Shown: positions 1 through 64,000 of the stretch, in pieces
Numbering within the stretch: the first letter of the stretch is position 1
Layout of the letters: every line of letters begins with the position of its first letter
NCBI GenBank assembly: GCA_028716485.1
Contig: JAQUPS010000001.1
Location: forward strand, 11,935 to 75,934
Reading direction: 5' to 3'
DNA length: 64,000 nucleotides
Source of the DNA: Patescibacteria group bacterium
Lineage (GTDB): Bacteria > Patescibacteriota > Patescibacteriia > Patescibacteriales > WJLG01
Translations under genes and position numbers: made by a program
The notes under the pieces: generated by a model
Seen by the model: the letters and a program-made list of their open reading frames with translations, nothing else
What the model was told of the DNA's origin: nothing
The model's database searches: none

Positions 1-545
1 GTTTTCGGATCAACCGCTTCCTTAAAAGTAATAAAAATGGCCGTGTTCCTTGGCACCGCGGTTTGGTTCGGCGTAGGATAAACATTCTGGACGCTGCACT
101 CGCCGATGACTCCGGCTCCGCCGATTCCGCCGCCCGCTCCGCCGCCGCCTCCCCCACCTCCGCCGCCCGCGCCAGTACCGGTAGCATTCAAAATTGAGTT
201 AAGAATAAAAGTGGCAATTCCGAAAGCTGATAAAATTATGGCCAAACCAATAAGGGCGCTGATCAAAGTTTTTTTGGCGCGATCAATCTGCTCTTCATTT
301 CCCGCCGCGGTCATCCATAAAAAACCGCCATAGATAATCAATCCGATGGCGATGATGCCCAAGAAACCTAAAAATATCTGGATGATGCGGGCGATGACAA
401 TCCGCGGATCAGTCGATGATAATCCGGTGGCGGCGCCAAATCCCAAACCCAAATCGGGCGCGGCAGCCGAAACTAAATGATAAACAAAAAACACTCCGAA
501 TAAAAAAGTCAGCGCGGTTATCAATTTTTTCACGGACTTAGGCAT
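1..545 (-). CDS. Partial (3' end beyond window start) membrane protein. Signal/TM, then two hydrophobic helices (TrbC/VirB2-pilin-like N-domain), then a poly-Gly linker (TGTGAGGGGGGGGGGAGGG)
   Basis: Minus-strand reading frame open from the ATG at 543-545 to the window edge. Translation MPKSVKKLITALTFLFGVFFVYHL...IIYGGFLWMTAAGNEEQIDRAKKTLISALIGLAIILSAFGIATFIL followed by a Gly run. Not in the ORF track because it runs off the window. Confidence 0.6.
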   Translation of the reverse strand, partial: MPKSVKKLITALTFLFGVFFVYHLVSAAAPDLGLGFGAATGLSSTDPRIVIARIIQIFLGFLGIIAIGLIIYGGFLWMTAAGNEEQIDRAKKTLISALIGLAIILSAFGIATFILNSILNATGTGAGGGGGGGGGGAGGGIGGAGVIGECSVQNVYPTPNQTAVPRNTAIFITFKEAVDPK

Positions 546-578
546 TTTCGTATTTCGTATTTCGTATTTCGTATTTCG
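546..578. repeat. Heptamer array TACGAAA x4 (minus sense) running directly into the start codon of the 1..545 gene
   Basis: Minus sense TACGAAATACGAAATACGAAATACGAAAATG. Confidence 0.9.
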
Positions 579-689
579 CTCACCTCAATTTAAGGCTCAC
601 AATAACAAAAAACGCGAAACGAATCATTGACTAATCCTCAACGTTGTTATTAAATGATATTATACCACAAAATACCAAGTAAATAAAAT

Positions 690-726
690 ATACGGAATAC
701 GAGATACGAAATACCCGATACGAATT
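690..726. repeat. Heptamer array TACGGAA TACGAGA TACGAAA TACCCGA TACGAATT abutting the relA start
   Basis: + sense, ends ...GATACGAATTATG; inverted relative to the 546-578 array across a divergent spacer. Confidence 0.85.
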
Positions 727-2199
727 ATGACTATCGAGCAAATCGCGGAAAAAGTGAAAAAAAACAACCCCAAAGCCGACACGGATCTGGTCAGGCTGGC
801 TTATGATTTCGCATCCGAAGCTCACGCCGGGCAAGTGCGGAAAAACGGCGAACCCTATATCCAGCACAGCCTGCACACGGCCTTTGTTTTGGCGCAGATG
901 AAAGCCGATTTGAATACCATCATCGCCGGCTTATTGCACGACGTGCCGGAAGACACCAGCCATACTCTGGCTGATGTGGAAAAAAACTTCGGCAAGGAAA
1001 TCGCCGGCCTGGTGGAAGGCGTTACTAAGGTGGGGAAAATTCGCTACCGCGGCATCCAGCGCTACCGGGAAAATTTAAGAAAAATGTTTCTGGCTCTGGC
1101 GACGGACATTCGGATCATTATGATCAAATTCAGCGACCGCCTCCACAATCTCCGCACCCTGGCCGCCCTGCCGCAGGACAAGCAGGAACGGATTGCCAAA
1201 GAAAGCCTGGAAATTTACGTTCCCATCGCCGAACTCTTGGGCATCTGGGAATTGAAGTGGCAGATGGAAGACATCTGCTTTAAAATCCTTTTTCCGGAAG
1301 AATTCAAAAAGCTGCAATATAAATATGAAGTCGAGCGCAAAGCGGAAAACAACCAGCTGATCCAAAAAATAAAAAAAATTCTGGGCGAAGAATTAAAAGC
1401 CGCCGGCGTTGAGCATGAAATCGTCGGACGCTTCAAGCATCTTTACAGCATCTATTTGAAAATGCAGGAAAAAAATTACGCCTTTGACGAAATTCTCGAC
1501 GTCTTCGCCCTGCGGGTTCTGGTTAATCATATTTCCGACTGCTACAAAGCTCTGGGCATCATCCATTCGGTCTGGAAACCGAAAGCCGGGCGCTTCAAGG
1601 ATTATATCGCCCTGCCCAAACCGAACGGCTACCGCTCCCTGCATACCACGGTTTTCGGGCCGGAAGGAAAATCAGTGGAATTCCAGATCCGCACCGAAGA
1701 AATGAATGACGAGGCGCTTTACGGCATCGCCGCTCATTGGCATTACAAAAGAAAATTCCAGAATGAAGACCGCAAACAGCCGAAATGGGTGGAAGAAATT
1801 TTGGAAATTCAAAAACAGATCAAAGACACCAAGGATTTCATCAAAAATATCAAGCTTGATGTTTTCCAGCACCGCATTTTTGTTTTAAGCCCCAAGGGCG
1901 ACGCTTTTGAATTGCCCGAGGGTTCGACGCCGGTTGATTTCGCCTATGCCGTGCACACCGATATCGGCAATAAGACGGTCGGCGCCAAAGTCAACGAACA
2001 AATCGCCACTCTTGACCAAGAGCTGAAAAACGGCGATATGGTGGAAATAATCATTGAAAAAAATAAAAAAGGCCCGAGCAACAGCTGGGTCAGCTTCGTC
2101 AAATCCAAGCGCGCCAAGGAAAAGATCAAGCAGAATGCCAAAAAAAATTCAATCTTCGGCAAATTCATCCCCAAATTCAGCGGGAAGGAGAAAAAATAG
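727..2199 (+). CDS. relA: Bifunctional (p)ppGpp synthetase/hydrolase, RelA/SpoT family (HD + synthetase + TGS domains, no ACT)
   Basis: HD-domain motif HSLHTAFVLA...LLHDVPEDT, synthetase motif GYRSLHTTV, TGS-like VFVLSPKGDAFELPEGSTPVDFAYAVHTDIG. Confidence 0.9.
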   Translation: MTIEQIAEKVKKNNPKADTDLVRLAYDFASEAHAGQVRKNGEPYIQHSLHTAFVLAQMKADLNTIIAGLLHDVPEDTSHTLADVEKNFGKEIAGLVEGVTKVGKIRYRGIQRYRENLRKMFLALATDIRIIMIKFSDRLHNLRTLAALPQDKQERIAKESLEIYVPIAELLGIWELKWQMEDICFKILFPEEFKKLQYKYEVERKAENNQLIQKIKKILGEELKAAGVEHEIVGRFKHLYSIYLKMQEKNYAFDEILDVFALRVLVNHISDCYKALGIIHSVWKPKAGRFKDYIALPKPNGYRSLHTTVFGPEGKSVEFQIRTEEMNDEALYGIAAHWHYKRKFQNEDRKQPKWVEEILEIQKQIKDTKDFIKNIKLDVFQHRIFVLSPKGDAFELPEGSTPVDFAYAVHTDIGNKTVGAKVNEQIATLDQELKNGDMVEIIIEKNKKGPSNSWVSFVKSKRAKEKIKQNAKKNSIFGKFIPKFSGKEKK

Positions 2200-2355
2200 A
2201 TTTTGAATATTCAAAATTAAGATATTGGAAATTTGAAATTAGGTATTTTTTAAAAGGTCTTGGAAATCCAAATATCCAATTTCAAATTTCTAATTTCTAT
2301 TTTAAAAAACAAAAACACGGTCTTCCAAATAATGGCCGTGTTTTATAATCTACAT

Positions 2356-2595
2356 CTATCGCCGATACGACGTTTCTTCCTCGGGCAATTTGCCGATCTT
2401 GCGCAGATAATTTTTCTGTTTCCGCAGTTCCAAACTTTTCAGAGCGTATTCTTTCTGCTTGCGGCGGCTTTTTTTAGGCAGCAAAGACCGCTTGGCGCGG
2501 GCGATATTCAAAGTTTTCGAATTGCGCAAGCCCTTGTTGAAGCGGCGCAAGAAACTTTCAAAACTTTCTCCTTTTTTTCTTTTAAATTCGGTCAT
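2356..2595 (-). CDS. rpsU: 30S ribosomal protein S21
   Basis: 79-aa basic protein; ESFESFLRRFNKGLRNSKTLNIARAKRSLLPKKSRRKQK matches the S21 pattern. The overlapping + ORF 2260..2607 is antisense. Confidence 0.8.
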   Translation of the reverse strand: MTEFKRKKGESFESFLRRFNKGLRNSKTLNIARAKRSLLPKKSRRKQKEYALKSLELRKQKNYLRKIGKLPEEETSYRR

Positions 2596-2702
2596 ATATT
2601 AGTATGAAGTATTTGATATTAAGTATTTGGTATATTACTTTAAATTTTAAAAAATTGCAACAGGGCGCGCATGACGCGTAACGGTTCAGAAAAATATTTA
2701 CG

Positions 2703-4073
2703 CTACACGGCGTTGATCCTCTTCTCGACTTCGGTTTTTACTTTTTTATAATCGATCACCTCCTGATTGCCCGATTCCATATCGCGAATCAAAATGGTCT
2801 TGTCGTTCATTTCCTTCTGGCCCAGAATCAAAGTCAGTTTGGCGCCCAAGGCGTTCGCTTCTTCCAGCTGATCCTTCAAGCTGTCGCGGGTGAAGGCCTG
2901 CTTGACTTTCAGCCCGGATTTGCGCAATTCTTCGAACAACAGCATAGCCTTGCGCCGAGCCGCATCGCCCAGTTGCGCGAGAAAAATAATATTCTTATCA
3001 TCTTTTTCCAAAGGAACTCCGCTGGTTTTTATTTTCGCCACTGTCCGCTCGATGCCGAGCGCCAAGCCGCAAGTCGGAGTTGGCCGGCCGCCGAAAAATT
3101 CCACCAAAGTATCATATCGTCCGCCGCCGCCCAAAGACAATTGGCCGCCTTGATTCTTTTCCGGATCTTCCTTGGCGGTGATTTCAAAGACCGTGCCGGT
3201 GTAATAATCCAAACCGCGCACCAGATTCAGATTCAAATTATAAGGAATATTCATTTCATCAAGATATTCCAAGACGCGGGTGAATTTCTTTTTGCAATCC
3301 TCGCAGAGGAAATCAACGATCGGCGGCGCGCCTTCTTTGAGAGAAATGCAATTCGCTTCTTTGCAATCCAAAAGCCGCAGAGGATTTTTATCCAATCTTC
3401 TCTTGCAATCATTGCAAAGCCGGGCGCGGTTGCCTCTTTCTTTATAATACCCGGTCAATTTTTTGATATATTCGCCGCGGCATTGTTTGCAGCCGATATT
3501 ATTCACCTGCAATTCAATATCAATTTGCAGCTCGCTGAAAATATTATAGGCGATGAGCATCAAGAGGAAATCGGCCACCGGGCTGGCTTCGCCGAAAATT
3601 TCCATATCAAATTGGTGCGACTGGCGATAACGGCCGGCTTGCGGTTTTTCATGGCGGAAAATCGGCCCGACCGAATACATCTTCACCGGATGCGGCATAT
3701 TCAGCATGCCGTTTTCAATATAAGCTCTCACCAGGCTCGGCGTGATTTCCGGCCGTAAAGCGATTTTTTCGCCATTCTTATCGACAAAAGCGTACATTTC
3801 TTTAGAAACGATATCACTACTTTCGCCGGTGGATTTACGGTAGAGTTCGAGCGGCTCCAAAATCGGCGTCTGGATTTTTTTAAAACCGTAAACCTCGGCC
3901 AAATCGGAAGCCTTCTTGATCACCAAATCCCAATATTTATTTTCCTCAAAAATAACATCCTTCATCCCCCGCAGGCGGACGAGTTTTTCCGAAAGGCCTT
4001 TCTGCTTCAATTCTTCTTTGTGAAAAAAGTCTCGGCGCTGATTATTATTTCCGCTATTTTTATGGCGAGGCAT
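2703..4073 (-). CDS. hisS: Histidine--tRNA ligase (class II aaRS) with an 8-Cys insertion
   Basis: HisRS motifs LRGMKD, YGFKKIQTPILE, LRPEITPSLVRAY, GRYRQSHQFDMEIFG; extra segment with CKQC...CNDC...CKEANC...CEDC. Confidence 0.9.
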   Translation of the reverse strand: MPRHKNSGNNNQRRDFFHKEELKQKGLSEKLVRLRGMKDVIFEENKYWDLVIKKASDLAEVYGFKKIQTPILEPLELYRKSTGESSDIVSKEMYAFVDKNGEKIALRPEITPSLVRAYIENGMLNMPHPVKMYSVGPIFRHEKPQAGRYRQSHQFDMEIFGEASPVADFLLMLIAYNIFSELQIDIELQVNNIGCKQCRGEYIKKLTGYYKERGNRARLCNDCKRRLDKNPLRLLDCKEANCISLKEGAPPIVDFLCEDCKKKFTRVLEYLDEMNIPYNLNLNLVRGLDYYTGTVFEITAKEDPEKNQGGQLSLGGGGRYDTLVEFFGGRPTPTCGLALGIERTVAKIKTSGVPLEKDDKNIIFLAQLGDAARRKAMLLFEELRKSGLKVKQAFTRDSLKDQLEEANALGAKLTLILGQKEMNDKTILIRDMESGNQEVIDYKKVKTEVEKRINAV

Positions 4074-4076
4074 ATC

Positions 4077-4108
4077 TTTTCGTATCTCGTATCTCGTATT
4101 TCGTATAC
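4077..4108. repeat. Heptamer array TACGAAA TACGAGA TACGAGA TACGAAAA 5 nt upstream of the hisS start
   Basis: Minus sense ...TATACGAAATACGAGATACGAGATACGAAAAGATATG. Confidence 0.85.
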
Positions 4109-4264
4109 TGCGAATAATACGATTGAAAATAAAAAATTATAATTTGAAAATTATTATGATGACTAACTTATAAAATGTTTTTCCGCATTATCTCGCTTTA
4201 AGCGGCATATTCGCACCCTCCCTTATCTAAAAATATACGAAATACCAAATACAATATACGAATC

Positions 4265-4849
4265 TTAATATTGATAACTCGGCGTCTGAAAAACGGTTAT
4301 TTTGTTCAACGGCCAGCCGCGGAACATGACGCGGCCGATGATAAAGCTGCGATCAACCGGCCCGAAACTGCGGGAATCCTTGGATGAATTGCGATTATCG
4401 CCCATAACATAAAATTCATTCGGCCCGAGCTTAACTGACTCCGTCCCGGTATTGGCGAAAGTTTTCAAATCTGCCGGCAGATAAGTCTCCTCAAGCGCGA
4501 CTCCGTCTTTAAATTCCTGGTTATAGACAAAAACTTGTCCGTCTTTCACTTCAACTTTTTCGCCAGGCAAGCCGATTACCCGCTTGATAAAATATTCCTG
4601 CGGATCCTTGGGATAGCGGAAGACGATAACATCGCCGCGGGCCGGGTTATGGAAACGGAAGCTCAATTCATCGATTATCAAATATTGGTGATCTTCGAAA
4701 TTAGGCTCCATTGAAGCGCCCTTGACGTAAAAGGGCTGGATGAGGAAATACCTGACCGGAATAATTATTACCAGCGAAATCACCACCACTTTAACCAACT
4801 CCCAGGTAAACGCAAGAATTTTTTTAAGCATTGTTCTATAAAATAACAA
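4265..4849 (-). CDS. lepB: Signal peptidase I
   Basis: N-terminal TM; catalytic GASMEPNF (Ser), GDVIVF, IKRVIGLPGE (Lys), GDNRNSSKDSR box. Confidence 0.9.
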   Translation of the reverse strand: MLFYRTMLKKILAFTWELVKVVVISLVIIIPVRYFLIQPFYVKGASMEPNFEDHQYLIIDELSFRFHNPARGDVIVFRYPKDPQEYFIKRVIGLPGEKVEVKDGQVFVYNQEFKDGVALEETYLPADLKTFANTGTESVKLGPNEFYVMGDNRNSSKDSRSFGPVDRSFIIGRVMFRGWPLNKITVFQTPSYQY

Positions 4850-5004
4850 TCCCTCCTTGTTATTGGGGGAAGTCTTAATGATTAGTTAAACTTATATCCA
4901 ATATAACATTAAAAAATGTGACAGTCAACTATCGGAAGTCAGATGTCAGATATCAGAAGTCGGATATCTTATTTCCAACATCCGACATCAGATATCTGAA
5001 ATCC

Positions 5005-5024
5005 CTGCCTGCCGGCAGGCAGGC
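5005..5024. repeat. 20-bp perfect GC palindrome CCTGCCTGCCGGCAGGCAGG (copy 1 of 4)
   Basis: Exact string. Embedded in a hairpin-rich spacer (4915-5070) that also holds a terminator-like AAACCGGCC...GGCCGGTTTTTGTTTT. Confidence 0.9.
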
Positions 5025-5331
5025 GATATCCGACACAAAACCGGCCCCCCAAAAGAAGGCCGGTTTTTGTTTTCCCGAATGAAGTCGACTCGTCTAAATT
5101 AGTCTACATCATCCTGTGGATAATTATAGCAAACAAAATAATCATGGTCAATAGTTTTTAAATTAGTCATATAAATAAAAATGGCATTTTCGATTTCAAG
5201 CTGCGGAAATTTGAGATTGGAAATTAGAGATTTGGTTTATTTAAATACTAATCTCTAATTTCAAATCTCCAATCTCCCAACAAAAAAGAACCCTGGCGGG
5301 CTCTTTTTTTATCCTGAAATATTCAATAGCT

Positions 5332-6504
5332 TTATTTCTTGACCTGATATTTGTCCCCGGCCTTTTCAAAAATGTCTTTATTCATTAAGGCCAGGTTGAT
5401 AGTGGTGTTCTTAACCATCCGGTTTTCCAAAACTTTTTTGATGATTTCGTCTTTGGTCAGCGGGCCGTTTTCGGTTAAGATATCGCGAATGACATCCTGG
5501 ACGATCCCTTCCTTATAACCCCATTCCTTGAGACCGTAAATTCCGCGGCCGATCAAAACGTATTTGGGATCCAAGATCAATTCGTTATGGACAGTCGCCG
5601 GATTGGCGGTCTTGTGATCAAAACTCACTTCATTGATTTTTTTGGCAATGTCCACGAAATGGATCGGTTTGCCTTCATTCTTCAAAACCAGATAAATCTT
5701 ATGGTTGATGGTCTTGGGAGAAATTTCTTCCCAATTATAAATACCCCAGAAACCGAATTTATTCTGCTCGACTTCGCGGGCGGCGATCAACAGCGAATAT
5801 AAAACTTTATTATTTTGGATCAATTCCGAATTCTCATCGAACAAGCAATTATTCCAGTAGCTGGAAACATTGATTTCCGAGGGAACGGCCAATTTTTCCT
5901 GGTGCTTGCCGTAGGCGTCAGTTTTGGTCAGCATATCGATTGCTTGCTCGGTTTTGACGACTTCTTTCAAATTCGTGATGCCGGCAATCAATTCCTTAGC
6001 CAATTCTTCCAAATGATCGAGAGATTCAGCCTTTATCTTATAAGAAGTTTTGAAAACATCGGAATCTTTCACCTCTTCGAATTCATCTTGCAATAAGCGG
6101 GAAAGCATAAAATCGTATTGATTCTTCTCCACATCGTAATCGTCGCTGCAATAATCGACCGGGGAAAAAGTATTCAAAAGATGGAAAAGATATTCCTTTT
6201 CCGCCAGGCCGCCATGCTCCACCAAAAGCTGGCTGGTCTTGCCTCTTAAATCAGCCAATTCTTCTTTGAGTTCCTTAACTTCGCGCAATTTCTTGATGGT
6301 CGCATTCTCGATCTGGCGAATTCTTTCGCGAGTCAGATTATGCAGACCGCCGACAGCTTCCAGCGTTTCCTTTTCGCTGTCTTTCAAACCGAAACGGCGG
6401 GTAATGATATCCCGTTCTTTTTTGGAAAGCCTGCCTAAAAGGCTTTTCACAATTTCGTTGCTGTTTAATTTTGTGCTGTTATCAATCGCCATATTGAGGA
6501 ACAA
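5332..6504 (-). CDS. Protein with an N-terminal sigma-70 region 4-like HTH, followed by a ~300-aa domain of unknown function
   Basis: LSKKERDIITRRFGL...TLEAVGGLHNLTRERIRQIENATIKKLR is a textbook sigma-70 region 4.2 signature, but at the N-terminus. No region 2 is recognisable. Confidence 0.6.
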   Translation of the reverse strand: MFLNMAIDNSTKLNSNEIVKSLLGRLSKKERDIITRRFGLKDSEKETLEAVGGLHNLTRERIRQIENATIKKLREVKELKEELADLRGKTSQLLVEHGGLAEKEYLFHLLNTFSPVDYCSDDYDVEKNQYDFMLSRLLQDEFEEVKDSDVFKTSYKIKAESLDHLEELAKELIAGITNLKEVVKTEQAIDMLTKTDAYGKHQEKLAVPSEINVSSYWNNCLFDENSELIQNNKVLYSLLIAAREVEQNKFGFWGIYNWEEISPKTINHKIYLVLKNEGKPIHFVDIAKKINEVSFDHKTANPATVHNELILDPKYVLIGRGIYGLKEWGYKEGIVQDVIRDILTENGPLTKDEIIKKVLENRMVKNTTINLALMNKDIFEKAGDKYQVKK

Positions 6505-6562
6505 GAGCTTGGGGTTCTTGTCTTGATATATGATTTATTTATAATAAAATATTTGAGTTAAA

Positions 6563-6591
6563 ATAATATCATTAATAATAAAATTAGTCAA
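6563..6591 (-). promoter_or_regulatory. Sigma-70-like promoter for the 5332..6504 gene (-35 TTGACT at 6586-6591, 17-bp spacer, -10 TATTAT at 6563-6568)
   Basis: Read on the minus strand: TTGACTaattttattattaatgaTATTAT, about 55 nt upstream of the ATG. Confidence 0.45.
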
Positions 6592-6723
6592 GAGCAACAA
6601 TATTTGTATCCTACCAGCTTATTGTAAAGATGTAAAGGGATGGCGTTGAATTAAGTAAAAAAATAGCTAACATTAAAACAAAATTAGCTATAAAGTTTCG
6701 CTATTATTTATCGCTAAAAAACC

Positions 6724-7209
6724 TTAACGGCTTTTCAAATCATTTATAGCGCTAATGGCGATGGCCAGCGCATCAGCGGCATCGTCCGGCTTGGGTATTT
6801 CTTTCAAGTTCAAAAGCAGTTTGACCATTTTCTGCACTTGCGCCTTTTCCGCCCGGCCATAGCCGGAAATCGTCTGCTTGACCTGCAAAGGAGTGAGTTC
6901 GACAATCGGCACTTTATTTTTCCGGCAAGCCAGAAGAATGACGCCGCGAGCCTGGCCGACAATGATCGCTGTCTTGGCATTATTTTGAAAAAACAATTCT
7001 TCCACGGCGGCGAGCGCCGGCCGGTATTTTTTGATTATTTTTTCCAATTCATCGTTGAGCGTTTCCAGCCTGGATGCCATCGGCATTCCGGCCTTGGTCT
7101 TTATCGAACCGTAAGAGACGCAGGAAATTTTTCCGCCCGCGCCTTTTTCTATAACGCCAAAGCCGGTGTCAGCGATGCCGGGGTCGATGCCAAGTATCAT
7201 TTTAGACAT
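6724..7209 (-). CDS. ruvC: Crossover junction endodeoxyribonuclease RuvC
   Basis: ILGIDPGIADTGFGVIE, catalytic-acid pattern, C-terminal DDAADALAIAIS. Confidence 0.9.
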   Translation of the reverse strand: MSKMILGIDPGIADTGFGVIEKGAGGKISCVSYGSIKTKAGMPMASRLETLNDELEKIIKKYRPALAAVEELFFQNNAKTAIIVGQARGVILLACRKNKVPIVELTPLQVKQTISGYGRAEKAQVQKMVKLLLNLKEIPKPDDAADALAIAISAINDLKSR

Positions 7210-7378
7210 AAAATAAAATATCCAATAACCAATATCAAATATCCAAACAATATTTAAATATCAAAATATTGCTTTAAATATTGGTTATTTGATATTGGGT
7301 ATTTATCTGCTATTGCAATTTATAGATTATTATGTTATAGTATTTTTTAACAAAAATCCTCACCGAAGGAGCTAAAAA

Positions 7379-7618
7379 ATGAAGACGCTCTTTATTTCAA
7401 TCTTAGCCGTAATTTTTTTGGCCGGATGCAATAGCCAGGTTGACAATCCCGCGCCGCCTGCTGAGCCGACTTATACCGACACTTTGGCGATGCTCGACAC
7501 CGCCTATGTTGATCCGATTTCGGGAAAAATCAAACCGCCCTGCTCGCTTAGTCCGGCTTACTGCGATTGCCTGGTACATCGGGGCGCGGCGAGAGACAGG
7601 ATTCCAGATTGCCATTAG
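7379..7618 (+). CDS. Small lipoprotein (signal peptide with LAGC lipobox)
   Basis: MKTLFISILAVIFLAGC...; SD GGAG 8 nt upstream; followed by a clean terminator. Confidence 0.6.
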   Translation: MKTLFISILAVIFLAGCNSQVDNPAPPAEPTYTDTLAMLDTAYVDPISGKIKPPCSLSPAYCDCLVHRGAARDRIPDCH

Positions 7619-7621
7619 CAA

Positions 7622-7651
7622 AAGCCCTCGACAAAAGAGGGCTTTTTTTTA
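7622..7651 (+). terminator. Rho-independent terminator (AGCCCTC-gacaaaa-GAGGGCT + T8), possibly bidirectional
   Basis: Perfect 7-bp stem followed by TTTTTTTT. Sits between the convergent lipoprotein and yebC genes. Confidence 0.8.
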
Positions 7652-8368
7652 TTTCAAGTTGGAATAATGATCCGAGATATCTTCATTCTCATCCATGGCG
7701 GAAATTAATTTTTCGATTTTTTCCGCCGCTTCGCCGGAAACTTCGATCGTATCTTTGGCCACATATTCGATTTCCGCCGATTCGGTGGCAATACCCTTGC
7801 CTTCCAGATAGCTTTTAACTTTCTGCAAATTTGTCCCGGAAGTATAAATAGTCAGACCTTCCTCTTCCTTTTTAATATCATCGGCGCCGGCATCGATTAA
7901 TTCCAGCTGGCCTTCGTCGCTCGCTATCCCTTTCGCTTCCGCAACAGCGGCCGCCACGCGGATGACGCCCTTTAATTCGAAATTCCAGAGCACCGCGCCC
8001 ATCGCGCCGCCGTGCTCGGCCAGCAAATGGCGGATTTCCGCGGCCGTGCGATTTTTATTATCAGTCAAAATCTTGATGACGAATTGCGAATTGGCCGGGC
8101 CGACCGCCTCGTAAACCAATTCTTCGATGGTCGCGCCGGCCAGTTCGCCGGTGCCGCGCTTGATCGCCCTTTCAATATTATCTTTCGGCATATTCACCCC
8201 TCGGGCGCGGTCGACGGCGATGCGCAAAGCGAAATTTGTCGTCGGATCGCCGCCTTTTCTGGCCGCAATCGTTATCACATTGGCGATTTTAGTAAAAGCC
8301 GCGCCGCGTTTGGCGTCATTGGCTTCTTTTTGGCGATGAGTGGTCGCCCACTTGGAATGTCCGGACAT
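7649..8368 (-). CDS. yebC: YebC/PmpR-family DNA-binding regulatory protein
   Basis: MSGHSKWATTHRQKEANDAKRG...NMPKDNIERAIKRG. The ORF-track extension to 8407 translates the upstream heptamer array; the start is more likely at MSGHSKW. Confidence 0.85.
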   Translation of the reverse strand: MSGHSKWATTHRQKEANDAKRGAAFTKIANVITIAARKGGDPTTNFALRIAVDRARGVNMPKDNIERAIKRGTGELAGATIEELVYEAVGPANSQFVIKILTDNKNRTAAEIRHLLAEHGGAMGAVLWNFELKGVIRVAAAVAEAKGIASDEGQLELIDAGADDIKKEEEGLTIYTSGTNLQKVKSYLEGKGIATESAEIEYVAKDTIEVSGEAAEKIEKLISAMDENEDISDHYSNLK

Positions 8369-8490
8369 ATTGGAGATTAGAAATTTGAGATTTGAAAAAA
8401 ATGACAAAAATAAATTTCTGGTTAATAGCTTTTAACCAACTTTAACACGCCAAAAAGTAAAAATCAACCCCGCGATTAGTTGAATTTTTA

Positions 8491-8559
8491 GCTCAGGGCT
8501 TTGGGCGCAAGGCTTAAGGCTTTTGGTTTGACCCTAACCCAAAGCCCTGCGCTCAGAGC
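8491..8559. repeat. ~70-bp GC-rich imperfect palindromic element (copy A) in the 3' flank of the beta-helix gene
   Basis: gctcagggctttgggcgcaaggcttaaggc...ccctaacccaaagccctgcgctcagagc; shares the core GGGCTTTGGGCGCAAGG / CCCAAAGCCCTGCGC with copy B. Confidence 0.7.
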
Positions 8560-8658
8560 CAAAATACAACAACAAAATCGCCCCTATTCAAAGCTGTCAC
8601 GTTCGCTTGTCAGCCTGACTTTAAAAATCTAATTTTCTAATTACCTAATTTTAATATC

Positions 8659-11079
8659 TCACCTCTTCGCCCCCGAATACGCGATCGCTCGCACAATATC
8701 CCATTCTCGGGCCGTGGCCGGAGTCCGATGATAAATGAAGCGGAAAGATTTGATGGCGGCTTTTTCGCTGTTAATATTCCGGGCGGCCGGCCTTAGGCCG
8801 TAGGCCATGATGGTAACGGCGGCATTGTCGTGCGTATTATTCATGTCCGGATTTCTGCCATAGACAATCTTGAAATTAATTTTGGCCCGGGCTTCGGCGG
8901 TGGCGCTTCTTTGGGTCGGCCAGCGGCCATTGCCGATTTTTACCACATCCTGCCAATCCAATTCCGAGCCGGGCATCCGGCCAAAAGCTGACAAGAAAGA
9001 AGCGATTGAACCGGCGCGCTCCCCTGCTCCCAAAATTAAAGTTGTCGGCGTCCCGGACTGGATAAAATTGGCGATAATTCTTTTCTGCGCGTCAGATTGC
9101 GACGGAGCTTCGACGATAAGCTTGGCATAAGAAGTTTGCGCGCCGGAAGACAAAGAAGCATAAGTTGTCCGGGAAATTATCAAGCCGGCTTCGCTCAAAG
9201 ATATCTGATTAACCGTAGCCGAGGAAGCGCCAATCAAAGTTGCCGGAGTGGAAATGGAATTTTTATTTTCTTGATTGGTAACGGCAGGCGCGGCAGCAAT
9301 CGGAGTTACAACAGGATTCGCCGGAGGCGCAACCACTGGTGGAACGACTGACGCGGCATTTCCTTCTGAACTTCCGCTGCCGGAACCGCTGCTCCCCGAA
9401 GAACTTCCCGAACTTCCGCTGCCGGAAGAACCGCCGCTGACGGGCGGGGTGACCGCCGGCGCGGGCGGAGGAGTTGTTTCGGCCGGCGGAGTAATCGTCC
9501 CTGAAACATATTCGTAAGCGCCGATGTCCCAGGCCGAACCTTGCGGACGGGAAACATCATTTTTATCATTGCTGAAACCGGAAATTGCCTGTCCGGCATC
9601 AATGGCGGCGCTGCCGGCTTGCAGGCGCAAATCCATCTGCTGGCAATTCAATGGATACTCCGAAGTGTCGATAAATTTAATCGAATCGAGCGAAGAAAAA
9701 ATCAAACCATGCGCTTCATAACCCTGCTTCTGCCAATCGGCGAAATTCCAATTTCCCCAAGGATTCGCCCGCGTCACGTATCTGTCCGCTTGCGGTACGT
9801 AAGCGGCGTTATAATCCATTTGTAAATTTAACAAATCCTGAGCGTCGTTGTCGTAAGTCATCGCCCCGGATGCAGCAATCAGATTATTTCGGATATCATT
9901 GCCCCCGCCGGAAGCCAGGGAAACTCCGGCGGCGCGCGTCGAATAAATCGTATTGTTGTAAAATTTCGTGCCTTGCGAAGTCCAATTAAATCCGACCGTG
10001 ATATAGCTGTGCGGATTGATAAAAACATTATTGCGGATTATTGTATGGTCGGCGTAAGACAAAAATATCATCGCCGTGCCGCCATAGCCGTGATTGGTAA
10101 AATCAATATTATTGTAAAAAAGATTTCCTTCGACGATATTGCCGGCCGGCCGCGCGTAAGTCGCGTCGCTGTCCCCGCCTCGCCTGATGAAAATAAAATC
10201 CGTATGCGGCGGATCGACTTTGGTATCGCCGTAAAAATTCTGGTCGTATTGATAGATATCGTGGATGGAATTGCCGCGCAAAATATTTCTGACCGAAGCG
10301 ATCAGGTGATCGGGCGCGACATCGATCCCCCAGGTGATATAATCATGGATATTATTATTTTCAATCACGCAGTCCTGCGCGCCGGCCAAAGCTATGCCCG
10401 TGCCGCCGATTTTGGTTATTTCGTTGCCGGAAATTTCACAGTCGCTGGTTCGCAAAAAACCGATGCCTTCGCCTTGCGGAGTGATCGATCCGCCATTCTG
10501 CCAATAACCGTTATCGTGGATATAGCAACCGGCAATAGTGATGTGATCGGAAGTATCGGCAAAATTAATGCCGATTCCCGAAGCCCAGGGCGCTGGCGCG
10601 TTAACTCCCATATTCCTGATTTCAAAAGAATTTATTTCCACATAAGACCGGACATTGGAAGATTTAAAACCGAACATCAATGTTCCGCCGCCGTCAATTA
10701 TCGCCTTTCCCGTTCCCCAAGCGCCACTGGAATTGCCGTCATAGACAATCGGATTGCCGGACGTTCCGCTCCAATTAATGTTTATCTGCCCGGAATAGAC
10801 GACGCCGCCCTTGAAAATAATTTCATCGCCGGCTTGCGGAGTTTTGCTCAAAGAAATCCCGGCGGCATTCGGATCGCCCGGACAATGTTTCCAAGCAGCG
10901 TCGATTGAGGTTCCGGGGTTGGCATCATCGCCGCTGGTAAAATCAACATAATAAGTCGCGCCCGAAGCGGCCGAGGCTTTGGGCGAGTAAATTATTAAAA
11001 ATATAAATATAAAACTTAGAAGAAAAAACGCTTTTAACCAAATATTTTTAGCTATTTGTCTGCTTGAATTTTTAATCAT
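8659..11079 (-). CDS. Large secreted/surface protein: signal peptide, right-handed parallel beta-helix (pectate-lyase-like repeats), Gly/Ser-rich linker, C-terminal domain of unknown function
   Basis: Repeated NNNIHD / GNSIHD / GNEITKIGGTGI beta-helix rungs; linker SGGSSGSGSSGSSSGSSGSGSGSS; 806 aa. Confidence 0.7.
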   Translation of the reverse strand: MIKNSSRQIAKNIWLKAFFLLSFIFIFLIIYSPKASAASGATYYVDFTSGDDANPGTSIDAAWKHCPGDPNAAGISLSKTPQAGDEIIFKGGVVYSGQININWSGTSGNPIVYDGNSSGAWGTGKAIIDGGGTLMFGFKSSNVRSYVEINSFEIRNMGVNAPAPWASGIGINFADTSDHITIAGCYIHDNGYWQNGGSITPQGEGIGFLRTSDCEISGNEITKIGGTGIALAGAQDCVIENNNIHDYITWGIDVAPDHLIASVRNILRGNSIHDIYQYDQNFYGDTKVDPPHTDFIFIRRGGDSDATYARPAGNIVEGNLFYNNIDFTNHGYGGTAMIFLSYADHTIIRNNVFINPHSYITVGFNWTSQGTKFYNNTIYSTRAAGVSLASGGGNDIRNNLIAASGAMTYDNDAQDLLNLQMDYNAAYVPQADRYVTRANPWGNWNFADWQKQGYEAHGLIFSSLDSIKFIDTSEYPLNCQQMDLRLQAGSAAIDAGQAISGFSNDKNDVSRPQGSAWDIGAYEYVSGTITPPAETTPPPAPAVTPPVSGGSSGSGSSGSSSGSSGSGSGSSEGNAASVVPPVVAPPANPVVTPIAAAPAVTNQENKNSISTPATLIGASSATVNQISLSEAGLIISRTTYASLSSGAQTSYAKLIVEAPSQSDAQKRIIANFIQSGTPTTLILGAGERAGSIASFLSAFGRMPGSELDWQDVVKIGNGRWPTQRSATAEARAKINFKIVYGRNPDMNNTHDNAAVTIMAYGLRPAARNINSEKAAIKSFRFIYHRTPATAREWDIVRAIAYSGAKR

Positions 11080-11153
11080 AAAATCAATATTTAATGAATT
11101 AAAATTGTCAGAATATTATACTACATTTTGGTAAAACAATAAAGTCCAATCTG

Positions 11154-11229
11154 GCTCGGGGCTTTCGGCGCAAGGCTCAAGGTCTGCATAAAATCATTGA
11201 CCTTGCGCCCTGAGCCCAAAGCCCTGCGC
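11154..11229. repeat. ~76-bp GC-rich palindromic element (copy B), 3' of ndk and upstream of the beta-helix gene
   Basis: gctcggggctttcggcgcaaggctcaaggtc...gaccttgcgccctgagcccaaagccctgcgc; arms pair over about 25 bp. Confidence 0.7.
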
Positions 11230-11293
11230 TAAAAAATCAAACAAAAACCACCACCCTTTTAAGGGCGGTGGCTAGGTCAAAATAATTCTTAAT

Positions 11294-11905
11294 TCATTCT
11301 CTGATTCCGTCCAGGTTCACGTCATAAATCATCCTTTCCTGAATATGATTGTATTCCAGCAGTTCCTCATCGCGGAACCAGATCTTTATTTCTTTGGCGG
11401 CTTCGGCGGGATTGCCCGAAGCGTGAATCAGATTGCGGACACTGCGAGCGTCAGTGTCGGCCGCCTGATAAGAATCAATGGTAAAATCGCCGCGGATCGT
11501 GCCGACATCGGAGGATAGCGGCTCGGTCGCGCCGGTCAATTTGCGAACAACGGCACAGGCCTGATTGCCTTCCCAAACCATGCAGATCACCGGTCCGGCC
11601 GAAAGATATTTGGCATTGGCTTTCAGAACCGCCCAGCCATTATCTTTATTGGTGGCATAGGGCGACTTCATTCCCTTTTTTTCATAAGCGACGCGGGCTT
11701 TGGCGCCGACCGCTTCCAGCCATTCGTCGCCGCCGACTTCGTGATAATGCTTGATGGCGTGGTCTTCGGAAGGAATAACCATTTTCAAAGCGACCAATTT
11801 CAAACCGACCCGCTCGTAGCGGCCGACGATTTCGCCGACCAGCGAGCGCTGGATGCCGTCCGGCTTGATGATAACCAAAGTCCGTTCTCGTTTGACGATA
11901 GGCAT
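11294..11905 (-). CDS. ndk: Nucleoside diphosphate kinase (with internal insertion)
   Basis: ERTLVIIKPDGIQRSLVGEIVGRYE, catalytic-His region NLIHASGNPAEA, GTIRGDF. Confidence 0.85.
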   Translation of the reverse strand: MPIVKRERTLVIIKPDGIQRSLVGEIVGRYERVGLKLVALKMVIPSEDHAIKHYHEVGGDEWLEAVGAKARVAYEKKGMKSPYATNKDNGWAVLKANAKYLSAGPVICMVWEGNQACAVVRKLTGATEPLSSDVGTIRGDFTIDSYQAADTDARSVRNLIHASGNPAEAAKEIKIWFRDEELLEYNHIQERMIYDVNLDGIRE

Positions 11906-12020
11906 AAAATTATAATGCTAATTTCGCGAATAATATATTTATTAAAAAAATAATTGGCTCTTAAACACCAATTTCCGCTGTTTATAATTATAACAACTGA
12001 AAGAAAAAATGCAATGGCGA

Positions 12021-12058
12021 TAAAAAACCCGGATGATGCTTGAAGCAAAATCCGGGTA
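12021..12058 (-). terminator. Rho-independent terminator after the purF-like gene
   Basis: Minus strand: ACCCGGAT-loop-ATCCGGGT followed by TTTTTTAT. Confidence 0.7.
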
Positions 12059-12064
12059 TGCTGG

Positions 12065-13549
12065 CTAATTAATGGAATGTGGCAAGACAGGATATTTTCC
12101 TCCGAAACACCCGCCGCAAATTCCGCAATTATAGGTTTCTTTCACGCACCACATAAGATCGGCGAGAGAGAGATAATACAATTTGTCGGCGCCAATTTCC
12201 TTGCGAACCGCTTCCTTGTCCTTTTGAAAAGCGACTAATTCCCGGCAAGTCTGGAAATCCATCCCGTTGGGACAAATATTCCTGATCGGCGGAAATCCCA
12301 CGCAAAAAATCACTTTTCTGGCGCCGGCGGCGCGCAGCATTTCAATCACCGCCTTGGCCGTATTGCTGCGCACAATTGAATCGTCCACGACAATCACCGT
12401 CCGCCCGTTCACCGCTTCTTTTTTCAGATGCAATTTTTTACGGACCACATTCACTCTTTCTTCCGTGTTCACGCAAGTGAACGACCTGGATTGCCCGCCC
12501 AGCGGACCGTGCGCGCGCTGCAAAATTTCCTCGTAAATCTCTTCGTAGCGGAAGCCGGTTTGAGCCAAGTGGCGAGCCAATCCTTCGGCAAAATGCTTGC
12601 CCGAATCAAGGATGGGGACGACCAGCGGCTTATCATACAAATCCTGTTCGCTTAGACGGCTACCCATTGTCTGGCCGATCAAGCGCCGGAAATCTTCATG
12701 ATAAACGCCATTGATTTGGGAACGCGGATTGGAAAAATAAATCGCTTCGAAGATGCAGAGACACGGATCAGGCTCGGCGTAAATCACGCTTTTTGGTTTG
12801 AGCTTGCCTTTTTCGAAAATCACCATTTCACCCGGCAGCACATCCCGCCAATACTCGGCGTCAGGAAATTGGTCAAAGGCCACGGTTTCCGAACAGACCA
12901 AATGCCCTTTGTCGATTTTAGCCAGAGAAAGCGGCCGGTTGCCAAACCGGTCGCGGATGGCGAAAATCCTCTCGCTATTGATGATCAAGAGCGAATACGA
13001 ACAGGCGATTTTTTGCACCGCGGAAACAACAGCCTTCTCAATATCGTTCTTGCCGGACTGGAGAATCAGGTGAATAAAATTTTCCGTATCAGTAGTCGTA
13101 TTGTAAGCGGCTCCGGCGCGGATCAATCCGGCTTTTATTCTTTCGACATTAACCAATGTTCCGTTATGCGCTATTGCCAGGGGTCCGTATTTAGATTCGA
13201 CCAATGTCAATGGCTGAACATTGGCCACGAAATCCGGATCGCCTTGTGTCGCGTAACGGCAATGGCCGATCGCCGCGGTTCCGCGCAGTTCTGTCTGAAA
13301 ACGCGTTTGATCATACCAGCGGAACTGAACGCTGAACGGCCCGATACGCCGCCGATGATCCAATTTACCGGCATGGCAAGCGACGATTCCGCCGCCCCGC
13401 TCGCCTCTTCGTTCGATAGAATTAATCATCTGCGCGGTCATCCAGGAAGCATCAGACACGTTAATCGCCGCGGCCAAGCCGCAGCTTTCCGGCATCACTT
13501 CCCGCAGATCGTCATCCAAATCCCGGTTATTGAAACAAAGTATTCTCAT
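12065..13549 (-). CDS. purF: Amidophosphoribosyltransferase-like (class II glutamine amidotransferase + type I PRTase domain)
   Basis: Ntn-type Cys after a propeptide (ESCGLAAAI), GHCRYATQG, PRTase motif IVVDDSIVRSNTAKAVIEML, C-terminal Cys cluster. A real SD AGGGAGGGG lies upstream. Confidence 0.7.
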   Translation of the reverse strand: MRILCFNNRDLDDDLREVMPESCGLAAAINVSDASWMTAQMINSIERRGERGGGIVACHAGKLDHRRRIGPFSVQFRWYDQTRFQTELRGTAAIGHCRYATQGDPDFVANVQPLTLVESKYGPLAIAHNGTLVNVERIKAGLIRAGAAYNTTTDTENFIHLILQSGKNDIEKAVVSAVQKIACSYSLLIINSERIFAIRDRFGNRPLSLAKIDKGHLVCSETVAFDQFPDAEYWRDVLPGEMVIFEKGKLKPKSVIYAEPDPCLCIFEAIYFSNPRSQINGVYHEDFRRLIGQTMGSRLSEQDLYDKPLVVPILDSGKHFAEGLARHLAQTGFRYEEIYEEILQRAHGPLGGQSRSFTCVNTEERVNVVRKKLHLKKEAVNGRTVIVVDDSIVRSNTAKAVIEMLRAAGARKVIFCVGFPPIRNICPNGMDFQTCRELVAFQKDKEAVRKEIGADKLYYLSLADLMWCVKETYNCGICGGCFGGKYPVLPHSIN

Positions 13550-13593
13550 TTGCCCCTCCCTTGTTTTATATCATTAATGAAAAGAACTGGAAC

Positions 13594-13755
13594 CAGAACC
13601 CATCTCAAAAATAATCTCCGGCTCGTTTTCGGTCTTTTTTGGCTGCAAAATCCGAAAATTTCGTCAGTATAGCCCGCTATTCCTCCTCAATTTTCGGATT
13701 TTTCGCCTAAAAAATCCGCGAAAACGACCAGAAGCTATTTTTGAGATGGGTTCTG
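13594..13755. repeat. 162-bp nested inverted repeat (20-bp perfect outer arms CAGAACCCATCTCAAAAATA, 14-bp perfect inner arms AAAATCCGAAAATT); candidate MITE or structured RNA
   Basis: Outer arms at 13594-13613 and 13736-13755; inner arms at 13648-13661 and 13689-13702; 27-nt loop. Confidence 0.7.
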
Positions 13756-13893
13756 ATTATTTTATTCTTAAACTGAAAAAATATCAAGAGCAAAAAATCA
13801 CGTAACCCATATCACACAACACGTAACGGTACTAAAAATATTTTCTTGACAATTTTAATTTTTTTTCTTCCGGCGCAATGAGCAGATTTTTTT

Positions 13894-13984
13894 GTTACGT
13901 GTTACGTGTTACGTGTTACGTGTTACGTGTTACGTGTTACGTGTTACGTGTTACGTGTTACGTGTTACGTGTTACGTGTTACGT
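13894..13984. repeat. Tandem heptamer array, 13 x GTTACGT, abutting the stop codon of the 13984..14838 gene
   Basis: Exact 7-nt periodicity over 91 nt. The + ORFs MLRVTCYV... in the track are translation artefacts of this array. Confidence 0.95.
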
Positions 13985-14838
13985 TACCTCTTGCTTCTTA
14001 CTTCAATTTTCGTCCCGTCGCTGGTGATTTTGACCGTACCATTGAGATCGGTGCGGAAAATTTTCGCGCCGGCTTTTTGCAATCGCCAGAGCGTGTCGGC
14101 CTTGGGAAAACCGAATTGATTATTCAGGCCGCATTCGATGACGGCGATTTGCGGCGCGACAACGCGCAAAAAATCCAGCGAGGAGGAAGTTTCCGAACCG
14201 TGATGGCCGACTTTGAGAACGTCGGATTTTAGATTAATTTTTTCGGCAAGCAATTCGGCTTCGGTCTTATCGCCAGCGTCGCCGGTAAATAAAAAAATTT
14301 TATTTTTATAAACCAAGCGCGTGACGATAGAATCTTCATTCAAATCCGCGCCCAAATCGTTTTTGCCCGGATAGATGATTTCTAGAACCAGATCATCGCC
14401 CAAAGTTATTTCTTCCTCGCCGACCGCGATAATCACCGGCGTTTCCTTTGCCGCCCGCACTTTTAAAAATTCTTCAAAGGGCGGAGCGTTACTGGAGGCG
14501 TTGGTCATCAAAATCCGGTCAACGCGGTATTTTTTCAAAACATCGATCAAGCCGGAAATATGATCGTCGTGCGGATGAGTGTTGATTACCAAATCGATAT
14601 GCCGGTCAAGCCAGGGCAAGTTTCTTCCCAGCTCGGAAAGAACTTTATTATCCGGCCCGCCGTCGATCAGAATATTCTGCCCATACGGCGTCTTGATCAA
14701 TTCCGCGTCGCCTTGCCCGACATCCAAAAAGTCAACTTCCAAAAATTTCTGCGGATGATAAAAAAATAAAAAAAGGCAAATACCTAAAAGGGTTATTGCC
14801 GCGCCGCCTAATAAAAAAAATTTTGCCCTCCTTTGCAT
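13984..14838 (-). CDS. ComEC/Rec2-type metallo-beta-lactamase-fold hydrolase with N-terminal TM anchor
   Basis: LDVGQGDAELI...INTHPHDDHISG...KVGHHGSETSSS. Confidence 0.8.
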   Translation of the reverse strand: MQRRAKFFLLGGAAITLLGICLFLFFYHPQKFLEVDFLDVGQGDAELIKTPYGQNILIDGGPDNKVLSELGRNLPWLDRHIDLVINTHPHDDHISGLIDVLKKYRVDRILMTNASSNAPPFEEFLKVRAAKETPVIIAVGEEEITLGDDLVLEIIYPGKNDLGADLNEDSIVTRLVYKNKIFLFTGDAGDKTEAELLAEKINLKSDVLKVGHHGSETSSSLDFLRVVAPQIAVIECGLNNQFGFPKADTLWRLQKAGAKIFRTDLNGTVKITSDGTKIEVRSKR

Positions 14839-14867
14839 AATAAAATTATAGCAAATTTTTCGTGTAA

Positions 14868-14895
14868 CCTAAAAACGGCCATTAAGCCGTTTTAG
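14868..14895 (-). terminator. Rho-independent terminator after the 14909..15568 gene
   Basis: AACGGC-cattaa-GCCGTT hairpin followed (minus sense) by TTTTT. Confidence 0.6.
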
Positions 14896-14908
14896 TTTGT
14901 AATAAACT

Positions 14909-15568
14909 TTATTTTGTAAATTTAAGCGAATATACTATCGCTTTCATCATAGCGTCTTGATTTTTAGGATTTCCTACGTCCATAGCTTCGAATCTGAAAA
15001 TTTTATTTCCTTTTTTGACGCTATAGGCATAAGCCCCCAAGGATACTGTCTCGGCAAACGCTCCATCGCTCGTAGGAATATTAATTTTAATAAAATCTTC
15101 GTGACTGTTTTCTACTCGCGCTTGTGATTTCTGCAACCAATCATTTATTGACGAATTATCAATTTGCGCAGATACAGCTACCGGCGCACGGAACGGATCG
15201 TTGTCGACAGGATCTTCTATTAAAAGTTGCCCGCCATTTTCCAAGGAACCATTATCAGCAGATAACGTTATCGACCAATTTTTCGGTGCGCTAATTTCAA
15301 AACTGTATTGTTTGTCTTTAAATGTTTGCCAACCGGCTTTATCAATCGCTACCGCATCAAGTTCCGCAAAGCTCGGATGAATTATTCCTAATGATTCCGA
15401 GGGCAAGGCGGTAGAAGCCTCAGGGGAAGAGCCGGATGTTTTCTGGGGCCATTGAATATTTTTACTTTCCTGCAAAACTATTTTTGATTGATATTCTTGG
15501 TAAATAACTATACCTGCTAAAATTAATAATAAAGCAAAGGCGCTTATAATAATTGAATTTTTTTTCAT
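14909..15568 (-). CDS. Hypothetical secreted/membrane-anchored protein
   Basis: N-terminal hydrophobic segment; no recognisable motif; long ORF with terminator. Confidence 0.5.
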   Translation of the reverse strand: MKKNSIIISAFALLLILAGIVIYQEYQSKIVLQESKNIQWPQKTSGSSPEASTALPSESLGIIHPSFAELDAVAIDKAGWQTFKDKQYSFEISAPKNWSITLSADNGSLENGGQLLIEDPVDNDPFRAPVAVSAQIDNSSINDWLQKSQARVENSHEDFIKINIPTSDGAFAETVSLGAYAYSVKKGNKIFRFEAMDVGNPKNQDAMMKAIVYSLKFTK

Positions 15569-15659
15569 AGTGGAAAATTATAATTATAATAATTTAGTCT
15601 AAATTTAAAATTTGATGGAGCGTTTAATTCTTAAACGCTCCATCTTGAACAACGGATTA

Positions 15660-16304
15660 CTAATGCGGCTGAACGTGATAGACAGTGTACCCCGTATTGA
15701 GACCGCCGGAATTGGGGCCAGTCCATTTAACAAAAGAATCACAGCAAACGGAATGCGTGCCCACCGAATCATGCCCCACATAATTACAGTCAAGCCAGGT
15801 CATATTTTTAGAGTCTTTACTGATCAAAAATGCCGTGTGCGGTCCGGTTGAATAAGATCCGTCTTTATAGCGGCACCGCCATCTCATCTGGATAATATCC
15901 ATACCATTCATACTTGAGGGCGAAACAGTTCCTCTGCTAACGACATTCACGCCAATGCAAGGATTGCCGCAATAATCATTACTCATCCAAGAACGATCAT
16001 TGTTAGTGTTATTTGGCAGCGTGATGCCGCTGGCTGCCAAGACAACGTTCGTGACCCACGGTTTGCATTCTACGCCGACATTTTTCCCGACATAATAAAG
16101 CCCGACACTAAAAAGCTTGGAATCTCTCGACGTTTGCGTCATGGCATTCCAGGTCTGAAGAAGCGTAGCGTCAATGCAATTTACAACCTTAGCCAGACCA
16201 TGAGGGGTCGACTGTTCTTTGCTGCCATTCACGGAGTAATTACTGTTTCCGCATCCGAAAATAGCAGCCGACAAAATGAGAGGCAGAATCAACTTCGTCT
16301 TCAT
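15660..16304 (-). CDS. Cys-rich lipoprotein (11 Cys), hypothetical
   Basis: Signal peptide + FGCG lipobox; SD AAAGGAGAT upstream; a 14-bp perfect palindrome (15627-15654) downstream. Confidence 0.55.
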   Translation of the reverse strand: MKTKLILPLILSAAIFGCGNSNYSVNGSKEQSTPHGLAKVVNCIDATLLQTWNAMTQTSRDSKLFSVGLYYVGKNVGVECKPWVTNVVLAASGITLPNNTNNDRSWMSNDYCGNPCIGVNVVSRGTVSPSSMNGMDIIQMRWRCRYKDGSYSTGPHTAFLISKDSKNMTWLDCNYVGHDSVGTHSVCCDSFVKWTGPNSGGLNTGYTVYHVQPH

Positions 16305-16502
16305 GATCGAATCTCCTTTGGTTTAAAATTTTTTTATTTCCTGACAATAGTAATTAATTTTGAAAAGAACAAACGCTGAAAGAACATCAACTCGAATCCA
16401 TTTTTTCTCCCTGTTAAGATTATATGATTAATTAACGACTATTAACAGGGTAGCAAAAAAAAATGGAATCCGTCAAACTTTAGTCAAATTATATTCTAAA
16501 AT

Positions 16503-16527
16503 GCAAAAACCGCCCGATCAAGGGCGA
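16503..16527 (-). terminator. Rho-independent terminator after rpsT
   Basis: CGCCC-ttgatc-GGGCG followed by TTTTTG on the minus strand. Confidence 0.65.
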
Positions 16528-16541
16528 TTTTTGAAGGAATT

Positions 16542-16811
16542 TTATTTGGCTTTTTTCATCTTGTTCAGGCGCAAGTTGAGGCGGGATTTGCGGCGGGCGG
16601 CGGTATTTTTCTTAATGACGCCTTTCTGGGCGGCCTTGTCGAGCGCTTTCATAGTCAATCTGACTAATTCAGCGGCTTTGGCATCCTTAGCTTCGATCGC
16701 CTTATGGCTTTTCTTGATCAAGTCTTTGATGCTCACTTCAATATTATTATTGAAGGCGCGGCGCTTGATGTTCTTGCGATACTCTTTCGCGGCTGATTTG
16801 ATATTAGGCAT
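16542..16811 (-). CDS. rpsT: 30S ribosomal protein S20
   Basis: MPNIKSAAKEYRKNIKRRAFNN...KGVIKKNTAARRKSRL. Confidence 0.85.
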   Translation of the reverse strand: MPNIKSAAKEYRKNIKRRAFNNNIEVSIKDLIKKSHKAIEAKDAKAAELVRLTMKALDKAAQKGVIKKNTAARRKSRLNLRLNKMKKAK

Positions 16812-16815
16812 AATT

Positions 16816-16857
16816 TTCGTATATCGTATGTCGTATATCGTATTTCGTATATCTCGA
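16816..16857. repeat. Heptamer array TACGA[AT/CA]A x5 running into the rpsT start codon
   Basis: Gene sense: ATACGAAATACGATATACGACATACGATATACGAAAATTATG. Confidence 0.85.
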
Positions 16858-16931
16858 CATAAATTATATTAATATTATTTTTTCATTTTGAGATTTTAAT
16901 TTTACATTCTCTTGTCTGGCTGCTGGGAATT

Positions 16932-16951
16932 CCTGCCTGCCGGCAGGCAGG
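16932..16951. repeat. CCTGCCTGCCGGCAGGCAGG palindrome (copy 2 of 4), between rpsT and tRNA-Pro
   Basis: Exact string flanked by GGAATT/GGGAAC. Confidence 0.9.
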
Positions 16952-17006
16952 GAACCCAATCGGCTTGTCTTCTTGCCAGGAACAACAAAAATTAATTTAC
17001 AACCTG

Positions 17007-17077
17007 TCGGGCTGCTGGGAATTGAACCCAGTCTACATGCTCCCAAAGCACGCGTACTACCGGTATACGACAGCCCG
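17007..17077 (-). tRNA. tRNA-Pro (anticodon UGG)
   Basis: Acceptor CGGGCTG/CAGCCCG, anticodon loop TTTGGGA, T-arm CTGGG-TTCAATT-CCCAG; manual fold. Confidence 0.7.
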
Positions 17078-17197
17078 TATCGGATATCAGATGTCGGATT
17101 TCAGATGTCGGATAAACCAGTTAAATAATTTTATTTAAACAAAATATTTTGAACACTAAATCCGATATCTGACTTCCGAAATCTGAAATCCGGTATG

Positions 17198-17269
17198 TGC
17201 CGAGGGTGAGAATCGGACTCACGACACAGCGATTTTCAGTCGCTTGCTCTACCACTGAGCTACCTCGGC
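17198..17269 (-). tRNA. tRNA-Phe (anticodon GAA)
   Basis: GCCGAGG-TA-GCTC-AGTGGTA-GAGC...anticodon loop CTGAAAA...GTGAG-TCCGATT-CTCAC-CCTCGGC-A. Confidence 0.85.
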
Positions 17270-17362
17270 CCTTCAAAGTGCAAAGTACGAGGTGCGAAGT
17301 GCGACTTGATTATATCAAAATATAATTCGCACTTCGAAATTTGCACTTCGAAATTTGGATTG

Positions 17363-17434
17363 TTGCGGGGGCCGGATTTGAACCGGCGACCTCCAGGTTA
17401 TGGGCCTGGCGAGCTGCCACTGCTCTACCCCGCG
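17363..17434 (-). tRNA. tRNA-Met (anticodon CAU) with an unpaired C1:A72 and A73; likely the initiator tRNA
   Basis: CGCGGGG...anticodon loop CCCATAA...CCCCGCA-A. A 1:72 mismatch is the bacterial initiator hallmark. The anticodon stem has only two of the three expected G-C pairs, and position 33 is C. Confidence 0.75.
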
Positions 17435-17537
17435 GCACTTCAATTGAAAATTAAAAAAGAAAAAAGAAAAAATTTAGTAATTATACCGGCGCAAATTATT
17501 TTTTCTTTTTTATTTTTTAATTTTTATTTGATTGGTG

Positions 17538-17611
17538 TGGGCAATGATGGAATCGAACCATCGACCTCGTCATTATCAGTGACGCGCTCTAGCCATCTGA
17601 GCTAATTGCCC
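17538..17611 (-). tRNA. tRNA-Ile (anticodon GAU)
   Basis: GGGCAAT-TA-GCTC-AGATGGCTA-GAGC...CTGATAA...GATGG-TTCGATT-CCATC-ATTGCCC-A. Confidence 0.85.
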
Positions 17612-17739
17612 TTCGTCCGCCGTAGCCTTGGCGGAGGCGGACTGCCCGCCTATATCAGTCTTATGGATACAAAAAATTGCCCCCATAAAGCTGATGGTAA
17701 TATAACAGAAGATTTTAAAAAAGACAAGGCCTGGCGCGG

Positions 17740-19350
17740 CTACAGTTTTAATATGCTCTCAAACTCCTCTTCCCGCTGGAATGGCCCGATAATAGCCAGA
17801 TTCAATTTTTCATTCTTGAAAATATCTTTGGCCACTCGGCGGATATCTTCGGCTTTAACTTTGTCGATCTTGGTGAAATATTCTTCCGGCGTAATAATCG
17901 CCTCTTTTAAGACCGCGCGCTGGGCATACCAATTGGCGACATTATCCGACTGCTCAAAACTGATTATCGTTCGGCCTTTGACCAAATCTTTGGCGCGTTT
18001 GAGCTCTTCTTTGGACACCGGTTTGGAACGCATTTTTCGATACTCGGCTAAAATTACTTTAACCGCCTGATCCTGTTTGCCGACCGGAATGCCCGCCTGC
18101 GTGGTCAAATAACCGGTGTCGGTATAACACTCAGCGGAAGTATGAACCGAATAGGCCAAGCCTCTTTTTTCCCGGACTTCGGTGAACATCCGCGAGCTCA
18201 TTGAACCGCCCAAGATCACCGCCAGCAATTTTAAAATTATCTTATCCTCATCGTATGCGTTATAAGCTCGGACGCCCAGAGAAATCACGGCCTGATTGCC
18301 TTCCTTATAATGAAGTTTTACGGCCGGAACTTTTTGCGCGTCCGGCGTGCCGATTTTTTCCTTGAAAGCCGAGCGGGGCATTTTTCCGAAGTATCTTTCC
18401 GCCAGCCGCTGAATTTTTTCGTCAACTTGGCCGGCCAAACACAAAACCGCCGAGTTCGCTCCGTATTGCGAGTTGAAATAATTCAAAAAATTCTGCCGCT
18501 TGAAGGATTTGATATTGGCTTTCGTGCCGGCAATTTCCCGGCCGGCCGGCGTATCGCCGTAAAGGCAGGACTCGAAAACATCCTCGATATACATCATCGG
18601 ATTTTCGTGGTACATATTTATCTCTTCGATGATCACGCCTCTTTCTTTGGAAATTTCCTTGGCGGAAAATTGCGAATGCAAAAGCATGTCGGATAAGATA
18701 TCCAAGGCGGCGCCGATTTTCGAGCTGTCGACTTTTATCCAATAACCGGTATATTCTTTGGCGGTAAAAGCATTGTATTCACAGCCCAAGGCATCCAGTT
18801 CGCTGGAAAGTTTTTGCGCTCCGAGGCGTTTTTTTGTGCCCTTGAAAAACATGTGCTCGAGAAAATGCGACAAGCCGCTCACCGAAAGGCTTTCGTATTT
18901 GGAACCGGTGCTGAACATAATCAGCGCTGTCACGGTCTTGGTGCCGGCAATCGGCGCGGTAATTAATTTTAAACCGTTAGCCAAAAGGCTGCGCTGATAG
19001 GAATCGGCTCCGTCGGGCGCAAAAACTTCCGGCCGGCCTGCTTCCCCGCCCCGGTCGATTTTAATTCTTTGCGCGGATTTTTCCGCGATTTTTTCTTCAA
19101 AGGATTTCGCCGCCGTTGCCTGCTTGGATTTTTTTCCACCCCTTGCCCGCCTTTGCCGCAAATTAACTATCTCGCTTTCTTCGGCAATATCCGATTGCTC
19201 CGGCCGTTCCCAAGTTCGTTCTTCTTCCGCTTCTTTTTTCCGCCGGCCGCTTTCATCCAGCCTAATCCGGACTTGCCGCTGCGCTTGCTCGCGATCCAAA
19301 TCAGCTTTTCTTTTTTTCAAATCCAATCTGTCGATTTTTATCTTAGCCAT
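17740..19350 (-). CDS. M16-family zinc peptidase (pitrilysin/insulinase-like) with a ~120-aa highly charged N-terminal extension
   Basis: Inverted zinc motif HFLEHMFFKGT; Lys/Arg/Glu-rich N-terminus. Confidence 0.85.
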   Translation of the reverse strand: MAKIKIDRLDLKKRKADLDREQAQRQVRIRLDESGRRKKEAEEERTWERPEQSDIAEESEIVNLRQRRARGGKKSKQATAAKSFEEKIAEKSAQRIKIDRGGEAGRPEVFAPDGADSYQRSLLANGLKLITAPIAGTKTVTALIMFSTGSKYESLSVSGLSHFLEHMFFKGTKKRLGAQKLSSELDALGCEYNAFTAKEYTGYWIKVDSSKIGAALDILSDMLLHSQFSAKEISKERGVIIEEINMYHENPMMYIEDVFESCLYGDTPAGREIAGTKANIKSFKRQNFLNYFNSQYGANSAVLCLAGQVDEKIQRLAERYFGKMPRSAFKEKIGTPDAQKVPAVKLHYKEGNQAVISLGVRAYNAYDEDKIILKLLAVILGGSMSSRMFTEVREKRGLAYSVHTSAECYTDTGYLTTQAGIPVGKQDQAVKVILAEYRKMRSKPVSKEELKRAKDLVKGRTIISFEQSDNVANWYAQRAVLKEAIITPEEYFTKIDKVKAEDIRRVAKDIFKNEKLNLAIIGPFQREEEFESILKL

Positions 19351-19357
19351 AATATTA

Positions 19358-20737
19358 TTAATTTTTATTTAAACTTTTATAGATCAGTCCGATTAAAATC
19401 CAAAAAAATAAAATGCCGAAAGGCAAGCTCCAGAGATAATGGTCAAACATCATCATTATAACCAAAGCAACCAGGATAGACAAGCTTAAAATATTATTTT
19501 TTTTCCATGATTGCAAGAATAAATATATTAGCAGGGCGGCGAAAAAAAACAAGCCGAAAATTCCGATTTCCGCCCAGACGAGCAAGAAAGCATTATGCAC
19601 GGGCTGTAAATAATACCAGGGCCGCTTCAAGTCGCTGCTTGACAGCGCTTTGGTGTAATTGCCGATGCCTGAGCCGAACAGCCAATTTTTTTCAATTATT
19701 TTTTGCGAATCAGTCAGATACATTTCCCTTTCTGAAAAAGATTTTTGCTCCAATCGGGCAGCGCCGACAGCGCGGGTGATAAATAAATTCTGGTAAGTGA
19801 AAAAAATCACTCCGGATAAAATTCCTGCTAAAATCATCACCAGCCCCAGCCGTTTCAGCGCCGGCCAATCCTTCTTAAAAATAATCATCGCCAAAAATAT
19901 GACAATGCCAACCGCCAAGGCCAAAAACGCGGAGCGGGAAAAAGTGAAAAGCAAGGCGGTAAATAAAAGAAAGAATAAAAGATAAAAAATAAAAAATTTT
20001 TTATTTTTTATTTTTTCTTTTTTAATTTCTTCTTTTTCCAAATAACCGCTAATGAAAATGTAAATAATGATTATTAAGCTCAATGCCAAAACTCCGCCAA
20101 GTATGTTCGGGTGATCAAGCGAACCGTAGGCGCGGAGCCAGCGCTCGGCAACGCCGTCTGAACCGGTAGTTTCAATCACTGACGCGCCCAAATCGCCCGG
20201 CAAATGCGCCGCCAATCCCAGCCATTTAAAAGCAAAAGTTCCTTGGTTTAAGAATTGCCAAATCGCCAAACCGCTCTGGATTAACAGGCCGGAAAAAAAA
20301 GCGATTGCCAATTTGATATTATCATATTCGGTCTTGACTATCAGCCAAAACAAGCCCAGCCCCAGCAAGAATAAAACATAGCGATAAGCCGCCAAAACCA
20401 AATCCGGCGCGAAAAATATGGAAATAAAAACAAACAAATCCAGCCCGGACAAAATAATTAATATTCCCCTCCTCGGGAGGGGTGGCCGCGCCGCGCGGAC
20501 GGGGTGGGTTATAATCGTAGTCTCGATCTGTCCCCCCTTCTTCTCTCGCCACGACAAAATAAAAAATAAAATCAACAACCCGATCAATAAAATATCCGTG
20601 CCGTATAAACTTATCGTCCCGTATTCCCAATCGCCGCGATTCAGCCAGCCCGGGCGTAAAATCAATTTCGTCTGCCAGGGCAAGAGGAAAACAAAAAGAT
20701 AAAGGCCATATTCTAATATTTTTTGAATTTTTTTCAT
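19358..20737 (-). CDS. O-antigen ligase/polymerase-family (Wzy_C-like) polytopic membrane protein
   Basis: About 10 TM helices with a periplasmic loop containing HNAFLLVWAEIG, a Wzy_C-like pattern. Confidence 0.6.
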   Translation of the reverse strand: MKKIQKILEYGLYLFVFLLPWQTKLILRPGWLNRGDWEYGTISLYGTDILLIGLLILFFILSWREKKGGQIETTIITHPVRAARPPLPRRGILIILSGLDLFVFISIFFAPDLVLAAYRYVLFLLGLGLFWLIVKTEYDNIKLAIAFFSGLLIQSGLAIWQFLNQGTFAFKWLGLAAHLPGDLGASVIETTGSDGVAERWLRAYGSLDHPNILGGVLALSLIIIIYIFISGYLEKEEIKKEKIKNKKFFIFYLLFFLLFTALLFTFSRSAFLALAVGIVIFLAMIIFKKDWPALKRLGLVMILAGILSGVIFFTYQNLFITRAVGAARLEQKSFSEREMYLTDSQKIIEKNWLFGSGIGNYTKALSSSDLKRPWYYLQPVHNAFLLVWAEIGIFGLFFFAALLIYLFLQSWKKNNILSLSILVALVIMMMFDHYLWSLPFGILFFWILIGLIYKSLNKN

Positions 20738-20782
20738 AAAAATCTCAATTTTACCTGCCGGCAGGCAGGCAGGAATTTTAAA
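20738..20782. repeat. Left copy of a ~44-bp element containing the GC palindrome CCTGCC(TGCC)GGCAGGCAGG
   Basis: aaaatctcaattttaCCTGCCGGCAGGCAGGCAGGaattttaaaac; inverted relative to the copy at 21958..22003. Confidence 0.8.
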
Positions 20783-20794
20783 ACAACTTAAAAT

Positions 20795-21826
20795 TTAGAT
20801 TTGCGATTTTAAAATTCTATTATTAAATTCTTCCCTGAAAAATTCCCTCCTGTCATTTTCATGAAATTTCAGGATATTATCAGCGATGATAACGCCGGGG
20901 CCGGAGCGGCGGCCTGACATTTTTTTCATTTGAATTTTCCTGGCCAGCGTTTCCAAACAGGCGCCAATGAAAGAATCAAACCACCAAGAATTTATTTTTT
21001 TCTCTAACGCCGCCAACCGATTGTCTTTTACAATTTTCGTCTGATTGGCGACGATAGGGAGAATATTGGGAAAATAATTATTAAGCCAAACATTAGCCTG
21101 CCAAAATAAATCATAACACTCTTGCCCGTAAATAGGCTTCAAAAATGCCAGCCAGTAGGCCAAATAAGGATCTGCAACGGCCGCTGGCTCGCCATCTTTT
21201 GCGGACTTTAAGGCAATTTTTTCCAAATTAAGATTATCTTCGGTAATATAAAAACTCAAGCAGATCCGATTGGCGATTTTTTTGCCATGCCGGCGCAAGC
21301 GAAAAAGATGCAAAGCCGCCGTTACTAAAGCGCGGCCAAGCCACATTCTCCCTTGTTCTAAAACAATAAAAAAATCAATGTCTGATTCGGGCCGATAATA
21401 AAAATTATTGCAGAGCGCAATCATCTTAACGCCCGGGATAAAATGCAATAGCCAAGCCGCGCGCTTAGCAATCTTAAATTTACTTTCCGCCAAAGAAACA
21501 AATTCCCGCCGTTTTTCTATCAACTCCTCTCGCCCTGACAAAAAATAGAAACCATTTTTTTCTTTGTCATCCCGAGCGTAGGCCGCCGCGGCCGAAGCCG
21601 AGGGATCCCTTTTTTCTCCGATAGCGCTTTCAGGCGGAACGAAAGGGATTCCTCCGCTCCGCGCGAGGCGCGCTTCGGTCGGAATGACAAAAGAAGAAAG
21701 AATATTTACTGTTTCCCCCAACTCCGCGCGCACCGGCAAAAACCGCCAGATTTCCATGGCGGTCAACGGATAATCGAAAATATCCAGAAAAATCAGGGAT
21801 TTTATAATATCTCGTTGCTTTATCAT
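20795..21826 (-). CDS. Hypothetical protein (possible nucleotidyltransferase-like core ESDIDFFIVLE) carrying an in-frame GC-rich palindromic insertion
   Basis: 343-aa ORF. The segment encoded by 21562-21693 is Ala/Pro/Arg-rich and corresponds to a TIR-bounded element. Confidence 0.55.
   Translation of the reverse strand: MIKQRDIIKSLIFLDIFDYPLTAMEIWRFLPVRAELGETVNILSSFVIPTEARLARSGGIPFVPPESAIGEKRDPSASAAAAYARDDKEKNGFYFLSGREELIEKRREFVSLAESKFKIAKRAAWLLHFIPGVKMIALCNNFYYRPESDIDFFIVLEQGRMWLGRALVTAALHLFRLRRHGKKIANRICLSFYITEDNLNLEKIALKSAKDGEPAAVADPYLAYWLAFLKPIYGQECYDLFWQANVWLNNYFPNILPIVANQTKIVKDNRLAALEKKINSWWFDSFIGACLETLARKIQMKKMSGRRSGPGVIIADNILKFHENDRREFFREEFNNRILKSQI
21562..21693. mobile_element. RPE-like palindromic element (~131 bp, 17-bp terminal inverted repeats CTTTGTCATCCCGAGCG / CGGTCGGAATGACAAAAG) inserted in-frame in a CDS
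   Basis: GC-rich, multiple internal palindromes (AGGGATCCCT, CCGCGCGAGGCGCGC). A solo TIR-like copy TTTGTCATCCTGAACGCCGCGCGA lies at 21838-21861. Confidence 0.55.
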
Positions 21827-21957
21827 TTTTTATTTGTCATCCTGAACGCCGCGCGAAAAATCTGTTTTATGCCAAGCAATTCAAAATTTTAAAATCACAA
21901 ATCTAAATTTTAAAATAAATCAAAAATTACAAATTTAAATTTTTATTTTGAAATTTA

Positions 21958-22003
21958 TTTTAAAATTCCTGCCTGCCGGCAGGCAGGTAAAATTGAGATT
22001 TGG
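21958..22003. repeat. Right (inverted) copy of the ~44-bp CCTGCCTGCCGGCAGGCAGG-containing element
   Basis: ttttaaaattCCTGCCTGCCGGCAGGCAGGtaaaattgagatttgg is the reverse complement of the left copy at 20738..20782. Confidence 0.8.
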
Positions 22004-22007
22004 AATT

Positions 22008-23183
22008 TTATTCTTCCCCTTTCGGCCTTTCCAATTCCAGCGCTTCGATTTTTGATTCCTCGCCCGTGATGCGGATGACGTCTTTATCGACTTTCTTGAA
22101 TTCTTTATAGGCCGAGTTGTAATGATTAACCGTAACGCATAAAGAATTTCCGAGCTTCTGAAAATACTCGTCATAGGAATTCAGATGCCGGCCGAGCTTT
22201 TCGACATTGGCCTGAATTTCCTTGGCAGTTTCCTCTATCTTCATCGCTTTCAAGCCTTGCAAAACCGTTTGCAAATAAGCCAGAAAAGAAGTGGGCGAAA
22301 CGATAATCACTTTCTTGTCGCGGAAAGCGTATTCGATCAAATCGCGCGTATTGATTTTTACCGCCCCGACTTTATTGATGAGCAAATCATAATAGATTGC
22401 CTCGGAAGGAATGAACATAAAGGCGAAATCCATCGTGCCCATTTCCGGCTTGATATATTTGGAAGTCTCGTCAATGCGATTTTTTAAATCCTGCCGGAAA
22501 ATCTTTTCCAAATTTTCCCGCTCAACCGCATCGGTGGCGTCCAGAATCCGCTGATAATTTTCCAAAGAAAATTTGGCATCGATCGGAATGATTTTGTCTT
22601 TCACGAAAACCGCCGCATCAACGATTAAATCCGCGTTGCCCGCCTTGTCCTTGCCCAGTTTGTATTGCATCTCGTAAGCGCCGGGCGGCAGGACATTTTT
22701 CAAAGTTTCTTCCAGAAAATATTCGCCCAAGACGCCGCGCTGTTTGGGATTTTTCAGAATATCCTGCAAGTTCTGCAATTGGCCGGAAAAATTGATCACC
22801 TGCTTGTTGGTCTCATCCAGTTTGGCCAATTTTTCCGAAACCTCGGTGATGACTTTCTGCGACTGCGCGTGCATTTCCATCATCATCTTGTTCGCCTGGC
22901 CGGTAACGCCTTGCATCAGCCCGGCGGTTTTGCCGAACTGGTCTTGCGTGGTTTTGTAAGCTTCAGAAAGTTTGGCATCCAGCGCCTTGCGCATTTCCTC
23001 GTTCTGCGTTGCCAAATTTCCCAAACGCTCCATCATTACGGCGATTTTCTCGTCGCCTGAACCGCTTTTTTTTCTCAGCAACAGATAAATTATAATTACC
23101 ACTCCTGCCAGCAGTAAAATCGGAAATAAATTATCCATATAAATCAAATAAAAAATTAATGTTTTATTACCTGATTTTATCAT
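22008..23183 (-). CDS. rmuC: DNA recombination protein RmuC
   Basis: N-terminal TM, coiled coil, RmuC core RGVLGEYFLEETL...IPIDAKFSLENY. The true start may be the internal Met near 23138. Confidence 0.8.
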   Translation of the reverse strand: MIKSGNKTLIFYLIYMDNLFPILLLAGVVIIIYLLLRKKSGSGDEKIAVMMERLGNLATQNEEMRKALDAKLSEAYKTTQDQFGKTAGLMQGVTGQANKMMMEMHAQSQKVITEVSEKLAKLDETNKQVINFSGQLQNLQDILKNPKQRGVLGEYFLEETLKNVLPPGAYEMQYKLGKDKAGNADLIVDAAVFVKDKIIPIDAKFSLENYQRILDATDAVERENLEKIFRQDLKNRIDETSKYIKPEMGTMDFAFMFIPSEAIYYDLLINKVGAVKINTRDLIEYAFRDKKVIIVSPTSFLAYLQTVLQGLKAMKIEETAKEIQANVEKLGRHLNSYDEYFQKLGNSLCVTVNHYNSAYKEFKKVDKDVIRITGEESKIEALELERPKGEE

Positions 23184-23257
23184 TTTCCAGCCGTAAAATC
23201 AAGCCAAATAAAAACTGCTTAAACTTGATGCTTAAGCAGCTATTTCAACATTTATTA

Positions 23258-23297
23258 GCAGATTAGGATTTATTCGGATAATCAGGATGTTTATTCG
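23258..23297. promoter_or_regulatory. Conserved ~40-nt motif AGATTAGGATTTATyCGGATAATyAGGATkTTATTC (copy 1); candidate regulator-binding site
   Basis: About 35/40 identical to 63011..63049 (upstream of 23S). Contains the palindrome TTATCCGGATAA in the second copy. Confidence 0.4.
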
Positions 23298-23806
23298 TTA
23301 AAAAATTTTATGTAAAACTCCCGCAAGAGTTTGGCGTCGTCCAAGGCATGATGCTCGCGGTATTTCTTCCAGTCGATGCCGAGCTTGTCGAACAGGCCGG
23401 TCTTGTCGCCGTCGCCGAAATCCTGCGGATTGAGGCCGAGCGTGAAGAACATCGAAGAGATATCCAGGGTAATCCATTGGAAAATATTATCTTTCGCCTG
23501 CCCGATGATTTTTTTCAGATAAACCGCGTCGTAATTATCAATATAAGAGAGCAGATAAGGCTTCTCCGAACCGGCAAAGGCTTTCATTTTCTCGAAAGCA
23601 ACGGCCGGACTGACTTTTTCGCCGGTCAATAGCGGCAGGACATTGGCTTTCACCCAATCGATCGGCTCGTTGGCGTATTCCAATTCCAGATACAATTCTT
23701 CGCCGTTCATCTTCACCATCCCGATCGACAAAAGCTCCCCCTCTTTCGGATCAAGGGAAGAAAATTCCGAATCGAAAAAAATTATATTGTCGGAAAATGG
23801 TTTCAT
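23291..23806 (-). CDS. DEDDh-family 3'-5' exonuclease (DnaQ/RNase T-like)
   Basis: FFDSEFS (Exo I), YDAVYL, HHALDDA (Exo III with His). Confidence 0.75.
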   Translation of the reverse strand: MKPFSDNIIFFDSEFSSLDPKEGELLSIGMVKMNGEELYLELEYANEPIDWVKANVLPLLTGEKVSPAVAFEKMKAFAGSEKPYLLSYIDNYDAVYLKKIIGQAKDNIFQWITLDISSMFFTLGLNPQDFGDGDKTGLFDKLGIDWKKYREHHALDDAKLLREFYIKFFNE

Positions 23807-23812
23807 AGTTTC

Positions 23813-23883
23813 AATGCTAAATGATGAATGCTAAATTATTTTTTAATTTCATCTCAGCATTCATCATTTAGCATTTAGCATTT
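23813..23883. repeat. Palindromic element built from AATGCTA-type heptamers (copy 1), abutting the secA stop
   Basis: aatgctaaatgatgaatgctaaatt...tcagcattcatcatttagcatttagcatt; near-identical element at 27696..27767. Confidence 0.8.
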
Positions 23884-26658
23884 TTACTTGCCACAACAAT
23901 TTTTATACTTAACCGGCGTGCCGTCCGGTTTTTTAGCTCCGCAGGGACAAGGATCATTGCGGCCTACTTTCTCGCCTTCGGCATTGAGAGTTTTTTGTTT
24001 GACATTGTCAAAAGCCGCGCGTCCTTCGGCCGAGGCTTCGGCGGTTTTGGCCGGCGCGGAAAAAGTACGGGCGCGCTGGAGCAGATTGGGCGCGGAAAAT
24101 CCCATCGCCGTCAGGCCTTGCGCCGAGCCGAATTTATAAATTCCGTAGACCACTTCTTTCTGAATTAAATTATTCAATTCGGAAAACATCCGGAAAGCTT
24201 CTTTTTTATATTCCACCAGCGGATCGCGCTGGCCATAGCCTCTTAAGCCTATGCCGCGACGCATAAAATCCATCGAATCCAGATGATCAACCCAAAGCGA
24301 ATCGATCGAGCGCAACAGGATATTTTTCTCAATGTCGCGCCAATCCAAACCGGCGGCGACATAATCTTCGGTCATTTTCCCATAGCGCTCACCGGCCAAT
24401 CCTATTAAATGTTCGATAATTTTAGTGCGCACCAGCGCCTTTTCTAATTTTTTAGTTTCGTCGGCAATGCCCGACAAATCGGCCATCAGCTCGCTTTTAA
24501 CCGGAAAAATTGTGTTCACCGTTTCATAGATTTCCTTAATATTCCAGGACTTAATATCATCGGCCGCGGTATGGAAAAAAACGACTTGCTCCAACTCTCC
24601 TTCCACCATTTCCAAAATAAGTTCCGAGAGTTTTTCCGGCTCAGTTTCCGCCTTGGCTAAAATTTCGTCGCGGCGGCGATAAATCGTTTCGCGATGCTTA
24701 TTGATGACATCGTCATATTCGACCAGATGTTTGCGCAGATCAAAATTATTGGCTTCCACTTTTTTCTGCGCCGTTTCAATCGAGCCGGTGATCATCCGGT
24801 TCTCGATCGGCATATCCTCGGGCAAGCGCAAGGTCGTCATCAGTTTTTTCATCCGGTCGCCGCCGAAAATGCGCATCAGATCGTCCTCGCAGGAAAGATA
24901 AAAACGCGACATGCCTGGGTCGCCCTGGCGTCCGGCGCGGCCGCGGAGCTGATTGTCGATGCGACGCGCTTCGTGGCGCTCGGTGCCGATGACATACAAA
25001 CCGCCCAAAGCTTTCACTTTTTCGCTTTCTTCCTTCCAAGCGGCAACTTCCTCCGGCGTCATATCCTTATCCATCTGTCCGCCTAAAATAATATCGACGC
25101 CGCGGCCGGCCATATTGGTCGCCACGGTAATCGCGCCGAGTTTGCCGGCTTGGGAAATAATGCGCGCTTCCCGCTCGTGATTCTTGGCATTCAAAAATTC
25201 CGGATTCAATCCTTCGCGAACCATCAGCTCGGAAAGCAATTCGTTTTTCTGGATGGAAATCGTACCGACCAGAACCGGCTGGCCCTTCTCGTGTTTATCT
25301 TTAATATCTTTGATCACCGCCTGAAATTTCGCCAGTTCGGTCTTGTAAACCAGGTCATTCAAATCGTTCCTCACCATCGGCTTATTGGTCGGCATCACAG
25401 CCACTTCCAATTTATAAATCTTGGCGAATTCTTCCGCTTCGGTCACGGCCGTTCCGGTCATACCGGCGAGTTTTTTATACATCCTAAAATAATTCTGAAA
25501 AGTGATAGTCGCCAAAGTCTGGGATTCGCGCTGGATCGGCTGGCCTTCTTTGGCCTCGATCGCCTGATGCAAACCTTCACTGTAGCGGCGGCCCGGCATC
25601 AAGCGGCCGGTAAATTCATCAACGATCAAAACTTCGCCATTCTTGACGACATAATCCTTGCCTTCTTTGAAAAGCACTTCGGCCTTCAGTGCCTGCTCGA
25701 TGTGATGGACTTCGCCGATCCCCTTTTCCACATAAATATTGCCAATGCCCAGATAGCCTTCCATTTTCTCAATGCCGCTTTCGCTTAAAGTGACGGTGCG
25801 CATTTTTTCATCGACATTATAATCTTCATTTTCTTTTAAGCGACGCACGAGGTCGGCGAATTTATAATATTTATCGGTTGATTCCTCGGCCGGCGCGGAA
25901 ATGATCAGCGGCGTGCGGGCTTCATCGATCAAGATGGAATCGATTTCATCAACGATGGCGAAATTCAAACCGCGCTGGACTTTATCTTTTTGCGACGGAA
26001 CCATATTGTCGCGCAGATAATCAAAACCAAATTCGTTATTGGTGCCGTAAACAATGTCACAGGCATAAGCTTCCTGGCGTTCGGCTTTGCGGAAATGCGC
26101 CAGACGCTCATCGTATTTTTCTTCCTCGTTGATAAAATCAGCGTCATAAATGAATGAGGCTTGATTGACGATGACGCCCACCGAGAGGCCGAGAAAATTA
26201 AAAATCGGAGCCATCCAGCCGGCGCCGACGCGGGACAAATAATCATTGACGGTAACCAGCTGGACGCCTTTGCCGGTTAAAGCATTAAGATATAAAGGCA
26301 AGGTGGCAACCAAAGTTTTTCCTTCACCGGTTTTCATTTCCGCAATCTGGCCGCGATGCAAGACGATGCCGCCCATCAGCTGGACGTCGAAATGCCGCTG
26401 ATTGATTTTACGTTTGGCGGCTTCGCGCATCACCGCGAAAGCGTCGGGAAGAATTTCATCCAATTTTATTTTTATCTCATCGTTTATTTCCGGAACTTCG
26501 CCAAGACATTCTTTCAATATTAAAGTCTGCCCGGCGAGTTCTTCGTCGGACATTTTAGAATATTTTTCTTCGAGCTGATTTATTTTTTCCACTTCCGGCA
26601 ATAATCCCTCAACGACTTTTTCATTTGGATCGCCGAAAATCTTGGTCAAAAAAGACAT
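23884..26658 (-). CDS. secA: Preprotein translocase ATPase SecA (with C-terminal zinc-binding tail)
   Basis: 924 aa. DEAD-like motor motifs (MKTGEGKTLVATLP, VDEIDSILIDEARTPLIIS), C-terminal CPCGAKKPDGTPVKYKNCCGK. Confidence 0.95.
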   Translation of the reverse strand: MSFLTKIFGDPNEKVVEGLLPEVEKINQLEEKYSKMSDEELAGQTLILKECLGEVPEINDEIKIKLDEILPDAFAVMREAAKRKINQRHFDVQLMGGIVLHRGQIAEMKTGEGKTLVATLPLYLNALTGKGVQLVTVNDYLSRVGAGWMAPIFNFLGLSVGVIVNQASFIYDADFINEEEKYDERLAHFRKAERQEAYACDIVYGTNNEFGFDYLRDNMVPSQKDKVQRGLNFAIVDEIDSILIDEARTPLIISAPAEESTDKYYKFADLVRRLKENEDYNVDEKMRTVTLSESGIEKMEGYLGIGNIYVEKGIGEVHHIEQALKAEVLFKEGKDYVVKNGEVLIVDEFTGRLMPGRRYSEGLHQAIEAKEGQPIQRESQTLATITFQNYFRMYKKLAGMTGTAVTEAEEFAKIYKLEVAVMPTNKPMVRNDLNDLVYKTELAKFQAVIKDIKDKHEKGQPVLVGTISIQKNELLSELMVREGLNPEFLNAKNHEREARIISQAGKLGAITVATNMAGRGVDIILGGQMDKDMTPEEVAAWKEESEKVKALGGLYVIGTERHEARRIDNQLRGRAGRQGDPGMSRFYLSCEDDLMRIFGGDRMKKLMTTLRLPEDMPIENRMITGSIETAQKKVEANNFDLRKHLVEYDDVINKHRETIYRRRDEILAKAETEPEKLSELILEMVEGELEQVVFFHTAADDIKSWNIKEIYETVNTIFPVKSELMADLSGIADETKKLEKALVRTKIIEHLIGLAGERYGKMTEDYVAAGLDWRDIEKNILLRSIDSLWVDHLDSMDFMRRGIGLRGYGQRDPLVEYKKEAFRMFSELNNLIQKEVVYGIYKFGSAQGLTAMGFSAPNLLQRARTFSAPAKTAEASAEGRAAFDNVKQKTLNAEGEKVGRNDPCPCGAKKPDGTPVKYKNCCGK

Positions 26659-26795
26659 ACAGAAAATTTTTAAATTTTAAATTTTTAAATAATTTTTAAG
26701 CTCTAATTTTTAATTTTTAAAAAAACCGCCTAAAATGTTGCTTAAAAATTAAAAATTCTGATTTCTTTAAAAATTATAAAAATTAAAAATTTATA

Positions 26796-27107
26796 TTAGA
26801 CCTCTCTCCCTTTCTCCTTAAACTTGATTATTTCCCTTTCCATATGATCTTTCACCTTGTCGATCGCCTTATACAAATCCTTTTCGGTTTTTTCGACGCG
26901 CAGTAATTTGCCGTTCAAATCCAGATTTATTTCCGCCCGATAAATTTCCCCCGAATGCTGGCCGCCGACCGCCAAGCCGACTTCAAAATGGCAATTGATC
27001 ACCGGCATGCCGCCGGTGAATTTTTCCAGCATATCGACTTTTTTCTGGATGTAATCGCGGATCGCGTCGGTTAATTCAATTTTGGTGGCTTTAATTTGAA
27101 TTTGCAT
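26796..27107 (-). CDS. hpf: Ribosome hibernation promoting factor (HPF/RaiA family, short form)
   Basis: MQIQIKATKIELTDAIRDYIQKKVDMLEKF...HFEVGL. Confidence 0.85.
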   Translation of the reverse strand: MQIQIKATKIELTDAIRDYIQKKVDMLEKFTGGMPVINCHFEVGLAVGGQHSGEIYRAEINLDLNGKLLRVEKTEKDLYKAIDKVKDHMEREIIKFKEKGREV

Positions 27108-27227
27108 AGGTTTTTATCTTATTTTTTTATTTAATTATATCCAAAATCTTACGCTAAAAATGGCTCAAAGTCAAGATTGTGGCAATAAAAAAGCGGCCTG
27201 TTTCCAAGCAGCCTAAATTATTAAAAA

Positions 27228-27692
27228 TCAAATCTTTTCAAATCTTATCGTCTTGCCGGCTTCATCAAGATAAAATCGCAGGCGGGAAAATTTTCCGGAC
27301 AAGGCGTCCTTAAGCCAATATTGGTCATCGTCCCACATTTCCGCGCGCGGAAAATTTTCTCTCTTGAACCATCTTAATTCGCCTTCGCCGCCATCTCGCA
27401 ATTCCCCTTCCCATTCTTTAACTGAAAAAACATGGACTGCCCAATTTTTCTGTTCGTGATCCGGCGGCCAGATATATTCGATATAGCCGATCTTTTCCAA
27501 ATTTTTCACTTACACTCCCGCCTCTTCCCGAATTTCCCTGATGGCTGCGGCCAAGATATCTTCGCCAGGTTCGGCTTTGCCGCCGACGCCATTCCATTTG
27601 CCAACGCCCAAACCGCGCGATTTTTTCTGCAACAGAATTTCGCCGTTATCGTTAATAAAATAATTCAAGCTGGCGACCGTAAAAATTTTCAT
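27228..27692 (-). pseudogene. NUDIX hydrolase (MutT-like) interrupted by a single in-frame TAA at 27510-27512
   Basis: ORFs 27510..27692 (Nudix box GGKAEPGEDILAAAIREIREEAGV) and 27228..27509 are in the same frame, separated only by TAA; the C-terminal part continues the NUDIX fold. Confidence 0.6.
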
Positions 27693-27695
27693 AAA

Positions 27696-27767
27696 AATGC
27701 TAAATGATGAGTGCTAAATGCTAAATTAAATAAAAAATTCAGCATTCATCATTTAGCATTTAGCATT
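27696..27767. repeat. Palindromic AATGCTA-heptamer element (copy 2) between the NUDIX start and the cca stop
   Basis: aatgctaaatgatgagtgctaaatgctaaatt...tcagcattcatcatttagcatttagcatt. Confidence 0.8.
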
Positions 27768-29256
27768 AGACTTTGAATTCCCGCTTCATCTGCCGGTCTT
27801 CTTCTTCGCGTTTTTCTTCTACCACTTCTTTGGATTTTTTTCTCAACTCGGCCGCATCCATTTTATTGAGTTCAATGGCGCGCTCGCTTAAATATTTTGG
27901 GTTATTGTTTTCCGGATTCTCGATCACTTCGGCTAAAAGCACATCTAAAATCTCCCCGATTTTCGGCGAGGGCGGAATTTTCAAGTCGTTCATCAAATCC
28001 GTGCCGTTGATTTTTAACATCTTTACCGAAACCGGATCATTCTGCACCCGCTCGAACATATATTGCAGATGGCGCAATTTATAAGGCTCGGCTTTGGGCG
28101 TGCCCGAACCTAAGCGGTCGGCAATGCGCAAGTCAATCAAATCCTTTAAATTTTCCTTGCCGACTTTCTTGATTAAGCGGCGCACCGAAGCGGCGGTTAC
28201 TTCGCCGGCATTATAATAGAACATATGATGGCGAACCAGATTGACGATGCGCTCCGAATCGGCGGCGGAAAATTTCAAACTGCGGCAAAGGCGGTCAGCC
28301 AGGCGGGCGCCGACATATTCGTGATTATAAAAAGTGGCGATGCCATTGATTATTTTTTTCGTTTTCGGCTTGCCGATGTCGTGGATCAGCGCGGCAAAAC
28401 GCACCTGCCATTCCTTTGCCGGACAAGTTTTTAGCGACAAAACGCCATGCTCAAAAACCGTATAGATATGATGCCGACTTTGCTCGATGCCCACGCCCTG
28501 TTCTAATTCGGGAATGATATATTGCAATAATTTAGTATTATGCAAAGCCATAATGCCGTCATACGGGCGGTCGGATTGCAGAATCTTAATCAATTCCACG
28601 GCTACCCGTTCGCGGGCGATGAATTTCAAAGACCCGGCCATCTTAACGATGGCACGCTCGGTTTTCGGCTCAATGGAAAAATTAAGCTGGGCGGCAAAAC
28701 GGATCGCCCGCATCATCCGCAACGCGTCTTCCTTAAAACGGTCATACGGTTCACCCACGGCGCGAACAATTTTTTTCTTCAAATCTTTTACTCCGCCGAA
28801 CAAATCAATGATCTGATAACTTTCCTGCACAATCACAAATCTTGCCAGATCTTCTTTTAAAGGCAATTTGCTTTTTTCATTGCGCATTGCCAAAGCGTTA
28901 ATGGTAAAATCACGGCGCGCCAAATCCGCGTCAATGTCTTTTTCAAACTTGACCTCATCCGGCCGGCGGCGGTCGGAATAGCCTTGCTCGGAACGATAAG
29001 TGGTAACCTCAATTGCATCCAGCACTTCCTCTTTTTCATTTTTTACCGGCAAGATAACCGTACCGAAAATATTTTCATAATGCGCTTCGGGGAAAATTTT
29101 CAGCATTTGTTCCGGCAAGGCATTCGTCGTTAAATCCCAATCGTTCGGTGTCTTATCCATTAAAAAATCCCGCACGCAGCCGCCTACGATCCACGCCTCA
29201 AAATTATTTTTTTCCAGCGTTTTAATTATTTCCTCAAGATATCTTGGAATAACCAT
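27766..29256 (-). CDS. cca: CCA-adding tRNA nucleotidyltransferase with C-terminal HD domain
   Basis: GGCVRDFLMDKTPNDWDLTT, RRDFTINALA, HD motif HDIGKPKT. Confidence 0.9.
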   Translation of the reverse strand: MVIPRYLEEIIKTLEKNNFEAWIVGGCVRDFLMDKTPNDWDLTTNALPEQMLKIFPEAHYENIFGTVILPVKNEKEEVLDAIEVTTYRSEQGYSDRRRPDEVKFEKDIDADLARRDFTINALAMRNEKSKLPLKEDLARFVIVQESYQIIDLFGGVKDLKKKIVRAVGEPYDRFKEDALRMMRAIRFAAQLNFSIEPKTERAIVKMAGSLKFIARERVAVELIKILQSDRPYDGIMALHNTKLLQYIIPELEQGVGIEQSRHHIYTVFEHGVLSLKTCPAKEWQVRFAALIHDIGKPKTKKIINGIATFYNHEYVGARLADRLCRSLKFSAADSERIVNLVRHHMFYYNAGEVTAASVRRLIKKVGKENLKDLIDLRIADRLGSGTPKAEPYKLRHLQYMFERVQNDPVSVKMLKINGTDLMNDLKIPPSPKIGEILDVLLAEVIENPENNNPKYLSERAIELNKMDAAELRKKSKEVVEEKREEEDRQMKREFKV

Positions 29257-29364
29257 AGTTAATAAAATCTCAATTTAAAATTTTAAAATAAATCAAAATA
29301 TCTAAATTATAAATTCTTAAATTTCTGATTTGAAATTTTTTTTAAAATTTAAAATTGTGATTTG

Positions 29365-30309
29365 TTATTTTAATATGACTATTTCTTCTTCCAACTCTAC
29401 CTTGAATCTTATTTTTATTTCTTTCTTCACAAAATCGATTAATTCCATCACGTCGCGAGCAGTGGCGCGGCCGGTGTTGACGATGAAGTTAGCGTGCTCG
29501 AGGGAAATTTTGGCGCCGCCGACGGCTTTGCCTTTCAGGCCATGCATATCGATCAAATAGCCGGCGCCGACCTTGCCGCCTTTCGCCACGCCCTGCTCAT
29601 CGATGAATTCGGCCAGTTGCGGATTGATGTGGCGGACGTCGTCCAAAAATAAATTCTTGAATGTTGATCCGGCGCTGGGCAAACGGGGCTGGCTGGTGTC
29701 GCGCTTCTTCATATTATTTTCCACCATCTCGTTTATCTGTTCGGCCGGAGCCGGTTTCAAACGCAAAGTCGCCGACCAAATTATCAAATCCGGATCAGTT
29801 TTAAAAATGCTGGCGCGATAACCGAACTGGCAATCCTTCTGGCTTAAAGTTTCCCAGCGGCTTTTTTTAAGATTATAAGCTTCAACTGTTTCAATCACTT
29901 CGCCGGTATTCATCCCGAAGCCGCCGGCATTGCCGCGGATACAGCCGCCGATAGTCGCCTGCGGGATGCCAAAACCCCATTCCAGGCCGGATAATCCCGC
30001 CGAGCGAGCCAAAGAAATGACATAAGATAGAGACGCGCCGGCGCCGCAGGAAAAACGCGGCGACAAATTCATCGCTTCGCGATTGGCAAATTTTATCACC
30101 ATGCCCGGCAAGCCTTCATCGGCGATCAATAAATTGCTGCCGCCGCCCAAACAATAAATATTTTCCTTTTCTTTTTTAGCCCATTCCACCGCCTCAACCA
30201 GATCTTCCTTGGTTTTCACTTCAATAAAAAACTTGGCCGGCCCCCCGATTTTGAAGGTGGTCAGCTGCGCTAACGGCATATTCTTTTTGATTCTTCCTTC
30301 GATGCTCAT
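29365..30309 (-). CDS. murB: UDP-N-acetylenolpyruvoylglucosamine reductase
   Basis: FAD-binding pattern LGGGSNLL, catalytic-region GYRAS, MurB C-terminal domain. Confidence 0.9.
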   Translation of the reverse strand: MSIEGRIKKNMPLAQLTTFKIGGPAKFFIEVKTKEDLVEAVEWAKKEKENIYCLGGGSNLLIADEGLPGMVIKFANREAMNLSPRFSCGAGASLSYVISLARSAGLSGLEWGFGIPQATIGGCIRGNAGGFGMNTGEVIETVEAYNLKKSRWETLSQKDCQFGYRASIFKTDPDLIIWSATLRLKPAPAEQINEMVENNMKKRDTSQPRLPSAGSTFKNLFLDDVRHINPQLAEFIDEQGVAKGGKVGAGYLIDMHGLKGKAVGGAKISLEHANFIVNTGRATARDVMELIDFVKKEIKIRFKVELEEEIVILK

Positions 30310-30367
30310 TAAACTTTTTAAATCTAAATTTTAAATTTTAAAATAAATTAAAAATCTAAAAATCAAA

Positions 30368-30724
30368 TTACTTCTTTCTATCTATTTTATTCCTAATTGC
30401 CGCAAATATCAAAACAAGCTCGTGAGCTTCTTGCCAAAGCAATCTTAGTCTACACTTTATCCCTTCGTCAACTATGGCGCAAGCCAGCATTTCAATCCAA
30501 TATTTTGTTTCCCGCGCCTCCTTGATACAAATGCAAATTTTATTCCTGAAATCTCGATCAGAACTTCCGCCATTGGCTTCGTGATAATTGGCTCCGACGC
30601 TTGTCGCCGACCTAATTAATTGGCTGGCAATATTTCTATTTAAATCACTTAACCTTAAAGAATTTAACAAAATAATTATTTCTCGGCCAAACTCCTTGGT
30701 TCTGTTCTCTAAATCATAAATCAT
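30368..30724 (-). CDS. Four-helix-bundle protein (the family first described as the 23S rRNA intervening-sequence protein)
   Basis: 118 aa; ATSVGANYHEANGGSSDRDFRNKICICIKEARETKYW matches the family signature; own SD GGAGGCT. Confidence 0.7.
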   Translation of the reverse strand: MIYDLENRTKEFGREIIILLNSLRLSDLNRNIASQLIRSATSVGANYHEANGGSSDRDFRNKICICIKEARETKYWIEMLACAIVDEGIKCRLRLLWQEAHELVLIFAAIRNKIDRKK

Positions 30725-30766
30725 AGCCTCCTATTTTTATTTTTGATTTATTTTAAAATTTAAAAT

Positions 30767-32212
30767 TTAGATTTGGGATTTTATCAAGGCTTCTCCCACC
30801 CTAAACACGTCTCCCGCGCCGATGAGGATGATGATTTCATCGCGCTGAATATTTTCCCGCAAATATTTTTCGCATTCAGCCAAATCTTTGACGTGTATAA
30901 ATAATTTGTCCACCTTCGCTAAAGCTTCGGCGGACGCGGTCGGCAAAGCAGAGTTGGATTTGTTTGACTCATATTCGCGCATCTTTTCTATCAAATCTAA
31001 GCTGGAAACGCCGCCCTGCGTCTCGCGAGCCGAGCCATAAATATCCAAAACGATCACTTTATCAGCGTCGGAAAAACTTTGGGCGAATTCATTTAATAAA
31101 GCCTTGGTGCGCGTAAAAGTATGCGGATGGAAAACGGCCGTAATTTTATTTTTAGGATAAGCGGCGCGCGCGCCGGCCAGCGTCGCCCGAATTTCGGTCG
31201 GATGATGGCCGTAATCATCGATAACCGTCGCACCATTGAATTTGCCCATTATTTTAAAGCGCCGGTCGGTGCCAGAAAATTCTTCCAGATAAGTCCGGAT
31301 GTCTTTCAGGTCCGCGCCCAATTCGACGCTGGCGGCAATCACGGCCAGAGCATTGTAAATATTGTGTCGGCCGGAAAGCTGGATGGAAAAATCTCCGATC
31401 CCCTCGCCGTCCATTTTGACCTTAAAGAATTGTTTCAGACCCTGCTGTTTTATTTCGTAAGCAAAATAATCTACATCTTCCCTATTCAAAGCATAGCTGA
31501 TTATTTTTCCGCGGCAATTGACGTTGGCGATCTTGGCGATTTCCTCGTCATCGAAATTAGTTATCAGAAAGCCTTTCTTGGGAATTTTCTCGATGAATTT
31601 TACAAAGGCGTTGACATAGCTTTCCAGCGTCGGATAAAAATCATGATGGTCGTGGTCGATGTTATTCAATAAAACCGCTTTGGGGCTGTAATATTTTAAT
31701 TTATTCTGATATTCGTCGGCCTCAATGACCATATAATCAGAGCTGCCAAAAACGCCGGCGCCTTCGAATTGCTCCACGCGCGCGCCCACCAAAACGTTCG
31801 GTTTTAGGCCGGCTTTCCATAAAACATAGCCCAGCCAGGCGGTGGTCGTCGTCTTGCCGTGCGAGCCGCAAACGGCAATGCCATACATCTTATTAAAAAT
31901 TTCACCCAAAACTTCGGCATAAGTTAATGTCTTGATTTTTCCGGCCAGCGCCTTGGCAACCTCGCTATTTGTCTGCGCATTATATGCCGAAGAGTAAATA
32001 ATCAAATCAGCGTCAACCGGCGTATTGGCAGCGTCAAATCCCTGATTAATTTTAATTCCATATTTGGCCAAAATCTGATCAGTCATAAAAACTTCAGCCA
32101 CATCCGAACCGGAAACTTCATAACCCTTACTAACCAAAAACTGCGCCAACATTGTCATGCCCACGCCTTTGATGCCGATCATATAAACTTTTTTGAGTTT
32201 GGATAAATCCAC
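30767..32212 (-). CDS. murC: UDP-N-acetylmuramate--L-alanine ligase (probable GTG start)
   Basis: Mur ligase P-loop GSHGKTTTTAWLGYVL; catalytic and C-terminal domains present. Confidence 0.9.
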   Translation of the reverse strand: MDLSKLKKVYMIGIKGVGMTMLAQFLVSKGYEVSGSDVAEVFMTDQILAKYGIKINQGFDAANTPVDADLIIYSSAYNAQTNSEVAKALAGKIKTLTYAEVLGEIFNKMYGIAVCGSHGKTTTTAWLGYVLWKAGLKPNVLVGARVEQFEGAGVFGSSDYMVIEADEYQNKLKYYSPKAVLLNNIDHDHHDFYPTLESYVNAFVKFIEKIPKKGFLITNFDDEEIAKIANVNCRGKIISYALNREDVDYFAYEIKQQGLKQFFKVKMDGEGIGDFSIQLSGRHNIYNALAVIAASVELGADLKDIRTYLEEFSGTDRRFKIMGKFNGATVIDDYGHHPTEIRATLAGARAAYPKNKITAVFHPHTFTRTKALLNEFAQSFSDADKVIVLDIYGSARETQGGVSSLDLIEKMREYESNKSNSALPTASAEALAKVDKLFIHVKDLAECEKYLRENIQRDEIIILIGAGDVFRVGEALIKSQI

Positions 32213-32273
32213 AGCGGTAAATTTTAAAATCTAAATTTTAAAAAACTTTTCTTTCAATATTTTGATTTTGAAT

Positions 32274-33377
32274 TTATTTTAAAATTTGAATTTGAGATTT
32301 TAAGATTTTAATAATTGCCTCGTTCGCTCCTTCCTTGAACAACGCCTTAATATTTTTTCCGAGCGCTTCCCGCTCCCCTGCGTTATCCAGCAAAAATTTT
32401 ATCGCCGCCACGAACGAATCGCCGGTCAAAATTTTCTGGTTCAAGACCACGGCGGCGTTTTTTTCCACGAGCAAGGCGGCGTTGTCTTCCTGATGAGAGT
32501 CGGGCATTGGAATGACGATGGCCGGCTTGCCGGCCGAAGAAAGTTCGGCAAGCGTGCCGATACCGGCGCGGCAAACAACTAAATCGGCCGCGCTTAACGC
32601 CTCGGCCATTTCTTCGGAATTTAAAAATTCGTAAGGGTGATAATTTTCATGGCGCTTGGTAATCATCTTTCCTTTGCCGGTCGAATGGATTATCTGACAA
32701 AAAGTAACCAGATTTTCCAAGCCCGCTTCCACCAATCTGTTTATTCCTTCCGCTCCCGTTCCTCCGCCGACGACGAAAACAACCGGCAAATCATTTTTTA
32801 AATTAAACTTTTCCGATATTTTTAATTTTTCATTTTTAATTTTTAATTGAGTCGGGTTCCCCGTCCAGACAGCTTTTTTTCCGTAATCGGCCAATGATTT
32901 TTCAAAAGTCACGGTGATGACGCGGGCAAACGGCGCCATTAGGCGATTAGCCAATCCGGGGCGGACATCCATCTGATGAATAATAATCGGAATCCGCAAA
33001 ATCCAGGCCGCCCAAACTACCGGCACGGCGACAAAACTGCCGGCCGACATTACCAGATCCGGCTTGACTTTGAGTAAAATAAAAAAGGATTGCCAAAAAG
33101 CCAGCTTAATTTTGGCCACGTCCAGAAAATTCCGCCAATCAAAATAACGGCGTAATTTTCCGGCCAAAATCGCCCGATACGGCAGTCCCGCTTCCTTGAC
33201 CATCTGTTTTTCAATACCTTCTTTCGTGCCGAGAAATAAAAAATCAAATCCGCCCTTGTCCGCCGCAGCCTTGGCGAAGGCGGATTGCGCGCGCAAATCT
33301 TCGGCAATGGCCAATAAAGGCGAAACCGAACCGGCCGTTCCCCCGCCGGTCAATATTATTTTCTTATGATTATCCAT
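32274..33377 (-). CDS. murG: Undecaprenyldiphospho-muramoylpentapeptide beta-N-acetylglucosaminyltransferase
   Basis: GGGTAGSVSPLLAIAEDL N-terminal motif, GT28 C-terminal domain. Confidence 0.9.
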   Translation of the reverse strand: MDNHKKIILTGGGTAGSVSPLLAIAEDLRAQSAFAKAAADKGGFDFLFLGTKEGIEKQMVKEAGLPYRAILAGKLRRYFDWRNFLDVAKIKLAFWQSFFILLKVKPDLVMSAGSFVAVPVVWAAWILRIPIIIHQMDVRPGLANRLMAPFARVITVTFEKSLADYGKKAVWTGNPTQLKIKNEKLKISEKFNLKNDLPVVFVVGGGTGAEGINRLVEAGLENLVTFCQIIHSTGKGKMITKRHENYHPYEFLNSEEMAEALSAADLVVCRAGIGTLAELSSAGKPAIVIPMPDSHQEDNAALLVEKNAAVVLNQKILTGDSFVAAIKFLLDNAGEREALGKNIKALFKEGANEAIIKILKSQIQILK

Positions 33378-33448
33378 GCCTCAATCTTAGACTAAAACAA
33401 AAAATAACTCAATAATGAGCTATTTTTTGAATATTTAAACTATTCTTA

Positions 33449-33799
33449 TTACATTCCGGCCGTTTGCGTCGGGCCACTGGCCTGTTTATTATGCTCTCTA
33501 TTAGCTTCGTTGATTTTTTTCTGCTCCGCTTGCAATTGTTCCAAAGTTTTGTTTTCACCCGTCTTTTCCGCGTATTGCGCGGCGCCGGCGCCCTTTCCTT
33601 TTATTTCCATGGTGGTTGAGACGTCCTTGCTAAAGTCAGCTTTATTTTCCGGAGCTTTTTCTCCTGCCATGATGCTTCCGGCCGTCAGACCGATTCCCAG
33701 CGCAGCAGCTTTAACAAAAGACTTGGCCTTGCTGCTTTTTGGAGTTTCTTCGGTTGTTTTCGGTTTTTCACCGCCAAAGATTTTTCCCATTCCAAACAT
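33449..33799 (-). CDS. Small low-complexity hypothetical protein inside the mur/fts cluster
   Basis: 116-aa ORF, Lys/Ala/Gly/Glu-rich, no motif. Confidence 0.35.
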   Translation of the reverse strand: MFGMGKIFGGEKPKTTEETPKSSKAKSFVKAAALGIGLTAGSIMAGEKAPENKADFSKDVSTTMEIKGKGAGAAQYAEKTGENKTLEQLQAEQKKINEANREHNKQASGPTQTAGM

Positions 33800-33890
33800 A
33801 AATTTTCCGTTAATTTATTAAAATGTCCTCCTTATTTTAATATTATATCACTCTTCACCCCAACAGTCAAGGTAAAATTTTTATCAAAAA

Positions 33891-35036
33891 TTATCTTCCG
33901 GATATGCTAACAGTCTGGCGGCTGATGTTAACGATAATTCCCAGACCGATCAGGGCGGCGATCAAGCTCGAACCTCCTTGGGAAACAAACGGCAAGGGCA
34001 CGCCGGTCATCGGAATCAGGCCGATGATTCCGCCGACGTTGAAAAAAGTCTGAATGGCGAGCCAGGAAGCCACGCCAACGCAAAGTAATTTGCCGAAAAG
34101 GTCGGGCGCGCGCTTGGCAATCAAAATTATCCGATAAAAAATAAAAACATAAAGTAAAAGAAAAGCGGCGGAGAAAACAAAACCGATCTCTTCGGCCATC
34201 ACCGCGAAAATCGAATCGCCGTAAACTTCCGGCAGATAAGCGAATTTTTGCCGCGACTGCCCCAAGCCGCGGCCGAAAATTCCTCCCGAACCCACAGCGA
34301 TGAGCGACTGGTTAAGCTGATAGCACTGAGCTTTCACATTAGCCGAAGGGTCAAAGGCGCATTGGAATCTTTCCATCTGGTAAGGCTTGAAATGAATCGC
34401 CACTGTCAGAGCCAGCGCGGCCAAAAGCAAGACGATGGCCAGATGAGAAATTTTTCCGCCGCCGACAAAATAAACGATCAAGGAAACGCTGCCGATGATG
34501 GCCAGTGTTCCCAAGTCCGGCTGTAAGAGCATTAGCGCGGCGATAACCAGCAAGACGGCCAGAAAGGGGCCGATCCCCTGCTTAAAATCATGTAAATCTT
34601 TGCGCCGGGCTTCCAGCCAGGCCGCCAGATAAATCAGGAAAAAAATCTTGACGAATTCCGAGGGCTGGACGGAAAAACCGAAAATATCCAGCCAGCTCTT
34701 TGCTGTGCCGCTTTGCCTGCTCAAGCCCGGAATAAAAACCAATGATAAAAAAATACAGGAAATAATCAAAAAGAAAAAAGCATACTTGCGCCAGAGGCGG
34801 TAATCGATGATATAGCAGACATAAAACAATACCAGGCCGACTGCCGCCACCAGCAATTGCCGCTTAAAAAAATAATCGCTTGAGCCGTAGCGGGTATAAG
34901 CGACCGCCGCCGAAGCCGAGGAAAGAAAAACCAGGCCGAGGACGATTAAAAGCCCGATGGAAATCAATAGTTTCTTATCGGGCTGATGGGCGGTTGAAGT
35001 ATTTCTTTGTTGGATTGGATGACCTACCTTAAACAT
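33891..35036 (-). CDS. ftsW: SEDS-family peptidoglycan glycosyltransferase (FtsW/RodA)
   Basis: 10-TM profile and FtsW/RodA signature residues; position within the dcw cluster. Confidence 0.85.
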   Translation of the reverse strand: MFKVGHPIQQRNTSTAHQPDKKLLISIGLLIVLGLVFLSSASAAVAYTRYGSSDYFFKRQLLVAAVGLVLFYVCYIIDYRLWRKYAFFFLIISCIFLSLVFIPGLSRQSGTAKSWLDIFGFSVQPSEFVKIFFLIYLAAWLEARRKDLHDFKQGIGPFLAVLLVIAALMLLQPDLGTLAIIGSVSLIVYFVGGGKISHLAIVLLLAALALTVAIHFKPYQMERFQCAFDPSANVKAQCYQLNQSLIAVGSGGIFGRGLGQSRQKFAYLPEVYGDSIFAVMAEEIGFVFSAAFLLLYVFIFYRIILIAKRAPDLFGKLLCVGVASWLAIQTFFNVGGIIGLIPMTGVPLPFVSQGGSSLIAALIGLGIIVNISRQTVSISGR

Positions 35037-35234
35037 ACAAAATTATAATGCCTATTTAAAAAATACGAAATGCGAAATTCTAAATTCGAAACAAATCCAA
35101 ATTTTCAAAATCCGAAATACTAAACATTTTGAATTTTGGTCATTCGAATTTTGGGCTTGTTTAGGATTTAGTGTTTAGAATTTCGGATTTACATTCATTG
35201 TACTCGCAAAGTTTTCATCATCGGTGTCACAAAC

Positions 35235-36272
35235 CTAAAATTTAATATCAAGAAAGAAGACGGCTAATCCGATGGCCGCGACAACGCCGGCGATCAGCCA
35301 AAACCGCATCACGATTTTCGGTTCCGACCAGCCCAGCGCCTGGAAATGATGATGAATCGGCGCGGATTTGAAAACTTTCTTGCCGCCGCGCAATTTTTTG
35401 GAAGTAAGCTGGATGATTACCGACAAAGATTCAATGACAAAAATGAAACCGACCAAGGGCAAAATAAAAACGCTGTTAGTCAATAAGGCGATGACGCCGA
35501 GCGCGATTCCCAAGCTCATTGCTCCGGTATCGCCCATATAAAATCGGGCGGGGGCGATGTTAAACCAGAGAAAAGCGGCCAGGGCGCCGATGATCACTCC
35601 GCAAAAAGCGGCTAAGTCATATCTGCCCAAAGCGAAAGAAATGACGGCAAAAGACGCAAAGGCGATCAACAAAGTTCCGCCGGCCAAGCCGTCCAGGCCG
35701 TCGGTTTCGTTGACGGAAAAAGCGGTAGCGACGATGACAAAAATAAAAAACGGAATATACCAGGCGCCGATTTCCAGATTTTTCCAGAATGGAATATGCA
35801 AAGTCGTCCAATCCAATTTAAAATAAAACCAGGCGGCGCCGAGCGCGGCGATAGCCGTATAAATAATCAGCCGATGTTTCATCCGCAGGCCACCCTTGCC
35901 TTGGCCGCGGACATCCAGCCAGTCGTCAAACAAGCCGACTATGGCGCTGAACAGCAAAATCGCCAGCGGCAAAAGAGTTTCCGGACGGGAAAAAAAGTTC
36001 AAGGCCGAAAGCCCGGGAAAAATCAATCCCAAAAAATAAAAAAAGGCGATAAAAATAGTTAGCGTTCCCCAGATCAAAATCCCGCCCATCGTCGGCGTGC
36101 CGGCTTTATGCAGATGCAAGGCGGTGAAGATCGGCGTATTGCCGTTGTTGCGGATTTGCTTGCCCAGTTTATATTTATACAAAAAGTGGGTCAAAATCGG
36201 CGCGCAGGCAAAAGCAAAAATAAAAGATAGCGAAGCGAGTAGTAAAATTCGGACAAGTTGGAGCTCGGGCAT
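35235..36272 (-). CDS. mraY: Phospho-N-acetylmuramoyl-pentapeptide transferase
   Basis: GTPTMGGILI, HHHFQALGWSE. The ORF-track start at 36290 is a GTG inside the heptamer array; the ATG at 36270-36272 is more likely. Confidence 0.9.
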   Translation of the reverse strand: MPELQLVRILLLASLSFIFAFACAPILTHFLYKYKLGKQIRNNGNTPIFTALHLHKAGTPTMGGILIWGTLTIFIAFFYFLGLIFPGLSALNFFSRPETLLPLAILLFSAIVGLFDDWLDVRGQGKGGLRMKHRLIIYTAIAALGAAWFYFKLDWTTLHIPFWKNLEIGAWYIPFFIFVIVATAFSVNETDGLDGLAGGTLLIAFASFAVISFALGRYDLAAFCGVIIGALAAFLWFNIAPARFYMGDTGAMSLGIALGVIALLTNSVFILPLVGFIFVIESLSVIIQLTSKKLRGGKKVFKSAPIHHHFQALGWSEPKIVMRFWLIAGVVAAIGLAVFFLDIKF

Positions 36273-36435
36273 ATTTTTTTCACGTAACACACATCACGCA
36301 ACACGCAACATGATGAGCGAATGATTTAATCAGCCAATCTGCTTTTTTTAAATAACCGTCTCACTGGTAAAATAGTAAAGAAAATTATTGACAAAAATAT
36401 TTTTCTTCCTATTTTTAAGTGCGGAAAAAACAAAT

Positions 36436-36547
36436 TGTTATGTGTTATGTGTTATGTGTTATGTGTTATGTGTTATGTGTTATGTGTTATGTGTTATGTG
36501 TTATGTGTTATGTGTTATGTGTTATGTGTTATGTGTTATGTGTTATG
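36436..36547. repeat. Tandem heptamer array, 16 x TGTTATG, between the 36553..36975 gene stop and the mraY upstream region
   Basis: Exact 7-nt periodicity over 112 nt. A related array GTTGCGT GTTGCGT GATGTGT GTTACGT abuts the mraY start (36273-36310). Confidence 0.95.
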
Positions 36548-36552
36548 GGAAA

Positions 36553-36975
36553 TTACCGGAAATTCATCCAATAGATCGGGCCAAGCGCCAAAGATAAAAA
36601 AATATTAACCATCAAGGCGGCGGCCAGAAGGATGTGGGCAATAAACTTAAAATCCTTTTTTTTCAAAAAGACGAACAACAGCAAAAAATTCAGCGCGCTG
36701 ACAAATAAGCCGAGAATGGGAATCATAAATAATTTGTTGGCATCGCCGACCAGATCAATGCCGAAATCAACGGTGAAGTGCAGGATCGTCAGGTTGCTGC
36801 CGACGCGGCGCGCGAAAAGCCAAACAAATCCCCAAAGCGAAATATTCTGTAAAAGGAGGATGGCCAGATAAACTTTGATAAAAAGCAAACCGAAAACTTC
36901 CGCCAAATTATAAGAAATTTTGCCTCTCAACAAATCAAGGTGATGATAAATTTCGGATAAACCAAGCATAAACAT
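36553..36975 (-). CDS. Small polytopic membrane protein, hypothetical
   Basis: 140 aa, 4 predicted TM. Confidence 0.5.
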   Translation of the reverse strand: MFMLGLSEIYHHLDLLRGKISYNLAEVFGLLFIKVYLAILLLQNISLWGFVWLFARRVGSNLTILHFTVDFGIDLVGDANKLFMIPILGLFVSALNFLLLFVFLKKKDFKFIAHILLAAALMVNIFLSLALGPIYWMNFR

Positions 36976-37050
36976 AATGCGAATCTACGAATTAGCGCGA
37001 ATGCCGCAAATAACGCGAATAATAAAAGTTAATTTTATTTTACCCGCTAT

Positions 37051-38196
37051 TCAGTCTTTTGCCAACCTTATCACCTCGTCAATATAATCAGGCGACGACC
37101 AGGCCATTTCTTTAGTCTTTATTTCATTAAGTTTTTCCGAATTTTTAATGACTTCAGCCATTCTTTCCGCCAAATCATCTTCATTTCCCGGCTCGAACAA
37201 GATTCCGCCGGCGGCCTCGATCAATTCGGTTATGCCGCCGATTTTCGCGCCAATAACCGGCAGCTGCGCGGCAATCGCCTCATAAATCACGGTTGGCGAA
37301 TTCTCATAGCAGAGCGACGGGACAATCAGACAATCCGCCGCTAACATCAAATCTCTAACTTCTACTTCATTTTTTCTTCCCAATATTTTTATTTCCTTTT
37401 CATCTCCGGCCATTTTTTTTATTTCTTCCGATTGCGAGCCGGAACCAATAATCGACAATTCCGCTTTTGCATTGCTTTCCGCCAAAAATTTCAAAAAACT
37501 TTCGATTAAAAATTCAACTCCTTTATGTTTCTCGATTTGCCCGATATATAAGAAAGTGAATGTGTTGTTTTCAGACCTTATGCCCTGCGCCTTATGCCCT
37601 GCGCCCTCGAAGTAATTCGGTAAGATGATTTTTTTAGAATTTTTGAAAAATCCTCTCTTCTCGTGTTCTTCCAAAAGCCATTTTGACGGAGAAATTATTA
37701 GCGCTGGCGAACCCATCAAAAAATTCATAACTGCCTGATAAATTTTGGCCGCGGGCGTATCAATCATTTTTTCTTTCCCCCAAATCATCAGGCCGGACGG
37801 ATGAAGCAGCTGAATATCGTGCAGAATATGAAAATGCCTGATTTTCATTTTTTCCAACAGGCCGGGGACAAGATAGCCGACGCCTTGTAAATTATTGGTG
37901 ATGACCAAATCCGGCCGATGCTCGGCTAAAAATCTTTTTATTTTACCGCGATTGATAAAATTGGCGATATCCCAAAGGTGCCAGAAAAATCTCTGCCAGA
38001 GCGGATATTTTTCCAAATTATAAAAAATCGAAGCCAGATAATAATTTTTTTCTGTCCGTGATTCTTTCGGGGCAGTGGTAATAACTAAAACTTCGTGGCC
38101 TTGTTTTTCCAGGCCCTCGATTATTTTTTCCGCGATCCGCTCGGCTCCGCCGCGGATCCACGGTGAATATAAATTGTTGATGATTATTATTTTCAT
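37051..38196 (-). CDS. Glycosyltransferase family 4
   Basis: GT4 signature ENSPTVIYEAIAAQLPVIGAKIGGITELIE (EX7E). Confidence 0.85.
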   Translation of the reverse strand: MKIIIINNLYSPWIRGGAERIAEKIIEGLEKQGHEVLVITTAPKESRTEKNYYLASIFYNLEKYPLWQRFFWHLWDIANFINRGKIKRFLAEHRPDLVITNNLQGVGYLVPGLLEKMKIRHFHILHDIQLLHPSGLMIWGKEKMIDTPAAKIYQAVMNFLMGSPALIISPSKWLLEEHEKRGFFKNSKKIILPNYFEGAGHKAQGIRSENNTFTFLYIGQIEKHKGVEFLIESFLKFLAESNAKAELSIIGSGSQSEEIKKMAGDEKEIKILGRKNEVEVRDLMLAADCLIVPSLCYENSPTVIYEAIAAQLPVIGAKIGGITELIEAAGGILFEPGNEDDLAERMAEVIKNSEKLNEIKTKEMAWSSPDYIDEVIRLAKD

Positions 38197-38201
38197 TGCG
38201 C

Positions 38202-39317
38202 CTAATTAACTAATATGCCGATTAACTTATCGCTAATTTTATTCCGTGAATATTTTTCTTCCGCCAATTCCCGCGCCGCTTCGCCCATCGCTTGCCGCTT
38301 CGCCGGATTTTCCATTAAAAATTTTATTTTATTTTGCAAATCGCGCGCGTCTCCGGGTTTCGCCAATAGGCCTTCCGCGCCGTCAGTGAATACTTTCCGC
38401 ACCCCGGGCAGATCGGTGGCGATCACCGGAATTCCCGAAGCCATCGCTTCCAGCAAGACGATGCCGAAGGCTTCGCCGCGATTGACCGACGGCAGAACCA
38501 GACAATCAGCCTGCTGATACTTTTTCGGCAATTCTTTATCGCTTGCTTTGCCGGAAAAAATTATTTTGTCGGCAATTCCCAATTCGCGAGCCTGATTTTC
38601 ATATTGCGGCCGCAAATCCCCGCCGCCGACGATTTCCGCTTGCCAAGCCTGATTATTTTTGGCCAGCAAACTCAGCGAGTCAAGCAAAACATCAACACCC
38701 TTGAAATAATGGGCCTTGTCCAGGCCGCCGACGAATAAAATTTTAAAATTTTCGCGAGACTGCGCCGCTTCCGCCGGCTTGAATCTTTCCGTGTCAACGC
38801 TAAAAGGAATTTCCCTGATTTTGTCCTGATTGTCATGCCATATTTTTGCAGGCATATTGGCCTCGGCATAATCGCGCGAAGCGCAGATGATCAAATCCGC
38901 TTCCTGAAAAAGCGACGGCGCGATCAGCCGCGACGGCAATGATAAAATTTTTAAGAGTGGTGAGGAAAATTCCGGCTCCATATGGAAATGGATGATCAGC
39001 TTGGTTTTATTTTTCCAGGCAAATTTTTTCAAAAGCCAGATTATTTCCGCGGCGCCGAAAAAAGGATAATGCAGATAAACCAAATCAAAACCATTGAGCC
39101 GCCGGAATAATTGCGGAAGCAGCCCCCCGTTGCCAGATTTTAAAACCGCCTTCAGCCTGACGACCTCCTCGCTTTCTGACGTATTTTGCCCATCAGTCAA
39201 AGTGAAGGTTTTCACTTCGTTGCCGGCCGATGACAAAACGCGCGCCGTTTCCAGCGCGCTCGTGCCGATTCCTCCCCGATACGGCGGATAAACGCAGACG
39301 ATTTGGGCTATCTTCAT
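38202..39317 (-). CDS. Glycosyltransferase family 4
   Basis: EAFGIVLLEAMASGIPVIATDLPGVRKV. Confidence 0.85.
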   Translation of the reverse strand: MKIAQIVCVYPPYRGGIGTSALETARVLSSAGNEVKTFTLTDGQNTSESEEVVRLKAVLKSGNGGLLPQLFRRLNGFDLVYLHYPFFGAAEIIWLLKKFAWKNKTKLIIHFHMEPEFSSPLLKILSLPSRLIAPSLFQEADLIICASRDYAEANMPAKIWHDNQDKIREIPFSVDTERFKPAEAAQSRENFKILFVGGLDKAHYFKGVDVLLDSLSLLAKNNQAWQAEIVGGGDLRPQYENQARELGIADKIIFSGKASDKELPKKYQQADCLVLPSVNRGEAFGIVLLEAMASGIPVIATDLPGVRKVFTDGAEGLLAKPGDARDLQNKIKFLMENPAKRQAMGEAARELAEEKYSRNKISDKLIGILVN

Positions 39318-39392
39318 AAATATCGAAATTAGATATTAGAAATTGGAAAATTGGTTATTTTTAGTTACAACCGCTAAGAAGAGATCTAATTT

Positions 39393-39806
39393 CTAATTCT
39401 CCTTCCCGAACAGCCACTTTTGCCAAAGATAAGCGATAATGAAAACGGCTAACGCTCCCAGAATATCGGCTAAACCGACTTTTTTATTGGCTATAAAAGC
39501 GGTCAGCAGCACAGCGGCCGGAAGCAAAAAAAGAAAAATATCGCTTTTCAATTTATCGGAAAAAGTCAATTGCAAGGTCAAACCCAGATTGCCTTCCCGC
39601 TCTTTTTTCTTGGCTTTCTCGCGCCAGAGCTTCAGATTGATCAGAAAAATCAAGGCCAAAACCGCCAGCGGAACTAAGGCTTCCAAGATGCGGCGGAAAT
39701 TTTCGAAATTATCGCCGGCGATAAAATAAATAATGCTTAGGCCGATAATAAGAATGGCGAAAACAAAATTTATAAAATTAATCAACATGTCTTTGGCGGA
39801 AACCAT
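39393..39806 (-). CDS. Small membrane protein, hypothetical
   Basis: 137 aa, 4 TM, internal KKKEREG loop. Confidence 0.5.
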   Translation of the reverse strand: MVSAKDMLINFINFVFAILIIGLSIIYFIAGDNFENFRRILEALVPLAVLALIFLINLKLWREKAKKKEREGNLGLTLQLTFSDKLKSDIFLFLLPAAVLLTAFIANKKVGLADILGALAVFIIAYLWQKWLFGKEN

Positions 39807-39818
39807 GGAATTATAGAT

Positions 39819-40163
39819 TTATTTTTTATCTTCGGGCTGGCAATTTTTATTAAGCGCCGAATCGCGCACCAGTTGAGTGATGTCTTTGTCCATTTTCTCC
39901 ACTTTCAGGCGCAGGCGGAAATTCATATAAAATAAGACGGCCACGGCGGCATAAAGGATTATTTGGATGCCGGAAGCGGAAAATCCCAAACGCGCGGCCA
40001 GCGCGTCCAAATCTTTGACGAAAATAATTCCGGACGCGGCGATCAGCCAGAAAACCAGCCAGAAAATAAATTCGTTGGCCGAAACCTTGCCGCGCTTTTT
40101 CAGGACAAACAAGCGTAAGACAAAAAATAAAATTATTATCAGAGCGATTAGTTGTTGTAACAT
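39819..40163 (-). CDS. DUF2304-like small membrane protein (GT2 partner)
   Basis: 114 aa, 3 TM, charged C-terminal tail; immediately upstream of the GT2 gene, as is typical for DUF2304/GT2 pairs. Confidence 0.5.
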   Translation of the reverse strand: MLQQLIALIIILFFVLRLFVLKKRGKVSANEFIFWLVFWLIAASGIIFVKDLDALAARLGFSASGIQIILYAAVAVLFYMNFRLRLKVEKMDKDITQLVRDSALNKNCQPEDKK

Positions 40164-40232
40164 TGTTAATTAAAAATTTAAAGTTAAAAGTTAAAAATAT
40201 TTTTAATTTTTCACTTTTAACTTTAAATTGTG

Positions 40233-40904
40233 TTATTCCATTATCTTCGCCAGCAATAAATCTTTGATGATCCGCACTCCCCCGCCGAAGTTCTGGCCAA
40301 AATCGTCGTAGCGCACCGTAATCGGCGCTTCGACGACACGCAATTTATTTTTAAAAACCTTGGCGATGATTTCCGAGCAATGCGCCATGCCGTCCTGATT
40401 GATCTTGATTTTCCGCCAAGCCGAGGAAGTCGCGGCGCGAAAACCGGATTGCGGATCGGTGAGCACGACGCCAAAAAGCAGAAGGTTAACCAGCCGGGCG
40501 ATGGGCATAAAAAATTTTTCTTTCAAAAACGGCAGCTTGGATTTTTTTTCCAAGAAGCGCGAACCGAAAACCACGTCAGCTTGGCCGGAAATCAAAGGCG
40601 CGAGAATCGAGGGAATATCAGCGGCGGAAAACTGGCCATCAGCGTCAAAATGAAAAATTATCTCCGCCCCGCGAGCCAGCGCGTATTGATTGCCGGTTTC
40701 CAGCGCCGCGCCCTGGCCGCGGTTAAGATGATGTTCCAAAACGATCGCCCCGGCCGCAGCCGCAATTTCTTTGGTATTGTCGATAGACCCGTCATCAACC
40801 AAAACAACCTCATCGACCAGCGGCCTAACTTTCATCACCACCTCGCCGATAGTTTTTTCCTCATTCAGGGCGGGAATAATGCAAAAAATCTTCATATATC
40901 TCAA
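40233..40904 (-). CDS. Glycosyltransferase family 2 (dolichyl-phosphate hexosyltransferase-like)
   Basis: IIPALNEEKTIGEVV...VVLVDDGSIDNT...DADGQ DXD region. Confidence 0.85.
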   Translation of the reverse strand: MRYMKIFCIIPALNEEKTIGEVVMKVRPLVDEVVLVDDGSIDNTKEIAAAAGAIVLEHHLNRGQGAALETGNQYALARGAEIIFHFDADGQFSAADIPSILAPLISGQADVVFGSRFLEKKSKLPFLKEKFFMPIARLVNLLLFGVVLTDPQSGFRAATSSAWRKIKINQDGMAHCSEIIAKVFKNKLRVVEAPITVRYDDFGQNFGGGVRIIKDLLLAKIME

Positions 40905-40968
40905 TTTATATCAGGTCTAAGCAGAATTGATATTAGCATTAATCCCGTAAAAATCAAGTTATTCTTCT

Positions 40969-42234
40969 TTATTCCGCGGCCTTTATCACAGCTTCAAGAG
41001 AAATCAGCCCGCCCAACGCCTTGATCAGGGCGTCTTCGGCCAAGGAATAACCGCCCTGTTTTTCCGGCTCGCGGCGAAGCGAAGAAAAATGCCCGGTCTT
41101 GATTATATTTTTTACTTCCGGAGTTATTTCCAAAACTTCAAAAATTCCGATCTTGCCCGCGACTCCCGAATTATGGCAGCGCGGACAGCCGGCGCTTTTA
41201 TAGAAAATCAAATCTTCGGGTTTGTTTATTCTGTTAGAAATAATTTTGTCGCGCATCAACCGGGACAATAATTTCCGCAATGACAATTTTTCTTCCAGGC
41301 GTCGCCGGCTTTCCCTGCCGATCTTTTGCTTTGTTAAGCAAAAGGGACAATTTTTATCAGCCAATCTTTGGGTGATGGCCATTTTGGCATTGGCTGAAAA
41401 TGAAGACAAGGTTACGCCCGCCTCCTGCAAAAAATTTAAAGCAACGACGATATCGCGGCTATAAATGCCCGCCAAGATAAAGTGTCCGGATTGAGCCAAA
41501 TTAAAAGCGGCTTCCGCGGTTTCACGATCATTGATATCGCCGATCATGATCACGTCGGCATCTTGGCGCTTGAGCGCGTTAATCGCATTTTTAGCGCTGA
41601 ATCCGTCGAGTTTGCTCAAACGGCTCTGATTTATTTCCGGCAAATCGCAGGCTACATCCTTTTCCACCGTGGCGATATTCAGTTCCGGATGTTTGAGAAA
41701 ATTGATAAAACTGTAAAGCGTGGCGGTGCGGCCGGAATTGAAATCGCCGATTACCGCCGTCAGCCCCTGGCGGTTGAGCAGATTTTTCTTGACAATTTCC
41801 AGGGCTTTCGCGTTCAAGCCCAGCTGCCCCAAGCCGAACAGCTGAAATTTTTCTTTAGCCAGATTGACGGTAATTTTTTCTCCCGCTGAACCGGAACGGA
41901 CGCACAGCGAAAAAATTATTTTATAACCCAGAAAATCTTTTTTGAATTTCCTGCCGCCGGCCGAATTATCAGCCGGATAATTCAACCCGGCCTTGGCTTT
42001 TACGCCGGCAATAACCGCCTGCTCCGCTTTTTTGGGCAGAAGCAAAGTATTTTTCAATTCGCCGTCGGCCATAAAATTAACCGCCAAATCTTTGGCTCGC
42101 GGCTCGAATAAAATCTCTTCCGCCTCGCAACCGATGGCAAAATTAAAAATCTTGTCGATCGCCCGGATGACTCTGACATCGGAGCTGAGAGATAATTGTT
42201 CTTTTACTTTTTCTCTAATTGATTGCATAAACAA
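40969..42234 (-). CDS. GspE/PilB-family secretion-type ATPase homolog with degenerate catalytic motifs (probable pseudo-ATPase)
   Basis: GspE N2-like region (GRKFKKDFLGYKIIFSLCVRSGSAGEKITVNL). Walker A reads GDFNSGRT (canonical GPTGSGKT: the Lys is Arg and the second Gly is lost). Asp/Walker-B box DVIMIGDINDRETAEAAFNLAQSGHFILAGIYSRD (canonical GEIRD...TGHLV..TLHTN). Tetracysteine CPFC...CPRC retained. Confidence 0.75.
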   Translation of the reverse strand: MFMQSIREKVKEQLSLSSDVRVIRAIDKIFNFAIGCEAEEILFEPRAKDLAVNFMADGELKNTLLLPKKAEQAVIAGVKAKAGLNYPADNSAGGRKFKKDFLGYKIIFSLCVRSGSAGEKITVNLAKEKFQLFGLGQLGLNAKALEIVKKNLLNRQGLTAVIGDFNSGRTATLYSFINFLKHPELNIATVEKDVACDLPEINQSRLSKLDGFSAKNAINALKRQDADVIMIGDINDRETAEAAFNLAQSGHFILAGIYSRDIVVALNFLQEAGVTLSSFSANAKMAITQRLADKNCPFCLTKQKIGRESRRRLEEKLSLRKLLSRLMRDKIISNRINKPEDLIFYKSAGCPRCHNSGVAGKIGIFEVLEITPEVKNIIKTGHFSSLRREPEKQGGYSLAEDALIKALGGLISLEAVIKAAE

Positions 42235-42358
42235 ATGTTAAACTGCTGCATTGTTACACGACGGAAAAATAAACAATTTAACAATGTAACAATTTTTATC
42301 CCAACTTTAATCTCGTTCAATTTCTCGCCGACAAATCAACGGGACGCTTTTCCAACAT

Positions 42359-43375
42359 CTAATCACCAATCCCCTTCAACCCTTTGCTTGCCCGCAGTTC
42401 GGCAATGGTTTTTTCCAATCCTTTATCCAAAGTGACAATCGGCAGCCAGCCAAGGTTGTTGGTGGCGAGAGATATGTCCGGCAGGCAAAGCTCGGTCATG
42501 AAGAAATGCGACGGCTCATAAACTATTTTTGATTGCGAACCGATCTGGTCGATTATTTTTTGCGCTAAATCAGATAGCTTGATATCGACATCGGAACCGA
42601 CATTAAGCGGGCCGGTCAGATCGGTTTCCATAATTTTCAGCGCCGCGTCAATCACGTCGGAAACATAGCAGAAAGAGGAAGTGAAGCCTTCTTCGCCGTA
42701 AATCACCAAATCCTGATTGTCCAGGGCATTGCTGACAAAATCCGGAATCATCTGGTTGTCGCGCAACGGCATCCGCGGGCCGTAAGTGCGGAAGACGCGG
42801 ATAATTTTCGCGTCAACGCCATGCATTTCGCGATAAGTATGGACAAAAGTTTCGGCAAACCGCTTGCCTTCGTCATAACAGGCGCGGTCGGAAAGAAAAT
42901 CAACGGCGCCGATATCATCTTCTTTTATTTTCGGATTGTCCGGACGGCGCGAACCATAAACCACCGAGGAAGAAAAATGCAATAATTTCGCCTCGTATTT
43001 TTTGGCCAAATCCAAAACATTTTTCACCACGTAAGAATTGGCCAATAAAGTCGCTTCGCGATTTTTCTGGAAATTTTTGGCTGAATTCGGGCAGGCCAGA
43101 TTATAAATTTCCTGGATGCCCTGGAATTGGATTTTGAATTTCTGCAGCGATTGCTCGCTTTCCAGATCGATCGGCTGGCTCAAGTCGTGCCGCAAGAAAG
43201 CGAAATCCGGCTCGGCGAAAAGATGGTCGATATTCCGTTCATTGCCGGTGGAAAAATTATCCAGGCAGATCACTTTGCTGGTCTTGATCAATTCGTCGCA
43301 AAGATGCGAGCCGATAAAACCGGCGCCGCCGACAACGAGAACGTTCTTTTTTTCAAATATTGCGCGCTTAGCCAT
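42359..43375 (-). CDS. NAD-dependent epimerase/dehydratase of the UDP-glucuronate decarboxylase (UXS) type
   Basis: GGAGFIGSHLCDEL, YDEGKR, RVFRTYGPRM. Confidence 0.8.
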   Translation of the reverse strand: MAKRAIFEKKNVLVVGGAGFIGSHLCDELIKTSKVICLDNFSTGNERNIDHLFAEPDFAFLRHDLSQPIDLESEQSLQKFKIQFQGIQEIYNLACPNSAKNFQKNREATLLANSYVVKNVLDLAKKYEAKLLHFSSSVVYGSRRPDNPKIKEDDIGAVDFLSDRACYDEGKRFAETFVHTYREMHGVDAKIIRVFRTYGPRMPLRDNQMIPDFVSNALDNQDLVIYGEEGFTSSFCYVSDVIDAALKIMETDLTGPLNVGSDVDIKLSDLAQKIIDQIGSQSKIVYEPSHFFMTELCLPDISLATNNLGWLPIVTLDKGLEKTIAELRASKGLKGIGD

Positions 43376-43432
43376 AAAATTAAAAATTAAAAAATAAAAG
43401 ATAAAAAAGAAAAATTTTTTATTTTTTCTCTT

Positions 43433-45772
43433 TTATTTTTTAATTGATACGACGCCCACGTTCACGCCGCCGGAAAAATTGGGGTCGAAGGCGTAAAAAG
43501 AATCAAGGATAAGGCCGTTAGGGTCGAAGACTCTGACGTGCGGCCCGCCGCCCGGACCGGCGCCGGTAATGACTTCTGACAAACCGTCGCCGTCAGTATC
43601 GCCCGAGGCGATGCTGACGCCGCCGTGGAAACTCTGGTCATAGGCAAAAAATTGGCTTTGCAATTTTCCGTTGTTATCAAAAATTCTGATGTGCGGCCCG
43701 CCGCCTTTTCCGGGAGCGGTAACGATTTCTTCCTGATGATTGGCCGCGCCGCCGTTAAGATCGGCAACGGTTACGTTAACTCCGCCGCGAAAATTCTGTG
43801 CGTAAGCCAAAAACTGGCTTTTAAGCTTCCCGGCCGGACTGAAAATTTTCACTTGCGGCAGGAAGCCCGAGCCCGGTCCGGTAACAATTTCAATTTTGCC
43901 GTCGCCATCGACATCGCCCGCGGCAATATTCGCTCCACCCAAAAACTTGGCGTCATAGGCGATAAACTGATTTTTTAGCTTGCCCTGATTATCAAAAATC
44001 TTTACATCGGACTTCAAGCCGGAACCGGGCGCGGTAACAATCTCGTCTTTCCCGTCATTATCAAAATCCCCCACTGCGACTTTGACGCCGCCGCGGAAAT
44101 TTGAAGCATAGGCGTAAAATTGGCTTTTTAATTTTCCATCGGCGCCGAATATCTTGACTCGTCCGGCGCTTCCCGATCCGGGGCCGGCGATAACTTCATC
44201 TTTATTGTCGCCGTCAACATCGCCTGATGCCAGATAAACTCCGCCGGTTGGATTGGCATTGAATTTAGCAATCAAGCTGCCATCGGGCTTGGTTTCTTTC
44301 ACTTGCGCCGCATCGCCAGTTGCCGGAGCCAGCAGAAGTTTAATGCTTTGATCTTGTTTTTCCCGCTCGGCCAAAGCCACGGCGCTTAAAGCGTTCACCC
44401 GGCCGCGTCCCAATTCGCCCGGATAGTTAGGATTAAGTTTATTAATGTCATCGGCGGTAGCCAAAAGAATATCTTTAATTTGTTGCGCTTTGGCTCCGGG
44501 ATTAATTCCTTCCAATAACGCCAATACTCCGGAAACGACCGGAGTGGCCATTGAAGTTCCCGACCAATATCCGCCGTAATATTGATCAAGATAAGTATTG
44601 TTTATTTGCTCGGTCGGCGCGAACACGGCCGTGCTGAAAAAACCGACGCCGGGCGCGGCCAGGTCAACGCAGCGGGAACCGTAACTGGAAAAAACCGCTT
44701 TTTGGTCGATCGCGTCGGTCGCGGCCACACCGATCACCATATTGTCTTCACCGTCATCGCAAGCCGGATACATCGGAGTTTCATCAAGATTATAGCCCTG
44801 CCCTTGCGTTTGCTCATTGCCCGCGGCCGCCACCAAAATTACGCCGGCATTGTGGGCGCGAGTGACCGCTTCGTATAAACCGCGGCTGTAATCCAGACCG
44901 ACAAAACTCAAATTAATGATCGCCGCTTTGTTATTGATGGCATAATCAATCGCCCGGATCACGTCGGAAGTTTTTCCTTCGCCTTTATCATCCAAAACTT
45001 TCAAGGGCATTATTTTCGCCTGCCAAGTGATGCCGCTGATTCCAACGCCGTTATTGCCGGCGGCGGCGATAATTCCCGCGACGATCGTGCCGTGCATAAT
45101 CCCGGCTTCGGTAAAACCGTCTTCGAATTTCGGCGACGGGTCGGGCACATTATTAATAAAATCCCAGCCGTTAACATCGTCAATGAATCCATTATGGTCA
45201 TCATCAATGCCATTGCCGGGAATTTCATCGGGATTTTTCCAGATATTGGCGGCGAGATCCGGATGATTGATCTGCACGCCGGTATCGATGACAGCGATAA
45301 CCACATTGGGGGTTTCGCGGATCCTGTCCCAAGCGAGCGGCGCGCGGATTCTGTCCAGATACCATTGTTTGCTGTAATACGGATCGCTGGGAATTACCGA
45401 AGCATGATAAACATAATTCGGCTCGGCATATTCCACGTCGCTTCTTTTTTCAACGCCGGCCAAAAAATCTTGCAAGCTGATTCCTCCCGGAACTTTAACT
45501 GCCGCCGGCTCGGTAATATTTTTGTATTTAACTAAAATTTCGTCAACCGCGGCTGCACTTTTATTTGCGGAAGTCGGCGTCGTGCCGAGAGCCGAAGAAG
45601 CCTCTAAAAAACAAAAACCGCCGATTAAAATTATGGCAATAAATATACCTAAAAACTTGGCGGATTTGCTCGTCATATCATCTTGATTATACCACATCAG
45701 GCCAACCACCGCCAAATGATTTCCTGTCATTATTTGTAGGATATTCGAATGTTTTACCCGCGGCATTTGCAA
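43433..45772 (-). CDS. Subtilisin-family (S8) serine peptidase fused to a C-terminal array of about 6 FG-GAP/VCBS-like repeats
   Basis: AVIDTGV (Asp), HGTIVAGIIAA (His), GTSMATPVVSGVLALL (Ser). Repeated GDVDGDxKDEIVTxPGSG...KIFxxxGKLKSQF units. The start is probably the internal Met (MTSKSAKFLG...). Confidence 0.85.
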   Translation of the reverse strand: MQMPRVKHSNILQIMTGNHLAVVGLMWYNQDDMTSKSAKFLGIFIAIILIGGFCFLEASSALGTTPTSANKSAAAVDEILVKYKNITEPAAVKVPGGISLQDFLAGVEKRSDVEYAEPNYVYHASVIPSDPYYSKQWYLDRIRAPLAWDRIRETPNVVIAVIDTGVQINHPDLAANIWKNPDEIPGNGIDDDHNGFIDDVNGWDFINNVPDPSPKFEDGFTEAGIMHGTIVAGIIAAAGNNGVGISGITWQAKIMPLKVLDDKGEGKTSDVIRAIDYAINNKAAIINLSFVGLDYSRGLYEAVTRAHNAGVILVAAAGNEQTQGQGYNLDETPMYPACDDGEDNMVIGVAATDAIDQKAVFSSYGSRCVDLAAPGVGFFSTAVFAPTEQINNTYLDQYYGGYWSGTSMATPVVSGVLALLEGINPGAKAQQIKDILLATADDINKLNPNYPGELGRGRVNALSAVALAEREKQDQSIKLLLAPATGDAAQVKETKPDGSLIAKFNANPTGGVYLASGDVDGDNKDEVIAGPGSGSAGRVKIFGADGKLKSQFYAYASNFRGGVKVAVGDFDNDGKDEIVTAPGSGLKSDVKIFDNQGKLKNQFIAYDAKFLGGANIAAGDVDGDGKIEIVTGPGSGFLPQVKIFSPAGKLKSQFLAYAQNFRGGVNVTVADLNGGAANHQEEIVTAPGKGGGPHIRIFDNNGKLQSQFFAYDQSFHGGVSIASGDTDGDGLSEVITGAGPGGGPHVRVFDPNGLILDSFYAFDPNFSGGVNVGVVSIKK

Positions 45773-45833
45773 TTAGCATTTGTGGATAAAAAAAACGGCG
45801 CCTTTTGCAAAGCGCCGGTTTAAAATCCGTCTA

Positions 45834-46262
45834 TTATTCTTTAACCTTATCGGGAGCCAGCCATTTACCAATCAGCTCAACTGTAATACTTCTCCAATCC
45901 AAAGGTTTCTTATAAAATCCATTATACAACCCGCGGCTTTTAAGAGGAACTACCTCATTAAAATCTTTGCCGGTCATTAGGAAAATTAACCCGGCAAAAC
46001 CGCTTTTCCACGATTTACGAGGGTATCTCAATTCGGCGGCGATAGGATAACTCAACTTTTCGCCTTCTAATTGCCCATCCAAAAACGCCAGAGCGATTTT
46101 AGAATAGTTCTCTATCACCTCCAAATATTCCTTCGTTGCCGCAAGCGAATCAAGGACGACAACCTCGTATTCTTCAGGCGAAAAAGCAGTATCAATAAAC
46201 AATTTTGCCAAATCGGCAAGATCCGGCTGATCTTCAACGATTAGAATGACTTTCTTGGCCAA
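45834..46262 (-). CDS. Stand-alone response-regulator receiver (REC) domain protein
   Basis: KVILIVEDQPD, FLDGQL (phospho-acceptor Asp), conserved Lys region. Confidence 0.65.
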   Translation of the reverse strand: MAKKVILIVEDQPDLADLAKLFIDTAFSPEEYEVVVLDSLAATKEYLEVIENYSKIALAFLDGQLEGEKLSYPIAAELRYPRKSWKSGFAGLIFLMTGKDFNEVVPLKSRGLYNGFYKKPLDWRSITVELIGKWLAPDKVKE

Positions 46263-46331
46263 AATAACCTCCCGGTTAAGTTAAAGAACTTAAAAACGTT
46301 TCTTTATTATTACCATATCAACTTAAAAAAG

Positions 46332-47615
46332 TCAAGGGGCGAGCAGAACAGCCAAGGTTTCGCGGGCGCATTTCTCCCAGCTGAATTCTTTAGCTCTGGC
46401 CAAGCCCTTGGCAATCAATTCCGCTCTTAATTTTTCATCAAAAATTATTTTCTCCATCGCGCCGGCCATATCTTCTTTGTCGTGCGGATTGAAATACAGA
46501 GCGGCGTCGCCGGCCACTTCGCGCAATGCCGGAATATCGGAAACGGCTGCCGGCAGGCCGCAAGAGAGAGCCTGTAAAATTGTTATGCCGAAACCTTCAT
46601 GCAAGGAAGGAAGAATATAAGCGTCAGCGCCGTTAAAAATATAAGGGACATCTTCTTCGTTCGCCCAGCCGGGCATGATCACATCGTTTTGCAGCCCGAA
46701 TTCATGGATAATATATTTTATTTCGTCAAAGCCGAAGCTCGCATCGCCGATTAAGACTAGTTTTTGCGCCAGATTATGGCGGCGATGTTTTAATTTGACG
46801 AACGCTTCCAGCAGCAGCGGAGTATTTTTTTTCTTTTCCAACCGGCCGGCATAGAGAAAATACGGCCGAGTAATTCCGTATTTATTCAAAACCTCGGCTA
46901 TTTTTGCCTCATCATTGATTTTTTTATAGAGTAAATCATTGAAACCGTTATAAATGACAGTTATTTTTTTCTCCAAGCATTTGTACATATCAAGTATTTC
47001 GTCGCGGGAAAATCGGGAAACGGTAATTATTTTTTTTGAATTTTTTATAGAGTAGACAGTCGACCAATTAAGATAATCAGTGGAGTTGGCGCCGTATTTT
47101 CCCAGCGTAAAAAGGCGGACAAGAAAATTTATCACTCTCCTTCCCCGGCCCTTTTCCGGGCCAAGCTTATTTTCTTCGTAAAGTTCGGCCTCTCTTTTGA
47201 AAGCGACATCATGAATCGTATTGATTGTTCTTTTCGGCCTGATCAAGGGCAGTCCGTGAGCCGGAATAAATAGAACGTCGGGTTTATGCCAAATCATCCA
47301 GATTGACAGGCGGCCCAAGGTCCAAAAATAAGAAAAAGGCCAGCGCAGGACTTTGGCCTTGAAATTATGATGGGGGCTTTTAATGATTTGATAGCCGTCG
47401 CGGTCATATTCCGGATGCCAATCATTTTTTTCCCGGCGAATAAAATTCAATTCCGTCAAATCGGCCAAATCGGCCGAGAGCGGTTTATCAGTATACAAAA
47501 CAAATTGGTTATCCTTATCAAGCTGGGCAAAATATTTGATCAGGTAATAAGAATACCATTCAGTGCCGCTTTTGTGAGTTCGATTGGCGCGCGAAGCGTC
47601 GATGCCGATTAACAT
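46332..47615 (-). CDS. Glycosyltransferase family 4
   Basis: EGFGITILQALSCGLPAAVSDIPALREV. The ORF-track start at 47648 lies inside the heptamer array; the start is more likely the ATG at 47613-47615 (MLIGID...). Confidence 0.85.
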   Translation of the reverse strand: MLIGIDASRANRTHKSGTEWYSYYLIKYFAQLDKDNQFVLYTDKPLSADLADLTELNFIRREKNDWHPEYDRDGYQIIKSPHHNFKAKVLRWPFSYFWTLGRLSIWMIWHKPDVLFIPAHGLPLIRPKRTINTIHDVAFKREAELYEENKLGPEKGRGRRVINFLVRLFTLGKYGANSTDYLNWSTVYSIKNSKKIITVSRFSRDEILDMYKCLEKKITVIYNGFNDLLYKKINDEAKIAEVLNKYGITRPYFLYAGRLEKKKNTPLLLEAFVKLKHRRHNLAQKLVLIGDASFGFDEIKYIIHEFGLQNDVIMPGWANEEDVPYIFNGADAYILPSLHEGFGITILQALSCGLPAAVSDIPALREVAGDAALYFNPHDKEDMAGAMEKIIFDEKLRAELIAKGLARAKEFSWEKCARETLAVLLAP

Positions 47616-47617
47616 TT

Positions 47618-47645
47618 CGTAACACGTAACACGTAACACGTAACA
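47618..47645. repeat. Heptamer array 4 x GTGTTAC (gene sense) running directly into the GT4 start codon (…GTTACGAAATG)
   Basis: + strand cgtaacacgtaacacgtaacacgtaaca. A second degenerate array TGTGTTA TGCGATA TGTGTTA CGTAAAG lies at 47663-47690. Confidence 0.9.
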
Positions 47646-47691
47646 CAAATCAAAAAAATATTATGTGTTATGCGATATGTGTTACGTAAAG

Positions 47692-48699
47692 TTATTTTGT
47701 CGCAAGAATGGATCTCTTATAAGAATCCAGATTGTCCAGCGCAATGCCCGTCCCTTTCGCAACGCACAAGAGCGGTTCATCGGCGATATAGACCGGTACG
47801 CCGATCGTGCGCGAAACCAATTGATCGATATTGCGCAGAAGTGAACTGCCGCCGGCCATCACGATCCCTTTGTCCATGATATCGGCGGACAATTCCGGCG
47901 AAGTATCATTCAAAACTTTCTTGATCGCCACGATAATCGCTTCCAATTCATTTTGAATCGCCTCGGTCACGTCGTCGCTGATCACATTGATACTGCGCGG
48001 CAAACCGCTGACCACGTCCCGCCCGCGGACTTCCATCGTCAATTTATTTTTCAGATACAGCGCGGCGCCGACATTGATTTTTATCTCTTCAGCCGTGCGT
48101 TCGCCGATGGAAAGATTGTATTTGCGGCGGATATGTTCGGCAATCGCCACGTCGAATTTATTACCGCCGACTTTGACGGAATTGACGCAGACGATGCCGC
48201 CCAAGGAAATCACGGCCATTTCCGCGGTGCCGCCGCCGATATCCACGATCATATGGCCGGAAGAAGAACCAATGGGAATATCCGCGCCGATGGCCGCGGC
48301 AATCGGCTCTTTAATAATGTAGGCGGCTTTGGCGCCGGCGGAAATCGTCGCCTCGATAACGGCACGGCGTTCGGTGGAAGAAATGCCGGCCGGCACGGCG
48401 ACCATCACTTCCGGCCGGAACAGCCGGAAATTCCCCAGAGTCTTATTGATAAAATACCTGAGCATCGCTTCGGTGGTGCGGTAATCGGCAATCACTCCGT
48501 CCTTCAACGGCTTGACGGCGATGATATTATCCGGCGTGCGCCCGAGCATTTCCTTGGCTTCATTTCCCACGGCCAAAATCTTGCGGTCGCTGATCGAAAC
48601 CGCGACGACGCTCGGCTCGTTAATCACAATACCCTTCCGGGGCAGATGCACCAGAGTATATGTCGTTCCCAAGTCGATTCCGATTGATTTGATAAACAT
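47692..48699 (-). CDS. mreB: Rod shape-determining actin homolog MreB
   Basis: IGIDLGTTYTLV, actin-fold phosphate/adenosine motifs, 335 aa. Confidence 0.9.
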   Translation of the reverse strand: MFIKSIGIDLGTTYTLVHLPRKGIVINEPSVVAVSISDRKILAVGNEAKEMLGRTPDNIIAVKPLKDGVIADYRTTEAMLRYFINKTLGNFRLFRPEVMVAVPAGISSTERRAVIEATISAGAKAAYIIKEPIAAAIGADIPIGSSSGHMIVDIGGGTAEMAVISLGGIVCVNSVKVGGNKFDVAIAEHIRRKYNLSIGERTAEEIKINVGAALYLKNKLTMEVRGRDVVSGLPRSINVISDDVTEAIQNELEAIIVAIKKVLNDTSPELSADIMDKGIVMAGGSSLLRNIDQLVSRTIGVPVYIADEPLLCVAKGTGIALDNLDSYKRSILATK

Positions 48700-48832
48700 A
48701 ACGATAAATTTCTAATTTTGTAATTTTTAATTTTTAAATAATTTTTAATGCTTAATTTTTAAACAAACAATTTAAAACTGGCGTTTAAAAATTAAAAATT
48801 TTGATTTATTTAAAAATTATAAAATTCAAAAA

Positions 48833-50839
48833 TTAAAAATTAATTTCAAATGACTTATCCGTCTCCAGCGCCGAATTCCAAATAATTTCATTCTGGCGAA
48901 CTTCGGCGCCAATCAAAGGATTGTATGATTTTATCGCAGTTGGAGCCATTACGTCAACCTGCAAGGATTTGATCATATTTCCCGGCTGTTTCTGCGCGTA
49001 AAGCTGATAATTTCCTTGGGAAAATTGATTGGCCAAATCAGCGGGTAATTTATAAGAAATATCCAACTCCGCGCTCTTACCCAGGCGGACATAGAATAAT
49101 CCCGCCACCACTGTCTTGCCCGATTCATCATAAGGCTTGTCGGGCGAAGAAAATCCGGCCGCGCTGATTATCTCGCTGCCAGCCGGCAGATAAATCCGGG
49201 CGTAATCTTTATAATCGCTGGTTCGCCAATCGGCAACGCCGGAATTATGATAAGTAATTTTCAAATCAGCGTAAAGGCCGTCGGATTTCTGCCTGACTTG
49301 ATAATTGATTTTTCTCTCCATCACCGAGTCGGTTTTCAGCGATGCCATATTAGCATCGACCAGCATGAAATAATCGCCGGCGGTTGTTTTTATTTCTCCG
49401 CCCGCGCCTAAATTTTGCACCAGACCTTCGCGATAATCATTCGGCAGATAAGCCAAGACGTATTTTTGCCGCACCGCGCCGGCAAGATCCGCTAACGCCG
49501 TTGGCCATAGGCTGTAATCCAGATTAAAAAGCTTGGTTTTCATTTCAGCTAATATCTTGCCGATGATTTCCTTGCGCTGCCAGGAACTGACATTTTGCGA
49601 GGCCAGATCCTGTTCAACTTTATATTCCAAAAGATTGGTAAAATTATCTTTGGTGAACTGCTCGCCGTTGATAGTTATCGGTCCGGTCAAATCTAAGAGC
49701 GAGGTGACGAATTCCGGCGTAATGGCGATGACACCGTTGAAATTACCGCTGAAATTATTGATCTGATTCTTGGGCGGCAGAAGATTATTCTCTTTATTGT
49801 AGAACCAGATTATCTGCTGCGCTGAAGTCGGCCAATCGGGCGACCAATTGGCATCGCGCATATACCAGGTCTTATTCAAATATTTTTTTATCGGGTCAGG
49901 CGGCACGATCGAAAGCAGATGCAAAGCTTCCATCGGCTGATCCATGTGGTAAATGTCGTGAGAATCAAAACGGACCACATCGCCGTTTGCTGTCTGCAAA
50001 ATTCCATAAGTTCCCAAGAATCCGCCGGTCGGGCGCAGCTCGGCGTTATTTTCAAACAGCACCAAGAAAGTCGATTGAGACGGATAGCCGAAAAATTCCG
50101 GCGCCAGCTGGGAAACGATGGCCGCCTCGGCTAAAAGATTCGAGGCGTCGGTTAATTTGTTTTTGGCTTCATTGATTTGCGCTTTAAAGGGCGCGAGCAA
50201 TCCGTCGGCTTCGACTTTGTCCAAATTAAGCAAAGCCAGATCCAAATCTGCCTTAAGTCCGTTAAGTTCCGGGCCGGATTCGTAAATTGATTTTAACAAA
50301 GCCCTCTTTTGCTCGGTAGAGAACTGGGAAAAATTGGCGCCGAACTTTCCTCCCATTATCTCGTTCCATTGCTGTCCAACCGCGGCCGCCTCATTCAGCG
50401 CTTTGCTGATTACGCCGGCGCTGGCAATCAGATAATCGACATCAGCCAATTCCTTTTGGCCGATATTTAAATTTTTAAAAATTATGTTATTTCTCAACGC
50501 CTGCAATTTGCGGGATAGCGCGGTGAAAGAATTTTCCGCCGCCAAAGAATCATCGCCCATCGCGTTAAAATTTTTCTGTTGCGCCGCCGCGAGCGAATTT
50601 TGCAGATTATTTTTTCCAAAAATCGCCAAATCATAAATCCCCTTGAATTGAAAAAGTAAAATTCCCGCCAAAATCAAGCCTAAAACAAAAACAACCAGCA
50701 AGAAAGTAGAAAAATATTTCAAAAAATGAAAAATCGGCTGGCGGCGTTTCTGCTGCAAATGCAAAGCTTCCGCCAGGGAAGCAACGCTTTCATGACCGGC
50801 TAAAAAATCGATTTTTTTGTGTTTTTTCCGCCAGAACAT
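48833..50839 (-). CDS. Large membrane-anchored extracytoplasmic protein of unknown function (possibly DUF4012-like)
   Basis: N-terminal TM, 668 aa, no catalytic motif recognised. Confidence 0.5.
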   Translation of the reverse strand: MFWRKKHKKIDFLAGHESVASLAEALHLQQKRRQPIFHFLKYFSTFLLVVFVLGLILAGILLFQFKGIYDLAIFGKNNLQNSLAAAQQKNFNAMGDDSLAAENSFTALSRKLQALRNNIIFKNLNIGQKELADVDYLIASAGVISKALNEAAAVGQQWNEIMGGKFGANFSQFSTEQKRALLKSIYESGPELNGLKADLDLALLNLDKVEADGLLAPFKAQINEAKNKLTDASNLLAEAAIVSQLAPEFFGYPSQSTFLVLFENNAELRPTGGFLGTYGILQTANGDVVRFDSHDIYHMDQPMEALHLLSIVPPDPIKKYLNKTWYMRDANWSPDWPTSAQQIIWFYNKENNLLPPKNQINNFSGNFNGVIAITPEFVTSLLDLTGPITINGEQFTKDNFTNLLEYKVEQDLASQNVSSWQRKEIIGKILAEMKTKLFNLDYSLWPTALADLAGAVRQKYVLAYLPNDYREGLVQNLGAGGEIKTTAGDYFMLVDANMASLKTDSVMERKINYQVRQKSDGLYADLKITYHNSGVADWRTSDYKDYARIYLPAGSEIISAAGFSSPDKPYDESGKTVVAGLFYVRLGKSAELDISYKLPADLANQFSQGNYQLYAQKQPGNMIKSLQVDVMAPTAIKSYNPLIGAEVRQNEIIWNSALETDKSFEINF

Positions 50840-50880
50840 AAAAAATTCAATTATTGCAAGATATCAAATTAGGTGTTTGA

Positions 50881-50909
50881 ATTATACTTGATTTTATCAT
50901 TTTTGGCAA
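50881..50909 (-). promoter_or_regulatory. Sigma-70-like promoter for the 48833..50839 gene (-35 TTGCCA, 17-bp spacer, -10 TATAAT)
   Basis: Minus sense TTGCCAaaaatgataaaatcaagTATAAT, about 40 nt upstream of the ATG. Confidence 0.5.
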
Positions 50910-51018
50910 GAAAAAACTTGCCTATTTTTTCGGCTTAAATTATAAATCTCAACACATCGGCTCGAAAAATCTCTTCTTCATTATGAATCGGCAGACAAAA
51001 TTCAGTCAGTATAAAAAA

Positions 51019-52659
51019 TTATTTTTTTATAAAAATCTCCGCCAGATTATCGTTATAAACTTCTTGCCATTCCGGCGAAATGGCTAAATAATCCGCCAAA
51101 GCCAAGTTTTCTTGCTGCGCTTTTAATAAATTTTCCTCGTTAATGCCTAAAAAGGCTTTTTCCCACCAATGTATTTTTACCGGCTCGATTTTCACCCTTG
51201 CCAATACCAAGCCAATTTTATGCTGCTTGAGCCTGGCGGAAATTTTAGTTATATCGTAAAAATCATTATATTCTTCAAGCAGGGAATGGCCATTAAATTG
51301 ATATTGCGGCAGACGGCCATCGATGAATAATCTCTTTTCCGGATATTGCCAGATCAGATAACCGCCCCAGCCATAATTATTGAAAATCCTTAAATCATCC
51401 CATTCCGGATGGGCGCGCAAAAATGCCACGGCTTGATAAGGATATTCGTTTTGATAAACTTTTTCCGGCTGATTGATGAAATTAATTTTTAGCACGATGA
51501 TGGCGCCGGCAACAATCAGGCCCATAGAAGATAAAATAAAGATTAATTTCTTGAATGTAAAATTTTTAATTTTATCCGGCTTGAAAGACAAATTATGCAC
51601 GAAAAAATTAACGAATAACTCAGCGATAAGCGGCAAGGAAACGATGAATAATAAAGGAAAATGCCGCCGGGCCTTGATGGCCATGCCGGTAAAAATAATG
51701 ATTAAAATAAAATCAAACAGATTGATTTTACGGCGATGCTCGCCCTTGAAAATAAAAGCGGCAAAAAATAATAGCGGCAAAAAAATCAAAACAATCTCAA
51801 TGTAGATAAGTTGCGGATAAATGAATGGTAAATAATATTGACCAAGCCATTCGGAAAGATGAGCCTGATAATAAGTGTCGCGATAACCTAATAAAAAAGC
51901 GTAAAGACGCAGGCCATAAGGAGTGGTCAGCGTCGTTGCCGTTGCCAAAAAAGAAAAGCCAGCAAAAACCCCGATCTGTTTCCAATTTAAAATTTTATTA
52001 TAATCAACAAATTGCCAGGGAAATTTTTCGGCGCTCCATAATTCTCCGGCTTTAATCAGGACGAATAGCGCCAAAATAAATAAACCGATCAAAAATCCGG
52101 CATGAACCGAAGCCCAAAAAAGGAAAAGCGGGATGAGCCAGAAAAGAATCCGATAATTTTTATTTTTATTGTAAAGATAGATTATTATTGTCAACAACAA
52201 CAGAAGGAAAATAGAAATTTCCTGCACGCGGACGCCCAGATGCGGCAAGCTGGCATACAGGCCGAACCCCTGTAAAATCAGGACAAAGAACAAGCCGCGG
52301 TCATTTTGCAAAAAATATTTTCTGATGAATTGTAATTGGATTATCAAGGCCGCCAAAATCAACAGGGCAAAACAAATGCTTAAAACAATATAGCCGAAAT
52401 AACGATCAATCAAATAAATAAAAACATTGGCCAGCCATTCGTGATCGACCCAATGCGTTCCCAATAAAGTATAATCTTCGCGATTGATATCCGGCACGGC
52501 GTGGGTTTGCCAAATCTGCTCGCCCATCTTCAAGTGCCAGCCGAAATCCGGATCAAGATAAGCGAAAGAATTATAAAGCAAGACGACAAAAATAAAGGCG
52601 TAAAACAGCCCGAGCAATATTTTCAGCCATATTTTATTTTTATCGTTTTCTGCTGACAT
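51019..52659 (-). CDS. Polytopic membrane protein, putative GT-C-fold glycosyltransferase (ArnT/PMT-like) with a C-terminal soluble domain
   Basis: 12+ TM, first-loop acidic motif (DPDFGWHLKMGE, WVDHEWL), C-terminal GWGGYLIW...FIDGR. Confidence 0.45.
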   Translation of the reverse strand: MSAENDKNKIWLKILLGLFYAFIFVVLLYNSFAYLDPDFGWHLKMGEQIWQTHAVPDINREDYTLLGTHWVDHEWLANVFIYLIDRYFGYIVLSICFALLILAALIIQLQFIRKYFLQNDRGLFFVLILQGFGLYASLPHLGVRVQEISIFLLLLLTIIIYLYNKNKNYRILFWLIPLFLFWASVHAGFLIGLFILALFVLIKAGELWSAEKFPWQFVDYNKILNWKQIGVFAGFSFLATATTLTTPYGLRLYAFLLGYRDTYYQAHLSEWLGQYYLPFIYPQLIYIEIVLIFLPLLFFAAFIFKGEHRRKINLFDFILIIIFTGMAIKARRHFPLLFIVSLPLIAELFVNFFVHNLSFKPDKIKNFTFKKLIFILSSMGLIVAGAIIVLKINFINQPEKVYQNEYPYQAVAFLRAHPEWDDLRIFNNYGWGGYLIWQYPEKRLFIDGRLPQYQFNGHSLLEEYNDFYDITKISARLKQHKIGLVLARVKIEPVKIHWWEKAFLGINEENLLKAQQENLALADYLAISPEWQEVYNDNLAEIFIKK

Positions 52660-52716
52660 ACTATATTATTATAGCAAGGTATGAAGAATAATTATAATCT
52701 GATCATGTTTTACACA

Positions 52717-52745
52717 TTGACAGAAACACTAAGCCTTGATATAAT
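52717..52745 (+). promoter_or_regulatory. Canonical sigma-70 promoter (TTGACA, 17 bp, TATAAT) upstream of the CAP-domain gene
   Basis: Exact consensus hexamers with a 17-bp spacer, about 50 nt upstream of the ATG at 52797. Confidence 0.7.
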
Positions 52746-52796
52746 TATATATGGATAAGGTCAAAATCAATCTTATCGCCAAAATAAAAACAAAAA

Positions 52797-53474
52797 ATGA
52801 AAATTACACAAAACCGGCCGATTTCTCCGAATTTTGTTTGTATTTCCCTAAAATTAAATAAATTTATTCGCTCCGCTTCCCTGTTTGCCATTGTGCTGGG
52901 GATTTTTTTATTGCCCAAAACGGCCTTGATGGCCGCGATTACGCCGGAAAAAATAATTTCTTCGACTAACGAAGAAAGAAACCGGGCTGGTTTAAATATT
53001 CTCTCATCAAACGACCAGCTCGCCAGAGCCGCCAATGCCAAGGCGCAGGCGGTTTTGGCCAGCCAGATATTTGATCACACCATCAATGGCAAAAAATTTT
53101 CCAGCTGGATAAAAGATACCGGCTATCGATATTCTTTGGCCGGAGAAAATCTGGCGATGGATTTTGTCAGCTCGGAAGGTTTAATGCGCGCCTGGATGGC
53201 TTCGCCGGATCATCGCGCCAATATTTTGGAAAATGAATATGCCGATATCGGCGTGGGCGTAGCCGAAGGGAAATTCGCCGGCCAGAAGACGATTGTCGTC
53301 GCCCAAATTTTCGGCGATCCGCTGATCAAAACCGCTCCGATCCCCGCCGATATCGTCCAACTAAATGAGAGAATTATGGCCTGGAAAAATTCCCCGGTAA
53401 ATCATTTATCCTTTTATTATAATCTCTTCGGGAACATCTCCTTACTCACCACCCGCCAAGTCGCCTTATTCTAA
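52797..53474 (+). CDS. CAP/SCP/PR-1-like (YkwD-type) secreted protein
   Basis: Signal peptide; GENLA, HRANILENEYADIGVGV CAP motifs. Confidence 0.8.
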   Translation: MKITQNRPISPNFVCISLKLNKFIRSASLFAIVLGIFLLPKTALMAAITPEKIISSTNEERNRAGLNILSSNDQLARAANAKAQAVLASQIFDHTINGKKFSSWIKDTGYRYSLAGENLAMDFVSSEGLMRAWMASPDHRANILENEYADIGVGVAEGKFAGQKTIVVAQIFGDPLIKTAPIPADIVQLNERIMAWKNSPVNHLSFYYNLFGNISLLTTRQVALF

Positions 53475-53578
53475 AATTTTATTTCGAATACTCGCAATAT
53501 CCTACCAACGCTCAATAGCAAAAAATATCCGCTTAAACGGATATTTTTAATTTTACATTTTAAATTTTTAATTGGCCA

Positions 53579-54202
53579 TTAATCCGCGCCATATACTCCG
53601 CCGGAATAATCCGTGTCATTCTTAACTTTCAAAATAAACTTTTCAACTTTAACCAAGCCGATATTATCATTAAAGACCGCTTCGGCCAGATAATTATCCG
53701 AATTTTCATGATAGAAAATCAGGGCGCGGTTGGTATTGATAAAATCAACGCTGTCGACTGTCGAACCGCCTCCGCCCGCATTATCAGCCTTGGCCAGCGC
53801 CGCGATGTTTTGGCGGATATAGGCCTCTGCCTCGTCCATTATTTTATTATAATTGTCCGCGGGATCAGCCTGAGCAACGACGACAACCGATACTTTTTCA
53901 CGATTAACGCCGGTCGCATTCTGAACATTCCCGGCAAAAATTACGGTAACAAAGATAAGCGCGACAACTGAAAAAAAAGTATACAAAGCCACGCCAAGAT
54001 AAAAATCAGTCCGTTTCTGGCGAGTTTTTTTTCTCTTTCTCATCTGATTATAAATAAAAAATAAAAATGGCACCAAGGCGATCAGCCAAAACTTACCGGC
54101 GACAATTTTCTTTTCTACATCGCTAAAAAAGCGGCTTTTGCGTTTTGCCTTGAAGTTTTTCAGCCGTTGTAAAAATTTTAATTTCGCCATATTGGCCGTC
54201 AA
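53579..54202 (-). CDS. Hypothetical membrane protein (start uncertain; overlaps the upstream gene by about 80 nt)
   Basis: Two TM segments, poly-Gly GGGG, no motif. Confidence 0.4.
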   Translation of the reverse strand: MTANMAKLKFLQRLKNFKAKRKSRFFSDVEKKIVAGKFWLIALVPFLFFIYNQMRKRKKTRQKRTDFYLGVALYTFFSVVALIFVTVIFAGNVQNATGVNREKVSVVVVAQADPADNYNKIMDEAEAYIRQNIAALAKADNAGGGGSTVDSVDFINTNRALIFYHENSDNYLAEAVFNDNIGLVKVEKFILKVKNDTDYSGGVYGAD

Positions 54203-55433
54203 AGCCGGGTTTAATCGCTAATTTTCCCTCCCGCACCCGTTTTATCCCTTCGGCAATCAGCGGCAAGGTCCTGCCGGCCAATTTATCCAGGGGCAAATCC
54301 ATCAGGATAAATAATTCCGGGCCGAAATTTTTAATTAATTTGTCGTATTCGGCTTTAACTTTTGTCGAGCTTCTTGATTTAACCCCCAGCGCCTCGGCGA
54401 TTATCTTGTCCAGCTCCACTAATTTTACGAATGGGTAAGATTTTTTCGGAATAATGTCAGACGGTCGGTCGGCTAATTCTTCCACGCGATTTAAAACGCC
54501 GATGGTCAAAGGCTTCTTGCAGACCGGGCAGATGCCCTTATGCTTTTTGGTTTCTGATGGCATGAAAGAAATTCCGCACGTTAAATGGCCGTCATAATGA
54601 TACATTCCCTCTTCCGGATAAAATTCAATCGTTTTGACGATTTTCTTCAAGTCCTTATTTTTTATTATACCATAAATCTCCTGATAGGAAAAATCGTTTA
54701 AGTCAAATACGTTGCATTCTCTTCCAAGATTAGCCAAGCTATGCGCGTCGGAGTTGGAAAGCAAAGTCAGATTATCCAGGGCGGATAAACGCCAATTCAT
54801 TTCCGGATCAGAGGACAAGCCGGTTTCATAAGCGTAAATATTTTTCGTCTGCTCGCGGAAACATTCTTCCATCTTATCAAAACCGGATTTGGAGCCGAAT
54901 ACGGAAAACCATGGCGTCCAGATATGCGCCGGGTAAATCAAAAATTGCGGATGGATATCCAGACAGGTTTTTACCAAGTCCGGCGCTGACATTCCCAAAA
55001 TCGGCCGGCCGTCGGAGCGGATATTAAAATTTTTATCCAAATAATTATTCAGCTTCCCCGCCGCCTCGATATTCGGCGCCATAATTACCAGATGAATTCT
55101 TCTGGCGTGCGGCCCGCCATCTTTATAAATCAGCGCAACCTCGGTCGATAAAATAAATTTCGTAGGAACGCAATATTTTGCGTTCAAATTTTTATCCTGC
55201 TCGCCGATCGGAACGCAAGATATTGCGTTCCTACGCTGATATAATCCGCCGCCATTTATTTCTTCCAGCTCATTCTTTATCGCCTCAAACCACTGCGGAT
55301 AAGTAAAATCCCCAGTCGCAATAACATCAATGCCTTTCACCCGGCACGCCGCGTCAATATTCTCCAGCGTCAACTGTCCCGAACAGGCGCGGGAATATTT
55401 GGAATGGATATGCAAATCTAAAATCTGTTTCAT
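54123..55433 (-). CDS. PHP-domain metal-dependent phosphoesterase/nuclease-like protein with C-terminal zinc ribbon (EndoQ-like architecture)
   Basis: DLHIHSKYS PHP motif I, further His/Asp motifs (SNSDAHS), CPVCKKPL zinc ribbon. Contains an in-frame palindromic segment at 55161-55235. Confidence 0.6.
   Translation of the reverse strand: MKQILDLHIHSKYSRACSGQLTLENIDAACRVKGIDVIATGDFTYPQWFEAIKNELEEINGGGLYQRRNAISCVPIGEQDKNLNAKYCVPTKFILSTEVALIYKDGGPHARRIHLVIMAPNIEAAGKLNNYLDKNFNIRSDGRPILGMSAPDLVKTCLDIHPQFLIYPAHIWTPWFSVFGSKSGFDKMEECFREQTKNIYAYETGLSSDPEMNWRLSALDNLTLLSNSDAHSLANLGRECNVFDLNDFSYQEIYGIIKNKDLKKIVKTIEFYPEEGMYHYDGHLTCGISFMPSETKKHKGICPVCKKPLTIGVLNRVEELADRPSDIIPKKSYPFVKLVELDKIIAEALGVKSRSSTKVKAEYDKLIKNFGPELFILMDLPLDKLAGRTLPLIAEGIKRVREGKLAIKPGFDGQYGEIKIFTTAEKLQGKTQKPLF
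55161..55235. repeat. 75-bp nested palindrome inside the PHP CDS (CGTAGGAACGCAATAT...ATATTGCGTTCCTACG), in frame
   Basis: Outer 16-bp perfect arms; inner AACGCAA-tatttt-TTGCGTT; encodes RRNAISCVP...AKYCVPTKF. Confidence 0.6.
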
Positions 55434-55524
55434 AATACTGATATATTAGCATCTTTGGGATGATTATGGCAAAATTAAAAACCCGCAATTAATTAAATCA
55501 CGGGTCTGTAGAATTATTTTTCAC

Positions 55525-56133
55525 TTAGCAATCTTTGGCGACAAACCGACCGATACTGCCTGCCGCTGCGGCTAAGAAAAAAATTATGGCTCCGGCAATC
55601 AGCGAGCCGGTAATAGTTCCCATTTGATAAGAAATTATTGCCGTGAAAATAAGCAATGATACTCCGGCCAATCCGACACGCAAACCATCTCTGCCTCCGA
55701 ATACCCGATGGCGAGGAGACGAAAGAGCCTCGAATGCCAAAAAAGCAAAGTTAACCAGTGCCACTAATTCGACAATTTCAATCACTCCGAAATTATTCAT
55801 CACGCTAAGCGCCATGATCCCGACAATAACCGCCGGAAAAAAACTAAGCACTGAAAAAATTCGGCTAAGCCAAAAATCATCAAATCGCGTCGCCCTCCCC
55901 CACAAAAAAGCGGTAACCAATATCAGTCCGATAAGCACGCTGATAAAAAAAGAAAAATCATCCTGACCAGCGCTCTGCGACGATTCGACTTTGGGAATTA
56001 ATCCCTGCCAATAATAATGGTGCGATAAATTCAATTCATTGGCGCCGACAGTTTTTATCAAACCCGATGGCGGAACCGCGGCCCAAGCGAAAGACGCAAA
56101 CAATACTGTAATCATCAGCGAAACTTTAAACAT
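55525..56133 (-). CDS. Hypothetical polytopic membrane protein
   Basis: Signal + 5 TM; no motif. Confidence 0.5.
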   Translation of the reverse strand: MFKVSLMITVLFASFAWAAVPPSGLIKTVGANELNLSHHYYWQGLIPKVESSQSAGQDDFSFFISVLIGLILVTAFLWGRATRFDDFWLSRIFSVLSFFPAVIVGIMALSVMNNFGVIEIVELVALVNFAFLAFEALSSPRHRVFGGRDGLRVGLAGVSLLIFTAIISYQMGTITGSLIAGAIIFFLAAAAGSIGRFVAKDC

Positions 56134-56543
56134 AGCAGCTCCCTTGCTGGTTTAGGAAAAAGATCGGCGCATCTCATTTTTTTATATATACAATAAAAAG
56201 TTGAGATGGTGAGATAAAAATATTGCGAATCGACTTTATTTGGGTCGATAATATTGGAAACTTGCCGGCGAAGCATTGTTTCCCAGTGGATTTCAAGAAT
56301 CGAAATGATGACGTCAAACTTCCTTTCCCGAGTTTCTTTTCCGAAAAGAGAGCAATAACGAAGAATATCTCTTATGTATTCGGAAAAAATATCGCCATAA
56401 TTATGATAAACAGCCGCGGTTCTTTTCCAGTAGCGACCCAAATTTTTTTCAAAACGTTCGGCAAATTCTTTTTCATTTTCCTCCAATATTTTTAAAGAAC
56501 TCATTTTAAACCCCTTTCTTTTTACAATCCTACTATTTTTCAA
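56115..56543 (-). CDS. Hypothetical protein
   Basis: 142-aa ORF; no motif; the start may be the internal MSSLKIL. Confidence 0.4.
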   Translation of the reverse strand: MKNSRIVKRKGFKMSSLKILEENEKEFAERFEKNLGRYWKRTAAVYHNYGDIFSEYIRDILRYCSLFGKETRERKFDVIISILEIHWETMLRRQVSNIIDPNKVDSQYFYLTISTFYCIYKKMRCADLFPKPARELLCLKFR

Positions 56544-56610
56544 TTAAAAAGTAAAGCAAACAAAAAACCCGTTTTTAAAGCAGGTTAATTTAATTTGATT
56601 GTATTATTCT

Positions 56611-56684
56611 GGCGGCTTCCTACTCTACCAGGGCTCAGGCCCAAGTACCATCGGAGCAAGCGGGCTTAACTTCTGAGCTTGCCC
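56611..56684 (-). other. Truncated 5S rRNA-like fragment (3' two-thirds of 5S), tandem to the intact 5S
   Basis: CTACTCTACCAGGGCTCAGGCCCAAGTACCATCGG is identical to the 3' part of the adjacent 5S, then diverges into a hairpin plus CCGCACCTTTTTG. Confidence 0.6.
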
Positions 56685-56711
56685 CGCACCTTTTTGCTTT
56701 TTGAGTACAAT

Positions 56712-56830
56712 ATTCCCGGCGCTGGCCTACTCTACCAGGGCTCAGGCCCAAGTACCATCGGCGCTAATGAGCTTAACTTCTGTGTTCGGGATGGGAACAG
56801 GTGTAGCCTCATTGCGAAAGTACCGGGAAT
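56712..56830 (-). rRNA. rrf: 5S ribosomal RNA
   Basis: Minus sense ...CCCATCCCGAACACAGAAGTTAAGCTCATTAGCGCCGATGGTACTTGGGCCTGAGCCCTGGTAGAGTAGG...; helix I closes with CCCGG/CCGGG. Confidence 0.85.
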
Positions 56831-57105
56831 ATTAGACTCAAAAAGGTGCGGGGTGAGAGATGGGATCAGGTGTGACCCCGCCGCGATGCCACCAAAATAA
56901 TAAAATCAAATTGTTAAAAAAACTCTAACAACTGAATACTATAGATAATATGAGATAAAAAATTCTTCTTCATCTTAGAAACAAAAATGTGGGAAAATCT
57001 TCCGGTTTATTAGTACCCCTCCGCTCAATGCCTTACGGCACTTACACGTAGAGCCTATCAAGGCAGTATTCTCCTGCCAACCTGTGAAACCTAATCTTAG
57101 AGACA

Positions 57106-57136
<31 letters not shown>

Positions 57137-57216
57137 AAAACCGAAGGTAGCTACTCGGCAATGCCCCTGGCGGGACAGTCGATACACCAGAGCTTCGTTA
57201 TTCCCGGTCCTCTCGT

Positions 57217-57998
57217 CATGTATAGTTCACTTATTTCTAAGTGCATAGACTATATCTTCACCCTCTGTTCCGTATTCGTAAAAAGGAACGAATTCGGGGT
57301 AGGGGTCGGCATATTATAGAAGTTTAGATCCGGATTATCCGGTACCTTCTATATCTCCCTGCTTGGGATCAGTCGTTACGGGGTCAAACCAAGTATCTTT
57401 TTCATCCGCGCGCCGGTCTGGCGCTGGGCGGACTTATAATTATCTTTCTGAATTCCGATGATGCAAGACAAAATATTTCCGCGATCTTTTTTAGACAATT
57501 CAGACAGACGTTTATTCGTTAACATGCTTGTCGCCTTTAACAAATATTCCGCCTGGCTTTTTTTGAATCTGATAAACGGATAAAGCTTTGCCAAAATTTT
57601 ATGGCATTGCTCATGTCCATTTATTCGCAATTCGGTCATTCCGTCTTTTCTTTTTGACAGATAACCGATGCCAAGACTTTGTCTTAGCCAATGAAGCGGC
57701 TCGTCATGGCGGCTGTCTTGATAAAAACAGATAGTAGCCATGAAGCGCCAGCCTCTCGGCGAATCGCTTCGTTTTTTAATTTGCAACATCAGACTGCCGT
57801 CTCCATCAAGGAAACCGGCAATATACGCCAAATCTGTTGCTTTTTTCGTGATACTTAATCGACTTCCCACGGTATTGACTTAAAATTAATTATGGTCCTT
57901 AAGCATTATGATACCATAAATATTTTGAAGCTTCCACCGTTATTAGCCGTATATTCGAGCGGGATTACTCCCGCAAGTAGCATGACCCTTTCGGGTCT
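57217..57998 (-). mobile_element. Putative group I intron A in 23S (near the sarcin-ricin loop region, about E. coli 2656) carrying a LAGLIDADG ORF
   Basis: Exon ...CCCTAGT | intron ... CATG | ACGAGAGGACC exon. Intron ends in G and the 5' exon ends in U. Boundaries by eye. Confidence 0.45.
57376..57870 (-). CDS. LAGLIDADG homing endonuclease (intron-encoded, single-motif type)
   Basis: LAYIAGFLDGDGS motif; 164 aa; same strand as 23S. Confidence 0.85.
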   Translation of the reverse strand: MGSRLSITKKATDLAYIAGFLDGDGSLMLQIKKRSDSPRGWRFMATICFYQDSRHDEPLHWLRQSLGIGYLSKRKDGMTELRINGHEQCHKILAKLYPFIRFKKSQAEYLLKATSMLTNKRLSELSKKDRGNILSCIIGIQKDNYKSAQRQTGARMKKILGLTP

Positions 57999-58072
57999 AC
58001 TAGGGAATAGACTCTGCAAGTTTCCGCGACCATAGTAGATAGGAGACCAACCTGTCTTACGCATTATTTTAT

Positions 58073-58753
58073 CGCTTGTTACCAAACGTATGGACTATAC
58101 CACCATCCGGTTTTAACCGGAGGTCAACGTGTTAGCAATGCTCTTCGCATCACTCTCTCCCTGTGCGGGATCAGTCTCTACGGGGTTAAATTATGCCTCT
58201 TCCTTTTTTTGGAGTAGTTAAGTTCCCTGAACTTATCTATCATACCAGCCAATTTTTCAAAATCTTTTTGATCTCTGACGTTTTCTTTCATCTCAAATAT
58301 TTTAATCATCAATTCCGCCTGACGTCTTTTTAAGATCAAAAAAGGTTTTACTTGGGACAGAAAATCGACTATCTCATCTTTTTTATTGATGACATATTCC
58401 ATTATTCCGTCTTTTCGTTCTCTCATATAACCGGCTCCGGCAAGAGCGCAAACTCTCGCGAAGTTTTCTTTCTCTTTTTTGGCTTGGAAAAATGCGATGC
58501 AAGGAGAAATCTGGAATCCGAACCGATAGGTCGGATTTGGTTTCAATCTTACATAGATGCTTCCATCGCCATCGAGAAAACCGGCTAAATAAGCCAAATT
58601 TTTGACTGTGATGTTTTTAGACATAATCAACTTCCCTCGGTATTATCCTAACATGTGACAGGTTATTTTGCAATAACTAATGCCAGGACTTCACCGATAT
58701 GAGTTGACTTTTTCGAATTCGATTACTCGAATAAGCCGCCAAATTGACGGTTT
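58073..58753 (-). mobile_element. Putative group I intron B in 23S (about E. coli 2586-2593) carrying a LAGLIDADG ORF
   Basis: Exon CGAGCTGGGTT | intron | ...ATGCGTAAGACAGGTTGG exon (homolog of TAGAACGTCGTGAGACAGTTCGG); 74-nt exon between introns A and B matches E. coli spacing. Confidence 0.5.
58178..58630 (-). CDS. LAGLIDADG homing endonuclease (intron-encoded)
   Basis: LAYLAGFLDGDGSIYV; 150 aa; the C-terminus ...HNLTP parallels ...LGLTP of the first endonuclease. Confidence 0.85.
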   Translation of the reverse strand: MIMSKNITVKNLAYLAGFLDGDGSIYVRLKPNPTYRFGFQISPCIAFFQAKKEKENFARVCALAGAGYMRERKDGIMEYVINKKDEIVDFLSQVKPFLILKRRQAELMIKIFEMKENVRDQKDFEKLAGMIDKFRELNYSKKRKRHNLTP

Positions 58754-58772
58754 GAACCCAGCTCGCGTGCCT

Positions 58773-58803
<31 letters not shown>

Positions 58804-59356
58804 GCTTCTACACCCCCAGGATGAGACGGGCCGACATCGAGGTGCCGAACCTGGTCGTCGCTGTGGACGCTTGGACCAGACTAGCCTGTTATCCCTAGAG
58901 TAGCTTTTATCCGATGAGCTTCCACCATCCTATATTGGATGGTCGGATCACTAAGTTCTGCTTTCGCAACTGCTCGACGTGTCAGTCTTGCAGTAAAGCC
59001 GGCTTGTGCCTTTGCGCTATCTCCCGGGTTTCCATTCCGGGATAGCCGACCTTTGTAAACGCCTCAGTTACTTTTTATGAGGCATCCGCCCCAGACAAAC
59101 TACCCACCAGACACTGTTCCCCGGAAGGATTCACTTCCTAGGGTAAGAATTTAGAACAAACAAGGGTGGTATCTCACTGGTGCCCGAAGGCTCCCACCTA
59201 TTCTGAACATGCGTATCCCAAATCCAATATCAAGTTATAGTAAAGCTTCATAGGGTCTTTTCGTCCAGCTATGGTTAATGAGCATCTTCACTCATCCTGC
59301 AATTTCGCCGAGTTCTTCGTTGAGACAGCGCCCAAGTAGTTACGCCATTCAAGCAC

Positions 59357-59388
<32 letters not shown>

Positions 59389-59395
59389 GCACCTT

Positions 59396-60430
59396 CTTAA
59401 TATTTCTATTAAGCTTGGACTATTTCTTATCCCAAATTAGGGATCTCAATGTTTAGTCTCTGAGGATTAAAAATTAATCCTGCGCGTTTGCCCCGTGTAT
59501 TTTCAGATTTTTACCGCCAACTTAATGGCTTGGTACTGAAAATCTTTTGAGGATTTCCACGCATTTTATTGAGTATTTATAGACAACTATAACTTTCGTT
59601 ATAGCCAGGCAGCGGATTTATATGAATCGTCCCAGTCTTTCTGCAATCTATTATTTTCAAATAAATTGCAAAACCTTAGGACGATTCATTAATGTTAAAC
59701 CTCTTTTAGATTTCCCGAGTCTTCGGGACTTTATGTTTCCATAAAGATCGGACTATATCATTCACGGCTTTCCGGACGGAAAGCGCGCGATTCGGCGTAT
59801 AGTCTCTGGGGATTATCTACTCGCGATTGTTCAAAATCGCTTTGGTTGTATTTTCTCTTTCTTCCGCGGCCGGCATTTAATTCTTCTCTTAGCTCAACGA
59901 TCTTTTTTAAACCGTCTTCATTTAAATGCTCTTTGCCGAAAACTAATTCGGCGATCCGGCAGAAGATAGAAAAATTCTTCTTTTTCGTTTGGGAAAGGAA
60001 ATAAAATTTCCGAAAAAACGGAATCACTTTCTCTTGAATGGAAAGCGGGTTGCTGACTACAAACATATGCAATCCGTCGCGCCGTTCAACTAATCTGCCG
60101 CAGCCTAAAATCTTTTTAAACTGCGATAAGATATAACTTTCCTTTTGGGAAACGTTAAATGTCAGAACGACTTGCCAGCCCATTTTATGGTCCAGCCTCT
60201 TTCTCAAAGAGACATTGAAACTTCCTTCGCCATCGGTAAAACCGGCAAAATAGTAACCTATTTCCGGTTTTATGTTGTTTAACCAATTTTGATTCATAGA
60301 TTCTTTCCTGCGGATTGTCCGCCAATGACTTTAAAAGTCATGTTAACTTTTTGATTTTTACTGCGGATTAAATTTCCCACGAGTACAAAAAGTTTGGGCG
60401 GATGTTCCCGCAAATAGCCAAATTTTTTAA
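59396..60430 (-). mobile_element. Putative group I intron C in 23S (about E. coli 1917-1923 region, domain IV) carrying a LAGLIDADG ORF
   Basis: Exon ...GATAACTATGAAC | AT-rich intron | AAGGTGCTAAGCGAAATTCCTTGTCGGGTAAGTTCCGAC exon. Confidence 0.5.
59758..60297 (-). CDS. LAGLIDADG homing endonuclease (intron-encoded)
   Basis: YYFAGFTDGEGSF motif; 179 aa. Confidence 0.8.
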   Translation of the reverse strand: MNQNWLNNIKPEIGYYFAGFTDGEGSFNVSLRKRLDHKMGWQVVLTFNVSQKESYILSQFKKILGCGRLVERRDGLHMFVVSNPLSIQEKVIPFFRKFYFLSQTKKKNFSIFCRIAELVFGKEHLNEDGLKKIVELREELNAGRGRKRKYNQSDFEQSRVDNPQRLYAESRAFRPESRE

Positions 60431-61726
60431 CTACAATTTTGTTCATAGTTATCGCCGGCGTTCATCCACGCTTCAGTTCAGGGCTTCGCCTTGCGGCTAA
60501 CCCCTCGCCTTAACGTTTGGACACTGGCCAGGCGTCACTCCCTATACATCCTCTTACGAGTTAGCAGAGAGCTGTGTTTTTGGTAAACAGTCCCTTGGGC
60601 ACTTTAGCTGCGGCCTATCTTGCGATAGGCAGGCCTTCTTGCGAACTTACGGCCGATTTTTTGCCGAGTTCCTTAACGAAAATTCTCTCGTGCACCGTTA
60701 GTCTTCTCGACTTGCAAACCTGTGTCGGTTTTAGTACGGTTGCCGTTTCCTTAACCCTAGAGATTTTTCTGGGAAGCTCCTCCCCTCAAATTGACGATCC
60801 ATTGCTGGACCATCTGCAAACGGCTCCTTGAAATATCGCTCCGGATTTGCCTGGAGCTATTCTTGAAGCAATTAACGCATATACCAATATCGCGCTTGAG
60901 GTTCGAAACTTCGTTATCCCATCAGCAGAAACGGTAGTGCTGGAATATTAACCAGCTTATCCATCGGCTACGCCCCCATTACAAAGGCCTCGTCTTAGGA
61001 CCGACTAACCCTGGGCCGATTTACGTTGCCCAGGAAACCTTATGCTTTCGGTGGGCAGGGTTTTCACCTGCCTTTATGCTACTCATGCCAACATTCTCTC
61101 TTCTTGCCGCTCCACCACGTCTCGCGGCGTGACTTCAGCGCAGGCAAGAATGCTCCTCTACCGCTCCAAATAATTAAATTTGAAACCCGTATCTTCGGTA
61201 ATATGCTTAGCCCCGGTAAATATTCGGCGCGAAACAACTTGACTAGTGAGCTATTACGCTATCTTTAAAGGATGGCTGCTTCTAAGCCAACCTCCTAGTT
61301 GTCGCAGTCACGACACCACCTTTTACACTTAGCATATATTTAGGGACCTTAGATTACGATTTGGGCTGTTTCCCTTTTGACCGATGAAGCTTAGCCCCCA
61401 TGGTCTGACTCCCGAGTTATGTTGATTGGTATTCGGAGTTTGGTTAAGAGTAATATCTTGCGACTTACCCTCATTCAGTGCTCTACCCCCAATCATAAAC
61501 ACTCGAGGCTAGCCCTAAAGCTATTTCGAGGAGAACCAGCTATTGCCTAGTTCGATTGAAATTTCATCCCTAACCACAAATCATCCCCTAGTGTTGCACG
61601 GCTAGTGGGTTCGGTCCTCCATCCGTCTTTCGACGAACTTCAACCTGTCTGTGGTTAGATCACCAGGCTTCGGGTCTTATACATGCGACAAACGGGCTAT
61701 TAACCCTCGCTTTCACTACGCCTCCT

Positions 61727-61828
61727 CCCGCACCTTTTGCACAAACATCATTATTTATCATCGAATATAATGCTTATGATTATGTCAATAATTTTTATTA
61801 TCAACACCTTTTTTCAAAAGGTGCGGGA
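61727..61828 (-). other. 23S intervening sequence (IVS) in helix-25 region, ORF-less, bounded by CCCGCACCTTTTG / CAAAAGGTGCGGG
   Basis: AT-rich ~75-nt insert between inverted repeats; the following exon aligns to E. coli 23S around 600-700. Confidence 0.6.
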
Positions 61829-61961
61829 TTAGGCAAGCCGCATACAATAAACTCGTTGGCTCATTCTTCAATAGGCACGCCGTCACCCTGGCTTGCGCCA
61901 AGGCTCCGACTCCTTATAAGTATATGGTTTCAGGTACTATTTCAACTCCCTCACCGGGATG

Positions 61962-61998
<37 letters not shown>

Positions 61999-62334
61999 AT
62001 CATAAAAAGTATTTAGTCTTGGATCATAGTCGACCCGGATTCACGCGGGATTTCACGAGTCCCGCGCTACTTAAGAATAATAAAGACGGTTCAATGATAC
62101 TTGTCGCGTACGGGGCTATCACCCTCTTTGGCCAAGCTTTCCAGCTTGCTTCTGCTAAATGTCATCACATCCCGCTTCGTCCATCCCAAGGGACAAAATA
62201 TACTATTCTTACAACTACCCATGAACATGTGGACTTGGATCCTTCCTAACGCCATACCCGAAGGCACAACATTATTCAGTTCACGAGATTTAGACTGGTC
62301 CCCTTTCGCTCGCCACTACTTGGGGAATCATCCA

Positions 62335-62428
62335 GCACCTTTTGAACATAACAATTTATCTTAATAAATTTTTATTTTTCATAAAAATATTAAGAAAAAA
62401 TCGTAATGTTTTATTCAAAAGGTGCGGG
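62335..62428 (-). other. 23S IVS (domain I, about E. coli position 200), ORF-less, bounded by GCACCTTTTGAA / TTCAAAAGGTGC
   Basis: AT-rich insert replacing a short E. coli segment between GGAAAAGAAAT and GATTCCCC. Confidence 0.55.
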
Positions 62429-62489
62429 ATTTTTTATTAATTTCTTTTCCTCCGGCTACTAAGATGTTTCAGTTCACCGGGTAATCTAT

Positions 62490-62593
62490 CTCGCACCTTT
62501 TCGGCAGAGCAACTTTATTTTAAAACTTTTTCGAGTTTTATAAAAAGTTACTAAACAGTTGGAATTTCTTTTCAACTGCCGAAAAGGTGCGAG
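62490..62593 (-). other. 23S IVS in helix 9 (about E. coli 130-150), ORF-less, bounded by CTCGCACCTTTTCGGCAG / CTGCCGAAAAGGTGCGAG
   Basis: 18-bp perfect inverted repeat enclosing a 68-nt AT-rich insert; helix 9 is a classic IVS site. Confidence 0.6.
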
Positions 62594-63010
62594 ATCATCC
62601 TGTCTTCAACAGGATAGGTTTCCCCATTCGGAAATCTTCGGCTCAAAGGTTGCTTGCCACCTCCCCGAAGCTTATCGCAGGCTGCTACGTCCTTCATCGT
62701 CTTTTTATGTCAAGGCATCCACCATATACCCTTAATGAGATTTTCCCACATTCTTATCGCTAAGAATGTGTTTGCTCATTTTTACTTCTTGCTATATTTA
62801 ATAACTTTAAACTTTTTGAAGTTTATAGTTCATTAACCTTTTCTAGACTTCTTTTAGACCTCTTCTTTTTTTCTTTACCTCTTCGCCTCCCCCGTCGGGA
62901 GACGAAAATTATCTAAGTATTCAGTTGTCAAAGTTCTTTACGATAGCAGTATTTCTGAAAACAATTTTTAAAAAAATTACTTTCAGAATTCTAATATCAT
63001 TTTATAATTC

Positions 63011-63049
63011 GTAGATTAGGATTTATCCGGATAATTAGGATTTTATTCC
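63011..63049. promoter_or_regulatory. Second copy of the AGATTAGGATTTATCCGGATAATTAGGATTTTATTC motif, in the 23S leader/promoter region
   Basis: Matches 23258..23297 at about 35/40 positions; contains the 12-bp palindrome TTATCCGGATAA. Confidence 0.4.
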
Positions 63050-63063
63050 AAACTTTTTAGCAT

Positions 63064-63088
63064 TTAAAAAAACCGCTTATCAAGCGGT
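63064..63088 (-). terminator. Rho-independent terminator after pilT
   Basis: Minus sense CCGCTT-gat-AAGCGG followed by TTTTTTT. Confidence 0.7.
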
Positions 63089-63189
63089 CAGCAAAACTTG
63101 CGGGCAAGTCATTTGTTAACTGCTTGAGATGAGAGAAGTTAATAAGCGATTTATCATATGATTTGCCTTAGTTTTTGTGATGTTTCTAA

Positions 63190-63217
63190 TTATACATTAT
63201 AGAAATTATATGTCAAG
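63190..63217 (-). promoter_or_regulatory. Candidate rRNA promoter (-35 TTGACA, 16-bp spacer, -10 TATAAT) about 450 nt upstream of 23S
   Basis: Minus sense TTGACAtataatttctataatgTATAAT; overlapping TATAAT-like hexamers make the register ambiguous. Confidence 0.35.
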
Positions 63218-63308
63218 AGGCCGGAAGGCAAAGAAAAATTAAAAAAGAAAAAAGAAAAAAAACGGCTAATAATAAACAAGGTTTTTTCTTTTTTATTTTT
63301 TCTTTGAA

Positions 63309-64000
63309 TTACATGGCTCCCAGGCTTTTCAGCTGGCTCTTGGCCACCTCGTCGCTGATTTTTCCGGACTTGAACAATTCCCGCAAATCGCGTTCGGCGC
63401 TGATCATGCCGTCGGCCGAACCGGACTCGATCACGCTTTGGATCTGGGCGATTTTATTTTCGCGGATCAGATTGGACACGGCGGAATTCCTGATCATTAT
63501 TTCCCGGGTGGCGATTCGTCCGCCGCCAACCGCGGGCAAGAGACGCTGAGAGATGACCATCTCCAAAGTCATCGAAAGCTGGGTCCTCACCTGGCCTTGC
63601 TGATCAGAAGGAAAGACATCAACGATACGGTCAATGGATTGCGCGGCGTTATAAGTATGCAAAGTCGCCAAAACCAAATGGCCGGTTTCCGCCAAAGTAA
63701 TGGTGGCGGCGATGGTTTCCAAATCGCGCATTTCTCCGACCATGATCACATTCGGATCTTGTCTTAAGGCGTGCTTCAAACCGGATTCGAAAGTCGGGAT
63801 ATCGCTCCCCAGCTGGCGCTGAATGATGATGCTTTTATTCGGCTTGAACAAGAATTCAATCGGATCCTCGAGCGTGATTATTTTACGGCTGTAATTATCG
63901 TTGATGTAGGCGATGATAGCGGCTAAAGTCGTAGACTTGCCGCAGCCGGTCGGGCCGGTTACCAGCACCAAGCCGCGATTATGATGGATCATTTCGGTGA
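63309..64000 (-). CDS. pilT: Twitching-motility ATPase PilT (type IV pilus retraction ATPase); 5' end beyond the window
   Basis: Canonical Walker A GLVLVTGPTGCGKSTT, Asp box DPIEF, Walker B/His box RQDPNVIMVGEMRDLETIAATITLAETGHLVLATLHT. Confidence 0.85.
   Translation of the reverse strand, partial: TEMIHHNRGLVLVTGPTGCGKSTTLAAIIAYINDNYSRKIITLEDPIEFLFKPNKSIIIQRQLGSDIPTFESGLKHALRQDPNVIMVGEMRDLETIAATITLAETGHLVLATLHTYNAAQSIDRIVDVFPSDQQGQVRTQLSMTLEMVISQRLLPAVGGGRIATREIMIRNSAVSNLIRENKIAQIQSVIESGSADGMISAERDLRELFKSGKISDEVAKSQLKSLGAM

Follow-up and report, generated by a model that had tools for sequence, protein, structure and literature searches.

The spacers of a Patescibacteria group bacterium contig raise the question of why short tandem repeats with a 7-nt unit stand directly before so many start codons. 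We analyzed a 64,000-nucleotide stretch of this contig (the window). A sequence-only reading of the same DNA had proposed that the arrays have a constant period of 7 and a gene-specific unit, that they usually form inverted pairs able to fold, that they run into start codons lacking a Shine-Dalgarno (SD) sequence, and that they may mark a distinct class of leader, not known to have been described.

The period-7 arrays in intergenic DNA are real. In non-coding DNA, the lag identity peaks at 7, 14 and 21 (0.323, 0.308 and 0.300, compared to about 0.27-0.29 elsewhere), while the autocorrelation of coding DNA shows period 3 only. A strict array caller returned nine arrays at k=7 in the 64-kb window and none at k=4-6, 8-13 or 15. 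A relaxed caller returned 43 segments at k=7; block shuffles gave 1.1 and the non-multiple lags between 1 and 12, which bears out the proposed lag-7 enrichment. These arrays cover ~18% of intergenic bases, and 1640 of their 1948 bases are intergenic even though intergenic DNA makes up only 14% of the window. Among 115 TRF rows, 48 had period 7 and another 13 had period 14; for many arrays period 14 is the better fit, a sign of hierarchical duplication. In the window and 12 relatives taken together, perfect 7-nt tandem duplications numbered 73 with two copies and 10 with three or more, compared to 12.8 and 0 expected. This is a 5.7-fold excess, and k=4 and k=5 were at expectation. The units are diverse, with 75 canonical units among 148 arrays and no common core, and often include an A-tract. 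All of the examples listed in the sequence-only reading (pilin-like, relA, hisS, rpsT, rpsU, ruvC, yebC, ftsW, mraY, GT4 and the tRNA spacers) were found again, and period 7 holds throughout with many different units. The repeats proper were placed at 4080-4106 for hisS, 16817-16853 for rpsT, 2603-2633 for rpsU (period 14), 7217-7246 for ruvC, 8369-8397 for yebC, 35061-35091 for ftsW, 36281-36310 for mraY and 47618-47646 for GT4. Its notion of a gene-specific unit is only partly right because, although units do differ between genes, unit families recur at several loci, with 2-6 copies per family within 64 kb. Repeat hairpins make up about a fifth of what little intergenic DNA this clade has, a share that is unexpected given that Patescibacteria genomes are tiny and densely packed.

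An assembly artefact was ruled out because arrays of the same kind occur in independent JGI, NCBI and Logan assemblies and runs. Two long perfect arrays that had not been listed before lie at 13893-13984 (TGTTACG x13) and 36436-36547 (TGTTATG x16). Such arrays break short-read assemblies: Logan contigs from two runs end inside both, and the copy numbers of 13 and 16 are those of the assembly, with short-read contigs breaking within each array. The first belongs to a minus-strand inverted pair (13789-13984) in which the perfect (CGTAACA)x13 arm starts within the stop codon of an MBL-fold gene and a degenerate arm of 4-5 units occupies 13789-13827. The second belongs to a minus-strand inverted pair around the mraY promoter region (36280-36547), where the perfect (CATAACA)x16 arm begins 5 nt past the upstream stop and a TGTTGCG-type arm (36280-36315) lies at the mraY start. 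A single arm can evidently expand to a perfect 13- or 16-unit array beside a degenerate partner, and this arrangement implies recent expansion. Exact look-ups of the window proteins matched only the same organism at 100% identity and so offered no variant strain for comparison. Contigs L083 and L084 are almost identical to each other: an alignment has 5 mismatches and, in 4 gap openings, 5 gap bases, with no 7-nt step.

Most arrays have a folding partner, as had been proposed. An inverted partner was found within 220 nt for 31 of the 43 arrays, compared to 2 of 43 with shuffled flanks; in all, about 80% of the arrays form inverted pairs, which fold into stems of 25-60 bp. The tested stems gave z scores of -3.5 to -6.8 against shuffles, and arm complementarity was 0.8-0.93 in register compared to 0.55-0.78 at offsets of ±7. 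In the hisS spacer pair (4079-4262, minus strand), the left arm (4234-4262) starts from the lepB stop, the right arm (4079-4107, TACGAGA/TACGAAA) reaches the hisS ATG, and the loop holds a promoter-like site (4165-4136); complementarity is 0.86 in register and 0.62 at ±7. In the orthologous hisS-rpsU hairpin, three periodic positions show a switch of C-G to A-U that involves both arms. Over six sequences in two subclades, its paired cells amount to 93.8%, compared to 85.6% when shuffled, and its covariation score is 0.269 compared to 0.115 (0/500 shuffles). At the Rfam gathering threshold, only rRNA and tRNA passed and no family matched the arrays; permissive scans of two spacers returned only generic long-hairpin miRNA models below threshold. 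Intrinsic termination was rejected as the function, as the stems are long and AT-rich, unlike a short G+C-rich stem with a T-run, and a terminator scan picked none of them. Canonical GC-rich terminators are present separately within array-bearing spacers. No phyla exceed those of the CPR in inverted-repeat density (PMC13155455), and arrays of this kind may partly explain why CPR phyla top such genome-wide surveys.

Arrays lie within positions -42 to -1 of 13 of the 52 CDS, and none of these 13 has an SD, compared to 9 of the other 39. The claim that arrays adjoin SD-less starts is therefore sound; most genes in the window are without an SD regardless of arrays. Pfam alignments beginning at profile positions 1-2 support the start codons of RuvC, SecA, MreB and DUF2304. 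On the minus strand, a perfect TACGAAA x4.7 array at 546-578 ((TTTCGTA)x4.7 on the forward strand; TRF 100% match) meets the ATG (545) of a T4SS-pilin-like gene (Pfam) and has a degenerate partner arm at about 595-625, upstream of that gene. On the plus strand, the relA array TACGGAA/TACGAGA/TACGAAA/TACCCGA (690-724), a degenerate TACGRRA repeat, ends 2-5 nt before the ATG (727) and is 84% complementary to 547-578. The promoter core between the two (579-689) is conserved in relatives. Features of the window described from here on are on the minus strand unless called unstranded. The rpsU leader array (CCAAATACTTAATAT x2, period 14; 2596-2637) adjoins the ATG. An unstranded AATATCC/AATAACC hairpin (7206-7304) meets the ruvC ATG (7209) with its proximal arm, and its unit family is found at other loci in L127, L128 and L093. 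Directly 5' of the true yebC start (about 8368), which is indicated by homology beginning at residue 9-14 of the long ORF, lies an AATCTCM array (8366-8398). A TACGAWA x5 array (16817-16853) stands between a -10-like box and the rpsT ATG; others end 3 nt before the murB ATG (TTTAAAA/TTTAGAT, 30313-30355) and 1 nt before the ATG of a GT4 glycosyltransferase (AATTTCY/AATATCT, 39319-39355). Other arrays fill entire spacers: murB stop to CCA-adding enzyme start (A/T heptamer hairpin, 29265-29363), GT2 stop to DUF2304 ATG (a hairpin spanning all 69 nt, 40162-40231; z -4.6) and subtilase stop to epimerase ATG (A/T heptamer palindrome, 43370-43449; 93% complementary). A CGTAACA x4/TGTTATG hairpin (47610-47694; z -4.1) lies between the mreB stop and the GT4 start.

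Arrays also occupy sites that are not leaders: the convergent 3' ends of relA and rpsU, the edge of the lepB -35 box, all three tRNA spacers and the inside of MurG. The unstranded AGATATT/GGAAATT hairpin between relA and rpsU (2220-2298; z -3.5) follows the rpsU terminator, with neither a promoter nor a start codon close by. An unstranded GATATC/GATGTCG-type hairpin (4929-5005; z -5.2) separates the terminator of a conserved small RNA from the lepB -35 (TTGACT, 4928), and an unstranded GGAGATT/GGAAATT hairpin (5205-5277; z -6.7) separates the sigma-factor terminator from the small-RNA promoter. The three inter-tRNA spacers (17078-17196, 17270-17361 and 17435-17536; z -6.8, -6.8 and -4.7) are each filled by one heptamer-arm hairpin adjoining the tRNA ends, so the architecture previously noted between tRNA genes was recovered in three of three. 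An unstranded AAAAAAG/TTTTTTC inverted pair (63228-63310; pairing 20/21) lies upstream of the 23S rRNA region. For ftsW, a GAAATTC/TACGAAA-like array pair (35056-35190) precedes the -10 box; the TATAAT is 6 nt before the ATG, so this array is in promoter DNA and not in a leader. Within MurG, an in-frame AATTAAA/AATGAAA array (32814-32853) encodes KIKNEKLK in the interdomain loop. The MurG array AATTAAAAATTAAAAATGAAAAATTAAA is common to the window and L126, L128 has AAAGAAC units, and the homolog peptides QITNYKLQ and RVTGYGLR are translations of (AAATTAC)n and (GGGTTAC)n. That a reading frame should contain a 7-nt period speaks for an origin by mutation and not by selection. The arrays create hypervariable sites, even new MurG peptide segments with a 7-residue periodicity. 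Similarly, a near-perfect A/T heptamer palindrome in frame in a Wzy-like ORF (19962-20031) encodes a K-rich loop followed by an F-rich helix.

These sites tell against a distinct, gene-specific class of translational leader, as do the swapping or loss of arrays in relatives, their coexistence with SDs and the lack of an SD in most genes of the window. After a TTTAAAA-type array at the murC stop (30739-30783) come an AGGAGG SD and then the following gene's ATG. Six relatives have the complete rpsU hairpin, of which the window retains the right arm as its rpsU array; in those six the array precedes a conserved GGAGGTG SD, so arrays and SDs coexist, and the SD-less rpsU state in the window is derived. 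Promoters for leaderless mRNAs were also considered and rejected: TAWAAT occurs 3-11 nt before the ATG in none of the array-led genes, compared to eight other genes. The arrays are best read as rapidly evolving repeat DNA, not as gene-specific translation signals. They mark unconstrained nucleotides, including the 20-40 nt before many starts, which bears on how translation initiates without an SD.

Orthologous spacers in relatives show how fast this DNA turns over. Among relatives whose HisS is 73-87% identical, the lepB-hisS spacer holds a TACGAAA pair in the window, a GAAATTT pair in L082 and a TTAAAAA-type element in L086; in L083/84, L085 and L088 it is 5-14 nt long with no array. In these relatives, too, hisS has no SD. 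The relA-pilin, sigma-lepB, murG-murC, murC-murB and murB-CCA spacers likewise have other units, other elements or nothing in relatives, while the promoter cores and the ~90-nt small RNA found in such spacers are conserved, the small RNA with covariation. Some sites are steadier. L090 has a TACGAAA-type pair at the pilin site, at the same position as in the window, and the mraY, rpsU and pilin spacers stay occupied across relatives. In the mraY spacer, L126 and L128 have related units, and CATAACA, CGTTACG and CATAGAA drift in place. Relatives whose HisS identity is as low as about 46-60% still have 3-11 arrays per 10 kb, as do some other Patescibacteria; the density is ~0 in the remaining Patescibacteria loci and in non-Patescibacteria loci. 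Scans of viral contigs for (TACGAAA)3 and (GTTACGT)n found five isolated arrays on unrelated contigs and no pervasive period-7 signal.

The explanation we favor, with about as much belief as doubt, is that the arrays are lineage-specific, fast-evolving heptanucleotide microsatellites, mostly in inverted pairs that form AT-rich hairpins of 25-60 bp. They occupy nearly any unconstrained stretch, including stop-start spacers, promoter-start leaders, terminator-promoter gaps, tRNA spacers and tolerant protein loops. Replication slippage with a strongly preferred 7-nt register would gain, lose and homogenize units. Intramolecular template switching (quasipalindrome correction) or inverted duplication would keep the arms complementary, and elements would occasionally be copied to new sites, in keeping with the recurrence of whole hairpins at non-orthologous loci. 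Heptanucleotides are the commonest class of long SSR, polymerase slippage is their proposed cause, and a 7-nt register bias of long SSRs is reported in many prokaryotes, according to Mrazek 2007 as presented in PMC4679880. As a natural experiment, the arrays could help to show why slippage in prokaryotes favors a register of 7 nt. Such hairpins may be tolerated because folding back keeps stop and start, promoter and start, or tRNA ends physically adjacent. Arrays would meet start codons because these genes need no SD, ancestral spacers were 5-15 nt long and the inserted element fills the gap. Transcribed hairpins would resemble REP-type stem-loops, placed between cistrons or in a 5'-UTR, with possible secondary effects on translational coupling or on the stability and processing of mRNA. 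Two observations weigh against slippage as the full account, namely that pairing is kept through sequence change and that some spacers stay occupied, because selection on an RNA or DNA hairpin would give both as well.

Such selection is the core of a second reading, which we regard as possible but somewhat unlikely. Here the hairpins are selected RNA elements, either intercistronic and 5'-UTR stem-loops for mRNA processing and stability (RNase III substrates or REP-like blocks to 3' exonucleases) or translation gates, in which the pre-AUG arm is paired with the distal arm and opened by upstream translation or by transcription from a promoter in the loop. The 7-nt repeats would be raw material for quick tuning of stem length, as in the hmw 5'-UTR of H. 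influenzae. The excess folding of the stems, the in-register mirroring of the arms and the compensatory changes in the hisS-rpsU hairpin all fit this reading. Hairpins run from the upstream stop to the downstream start, so that the stem base juxtaposes the two codons, and in several pairs (hisS, mraY) a promoter lies within the loop, so that only read-through transcripts would form the stem. There is also a precedent: the (ATCTTTC)n 5'-UTR hairpin of H. influenzae hmw1A/hmw2A, likewise a 7-nt SSR in a leader that forms a heptamer-repeat hairpin arm, is long, is cleaved by RNase III, itself drives rapid change in repeat number, and is linked to both expression and repeat dynamics (PMC12721329). 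The hmw case is, however, one contingency locus in a pathogen with a non-repeat, G-rich partner arm, whereas the present arrays are genome-wide, have repeats in both arms and are known from sequence alone. Against selection on RNA, the orthologous spacers of close relatives work with 5-14 nt and no hairpin, and hairpins lie after the terminator between convergent genes and 5' of -35 boxes, where a co-transcript should have no need of them. Because relA and pilin are divergently transcribed, their arms can never pair as RNA, and arrays occur in coding sequence as well. Finally, the covariation comes from six sequences in two subclades, and gene conversion between arms predicts it equally. If the hairpins do act in RNA processing or translational coupling, they would form a lineage-wide regulatory layer.

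An unlikely variant treats the hairpins as an adaptive, sequence-independent device of an SD-poor lineage, or the 7-nt register as a property of replication or repair in this clade. By pairing post-stop with pre-start nucleotides, the hairpins might pass terminating ribosomes to the next gene; alternatively, a dsRNA nuclease might cut them to leave near-leaderless 5' ends. Slippage in a 7-nt register would then allow fast adjustment of stem length and, through it, of expression.

Mobility is a further option. REP/BIME elements of enterobacteria and Rickettsia palindromic elements (RPEs) are dispersed imperfect palindromes of intercistronic and 3' regions that vary among relatives and are expected to act as RNA stem-loops. 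RPEs insert in frame into protein genes, and a RAYT transposase is known for REPs; their arms follow one family consensus and are not tandem-repeat arrays. The arrays here also form imperfect palindromes with stable stem-loops, apparently in small dispersed families as judged from 64 kb of the genome, and one lies in frame in MurG. They could be non-autonomous elements (MITE, REP/BIME or RPE-like) whose transposase is encoded at another place, such as a RAYT or an IS200/IS605-type Y1 enzyme acting on ssDNA hairpins. Their periodicity would then be inherited from a founder, with slippage altering copies only after insertion. Dispersed families with conserved arms and variable loops do occupy non-orthologous sites within and between genomes. 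A TTAAAAA-type element of ~145 nt has four copies in three genomes, all at different loci: one ends 2 nt before the secA ATG (26653-26804) and another, with 77% column identity, 6 nt before the mreB ATG (48697-48847), and the remaining two precede hisS (L086) and the gene for the CCA-adding enzyme (L127). Two AAATGCT-family hairpins (23808-23890 and 27690-27770, the latter with z -6.7) share an identical 29-mer (100% over 29 nt). A second palindrome family, which is GC-rich (CCTGCCTGCCGGCAGGCAGG), is dispersed too. Presence and absence are sharp, with insert boundaries at stop and start codons, and the in-frame MurG and Wzy-like ORF cases resemble RPEs. Comparing filled and empty lepB-hisS sites, however, revealed no target-site duplication, fixed termini or terminal inverted repeats, and no transposase, RAYT included, is encoded among the ~52 CDS of the window. 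Families have few copies at 75-92% identity only, their arms are tandem-repeat arrays, and differing units occupy one codon-level position in MurG. Drift in place of the mraY-spacer units fits in-situ evolution better than repeated insertion. We therefore consider mobility decidedly improbable as the source of the arrays. One large composite element is also disfavored, since pairs of the same family (TACGAAA, TGTTACG) are alike in their arrays and not in their centers.

That the arrays are binding sites for heptad-reading proteins, forming a regulon or nucleoid code through an omega/ParB-like DNA binder or an RNA binder like the regulator proposed for TAACTGA repeats, is very improbable: arms do usually have 4-5 contiguous heptads, direct and inverted, at promoters and starts, units tend toward an A-tract, and the pilin, relA, hisS and rpsT genes are each preceded by a sense-oriented TACGAAA array, but the units lack a common core, the window has no TAACTGA or WATCACW arrays, and arrays also fall in coding sequence and 3' spacers. 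TACGAAA as a regulon operator was rejected because the set is unconserved, with other units or none at hisS in relatives. Plasmid pSM19035 encodes omega (ParB), which requires a run of four or more heptads, in either orientation (PMC9499535). Its sites share with the arrays their contiguous 7-bp units, direct and inverted, at promoters, typically at least four (PMC9499535, PMC2441792), and differ in that, on the plasmid, one ribbon-helix-helix protein reads a single consensus heptad, compared to dozens of unrelated chromosomal units here; the single consensus WATCACW had 1 chance-level match.

The heptamer-hairpin pattern appears to be new for Patescibacteria, and heptamer repeats as such were already known elsewhere. 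The notion of an undescribed element thus survives in part: a search of the available literature on heptamers, tandem repeats and palindromes in Patescibacteria/CPR, and on STRR, found no description, but start-adjacent heptamers are known in Beggiatoaceae, Nostoc and H. influenzae hmw. MacGregor 2015 (PMC4679880) describes TAACTGA direct repeats ahead of start codons in marine Beggiatoaceae and in some Cyanobacteria and Bacteroidetes. Like the present arrays, these repeats comprise 2-6 heptamer copies a few nucleotides from starts, at the place of the ribosome-binding site and with no canonical SD, and the downstream genes show no functional pattern. They differ in having a single unit that is nearly always direct (1 inverted in 170), whereas many units and inverted pairs are the rule here, and the window has 0 matches to TAACTGATAACTGA allowing up to 2 mismatches. 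Another close likeness is to heptanucleotide long SSRs, which, as far as Mrazek 2007 is presented in PMC4679880 and as in Nostoc, have tandem 7-nt units, mainly intergenic, with several units per genome, a sporadic phylogeny, frequent positions near starts or promoters and a period preference ascribed to polymerase slippage. The present arrays are likewise head-to-tail 7-nt copies above chance and mostly non-coding. They are distinguished by being short (4-5 units) and degenerate, by their in-register inverted pairs, by filling whole stop-start spacers and by their occurrence in a lineage with no earlier report of such repeats. Cyanobacterial heptamer repeats are known as STRR. Nostoc PCC7120 has TTTTGAA/TTCAAAA heptamer repeats (bioRxiv 10.1101/2022.06.06.494920), and TTCAAAA-type units are also present in the Patescibacteria relatives.

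The heptanucleotide arrays that the sequence-only reading placed beside the pilin and relA genes are real. At 546-578, a perfect array of 4.7 TTTCGTA units reads in gene sense as four copies of TACGAAA followed directly by the ATG of a T4SS-pilin-like gene, and at 690-724 a degenerate TACGRRA array ends just before the relA ATG. Tandem Repeats Finder recovered every other example named by that reading, and by our own count its 115 rows include 48 of period 7 and 13 of period 14. The signal is specific to this period. In non-coding DNA, lag identity has maxima at 7, 14, 21 and 28, bearing out the proposed enrichment at lag 7; coding DNA shows period 3 only. With a strict caller, period 7 gave nine arrays and periods 4-6, 8-13 and 15 gave none; a relaxed caller found 43 at period 7, 1-12 at periods that are not multiples of 7, and about one on composition-preserving block shuffles. 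When the window and 12 relatives were pooled, perfect tandem duplications of 7-nt units numbered 73 with two copies (12.8 expected) and 10 with at least three (0 expected), whereas those of 4- and 5-nt units matched expectation. Intergenic DNA makes up 14% of the window after curation of the gene map, and arrays cover about 18% of its bases. For many arrays a period of 14 gives a better fit than one of 7, indicating hierarchical duplication. Two long perfect arrays had been overlooked, TGTTACG x13 (13893-13984) and TGTTATG x16 (36436-36547), whose copy numbers are provisional, since contigs assembled from the short reads of two runs stop within them.

As had been proposed, the arrays usually form inverted pairs: 31 of 43 have a partner that matches at 17 or more of 21 positions within 220 nt, compared to 2 of 43 for shuffled flanks, and three further segments are self-contained palindromes. 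The two arms of a pair are in-register mirror images, with complementarity of 0.8-0.93 when unshifted, falling to 0.55-0.78 when displaced by ±7, and complementarity between arms usually exceeds lag-7 identity inside an arm. RNA folding of ten spacers predicted 25-45 bp stems (z-scores from -3.5 to -6.8). Typically, a hairpin extends from the stop codon of one gene to the start codon of the next (40162-40231, 43370-43449 and 4079-4262), and others span the gap between two tRNA ends. Several pairs enclose a promoter in their loop, including a promoter-like site at 4165-4136 in the hisS spacer, a similar one in the mraY spacer and the divergent relA/pilin core. The x13 and x16 arrays are each a single expanded arm with a short, degenerate partner. 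The loop of the hisS pair also holds a six-codon mini-ORF with a strong Shine-Dalgarno (SD) sequence at about 4170-4210 (-), AAGGGAGGGTGCGAAT ATG CCG CTT AAA GCG AGA TAA, which begins like hisS itself (ATGCC...) and may be a remnant or a small upstream ORF.

Consistent with the claim that arrays adjoin SD-less starts, 13 of 52 CDS have an array no more than 42 nt from the start codon, and an SD is present in none of these compared to 9 of the 39 others. Their abutment is genuine, since Pfam alignments of RuvC, SecA, MreB and DUF2304 begin at profile positions 1-2. The further suggestion of a distinct leader class survives only as this adjacency, because the arrays are independent of context and occur in four non-leader settings: beyond the terminator of rpsU, where the 3' ends of this gene and relA converge (2220-2298), flush with the -35 box of the lepB promoter (4929-5005), 5' of the ftsW -10 box, and within reading frames. 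Only 9 of the 52 CDS have a recognizable SD, and translation initiation in this organism seems to be largely SD-independent. Eight CDS other than the 13 with an adjoining array carry a TATAAT-like box 3-11 nt 5' of the ATG (for example those starting at 14838, 15568, 11905, 35036, 39806 and 52659), a spacing that suggests leaderless mRNAs.

The window derives from a Patescibacteria (CPR) metagenome-assembled genome, and NCBI protein MDD5527389.1, encoded on a 123-kb contig, is identical to its MurG. No GTDB species representative has a SecA more than 55-61% identical to the window's; Falkowbacteria, Magasanikbacteria and other Patescibacteria MAGs come closest. Scanning metagenomes for HisS yielded syntenic contigs at 93, 84-87, 76, 73 and 60% identity and below, and MurG look-ups added three more syntenic loci; the data comprise 64 kb of this genome and about 250 kb from relatives. 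Relatives down to about 46-60% HisS identity have 3-11 period-7 arrays per 10 kb. Such arrays also occur in some other Patescibacteria (L001, a Falkowbacteria locus, L014 and L073) and are absent from other Patescibacteria loci examined (L003, L006 and L048) and from essentially all non-Patescibacteria loci examined. The expected conservation among relatives applies to the period, which recurs in the clade, and not to spacer occupancy or units, which turn over fast. The lepB-hisS spacer exists in four states. The window has a TACGAAA pair there, L082 a GAAATTT pair and L086 a TTAAAAA-type element, while in L083/84, L085 and L088 the spacer is only 5-14 nt long and holds no array. In none of these states is hisS preceded by an SD, implying that when the arrays were inserted the SD was already missing. 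Similar turnover affects the relA/pilin, sigma-lepB, murG-murC, murC-murB and murB-CCA spacers.

Array-bearing spacers nevertheless contain conserved neighbors: the core of the divergent relA/pilin promoter region, the promoter of lepB and, between lepB and the sigma-factor gene, a gene (5030-5121, -) for a small RNA of about 90 nt. The small RNA has its own promoter at 5151-5123 (TTGACC-17-TATAAT, extended -10), a 5' hairpin (AUUAUCCACAGGAUGAUG...CAUCAUU), the motif GGGAAAAC and a GC-rich intrinsic terminator. It matches no Rfam family, and it can be aligned in seven relatives with compensatory changes in 10 of 32 pairs. The small RNA provides a control from within the same spacers and shows that sequence constraint does not act on the arrays.

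Some hairpins do persist. The mraY spacer carries a pair with related units in the window, L126 and L128 (CATAACA, CGTTACG and CATAGAA), and L090 resembles the window in having a TACGAAA-type pair in its pilin leader. Six relatives (L082, L083, L085, L086, L089 and L090) have an orthologous hairpin in the hisS-rpsU spacer, with TTCGTA/TACGAA units in three and TTAGTA/TACTAA in three, so that C-G has changed to A-U at three periodic positions in both arms. In the alignment, 93.8% of cells are paired compared to 85.6% in shuffles, with a covariation score of 0.269 versus 0.115 (0 of 500 shuffles) and 30-58% pairing in slid controls. With six sequences in two subclades, this is suggestive rather than conclusive, and such covariation is expected both from slippage within arms plus copying between them and from selection for pairing. 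All six keep a conserved rpsU SD, GGATCGGAGGTG (GGAGGTG), 3' of the array. It has been lost together with the left arm in the window (2596-2637) and in its closest relative, L102, whose spacer is otherwise unrelated to the window's despite about 85% nucleotide identity in hisS. Arrays and SDs can thus coexist, and for rpsU an array in place of an SD is the derived state.

Selection for pairing would fit the main rival account, that the arrays are selected RNA stem-loops acting as RNase III sites, REP-like stabilizers or translational-coupling devices. It has a direct precedent in the Haemophilus influenzae hmw 5'-UTR, where a heptamer-repeat arm belongs to a long hairpin that is cut by RNase III and also drives changes in repeat number (PMC12721329). 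However, some orthologous spacers are empty, arrays occupy non-leader locations and some arms lie on divergent transcripts, and we regard this account as unlikely, if the most serious of the alternatives.

Arrays inside genes point the same way. An identical array, AATTAAAAATTAAAAATGAAAAATTAAA, encodes KIKNEKLK in the interdomain loop of MurG in both the window and L126; L128 has AAAGAAC units at that place, and the peptides QITNYKLQ and RVTGYGLR of other homologs are exact translations of (AAATTAC)n and (GGGTTAC)n. Keeping a 7-nt period within a coding frame indicates a mutational process, not a signal read by ribosomes. MurG also contains a GC-rich in-frame hairpin at codons ~31-44 (AATCCGCC...GGCGGATT, 33247-33286, -, encoding SAFAKAAADKGG), which is present, absent or expanded (PAFAKASPFAKAS...) among 70-79% identical homologs; this putative presence/absence palindromic insertion is reminiscent of Rickettsia palindromic elements. 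Similarly, a Wzy/O-antigen-ligase-like ORF (19358-20737, -) includes a 70-nt A/T palindrome in frame (19962-20031). The encoded peptide, EKEEIKKEKIKNKKFFIFYLLFFLLF, passes straight from a Lys-rich loop into a Phe-rich helix, with one arm of the palindrome coding for each.

Related arrays are also dispersed. TACGAAA units recur in the pilin, relA, hisS, rpsT and ftsW regions, TGTTACG units at three loci, AAATGCT units at two loci with an identical 29-mer in common, and GATATC-type units at two. Copies of a TTAAAAA-type hairpin of about 145 nt can be aligned from end to end (77% column identity, arms conserved, loop variable); they lie 5' of secA and mreB in the window, of hisS in L086 and of the CCA-adding enzyme gene in L127. 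Other loci that belong to one family have arrays and not centers in common. Transposase-driven elements of the MITE, REP or RPE kind would be copied to dispersed sites, but no target-site duplication was seen at the lepB-hisS spacers, and the 64-kb window encodes no transposase; we consider such elements improbable.

At about even confidence, we interpret the arrays as lineage-specific heptanucleotide microsatellite hairpins. Units would be gained, lost and homogenized by replication slippage with a preferred 7-nt register, a bias reported for long simple sequence repeats in many prokaryotes and ascribed to the polymerase (Mrazek 2007, as cited in PMC4679880). Intramolecular template switching or inverted duplication could maintain arm complementarity, and elements would now and then be copied to other sites. 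They may persist because fold-back insertion keeps stop and start codons, promoters and starts, or tRNA ends adjacent. Arrays meet start codons because ancestral spacers were 5-15 nt and the genes need no SD. Heptad operators read by a protein, of the omega/ParB (PMC9499535) or TAACTGA-regulator type, are very unlikely given 75 canonical units in 148 arrays and the absence of TAACTGA and WATCACW arrays.

The ingredients of these microsatellite hairpins are already known. Heptamer repeats adjoin starts or promoters in Beggiatoaceae (PMC4679880), in Nostoc as TTTTGAA/TTCAAAA (bioRxiv 10.1101/2022.06.06.494920) and at single contingency loci such as hmw (PMC12721329), although the Beggiatoaceae repeats are direct and of one unit, in contrast to the many units and paired arms here. 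A 2026 survey found the highest inverted-repeat density of any phylum in CPR phyla (PMC13155455); neither it nor a tree-of-life survey of short tandem repeats mentions heptamers, and we found no publication that describes hairpins with heptamer arms from Patescibacteria. What looks new is that many units, paired arms and occupancy from stop to start occur together, along with the in-frame arrays that form peptides and the arm-wide covariation.

Other repeats and insertions accompany the arrays. A GC-rich perfect palindrome with period-4 arms, CCTGCCTGCCGGCAGGCAGG, is dispersed at 5005-5022, 16933-16950, 20751-20772 and 21969-21986 (five matches at four loci versus 0.01 expected); it recurs at L122 371-388, has variants in L085 and L102, and marks the exact beginning of Logan contig L129. 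The purF gene (12065-13549) is preceded by a long imperfect hairpin (13567-13780, -; 83-nt arms, 71% complementary) and then a strong SD. It matched no riboswitch or other Rfam family at threshold, only generic miRNA-precursor models, and may be an uncharacterized leader structure. The 23S rRNA (58484-62747) spans 4264 nt, about 1.3 kb beyond the 2925-nt bacterial model, which implies insertions. A 180-aa ORF lies within the gene and a LAGLIDADG endonuclease ORF in the unusually long 23S-5S spacer (~1.65 kb), the ORF coordinates in this region being 57376-57870 and 59758-60297. Nearly all window genes are on the minus strand, among them an RmuC-family gene (22008-23183, -). RmuC is reported to limit inversions at short inverted repeats, and this common gene is possibly relevant to a genome so rich in them.

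Follow-up and report, generated by a model that had tools for sequence, protein, structure and literature searches.

Heptanucleotide arrays of a Patescibacteria genome as most likely products of replication slippage within hairpins at gene boundaries

Introduction

The closest described counterparts of the repeats considered here are the heptameric simple sequence repeats (SSRs) of Xanthomonas (GGGAATC) and Nostoc (GGGGAYT), which comprise 2-26 units, mostly 4, and are nearly all intergenic (Rehm et al. 2015, PMC4692102). Xanthomonas genomes each hold 70-75 convergent inverted pairs of these SSRs, possibly forming stem-loops, and in both genera the length and sequence of the repeats vary among related species while their position is kept, the function being unknown (PMC4692102). 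Units of 7 nt are over-represented among the long SSRs of prokaryotes, which are intergenic, as the work of Mrazek et al. 2007 is summarised in PMC4679880 and PMC4692102, and a proposed cause of this preference is slippage of the polymerase (PMC4692102, PMC4679880). Another heptamer, the direct repeat TAACTGA of marine Beggiatoaceae, cyanobacteria and Bacteroidetes, is present in 2-6 copies, with one inverted pair reported (MacGregor 2015, PMC4679880); it stands directly upstream of start codons, its phylogenetic distribution is scattered, and a translational role has been suggested (PMC4679880). Borg elements are known for perfect tandem repeats that evolve fast and originate locally, likewise in genomes of uncultivated organisms (PMC9879509).

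The arrays analysed here lie in a stretch of 64,000 nt (the window) of a Patescibacteria (CPR) MAG. Like the SSRs of Xanthomonas and Nostoc, they have a 7-nt unit, form perfect or near-perfect intergenic arrays of mostly about 4 units and occur in inverted pairs; however, whereas those genera have one G-rich family capable of forming G-quadruplexes, the window holds more than 10 unrelated unit sequences that are not G-rich, and GTTACGT/GTTATGT, lacking a G-tract, does not conform to the G-rich unit (GGGNATC or GGGGAYT). The arms here also stand directly at stop and start codons, and the host is a small-genome CPR bacterium. Compared with prokaryotic long heptanucleotide SSRs in general, the arrays are much denser, occupying about half of the intergenic regions, and inverted pairing is common. 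With TAACTGA they have in common a heptamer containing TAA, which provides stops in all three frames in one orientation, and a location next to start codons; unlike TAACTGA, the unit is GTAACAC/ATAACAC in the sense direction, reaches 16 copies and has inverted partners as the rule. The cyanobacterial STRR heptanucleotide repeats have other unit sequences, so that there is no membership by sequence, and the Borg repeats resemble the present arrays in their perfection but consist of variable longer units, often in-frame within genes, and not of inverted heptamer pairs.

The REP and BIME sequences of enterobacteria are dispersed imperfect palindromes between the genes of operons, whose transcribed stem-loops stabilise the upstream mRNA; REPs show no periodicity of 7 nt; they conform to a single consensus throughout the genome and are linked to RAYT transposases. 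The palindromes of the window are likewise dispersed, imperfect and intergenic but, unlike REPs, have a 7-nt periodicity. Contingency loci of host-adapted bacteria are hypermutable perfect SSRs in the ORFs, promoter spacers or 5' UTRs of specific surface genes (see also PMC12721329); the present arrays are also perfect, but they follow stop codons and are part of a genome-wide pattern. A literature search returned no paper on heptamer repeats in Patescibacteria or on the GTTACGT/GTTATGT repeat.

Sequence and read support of the arrays

According to TRF, array 1 comprises 13.1 copies of TGTTACG at 13893-13984 (period 7, 100% matches, score 184), array 2 comprises 16.0 copies of TGTTATG at 36436-36547 (100% matches, score 224) and array 3 comprises 4.1 copies of CGTAACA, the reverse complement of TGTTACG, at 47618-47646 (100% matches). 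All three consist of perfect head-to-tail copies of a length far above chance, as heptanucleotide SSRs do, and the two-unit 14-mer has 38 matches in the window, against 0.33 expected from shuffles. These results bear out a previous sequence-only reading of the window, in which the three arrays, the single C/T that separates the units of the two long ones and their position as extremes of a heptamer system had been pointed out; copy numbers of the period-7 arrays gather near 4, and 13.1 and 16.0 stand apart from the rest. That reading had also discarded CRISPR, rightly, since repeats of 23-50 nt with unique spacers of similar length are ruled out by the period of 7 and by the lack of any spacers. 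On the gene-sense (minus) strand array 1 reads ACGTAAC, with TAA in each unit, and array 2 reads ACATAAC. The variable base is C in 13 of the 13 units of array 1 and T in 16 of the 16 units of array 2, each array being homogenised to its own variant, and slippage with expansion, already put forward from the sequence, is the best explanation of their perfection.

Both long arrays had been placed near minus-strand stop codons, and this holds: the last base of array 1 overlaps the TAA at 13984-13986, and array 2 lies 5 nt from the TAA at 36553-36555. For array 3, described as running into a start codon, the start has to be corrected: the TTG 'start' at 47648 inside the array is an artefact of the ORF finder, and the true ATG (47615-47613) lies 2 nt past the array.

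In the Logan assemblies of two runs (SRR22315506 and SRR22315509), contigs enter both long arrays and end after about 4 units. Contigs from two independent read sets thus run into arrays 1 and 2, which indicates that the arrays are present in the reads; the exact copy numbers of 13 and 16 are those of the assembly, the short-read contigs breaking inside the arrays. Searches for polymorphism at the same loci gave no match for the purF-like protein queried against genome contigs, one unrelated chance match in a scan of one metagenome with a junction 20-mer, and no record in exact-protein look-ups of the mraY-like and mreB proteins, none of them yielding a long contig of the same species.

A hairpin element in three copies

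Each array is accompanied by an inverted partner arm that had escaped the previous reading, at 13799-13827, 36281-36309 and 47664-47686, respectively. The degenerate arm of array 1 consists of the units CACGTAA, CCCATAT, CACACAA and CACGTAA and a final C; that of array 2, detected by a pattern search with 2 mismatches and by folding, consists of CACGTAA, CACACAT, CACGCAA and CACGCAA and a final C; and that of array 3, an exact match to the pattern, reads TGTGTTATGCGATATGTGTTACG. The irregular sequence CGTAAC-N-CATATC-N-CA-N-AACAC is common to all three partner arms. As a search pattern (CGTAACNCATATCNCANAACAC) it has three occurrences in the window, one next to each of the arrays, where chance would give 0: exactly at 13801-13822 and at 47665-47686 (minus strand), and with 2 mismatches at 36283-36304; it is absent from 129 other loci. 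The presence of the same irregular arm at all three loci identifies them as three copies of one hairpin element. It is thus well supported that the loci are paralogous copies of one small intergenic inverted-repeat element with arms of 7-nt units, and that one arm retains the old irregular shared sequence and the other has been homogenised to a perfect array. The same degree of support applies to the expansion of the array at two loci, from the 4-5 units that are usual to 13 and 16, in the way in which replication slippage would expand a hypermutable heptanucleotide microsatellite. As in the pairs of Xanthomonas and Nostoc, opposite-strand heptamer arms lie within one intergenic region at all three loci, and, as in REP/BIME sequences, an imperfect intergenic palindrome is present in three dispersed copies that share an arm in the 64 kb of the genome examined. 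The spacers of copies 1 and 2 have only weak, borderline similarity. A MITE was considered and rejected: inverted arms are present, but direct reading of the flanks revealed no target-site duplication at the three loci.

All of the neighbouring genes are on the minus strand. At locus 1, array 1, the homogenised and expanded arm, abuts the stop codon of an MBL-fold/ComEC-like gene (13984-14838; Pfam Lactamase_B, with an identical protein annotated in a Patescibacteria MAG), and an AT-rich spacer, the loop of copy 1 (13828-13892, with TTGACA at 13847-13852), separates it from the degenerate arm; downstream of the element lies a purF-like amidophosphoribosyltransferase gene (12065-13549; Pfam GATase_6/7 and Pribosyltran). 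Directly past the degenerate arm in the direction of transcription there is a promoter-like site for the purF-like gene, TTGATA-17-TAAAAT on the minus strand at 13759-13787 (10/12 in a consensus scan, a consensus match only). At locus 2, array 2, the expanded arm, follows a 140-aa ORF without a Pfam family (36553-36975), and the degenerate arm lies 8 nt upstream of the ATG, assigned from the translation at 36272-36270, of an mraY-like glycosyltransferase-4 gene (35235-36272, start corrected to ATG 36272; Pfam Glycos_transf_4, MraY signature). The spacer of copy 2 (36310-36435) holds a promoter-like TTGACA-16-TATTTT on the plus strand at 36388-36415, a consensus match, and the suggestion that the arrays are transcribed repeats draws on this one match, at locus 2 only. 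At locus 3 the degenerate arm lies 5 nt from the stop codon (47692-47694) of mreB (47692-48699; Pfam MreB_Mbl, E = 1e-132) and the homogenised array 3 lies next to the start of a family-1 glycosyltransferase gene (46332-47615; assigned by Pfam, translation ...YE/MLIGIDASRA, with an NCBI protein of 427 aa that has the same start).

Folded as RNA, copies 1 and 2 each reach a predicted dG of -57 kcal/mol (z -2.3 and -4.5, respectively), the degenerate arm of copy 1 pairing with the stop-proximal units of its array, and copy 3 reaches -26.7 kcal/mol (z -3.1). At the predicted base of the copy 3 hairpin, UAA(C) of mreB pairs with the G of the downstream AUG plus UUA. When the sequences are compared directly, the T variant is seen to pair with the partner arm at 21 of 28 bases, whereas the C variant would give 23 of 28; the slightly worse pairing of the T variant fits slippage rather than selection for pairing. 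The complementarity of the arms in register is modestly better than after a 7-nt shift, and much of it follows from the unit common to both arms. Rfam searches at gathering thresholds returned rRNA, 5S and tRNAs only, and at relaxed thresholds the interval 13540-14000 gave only sub-threshold plant-miRNA-like matches, which reflect the long hairpins. An intrinsic terminator, with a short GC-rich stem, a loop of 3-8 nt and a U-tract, was sought in the intergenic regions of loci 1 and 2 and is not present there; other parts of the window do have canonical terminators, those at 14866-14897 and 45792-45821 among them.

Period-7 intergenic DNA of the window

Period-7 arrays are present in 22 of the 48 intergenic regions of the window. 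Rows of period 7 or 14 account for 59 of 111 TRF rows, against 0-4 in shuffles, and 43 of these 59 fall in intergenic DNA, which makes up 14% of the window. With the long arrays left out, the lag-7 autocorrelation still reaches 0.359, compared with about 0.30, and the maxima in intergenic DNA are at lags 7, 14 and 21. The usual array has about 4 units and is commonly one of an inverted pair placed at the edges of the intergenic region, beside the upstream stop and the downstream start; direct reading gives 0-5 nt from stop to arm and 2-8 nt from arm to ATG in intergenic regions of 76-262 nt, and downstream genes in this geometry have no Shine-Dalgarno sequence. Arrays without a partner also exist, for example upstream of rpsT (16817-16853), and in cultured isolates, and in the divergent region 546-726 the two arms would fall in different transcripts.

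Most intergenic regions fold far better than shuffled sequence. Comparison of sense and antisense folding reveals no consistent bias, as the energies add up to -704 kcal/mol on the minus strand and -683 kcal/mol on the plus strand, and at the three element loci it is the plus strand that folds better; since a folding advantage of the sense strand is inconsistent, an action of the stems at the RNA level remains a proposal. Neither stop-codon content nor base composition yields a rule for the order of the arms that extends to the other heptamer families of the window.

Related genomes and other phyla

In relatives with 76-81% protein identity the GTTACGT array is absent from the syntenic site, and other heptamer arrays or hairpins occupy the same gene junctions; in relative L008, AAAAGTT x5 begins at the same stop codon as array 1. 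The junction between mreB and the glycosyltransferase gene has a hairpin ending at the ATG in 3 of 4 relatives, the unit being a different one in each (CGTAACA, AATTTTT or AAAATGT), and in one relative the spacer is just 21 nt, which indicates that the hairpin is dispensable there. In the syntenic pilin/relA region the core promoter is conserved, and the period-7 arrays that flank it are orthologous but have drifted in their units. Two pairs of other Patescibacteria species have 4-unit arms that are 100% conserved while loops and flanks vary, and an identical 24-nt arm, from an AATGCTA hairpin, is found at non-syntenic loci of two species. The near-identical relatives L005 and L006 have no indels in their short arrays, a comparison that does not bear on long ones.

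At least 119 loci, spread over more than 100 genomes and many phyla, carry (GTTAYGT)n arrays of 4 or more units; the median copy number is 5.3, and 121 arrays in other genomes range from 4 to 18.6 copies. An inverted partner lies beside 37 of 111 such arrays, against 1 of 1200 shuffled flanks, and the arm order ACRTAAC...GTTAYGT prevails over the opposite order by 32 to 5. Relative to the neighbouring genes, ACRTAAC in sense is modestly favoured (38:23 and 35:20), neither ratio being significant alone and short intergenic regions being a confounder. At the Omnitrophota and Chloroflexota loci, loops are common to several copies.

Proposed mechanism and alternative explanations

The arrays most likely arose by replication slippage within hairpin 'brackets' at gene boundaries, and the reading adopted here, with a probability of roughly 0.55, is that they belong to a slippage-expanded paralogous hairpin element whose stems bracket these boundaries. 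The two arms would pair in the polycistronic transcript into a long stem, the pairing register of which could slide; such a stem would bracket the intergenic region and juxtapose the upstream stop with the downstream start devoid of a Shine-Dalgarno sequence, as the geometry of loci 2 and 3 suggests. Translation of the gene that follows would thereby be coupled or gated, and protection or insulation of the RNA could be a further effect of the stem. At locus 1 a promoter and a leader with a Shine-Dalgarno sequence follow the 3' arm, so that the idea of stop-start coupling does not apply there, and the stem might instead end the upstream transcription unit, before the purF promoter. Units beyond the approximately 4 that can pair would be a surplus product of slippage with no sequence-specific role, although on the sense strand these units supply TAA in all three frames.

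Part of the same evidence can be read as a mutational by-product, a possible explanation to which a minority weight is given: a strong 7-nt slippage bias of the lineage, together with template switching by which the sequence of one arm is transferred to the other, would repeatedly overwrite weakly constrained intergenic DNA and leave arrays and hairpins without function. This would account for unit sequences that vary between loci and between relatives, for folding without strand asymmetry and complementarity that is largely independent of register, for the lone arrays, the hairpin missing at one orthologous junction and the sporadic occurrence of the GTTAYGT unit in many phyla, and it agrees with the polymerase-footprint account of the 7-nt preference in the literature (PMC4679880, PMC4692102). 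Against it stand the placing of the arms at the outermost ends of intergenic regions that vary greatly in length, the retention of arrays with drifting units at orthologous positions in relatives of about 80% protein identity, 4-unit arms fully conserved between species with varying loops, and the strong polarity of arm order. Transposition of a REP- or MITE-like element, with the heptamer arms as terminal inverted repeats and the long arrays as a secondary development, is an unlikely origin of the loci. The absence of target-site duplications at the three loci, the barely similar spacers of copies 1 and 2 and the lack of any transposase or RAYT gene in the 64 kb window speak against it, and syntenic regions keep the loop and change the arms, the opposite of what insertion predicts; on the other hand, the idiosyncratic arm common to the three copies, the dispersal of other hairpin families, the AATGCTA hairpin 24-mer that is identical in a relative at a different locus, and the loops that the Omnitrophota and Chloroflexota copies have in common are all consistent with mobility.

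The strict 7-nt periodicity and the identical 24-nt arm at non-syntenic loci of two species would also be expected of tracts to which a heptad-reading protein binds, whether on DNA or on single-stranded RNA, either a nucleoid protein or an OB-fold protein of the cold-shock/S1 type with one unit per 7 nt, and CspB has been reported on heptamer repeats with one protein per unit (PMC4679880). This is quite improbable, given that more than 10 unrelated units within 64 kb do not fit any single sequence-specific binder and no candidate protein has been identified. Contingency loci, in which gain or loss of units would switch adjacent envelope or metabolic genes, had been raised in the sequence-only reading; this explanation is very improbable and finds no support in the positions of arrays 1 and 2. 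Long perfect SSRs are indeed hypermutable, the surroundings of loci 2 and 3 include genes of the cell envelope (mraY-like, glycosyltransferases, mreB), and array 3 is located in a 5' leader, 2 nt from an ATG; but arrays 1 and 2 follow stop codons outside ORFs, array 1 is about 106 nt from its nearest promoter-like site, the sole good match, and no array lies between -35 and -10 hexamers, so that a change in units at these two arrays cannot shift a reading frame or a -35/-10 spacer. The neighbouring genes are, moreover, housekeeping genes, and the presence of such arrays in about half of all intergenic regions is unlike the distribution of contingency loci. An assembly artefact of low-complexity sequence, finally, is hardly credible: short-read contigs do break inside arrays 1 and 2, and both arrays fall below the usual upper limits of k-mer or read length, so that the assembler could have shaped their size, but contigs of two independent read sets lead from unique flanks into both of them, the sequence of partner arms and flanks is unique, and equally long arrays of the same unit are present in more than 100 other assemblies, including those of cultured isolates.

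Biological meaning

The arrays themselves are microsatellites, a kind of repeat known from other bacteria; in practice, short-read assemblies of CPR genomes break at them, and they would be usable as markers of strains. More interest attaches to the wider pattern: approximately half of the intergenic regions consist of 7-nt-periodic inverted arrays set against stops and starts, and the GTTAYGT hairpin recurs with the same arm order in several phyla. A broader proposition, which goes beyond the slippage-expanded hairpin element and is held to be doubtful, is that Patescibacteria and, sporadically, other phyla possess an undescribed class of gene-boundary 'bracket' hairpins, the locus-specific heptamer arms of which would be kept complementary by concerted evolution (slippage plus arm-to-arm templating). 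Their stems, by bringing together the upstream stop and a downstream start without a Shine-Dalgarno sequence, would punctuate compact genomes in a general way, in the service of translational coupling, insulation or RNA processing. If this were true, the 32:5 polarity of ACRTAAC...GTTAYGT would reflect a real functional or mechanistic constraint, and the arrays of 13 and 16 units would be brackets of this class whose expansion had run out of control. Stems with a function would provide a cheap, sequence-independent organisation of polycistronic expression in bacteria where regulators are few and Shine-Dalgarno sequences rare; if the stems have none, these intergenic regions would constitute an unusually clean record of 7-nt slippage bias and template switching.

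Heptamer arrays and their partner arms

The three heptamer arrays proposed from the sequence alone are present as described: TRF returns 13.1 perfect copies of TGTTACG at 13893–13984 (array 1; score 184), 16.0 of TGTTATG at 36436–36547 (array 2; score 224), and 4.1 of CGTAACA, the reverse complement of the array 1 unit, at 47618–47646 (array 3); a two-unit probe matches the window 38 times, against 0.33 expected from dinucleotide-preserving shuffles. Nearly all genes of the window lie on the minus strand, and the stop-codon proximity claimed for the two long arrays is borne out, the TAA of the MBL-fold/ComEC-like gene (13984–14838) sharing one base with array 1 and that of a 140-aa ORF (36553–36975) lying 5 nt from the end of array 2. 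Array 3 had been said to run into a start codon; the true ATG (47615–47613) of the family-1 glycosyltransferase gene, whose 427-aa product is identical in the NCBI annotation, indeed lies 2 nt beyond the array, and the TTG start given by the ORF finder at 47648 is an artefact inside the repeat. The flanking genes encode proteins identical to those of a Patescibacteria MAG. An assembly artefact is ruled out as the source of the arrays, though not of their exact copy numbers, 13 and 16: in Logan short-read assemblies (SRR22315506 and SRR22315509) the flanking genes are present with identical products, and the contigs of both runs enter both long arrays, which thus exist in independent read sets, and end after about four units, the k-mer limit.

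Each array is accompanied by an inverted, imperfect partner arm: CACGTAA CCCATAT CACACAA CACGTAA C at 13799–13827 for array 1, CACGTAA CACACAT CACGCAA CACGCAA C at 36281–36309 for array 2, and, in reverse complement, CGTAACA CATATCG CATAACA CA at 47664–47686 for array 3. Within the window, the irregular pattern CGTAAC-N-CATATC-N-CA-N-AACAC occurs in these three arms only, with 0 occurrences expected by chance; the three loci are, therefore, paralogous copies of one inverted-repeat element. In each copy, one arm kept the old degenerate sequence while the other was homogenised, into 13 C-variant units in array 1, 16 T-variant units in array 2, and 4 C-variant units in array 3. By direct sequence comparison, array 2 with its T-variant units agrees with the partner arm at 21/28 bases, where the C variant would agree at 23/28, a slightly worse pairing that is predicted by slippage and not by selection for pairing. 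The spacers of copies 1 and 2 share hardly any similarity. In the predicted sense-strand folds, the stop-proximal units of each array pair with the partner arm, with dG of −57 kcal/mol (z −2.3) between the MBL-fold and purF-like genes (locus 1), −57 kcal/mol (z −4.5) between the 140-aa ORF and the mraY-like gene (locus 2), and −26.7 kcal/mol (z −3.1) between mreB and the glycosyltransferase gene (locus 3), where the UAA(C) of mreB is predicted to pair, at the stem base, with the G of the downstream AUG plus UUA.

Period-7 repeats in the intergenic DNA

Period 7 or 14 accounts for 59 of the 111 TRF rows of the window, versus 0–4 in composition-matched shuffles, and 43 of these 59 are intergenic, although intergenic DNA makes up 14% of the sequence; among the 48 intergenic regions that reach 40 nt, 22 contain such a repeat. 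Copy numbers gather around 4, with 13.1 and 16.0 as the outliers. With the long arrays removed, intergenic autocorrelation has its maxima at lags 7, 14, and 21 (0.359 vs about 0.30); coding DNA has period 3 only. The units vary by locus (TTTCGTA, GTCAGAT, GAGATTA, AATATCC, AATGCTA, AAATTCG, TTAAAAG, GGCTTNG, and several AT-only units), and the same region usually holds another array, of the complementary unit, so that most regions with paired arrays fold far better than shuffles. When sense and antisense folding are compared, there is no sense-strand advantage. Arm complementarity in register is only moderately above that at a 7-nt shift, indicating that the stems can slide between registers and that much of the complementarity is due to both arms having one unit. 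The arms usually occupy the extreme edges of the regions (76 to 262 nt), at 0–5 nt from the stop codon and 2–8 nt from the ATG by direct reading, and the genes downstream of these arms have no Shine-Dalgarno sequence. The hairpin families are dispersed in the window: hairpins hp23807 and hp27690 are 84% identical, intergenic regions ig26659 and ig48700 are 86% identical, and TTTCGTAT arrays lie upstream of three different minus-strand start codons.

Heptamer hairpins with arms adjoining the tRNA ends also occupy the tRNA-Pro/tRNA-Phe (17078–17196) and tRNA-Phe/tRNA-Met (17270–17361) spacers, their units being TCGGATA/ATCCGA and AAGTGCG/GCACTT. A lone (ATACGAN)x5 array precedes rpsT, 5 nt from its ATG, and the same unit, in the same sense, is found upstream of the start codons at 545, 727, and 4073; rpsT itself (S20, MPNIKSAAK...; minus strand, 16542–16811) is the real gene there, the 123-aa plus-strand ORF at 16501–16872 being spurious. 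Two paralogous, GC-richer hairpins (8488–8566 and 11144–11232; GGCTTTG GGCGCAA GGCTTAA ... CCCTAAC CCAAAGC CCTGCGC) are also 7-nt periodic, with the irregularities of one arm reflected more clearly in the other than is the case for the AT-rich hairpins.

Conservation in relatives and occurrence in other genomes

The GTTACGT array is absent at the syntenic site in relatives whose MBL-fold protein is 76–81% identical; five AAAAGTT units begin at the same stop codon in one of them (L008), with a trace only in L010 and none in L005. Gene junctions, nevertheless, tend to keep heptamer structure. In the mreB–glycosyltransferase spacer, the hairpin ends at the ATG in the window and in two relatives, built of CGTAACA units in the window, AATTTTT units in L131 (119 nt), and AAAATGT units in L132 (94 nt, with a GC-rich terminator-like hairpin in the loop), and the spacer of a fourth relative is only 21 nt long. 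Between the divergent pilin and relA genes (window 546–726; L005:19706–20010), the core promoter ATTGACTAATCC...TGATATTATACCACAAAA is conserved, and the period-7 arrays adjoining both start codons are orthologous, with drifted units (TTTCGTA vs TTnnGTA, ATACGAG vs ATTAGAG, window vs L005); the L005 relA leader has gained an additional GAGATTA/AATCTCT hairpin. The AATGCTA-unit hairpin, present twice in the window (23813–23883 and 27692–27767), shares an identical 24-mer, ATTCATCATTTAGCATTTAGCATT, with L131:1299–1365 at a different junction (DUF4012–mreB), at about 80% protein identity, which suggests either dispersal or sequence constraint. Relatives show the period-7 signal too, less strongly than the window. 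Within each of two species pairs elsewhere in Patescibacteria, the arms of a 4-unit GTTATGT hairpin are 100% conserved, and the loops and flanks differ.

When one genome from each GTDB species was scanned, (GTTAYGT)x4 was found at no fewer than 119 loci, the matches listed coming from Chloroflexota, Lentisphaerota, Gammaproteobacteria, Campylobacterota, Bacteroidota, Omnitrophota, and many Patescibacteria, and including the isolates Marinobacterium nitratireducens, Scandinavium hiltneri, Paenibacillus sp. Soil766, Nitrosomonas sp. Nm51, and Methylonatrum kenyense. Among these matches, the median copy number is 5.3 and the maximum 18.6, placing the 13–16-unit arrays at the upper end without making them unique, and an inverted partner (at least 16/21 bases, within 300 nt) accompanies 37 of 111 arrays, versus 1 of 1200 shuffled flanks. 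The arm order ACRTAAC...GTTAYGT is found in 32 of these 37, in several phyla (p = 7e-6), a count that is not fully independent since some loci are related to each other. Duplex thermodynamics cannot account for this polarity, which looks identical from either strand. The loops measure 7 to 161 nt, and some (L079, L110, and L116) contain canonical terminator hairpins.

Other features of the window

The purF-like leader (13591–13758, minus strand) forms a near-perfect hairpin of about 70 bp (dG −96 kcal/mol, z −11) between a promoter-like site and a Shine-Dalgarno sequence; a search of Rfam gave no family for it, only sub-threshold miRNA-precursor-like matches. Shine-Dalgarno sequences are found in a minority of genes only (e.g., starts at 4849, 13549, 16304, 30724, 46262, and 56133), and in many genes TATAAT lies 5–8 nt upstream of the ATG (11905, 14838, 15568, 35036, 39806, and 52659, minus strand), a proximity that suggests leaderless mRNAs. 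The 20-nt perfect palindrome CCTGCCTGCCGGCAGGCAGG (period 4), intergenic at 5004, 16932, 20752, and 21968 and in relatives at L005:14660 and L008:9921, is a separate REP-like family recurring in these genomes. As is typical of CPR, the 23S rRNA gene (about 56960–62750, minus strand) is interrupted by three LAGLIDADG homing-endonuclease ORFs (57376–57870, 58178–58630, and 59758–60297); further insertions (about 61730–61830 and 62410–62600) are flanked by CCCGCACCTTTTG/CAAAAGGTGCGGG inverted repeats, and a partial 5S-like duplicate (about 56620–56700) adjoins the 5S rRNA (56714–56827).

Origin and possible function

We infer that replication slippage of a heptanucleotide microsatellite gave rise to the arrays and maintains them, and that array and partner form stems in transcripts. 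With low-to-moderate confidence, these stems may enclose the intergenic region like brackets and place stop and start codons side by side, so that a terminating ribosome, on opening the 5′ arm, would release a start codon that lacks a Shine-Dalgarno sequence and is held by the 3′ arm. This would couple or gate translation, and might also protect or insulate the RNA. Loci 2 and 3 fit such coupling, as do several other junctions. At odds with it are locus 1, whose 3′ arm precedes a promoter-like site (TTGATA-17-TAAAAT), the leader hairpin, and a Shine-Dalgarno sequence; the divergent region, whose arms would fall in different transcripts; the lone arrays; and the relative with the 21-nt spacer; because of these four misfits and the lack of a sense-strand folding advantage, a purely mutational origin with no function remains a serious rival. 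The dispersed copies give partial support to a mobile MITE- or REP-like element, but the lack of target-site duplications at the three loci, and the conservation of loops where arms have changed, contradict it. The diversity of units speaks against a single specific heptad-binding protein, and contingency switching, raised by the sequence-only reading, is unlikely given the positions of the arrays and how common they are across the window.

Published work already describes heptamers as the preferred unit of long SSRs in many bacteria and ascribes this to polymerase slippage (PMC4679880, PMC4692102). Among described systems, the nearest is formed by the heptameric SSRs found between genes in Xanthomonas and Nostoc, with 2–26 units, most often 4, 70–75 convergent inverted pairs per genome, and a position kept between species while length varies (PMC4692102); it is followed by the STRR repeats of cyanobacteria and by the TAACTGA repeats of Beggiatoaceae, located upstream of start codons (PMC4679880). 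The window arrays are of the same kind, and differ in the many non-G-rich unit families in one small genome, in arms adjoining stop and start codons, in the dispersal of hairpin families, and in the CPR host lineage; a literature search found no paper on such repeats in Patescibacteria, nor on the GTTACGT/GTTATGT repeat sequence. In summary, the finding is real but essentially ordinary, amounting to two heptanucleotide microsatellites that have expanded; less ordinary is the surrounding lineage-wide system of heptamer hairpins, which is worth a proper survey.

Follow-up and report, generated by a model that had tools for sequence, protein, structure and literature searches.

The locus described here, within the 64-kb stretch of patescibacterial DNA that we analysed (hereafter, the window), is probably a conserved host gene carrying an in-frame doublet of hairpin units (GTCAT units), with a 20-bp palindrome (PAL; CCTGCCTGCCGGCAGGCAGG) in the spacers on both sides, rather than a mobile cassette. 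The anatomy of the locus and its conserved synteny are established by the comparisons presented below. In our interpretation, this gene and its surroundings have received tiny palindromic DNAs of two unrelated kinds.

The host gene and its neighbourhood

The host gene (20795..21826, minus strand), which was recognised from its ORF, its homologues and its synteny, encodes a 343-aa protein that has a nucleotidyltransferase-like core and is conserved in Patescibacteria. No Pfam family matched this protein. We found 363 homologues, one of which is identical to NCBI PHO56_00155, and the AlphaFold model (pLDDT 81.7) showed weak fold matches to AadA/MNT nucleotidyltransferases (E ~0.02). The gene order RmuC–host gene–Wzy_C–M16 peptidase is kept in contigs L001 (counted together with its near-identical copies L002 and L003), L180 and L181, at 53–65% protein identity. 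The host gene belongs to the ordinary gene complement of Patescibacteria, is inherited vertically and has conserved neighbours.

An in-frame palindromic element within the host gene

Positions 21562..21693 (minus strand) hold a composite palindromic element with a length of 132 bp (44 codons). It has inverted repeats at both ends and is translated in frame as FVIPTEARLARSGGIPFVPPESAIGEKRDPSASAAAAYARDDK, a loop of ~44 aa, in agreement with the GC-rich in-frame insert with inverted-repeat ends described in a first-pass annotation of this DNA. The element is missing from the closest ortholog (P0002/L001) and from most others, and is present at the same codon in L004, L182 and L181. In the AlphaFold model, the pLDDT falls below 50 only at residues 51–94, which cover nearly the whole element, and this low-confidence loop is predicted, in a model rather than a solved structure, to lie between two confidently modelled domains. 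The segment is thus palindromic, lies in frame within a conserved ORF that has orthologs without it, and encodes a peptide predicted to fall outside the folded core, as in RPEs. The RPE-like reading of the first-pass annotation is supported by the absence of the segment from the closest ortholog, by its being the only segment with a pLDDT below 50 and by the presence of other palindromic elements at the same loop. On comparison of the sequences, the status of the segment as an insertion is established.

The element consists of two inverted 44-nt GTCAT hairpin units and a spacer, a REPIN- or RPE-like architecture. Unit B, which is 5' on the coding strand (21645..21688, minus strand), reads GTCATTCCGACCG, GCGCG CCT CGCGC and GAGCGGAGGAATCCC; 47 nt are identical to L004, and its ATTCC stem is closed by GGAAT. 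The inverted partner, Unit A (21566..21609, plus strand), reads GTCATCCCGAGCG, GGCCG CCG CGGCC and GAAGCCGAGGGATCCC, and its ATCCC stem is closed by GGGAT, a pairing-preserving change relative to Unit B (ATTCC/GGAAT to ATCCC/GGGAT). Between them lie the central spacer and apical loop (21610..21644, minus strand), of which 30 nt are missing from the L004 version in the alignment. The element folds at −71 kcal/mol as RNA (z = −5.2), with a z-score of −3.65 as DNA. Of the 81 positions that could be aligned between the window and L004 elements, 79 are identical (97.5%), as against 73–80% in the flanking coding sequence. This identity, the closure of the stems and fold z-scores of −5.2 and −4.3 indicate that the structure is constrained. 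A solo GTCAT unit, GTCATCCTGAACGCCGCGCGAAAAATC (21836..21862, plus strand), lies ~10 nt upstream of the ATG and has lost its closing stem; it is a third, decayed unit directly upstream of the host start codon. The first-pass annotation had recognised it as a solo terminal repeat at 21838–21861; this copy does exist, although as one degenerate unit with slightly wider limits.

GTCAT superfamily units are 27–52 nt long, also occur singly, and are found in unrelated genes, in spacers and in phage ORFs. In a sample of 132 units, which includes 20 loci chosen for two of the six stem types, the sequence that closes the unit is an exact reverse complement of its stem in 89 (control, 7.3), and all six stem types are represented among these. 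Both the compensatory stem changes and the cross-phylum distribution of the superfamily are established by these data. Inverted doublets are present in the window, L004, L162, L165, L170 and L178. The window contains one doublet and one solo unit, and related contigs contain four copies each (9-kb L181 and 4-kb L182). In viral contig L164, units lie within large phage ORFs, one of which encodes a terminase. No transposase adjoins the units examined, and none was found between the paired units in viral contigs.

The first-pass annotation had also raised the question of whether the element is unique, and the answer differs between levels. A 28-mer of the element was found solely at the orthologous locus in a scan of JGI metagenomes, and the exact subfamily is probably not high-copy in this lineage; the superfamily, however, is widespread. 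A peptide search with a 47-aa insert gave no candidates, and Rfam searches, whether run with the gathering threshold or with E-values of up to 1 allowed, gave nothing relevant. No direct repeat is present beside the element in the window, L004 or L181, so that the target-site duplication characteristic of MITEs is absent.

A census of this loop in 76 orthologs revealed a basal length of 24–34 aa and expansions in ~27 of them. The expansions involve roughly eight or more unrelated families of palindromic elements, and one ortholog carries three elements in tandem. Two other genes in the same window contain in-frame palindromic inserts, namely MurG (11 aa more than in PDB 3s2u) and Wzy_C (a 13-aa gap relative to an ortholog), bringing the number of such insertions in 64 kb to three. 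In our reading, the element invaded the linker that joins the N-terminal helical domain to the nucleotidyltransferase-like core. Since the element is stop-free and a multiple of three in length, and the linker tolerates extra residues, it would be translated as a disordered loop of ~44 aa, rich in Ala, Pro and Arg. In coding DNA, an insertion would survive only where it leaves the reading frame intact and sits in a loop that can accommodate it, and this selection would create hot spots such as the host-gene linker.

A different explanation is that the 44 aa are not selfish DNA but represent a protein loop or mRNA structure of ancestral origin in this gene lineage, maintained by selection and since lost from the orthologs without it. 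The same peptide and DNA are found at the same codon in P0005/L004/L182 and, as a close variant of the peptide, in P0015; the shared nucleotides are more similar than the surrounding coding sequence; and no further copy of the 28-mer was detected in the JGI metagenomes. This sharing of the peptide, which the first-pass annotation had regarded as an argument against an insertion, is real for P0005 and P0015, but P0002/L001 and many other orthologs are without the segment. Moreover, the DNA is a two-unit palindrome whose superfamily recurs in unrelated genes, spacers and phage ORFs, unrelated palindromic elements occupy the same loop elsewhere, and AlphaFold assigns the segment no confident structure. 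We regard an ancestral origin as unlikely.

Exact 20-bp insertions of PAL

PAL is present in exact form at 5004–5023, 16932–16951 and 21968–21987, and a fourth copy at 20754–20773 is a register-shifted variant (CCTGCCGGCAGGCAGGCAGG) with 2 mismatches, which is rare elsewhere. The first-pass annotation had listed four identical palindromes: three of these are indeed exact and the fourth is not, and the starts given as 5005 and 20755 were each off by one, those at 16932 and 21968 being right. A scan of the window allowing up to 3 mismatches yielded 5 matches, 2 of which overlap each other on the fourth copy, as compared with 0.01 expected by chance.

At all four copies, cutting out exactly 20 nt recovers a recognisable sequence. 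The copy at 5004..5023 lies at the junction between two units of a heptamer array (units of the form ..ATC), where excision of exactly 20 nt preserves the 7-nt register and excision of 19 or 21 nt destroys it. The copy at 16932..16951 lies in a partial duplicate of the 3' end of tRNA-Pro, within its T-loop, at GGGAATT^GAACCC (the caret marking the insertion point here and below), which can be compared with the intact GGGAATTGAACCC in the tRNA-Pro at 17006–17077. The variant at 20754..20773 separates two AATTTTA heptamers of an AT-rich spacer motif, and the copy at 21968..21987 occupies the same motif position in the spacer between RmuC and the host gene. Together with contig L149, in which excision of PAL from the variable loop gives back a 72-nt tRNA-Met, there are five such cases of restoration. 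The recovery of recognisable sequence after removal of exactly 20 nt indicates that PAL inserts without target duplication; the exactness of these 20-bp insertions is established, and PAL does not show the target-site duplication of MITEs. A 7-bp duplication was suggested by the AATTTTA flanks on both sides of PAL and by an excess of 7-mer direct repeats across PAL sites (5 exact versus 0.06 expected). We rejected this candidate because the uninterrupted motif already reads AATTTTA AATTTTA, and because any position in a period-7 array gives an equal signal.

Distribution of PAL

At least 120 contigs of species-representative genomes, drawn from many phyla and including long-read assemblies, contain the exact PAL sequence. 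Among its carriers are Patescibacteria, Omnitrophota, Bacteroidota, Planctomycetota, Nitrospirota and several proteobacterial lineages, as well as phage contigs, and the cross-phylum distribution of PAL is established. It also occurs in 35 viral stretches; of two control palindromes matched in composition, one was found in none and the other in 1. Four cultured Bacteroidota isolates carry it (Winogradskyella, Flagellimonas, Longitalea and Flavivirga), among them Winogradskyella echinorum KCTC 22026, Flagellimonas yonaguniensis 334s03 and Longitalea luteola. No full match was found in the PLSDB plasmids (72,556 records) or the INPHARED phages (50,697 records).

Nearly all of the copies seen are letter-perfect, and the ends are sharp, C and G flanking 35 of 36 18-bp cores. 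The flanks show no conservation beyond A at −1 and T at +1 and are unrelated over ~165 sites. PAL is nested within PAL itself and within the loops of other units, and it is also found within tRNA genes and within long ORFs, where it is translated as LPAGRQ. In the linker of a Saccharibacteria FtsK, PAL contributes 7 extra aa relative to the nearest orthologs. GatB in L108 resembles a further +7-aa case; Thermotoga GatB natively reads ..TGRQ.. at that position. In single cases PAL appears to be loop-targeted, the loops in question belonging to tRNAs, to other units or to PAL itself. Targeting of hairpin loops was rejected as a general rule, the flank-to-flank pairing energy being no better than that at control positions 400–900 nt away. 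PAL is dispersed, no longer than 30 nt and sharp-ended, and has variable flanks and both filled and empty sites, in line with the SDR class.

We tentatively propose that CCTGCCTGCCGGCAGGCAGG is a 20-bp mobile element that inserts without duplication and is one of a larger set of cross-phylum hairpin elements that includes the GTCAT superfamily and others, although we hold this with less than even confidence. If true, no mobile sequence described so far would be smaller or more widely shared than PAL, and an unrecognised, broadly distributed insertion/excision activity on DNA hairpins would be implied. Full-text literature searches for PAL, its half, LPAGRQ and the element-derived peptides returned no relevant paper.

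It is very unlikely that PAL is instead a locally evolved functional hairpin, such as a terminator or an RNA-stability element, rather than inserted DNA. It forms a G+C-rich hairpin, three of the copies are intergenic, and two of them follow stop codons closely, at 20 nt (RmuC) and 21 nt (host gene). However, a terminator scan calls neither of the two spacer copies, which have no T-tract (tails, AATTTTAAAA and TAAAATTGAG), and the 5004 copy adjoins a separate hairpin that is followed by a T-run. Copies also lie within tRNA sequences and long ORFs, and the identity of the 20-mer across many phyla cannot be convergence, given the viral counts of the two controls. Secondary use of an inserted PAL as a hairpin is possible.

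The mirrored 44-mers around the host gene

Positions 20740–20783 and the reverse complement of 21958–22001 are identical at 42 of 44 positions, and a weaker similarity continues beyond them (77 nt at 78%). The inverted ~44-bp elements of the first-pass annotation are real, but they do not lie exactly at the gene ends, as had been stated: one is 21 nt beyond the stop codon of the host gene, and the other is 142 nt upstream of its start codon and 20 nt beyond the RmuC stop codon.

Both belong to spacers built on an AT-rich motif, AAATCTMAATTTTA^AATTTTAAAATAAAT. The motif normally occurs as an inverted pair, either inside one spacer or on either side of a gene, and it is uninterrupted at 29265, 29363, 30320 and 30774 of the same window. 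In the spacer between the host gene and Wzy_C (20740..20802), an inverted pair of AAATCTMAATTTTA surrounds PAL, with arms at 20740–20753 (plus strand) and 20789–20802 (minus strand), the inner of which overlaps the host stop codon. The L001 ortholog is without any spacer here, its two genes overlapping as TAATG. The spacer between RmuC and the host gene (21899..22001) contains an inverted pair at 21899–21912 (plus strand) and 21988–22001 (minus strand), PAL, and an AT-rich inner palindrome at 21906–21967. In each of the two spacers, PAL occupies the outer motif copy, at AATTTTA^AATTTTA, and this position accounts for the mirrored 44-mers. PAL may have been inserted twice, or a single insertion may have spread from one motif copy to the other by gene conversion.

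The first-pass annotation had interpreted the gene as the cargo of a small mobile cassette with the 44-mers as terminal inverted repeats. The near-identity of the two arms and their inverted arrangement around a single gene would fit such an element, as would a 1.4-kb segment between inverted PAL-bearing repeats in viral contig L145. Against this, the gene and both of its neighbours are syntenic in four relatives that have no PAL at these sites, and the arms resolve into a 20-bp insert and a generic spacer motif that is found intact at four further places. The motif also brackets other ORFs, including a 118-aa ORF (30368..30724) that lies between an inverted motif pair without the palindrome. 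The sequences outside the arms (...TTCATAA and GGAATTT...) contain no direct repeat, and the target-site duplications that the first-pass annotation had recommended looking for were found neither there nor outside the 132-bp element or PAL. A cassette is highly improbable in the light of these findings.

A sequencing, assembly or library-construction artefact, which a perfect palindrome with a CCGG centre known mostly from metagenome-assembled genomes might suggest, can be set aside as the least probable explanation of PAL, because PAL is present in cultured isolates and long-read assemblies from many laboratories, long ORFs remain open through it, and it is absent from the 72,556 plasmid and 50,697 phage records.

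A possible mechanism

For the conserved gene with its two kinds of inserted hairpin DNA, it is conceivable, though doubtful, that both element types move as single-stranded DNA hairpins, mobilised in trans by a cut-and-seal activity of the HUH/Y1 kind. Such an activity, like the 'peel and paste' of IS200/IS605 or REP-RAYT systems, would leave no duplication and would make precise excision possible. The letter-perfect state of nearly all PAL copies seen, the nesting of elements in one another's loops and their reach into phage genomes would follow from a hairpin mechanism. In tblastn searches with approximate IS200 and IS608 TnpA queries, no Y1 transposase was detected in the window, and one match (in L012) was obtained in 1.5 Mb of PAL- or unit-bearing loci. 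Several further observations weigh against such a mechanism. PAL is perfectly symmetric and has no guide or cleavage motif of the kind found in IS200/IS605 or REP elements; the near-identity of the single-locus element could reflect purifying selection on function and not recent mobility; and insertion of the 20-bp PAL into coding sequence requires one additional base.

Comparison with known small palindromic elements

RPEs are palindromic elements of ~100–150 bp that lie in frame in unrelated genes, where the extra peptide is compatible with the fold (PMC10969869). The 132-bp element resembles them in its architecture and lies in frame in a disordered inter-domain loop. It differs in its Patescibacteria host, in being assembled from an inverted pair of hairpin units, which in this superfamily are also found alone, in the single-locus state of its exact subfamily (RPEs have dozens of copies per genome) and in the use of one hot spot by many unrelated families. 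The GTCAT units share with REP/REPIN elements the short hairpins, a 5' tag, covarying stems, inverted doublets and the lack of target-site duplication (PMC3116915, PMC3733652). However, REP/REPIN elements are extragenic and carry a GTAG or CGTC tag, whereas the tag here is (T)GTCAT and the units are often intragenic and translated. Unlike the species-specific REP/REPIN elements, GTCAT elements occur in many phyla and in phage contigs, and no RAYT gene was seen in the window.

The SDRs of heterocystous cyanobacteria described by Elhai et al. in 2008 (Genome Res 18:1484) are reportedly 21–27 nt long, mobile-looking and nested, in genomes rich in heptanucleotide tandem repeats. We know of no transposition mechanism that accounts for their spread. 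PAL is like SDRs in its very small size and its nesting. In contrast to SDRs, which are described as lineage-restricted, PAL is a perfect palindrome with the same letters in many phyla and in viral contigs, and coding and tRNA sequences are among its sites.

Fungal mitochondria contain mobile G+C clusters and double-hairpin elements, which have spread in A+T-rich genomes and are read through in rRNA and protein genes. Coding palindromes are also known from Nematomorpha mitochondrial DNA (PMC6649704). As in these genomes, G+C-rich hairpins have spread here, including into genes, and are read through. The organellar families are lineage-specific, however, and have a suspected insertion mechanism, with AT-rich target duplications in the case of yeast; no such duplication was seen here. 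MITEs, represented by the QMITEs of Coxiella (PMC5896051), are likewise small and non-autonomous, have terminal inverted repeats and are sometimes fused in frame to host ORFs. The elements described here differ from MITEs in lacking a target-site duplication and, as far as the units examined show, a parent insertion sequence whose ends match, and PAL is much smaller than MITEs usually are.

Implications

For annotation, a gene that lies between mirrored repeats in these genomes should not be taken for a cassette on that ground. In-frame inserts would also bear on gene calling, on protein-family alignments and on ideas about the origin of new loops. The presence of PAL in culturable Bacteroidota would make the mechanism accessible to experiment. 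If confirmed, the occurrence of PAL and GTCAT units in distant phyla and phage contigs would point to the horizontal spread of elements far below the size of transposons with known mechanisms, and Patescibacteria, in spite of their minimal genomes, would tolerate many in-frame palindromic insertions in conserved genes.

Conserved gene order around the focal gene

The minus-strand ORF 20795..21826 lies in a window of 44% G+C populated by Patescibacteria-type genes, between the genes for RmuC (22008..23183, minus strand) and Wzy_C, an O-antigen-ligase-family protein (19358..20737, minus strand). Its product is identical to PHO56_00155, listed at NCBI as a hypothetical protein of a 'Patescibacteria group bacterium'. 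The closest ortholog, P0002 (BLASTP identity 65%, alignment identity 74%), is encoded on contig L001 and on two near-identical contigs, L002 and L003, in the same order as in the window (SecA ... RmuC - gene - Wzy_C - M16 peptidase). The gene order of contigs L180 and L181 (53-56% identity) is also equal to that of the window. In L001, the ortholog and Wzy_C overlap (TAATG), with neither spacer nor palindrome present. The spacer between RmuC and the ortholog in L001 (5400-5650) is filled by a structured AT/GC mosaic resembling an intergenic imperfect palindrome of a different kind in the window (13591-13758, 168 bp, 83-nt arms, 71% complementary).

The first-pass annotation had taken this gene as the cargo of a mobile cassette, with inverted 44-mers, containing a 20-bp palindrome that has four copies in the window, as its terminal repeats. 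All of the features described are present, apart from one-base slips in their coordinates. The palindrome, CCTGCCTGCCGGCAGGCAGG (PAL), is exact at 5004, 16932 and 21968 (chance expectation in the window, 0.01), whereas the 20754 copy is a register-shifted variant, CCTGCCGGCAGGCAGGCAGG. The 44-mers are indeed inverted and identical at 42 of 44 positions, but they do not lie exactly at the ends of the gene. The window contains 9 copies of their AT-rich portion, AAATCTMAATTTTA, versus 0.65 expected. Four uninterrupted copies of this spacer motif, at 29265(+), 29363(-), 30320(+) and 30774(-), read AAATCTAAATTTTA AATTTTAAAATAAAT or close variants, and the gene-flanking copies are this motif interrupted by a 20-bp insert between its two AATTTTA heptamers. 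The motif usually forms inverted pairs, one in each gene-flanking spacer (20740(+)/20802(-) and 21899(+)/22001(-)), one in a third spacer (29265/29363) and one bracketing a 118-aa ORF (30320/30774). Because PAL occupies the outer motif copy in each gene-flanking spacer, the mirrored 44-mers are a by-product. The single-gene cassette is therefore rejected: synteny is conserved, L001 lacks the gene-Wzy_C spacer and its palindrome, and the arms are a generic motif plus 20 bp. Both PAL-bearing motif copies share an AAATCTC variant, which makes a single insertion followed by gene conversion and two separate insertions equally likely.

Most intergenic spacers of the window consist mainly of tandem arrays with a 7-nt period, built from many different heptamers and often in inverted pairs (e.g. 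13893-13984, 36436-36547, 546-578/697-723, 4938-4968, 16817-16853, 27695-27767 and 47618-47646), including (TGTTACG)x13 and (TGTTATG)x16, both with a 100% match. These arrays are reminiscent of cyanobacterial heptanucleotide STRR repeats, and PAL copies of other phyla (L054, L062, L105 and L125) have the same architecture on their flanks.

PAL is inserted exactly and without target duplication

At 5004, deletion of exactly 20 nt preserves the 7-nt register of the heptamer array, which is broken by deletion of 19 or 21 nt. The same 20-nt deletion restores the T-arm GGGAATTGAACCC at 16932, equal to that of the adjacent intact tRNA-Pro, the spacer motif at 20754 and 21968, and a canonical 72-nt tRNA-Met in viral contig L149. 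PAL is thus inserted exactly and without target-site duplication at the four window copies and in L149.

The 16932 copy lies in the T-loop of a partial tRNA-Pro 3'-end duplicate (16909-16958, acceptor and T arm only), ~50 nt downstream of the intact tRNA-Pro. PAL-carrying partial tRNA fragments also occur near intact tRNAs in L019 and L041, and L156 contains a comparable 5' fragment. In L149, PAL (2284-2303) occupies the variable loop of the otherwise canonical tRNA-Met, which ARAGORN still calls, since PAL imitates a long variable arm. In tRNA-like sequences of L019, L041, L089 and L156, PAL lies in the D-loop; in L089, a truncated contig, the apparent tRNA has a TCT (Arg) anticodon.

PAL is nested within PAL in L022 and L046 and within the loops of other repeat units in L053, L109 and L095, indicating that different element families insert into one another. 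Apical loops contain PAL in L053 (924-975) and L109 (5430-5480) and a PAL-like variant, GCCTGCCTACCGGACAGGCAGGC, in L182 (2829-2880); one nested arrangement reads GTCATTGCGAGGAGCG-PAL-CAGCGACGAAGCAATC. A general preference of PAL for hairpin loops failed against the control.

Within long ORFs, PAL is mostly translated as xLPAGRQx. In a Saccharibacteria FtsK with PAL, the YN..LPY linker measures 15 aa, 7 aa (21 nt) longer than the 8 aa of the nearest orthologs; in GatB, compared in the same way, the extra length is not clear-cut.

Distribution of PAL across phyla

PAL was detected in at least 120 stretches of the species-representative genome collection, compared with an expectation of <1 for one 20-mer in 596 Gb (our own arithmetic, uniform composition). 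Among the matches listed, at least 24 of 80 PAL contigs belong to Patescibacteria of several classes and ∼22 to Bacteroidota, four of them cultured isolates; the other carriers listed are Omnitrophota, Planctomycetota/PVC, Gamma- and Deltaproteobacteria, Bdellovibrionales, Thermodesulfovibrionales and Chloroflexi. IMG/VR contains PAL in 35 stretches, versus 0 and 1 for two composition-matched control palindromes, whereas neither PLSDB plasmids nor cultured-phage records contain PAL.

The 18-bp core has C and G as terminal bases in 35 of 36 occurrences, which sets the length of the unit sharply at 20 bp; the shifted variant of the 20754 type is rare (one stretch). Exact copies number 170 versus ∼8 one-mismatch copies in 1.5 Mb of loci, a set selected for exact PAL and hence biased towards exact copies. 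The flanks are unrelated between sites, the sole signal being A at -1 and T at +1. Further short perfect G+C-rich palindromes lie near PAL in L015, L020, L116, L066 and L009 (TCCGCCAGCTGGCGGA in both L015 and L020; GGGACAGGTCGCGACCTGTCC in L116), and PAL may be one member of a larger palindrome set.

The in-gene element and the GTCAT superfamily

Segment 21562-21693 of the focal gene spans 132 bp, keeps the reading frame and has inverted repeats at its ends. It folds far more stably than shuffled controls (RNA, -71 kcal/mol, z = -5.2; DNA, z = -3.65). In alignment A1, P0002, P0009, P0011, P0016, P0028, P0033 and all more distant orthologs lack the segment. In the AlphaFold model of the protein (mean pLDDT 81.7, pTM 0.79), the sole low-confidence segment, residues 51-94, spans nearly the whole insert. 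The remainder gives weak nucleotidyltransferase-fold matches (AadA, MNT; E ∼0.02), with which the invariant SDIDFF motif of the orthologs is consistent. DNA comparison places a like element at the identical codon in the window, L004 (with L182) and L181 (..TTTT/GTCATTCCGA.....GGRATGACA/A...) and none at this codon in L001; L180 carries an unrelated doublet (TCCCCTCTCGAGAGGGG type) in the loop. Among 76 orthologs, the loop delimited by E[IV]WRF and GFYFL has a basal length of 24-34 aa. Approximately 27 of the 76 have expansions, whose peptides sort into roughly eight or more unrelated families, classed by judgement as palindromic-element peptides (VIPTEARLARSGGIP..LGMT; CHPRENGDP..LDSRLRGND; CHTGESRYP..DPGLRRDD; SPLERGAEPGEAGCV..PPLSRGE; PSREGWTAA..APLSRG; PLYKGELEGV..PPFVKGR); P0031 has three in tandem. 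These comparisons indicate that the segment is an insertion.

In-frame translated palindromic insertion is the defining behaviour of Rickettsia palindromic elements (RPEs) (PMC10969869). The RPE-like reading is supported, with caveats, by the absence of the segment from orthologs, the low pLDDT and the other palindromic peptides in the same loop. The likeness is one of behaviour; the element differs in taxon and in being a single-locus subfamily, and it cannot be classified as an RPE proper. Nor is it a high-copy repeat: in the JGI metagenome collection, a 28-mer from it was confined to the orthologous locus, and the window has just the doublet and a solo unit. The latter, reported upstream of the gene, is present at 21836-21862, ∼10 nt upstream of the ATG, but is degenerate.

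The window and L004 elements are identical at 79 of 81 aligned positions, the differences being indels in loops, although the flanking coding sequence is only 73-80% identical. This near-identity, possibly due to nucleotide-level constraint or to recent acquisition by both lineages from a conserved source, keeps alive the alternative that the segment has gained a function.

The insertion consists of two 44-nt GTCAT units, one on the coding strand (21645-21688) and its inverted partner on the opposite strand (21566-21609), separated by a 35-nt spacer. Their layout is GTC-ATYCC-GASCG-(small G+C hairpin)-..GAGG-RAT-CCC, and the two differ yet keep pairing (ATTCC/GGAAT versus ATCCC/GGGAT; GCGCG..CGCGC versus GGCCG..CGGCC). 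A pattern scan of viral contigs yielded a basic form of 28 nt, GTCATCCCGAGCGCAGTCGAGGGATCCC, longer versions with an additional hairpin nested in the loop, and both single copies and inverted doublets. Across all DNA loci compared, including 20 chosen for ATYCC types, 132 units begin with GTCAT, and in 89 of these the 5-nt stem is closed by its own exact reverse complement (stem-swap control, 7.3); the rule holds in six types (ATCCC, ATCCT, ATCGC, ATTCC, ATTCT and ATTGC). The GTCAT units form a superfamily under structural constraint. In viral contig L164, units at 7010-7061 and 10646-10695 lie inside an 895-aa ORF and the large terminase gene, both of which stay open; in-frame tolerance thus reaches phage genes. 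Comparable phage ORFs of the related contigs L166, L173 and L179 also contain GTCAT units.

Other in-frame inserts were observed in the window. The murG gene (32274-33377, minus strand) encodes an 11-aa insert, SAFAKAAADKG, relative to Pseudomonas aeruginosa MurG (PDB 3s2u), specified by the G+C-rich palindrome TCCGCCGCAGCCTTGGCGAAGGCGGA (33249-33299); a second copy of this type adjoins tRNA-Ile (17606-17656). Wzy_C contains a G+C-rich palindromic segment (20458-20520, CCCCTCCTCGGGAGGGG..., translated ..THPVRAARPPLPRRG..) adjoining a 13-aa gap in the alignment to its L001 ortholog, and this peptide type recurs in another loop of the focal-gene ortholog P0005 (L182). The 23S rRNA gene (58484-62747) is 4264 nt versus 2925 nt in the Rfam model, implying ∼1.3 kb of insertions.

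Possible mechanism and relation to known repeats

The elements exhibit exact insertion without duplication, mutual nesting, sharp ends, near-perfect copies, presence on phage contigs and no adjacent transposase. Single-strand 'peel and paste' by HUH/Y1 enzymes, as in IS200/IS605 and REP-RAYT, generates no target duplication and allows seamless excision. Movement of these elements through HUH/Y1-type enzymes is the best-fitting known mechanism, but we consider it doubtful, because no supporting enzyme was found (no Y1 transposase match in the window and a single one, in L012, in 1.5 Mb of PAL- and unit-bearing loci) and because the perfect symmetry of PAL is unlike known HUH/Y1 substrates. Within genomes, gene conversion between pre-existing repeats probably contributes to the spread; it fails to account for copies inserted into unique coding sequence.

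Full-text literature searches yielded no paper with PAL, half of PAL, LPAGRQ or any of six peptides associated with related elements, and no Rfam family matches these elements. The GTCAT superfamily is similar to REP/REPIN sequences but lacks their GTAG/CGTC tag and, unlike extragenic REP/REPIN sequences, has many intragenic copies. The closest likeness of PAL is to the small dispersed repeats of cyanobacteria, reportedly described by Elhai in 2008 as 21-27 nt long, from which PAL differs in its cross-phylum identity and its location in coding and tRNA sequences. Beyond the initial reading of this locus, the main result is a 20-bp palindrome with letter-perfect copies, together with a hairpin superfamily, both common to several phyla and inserted without duplication.
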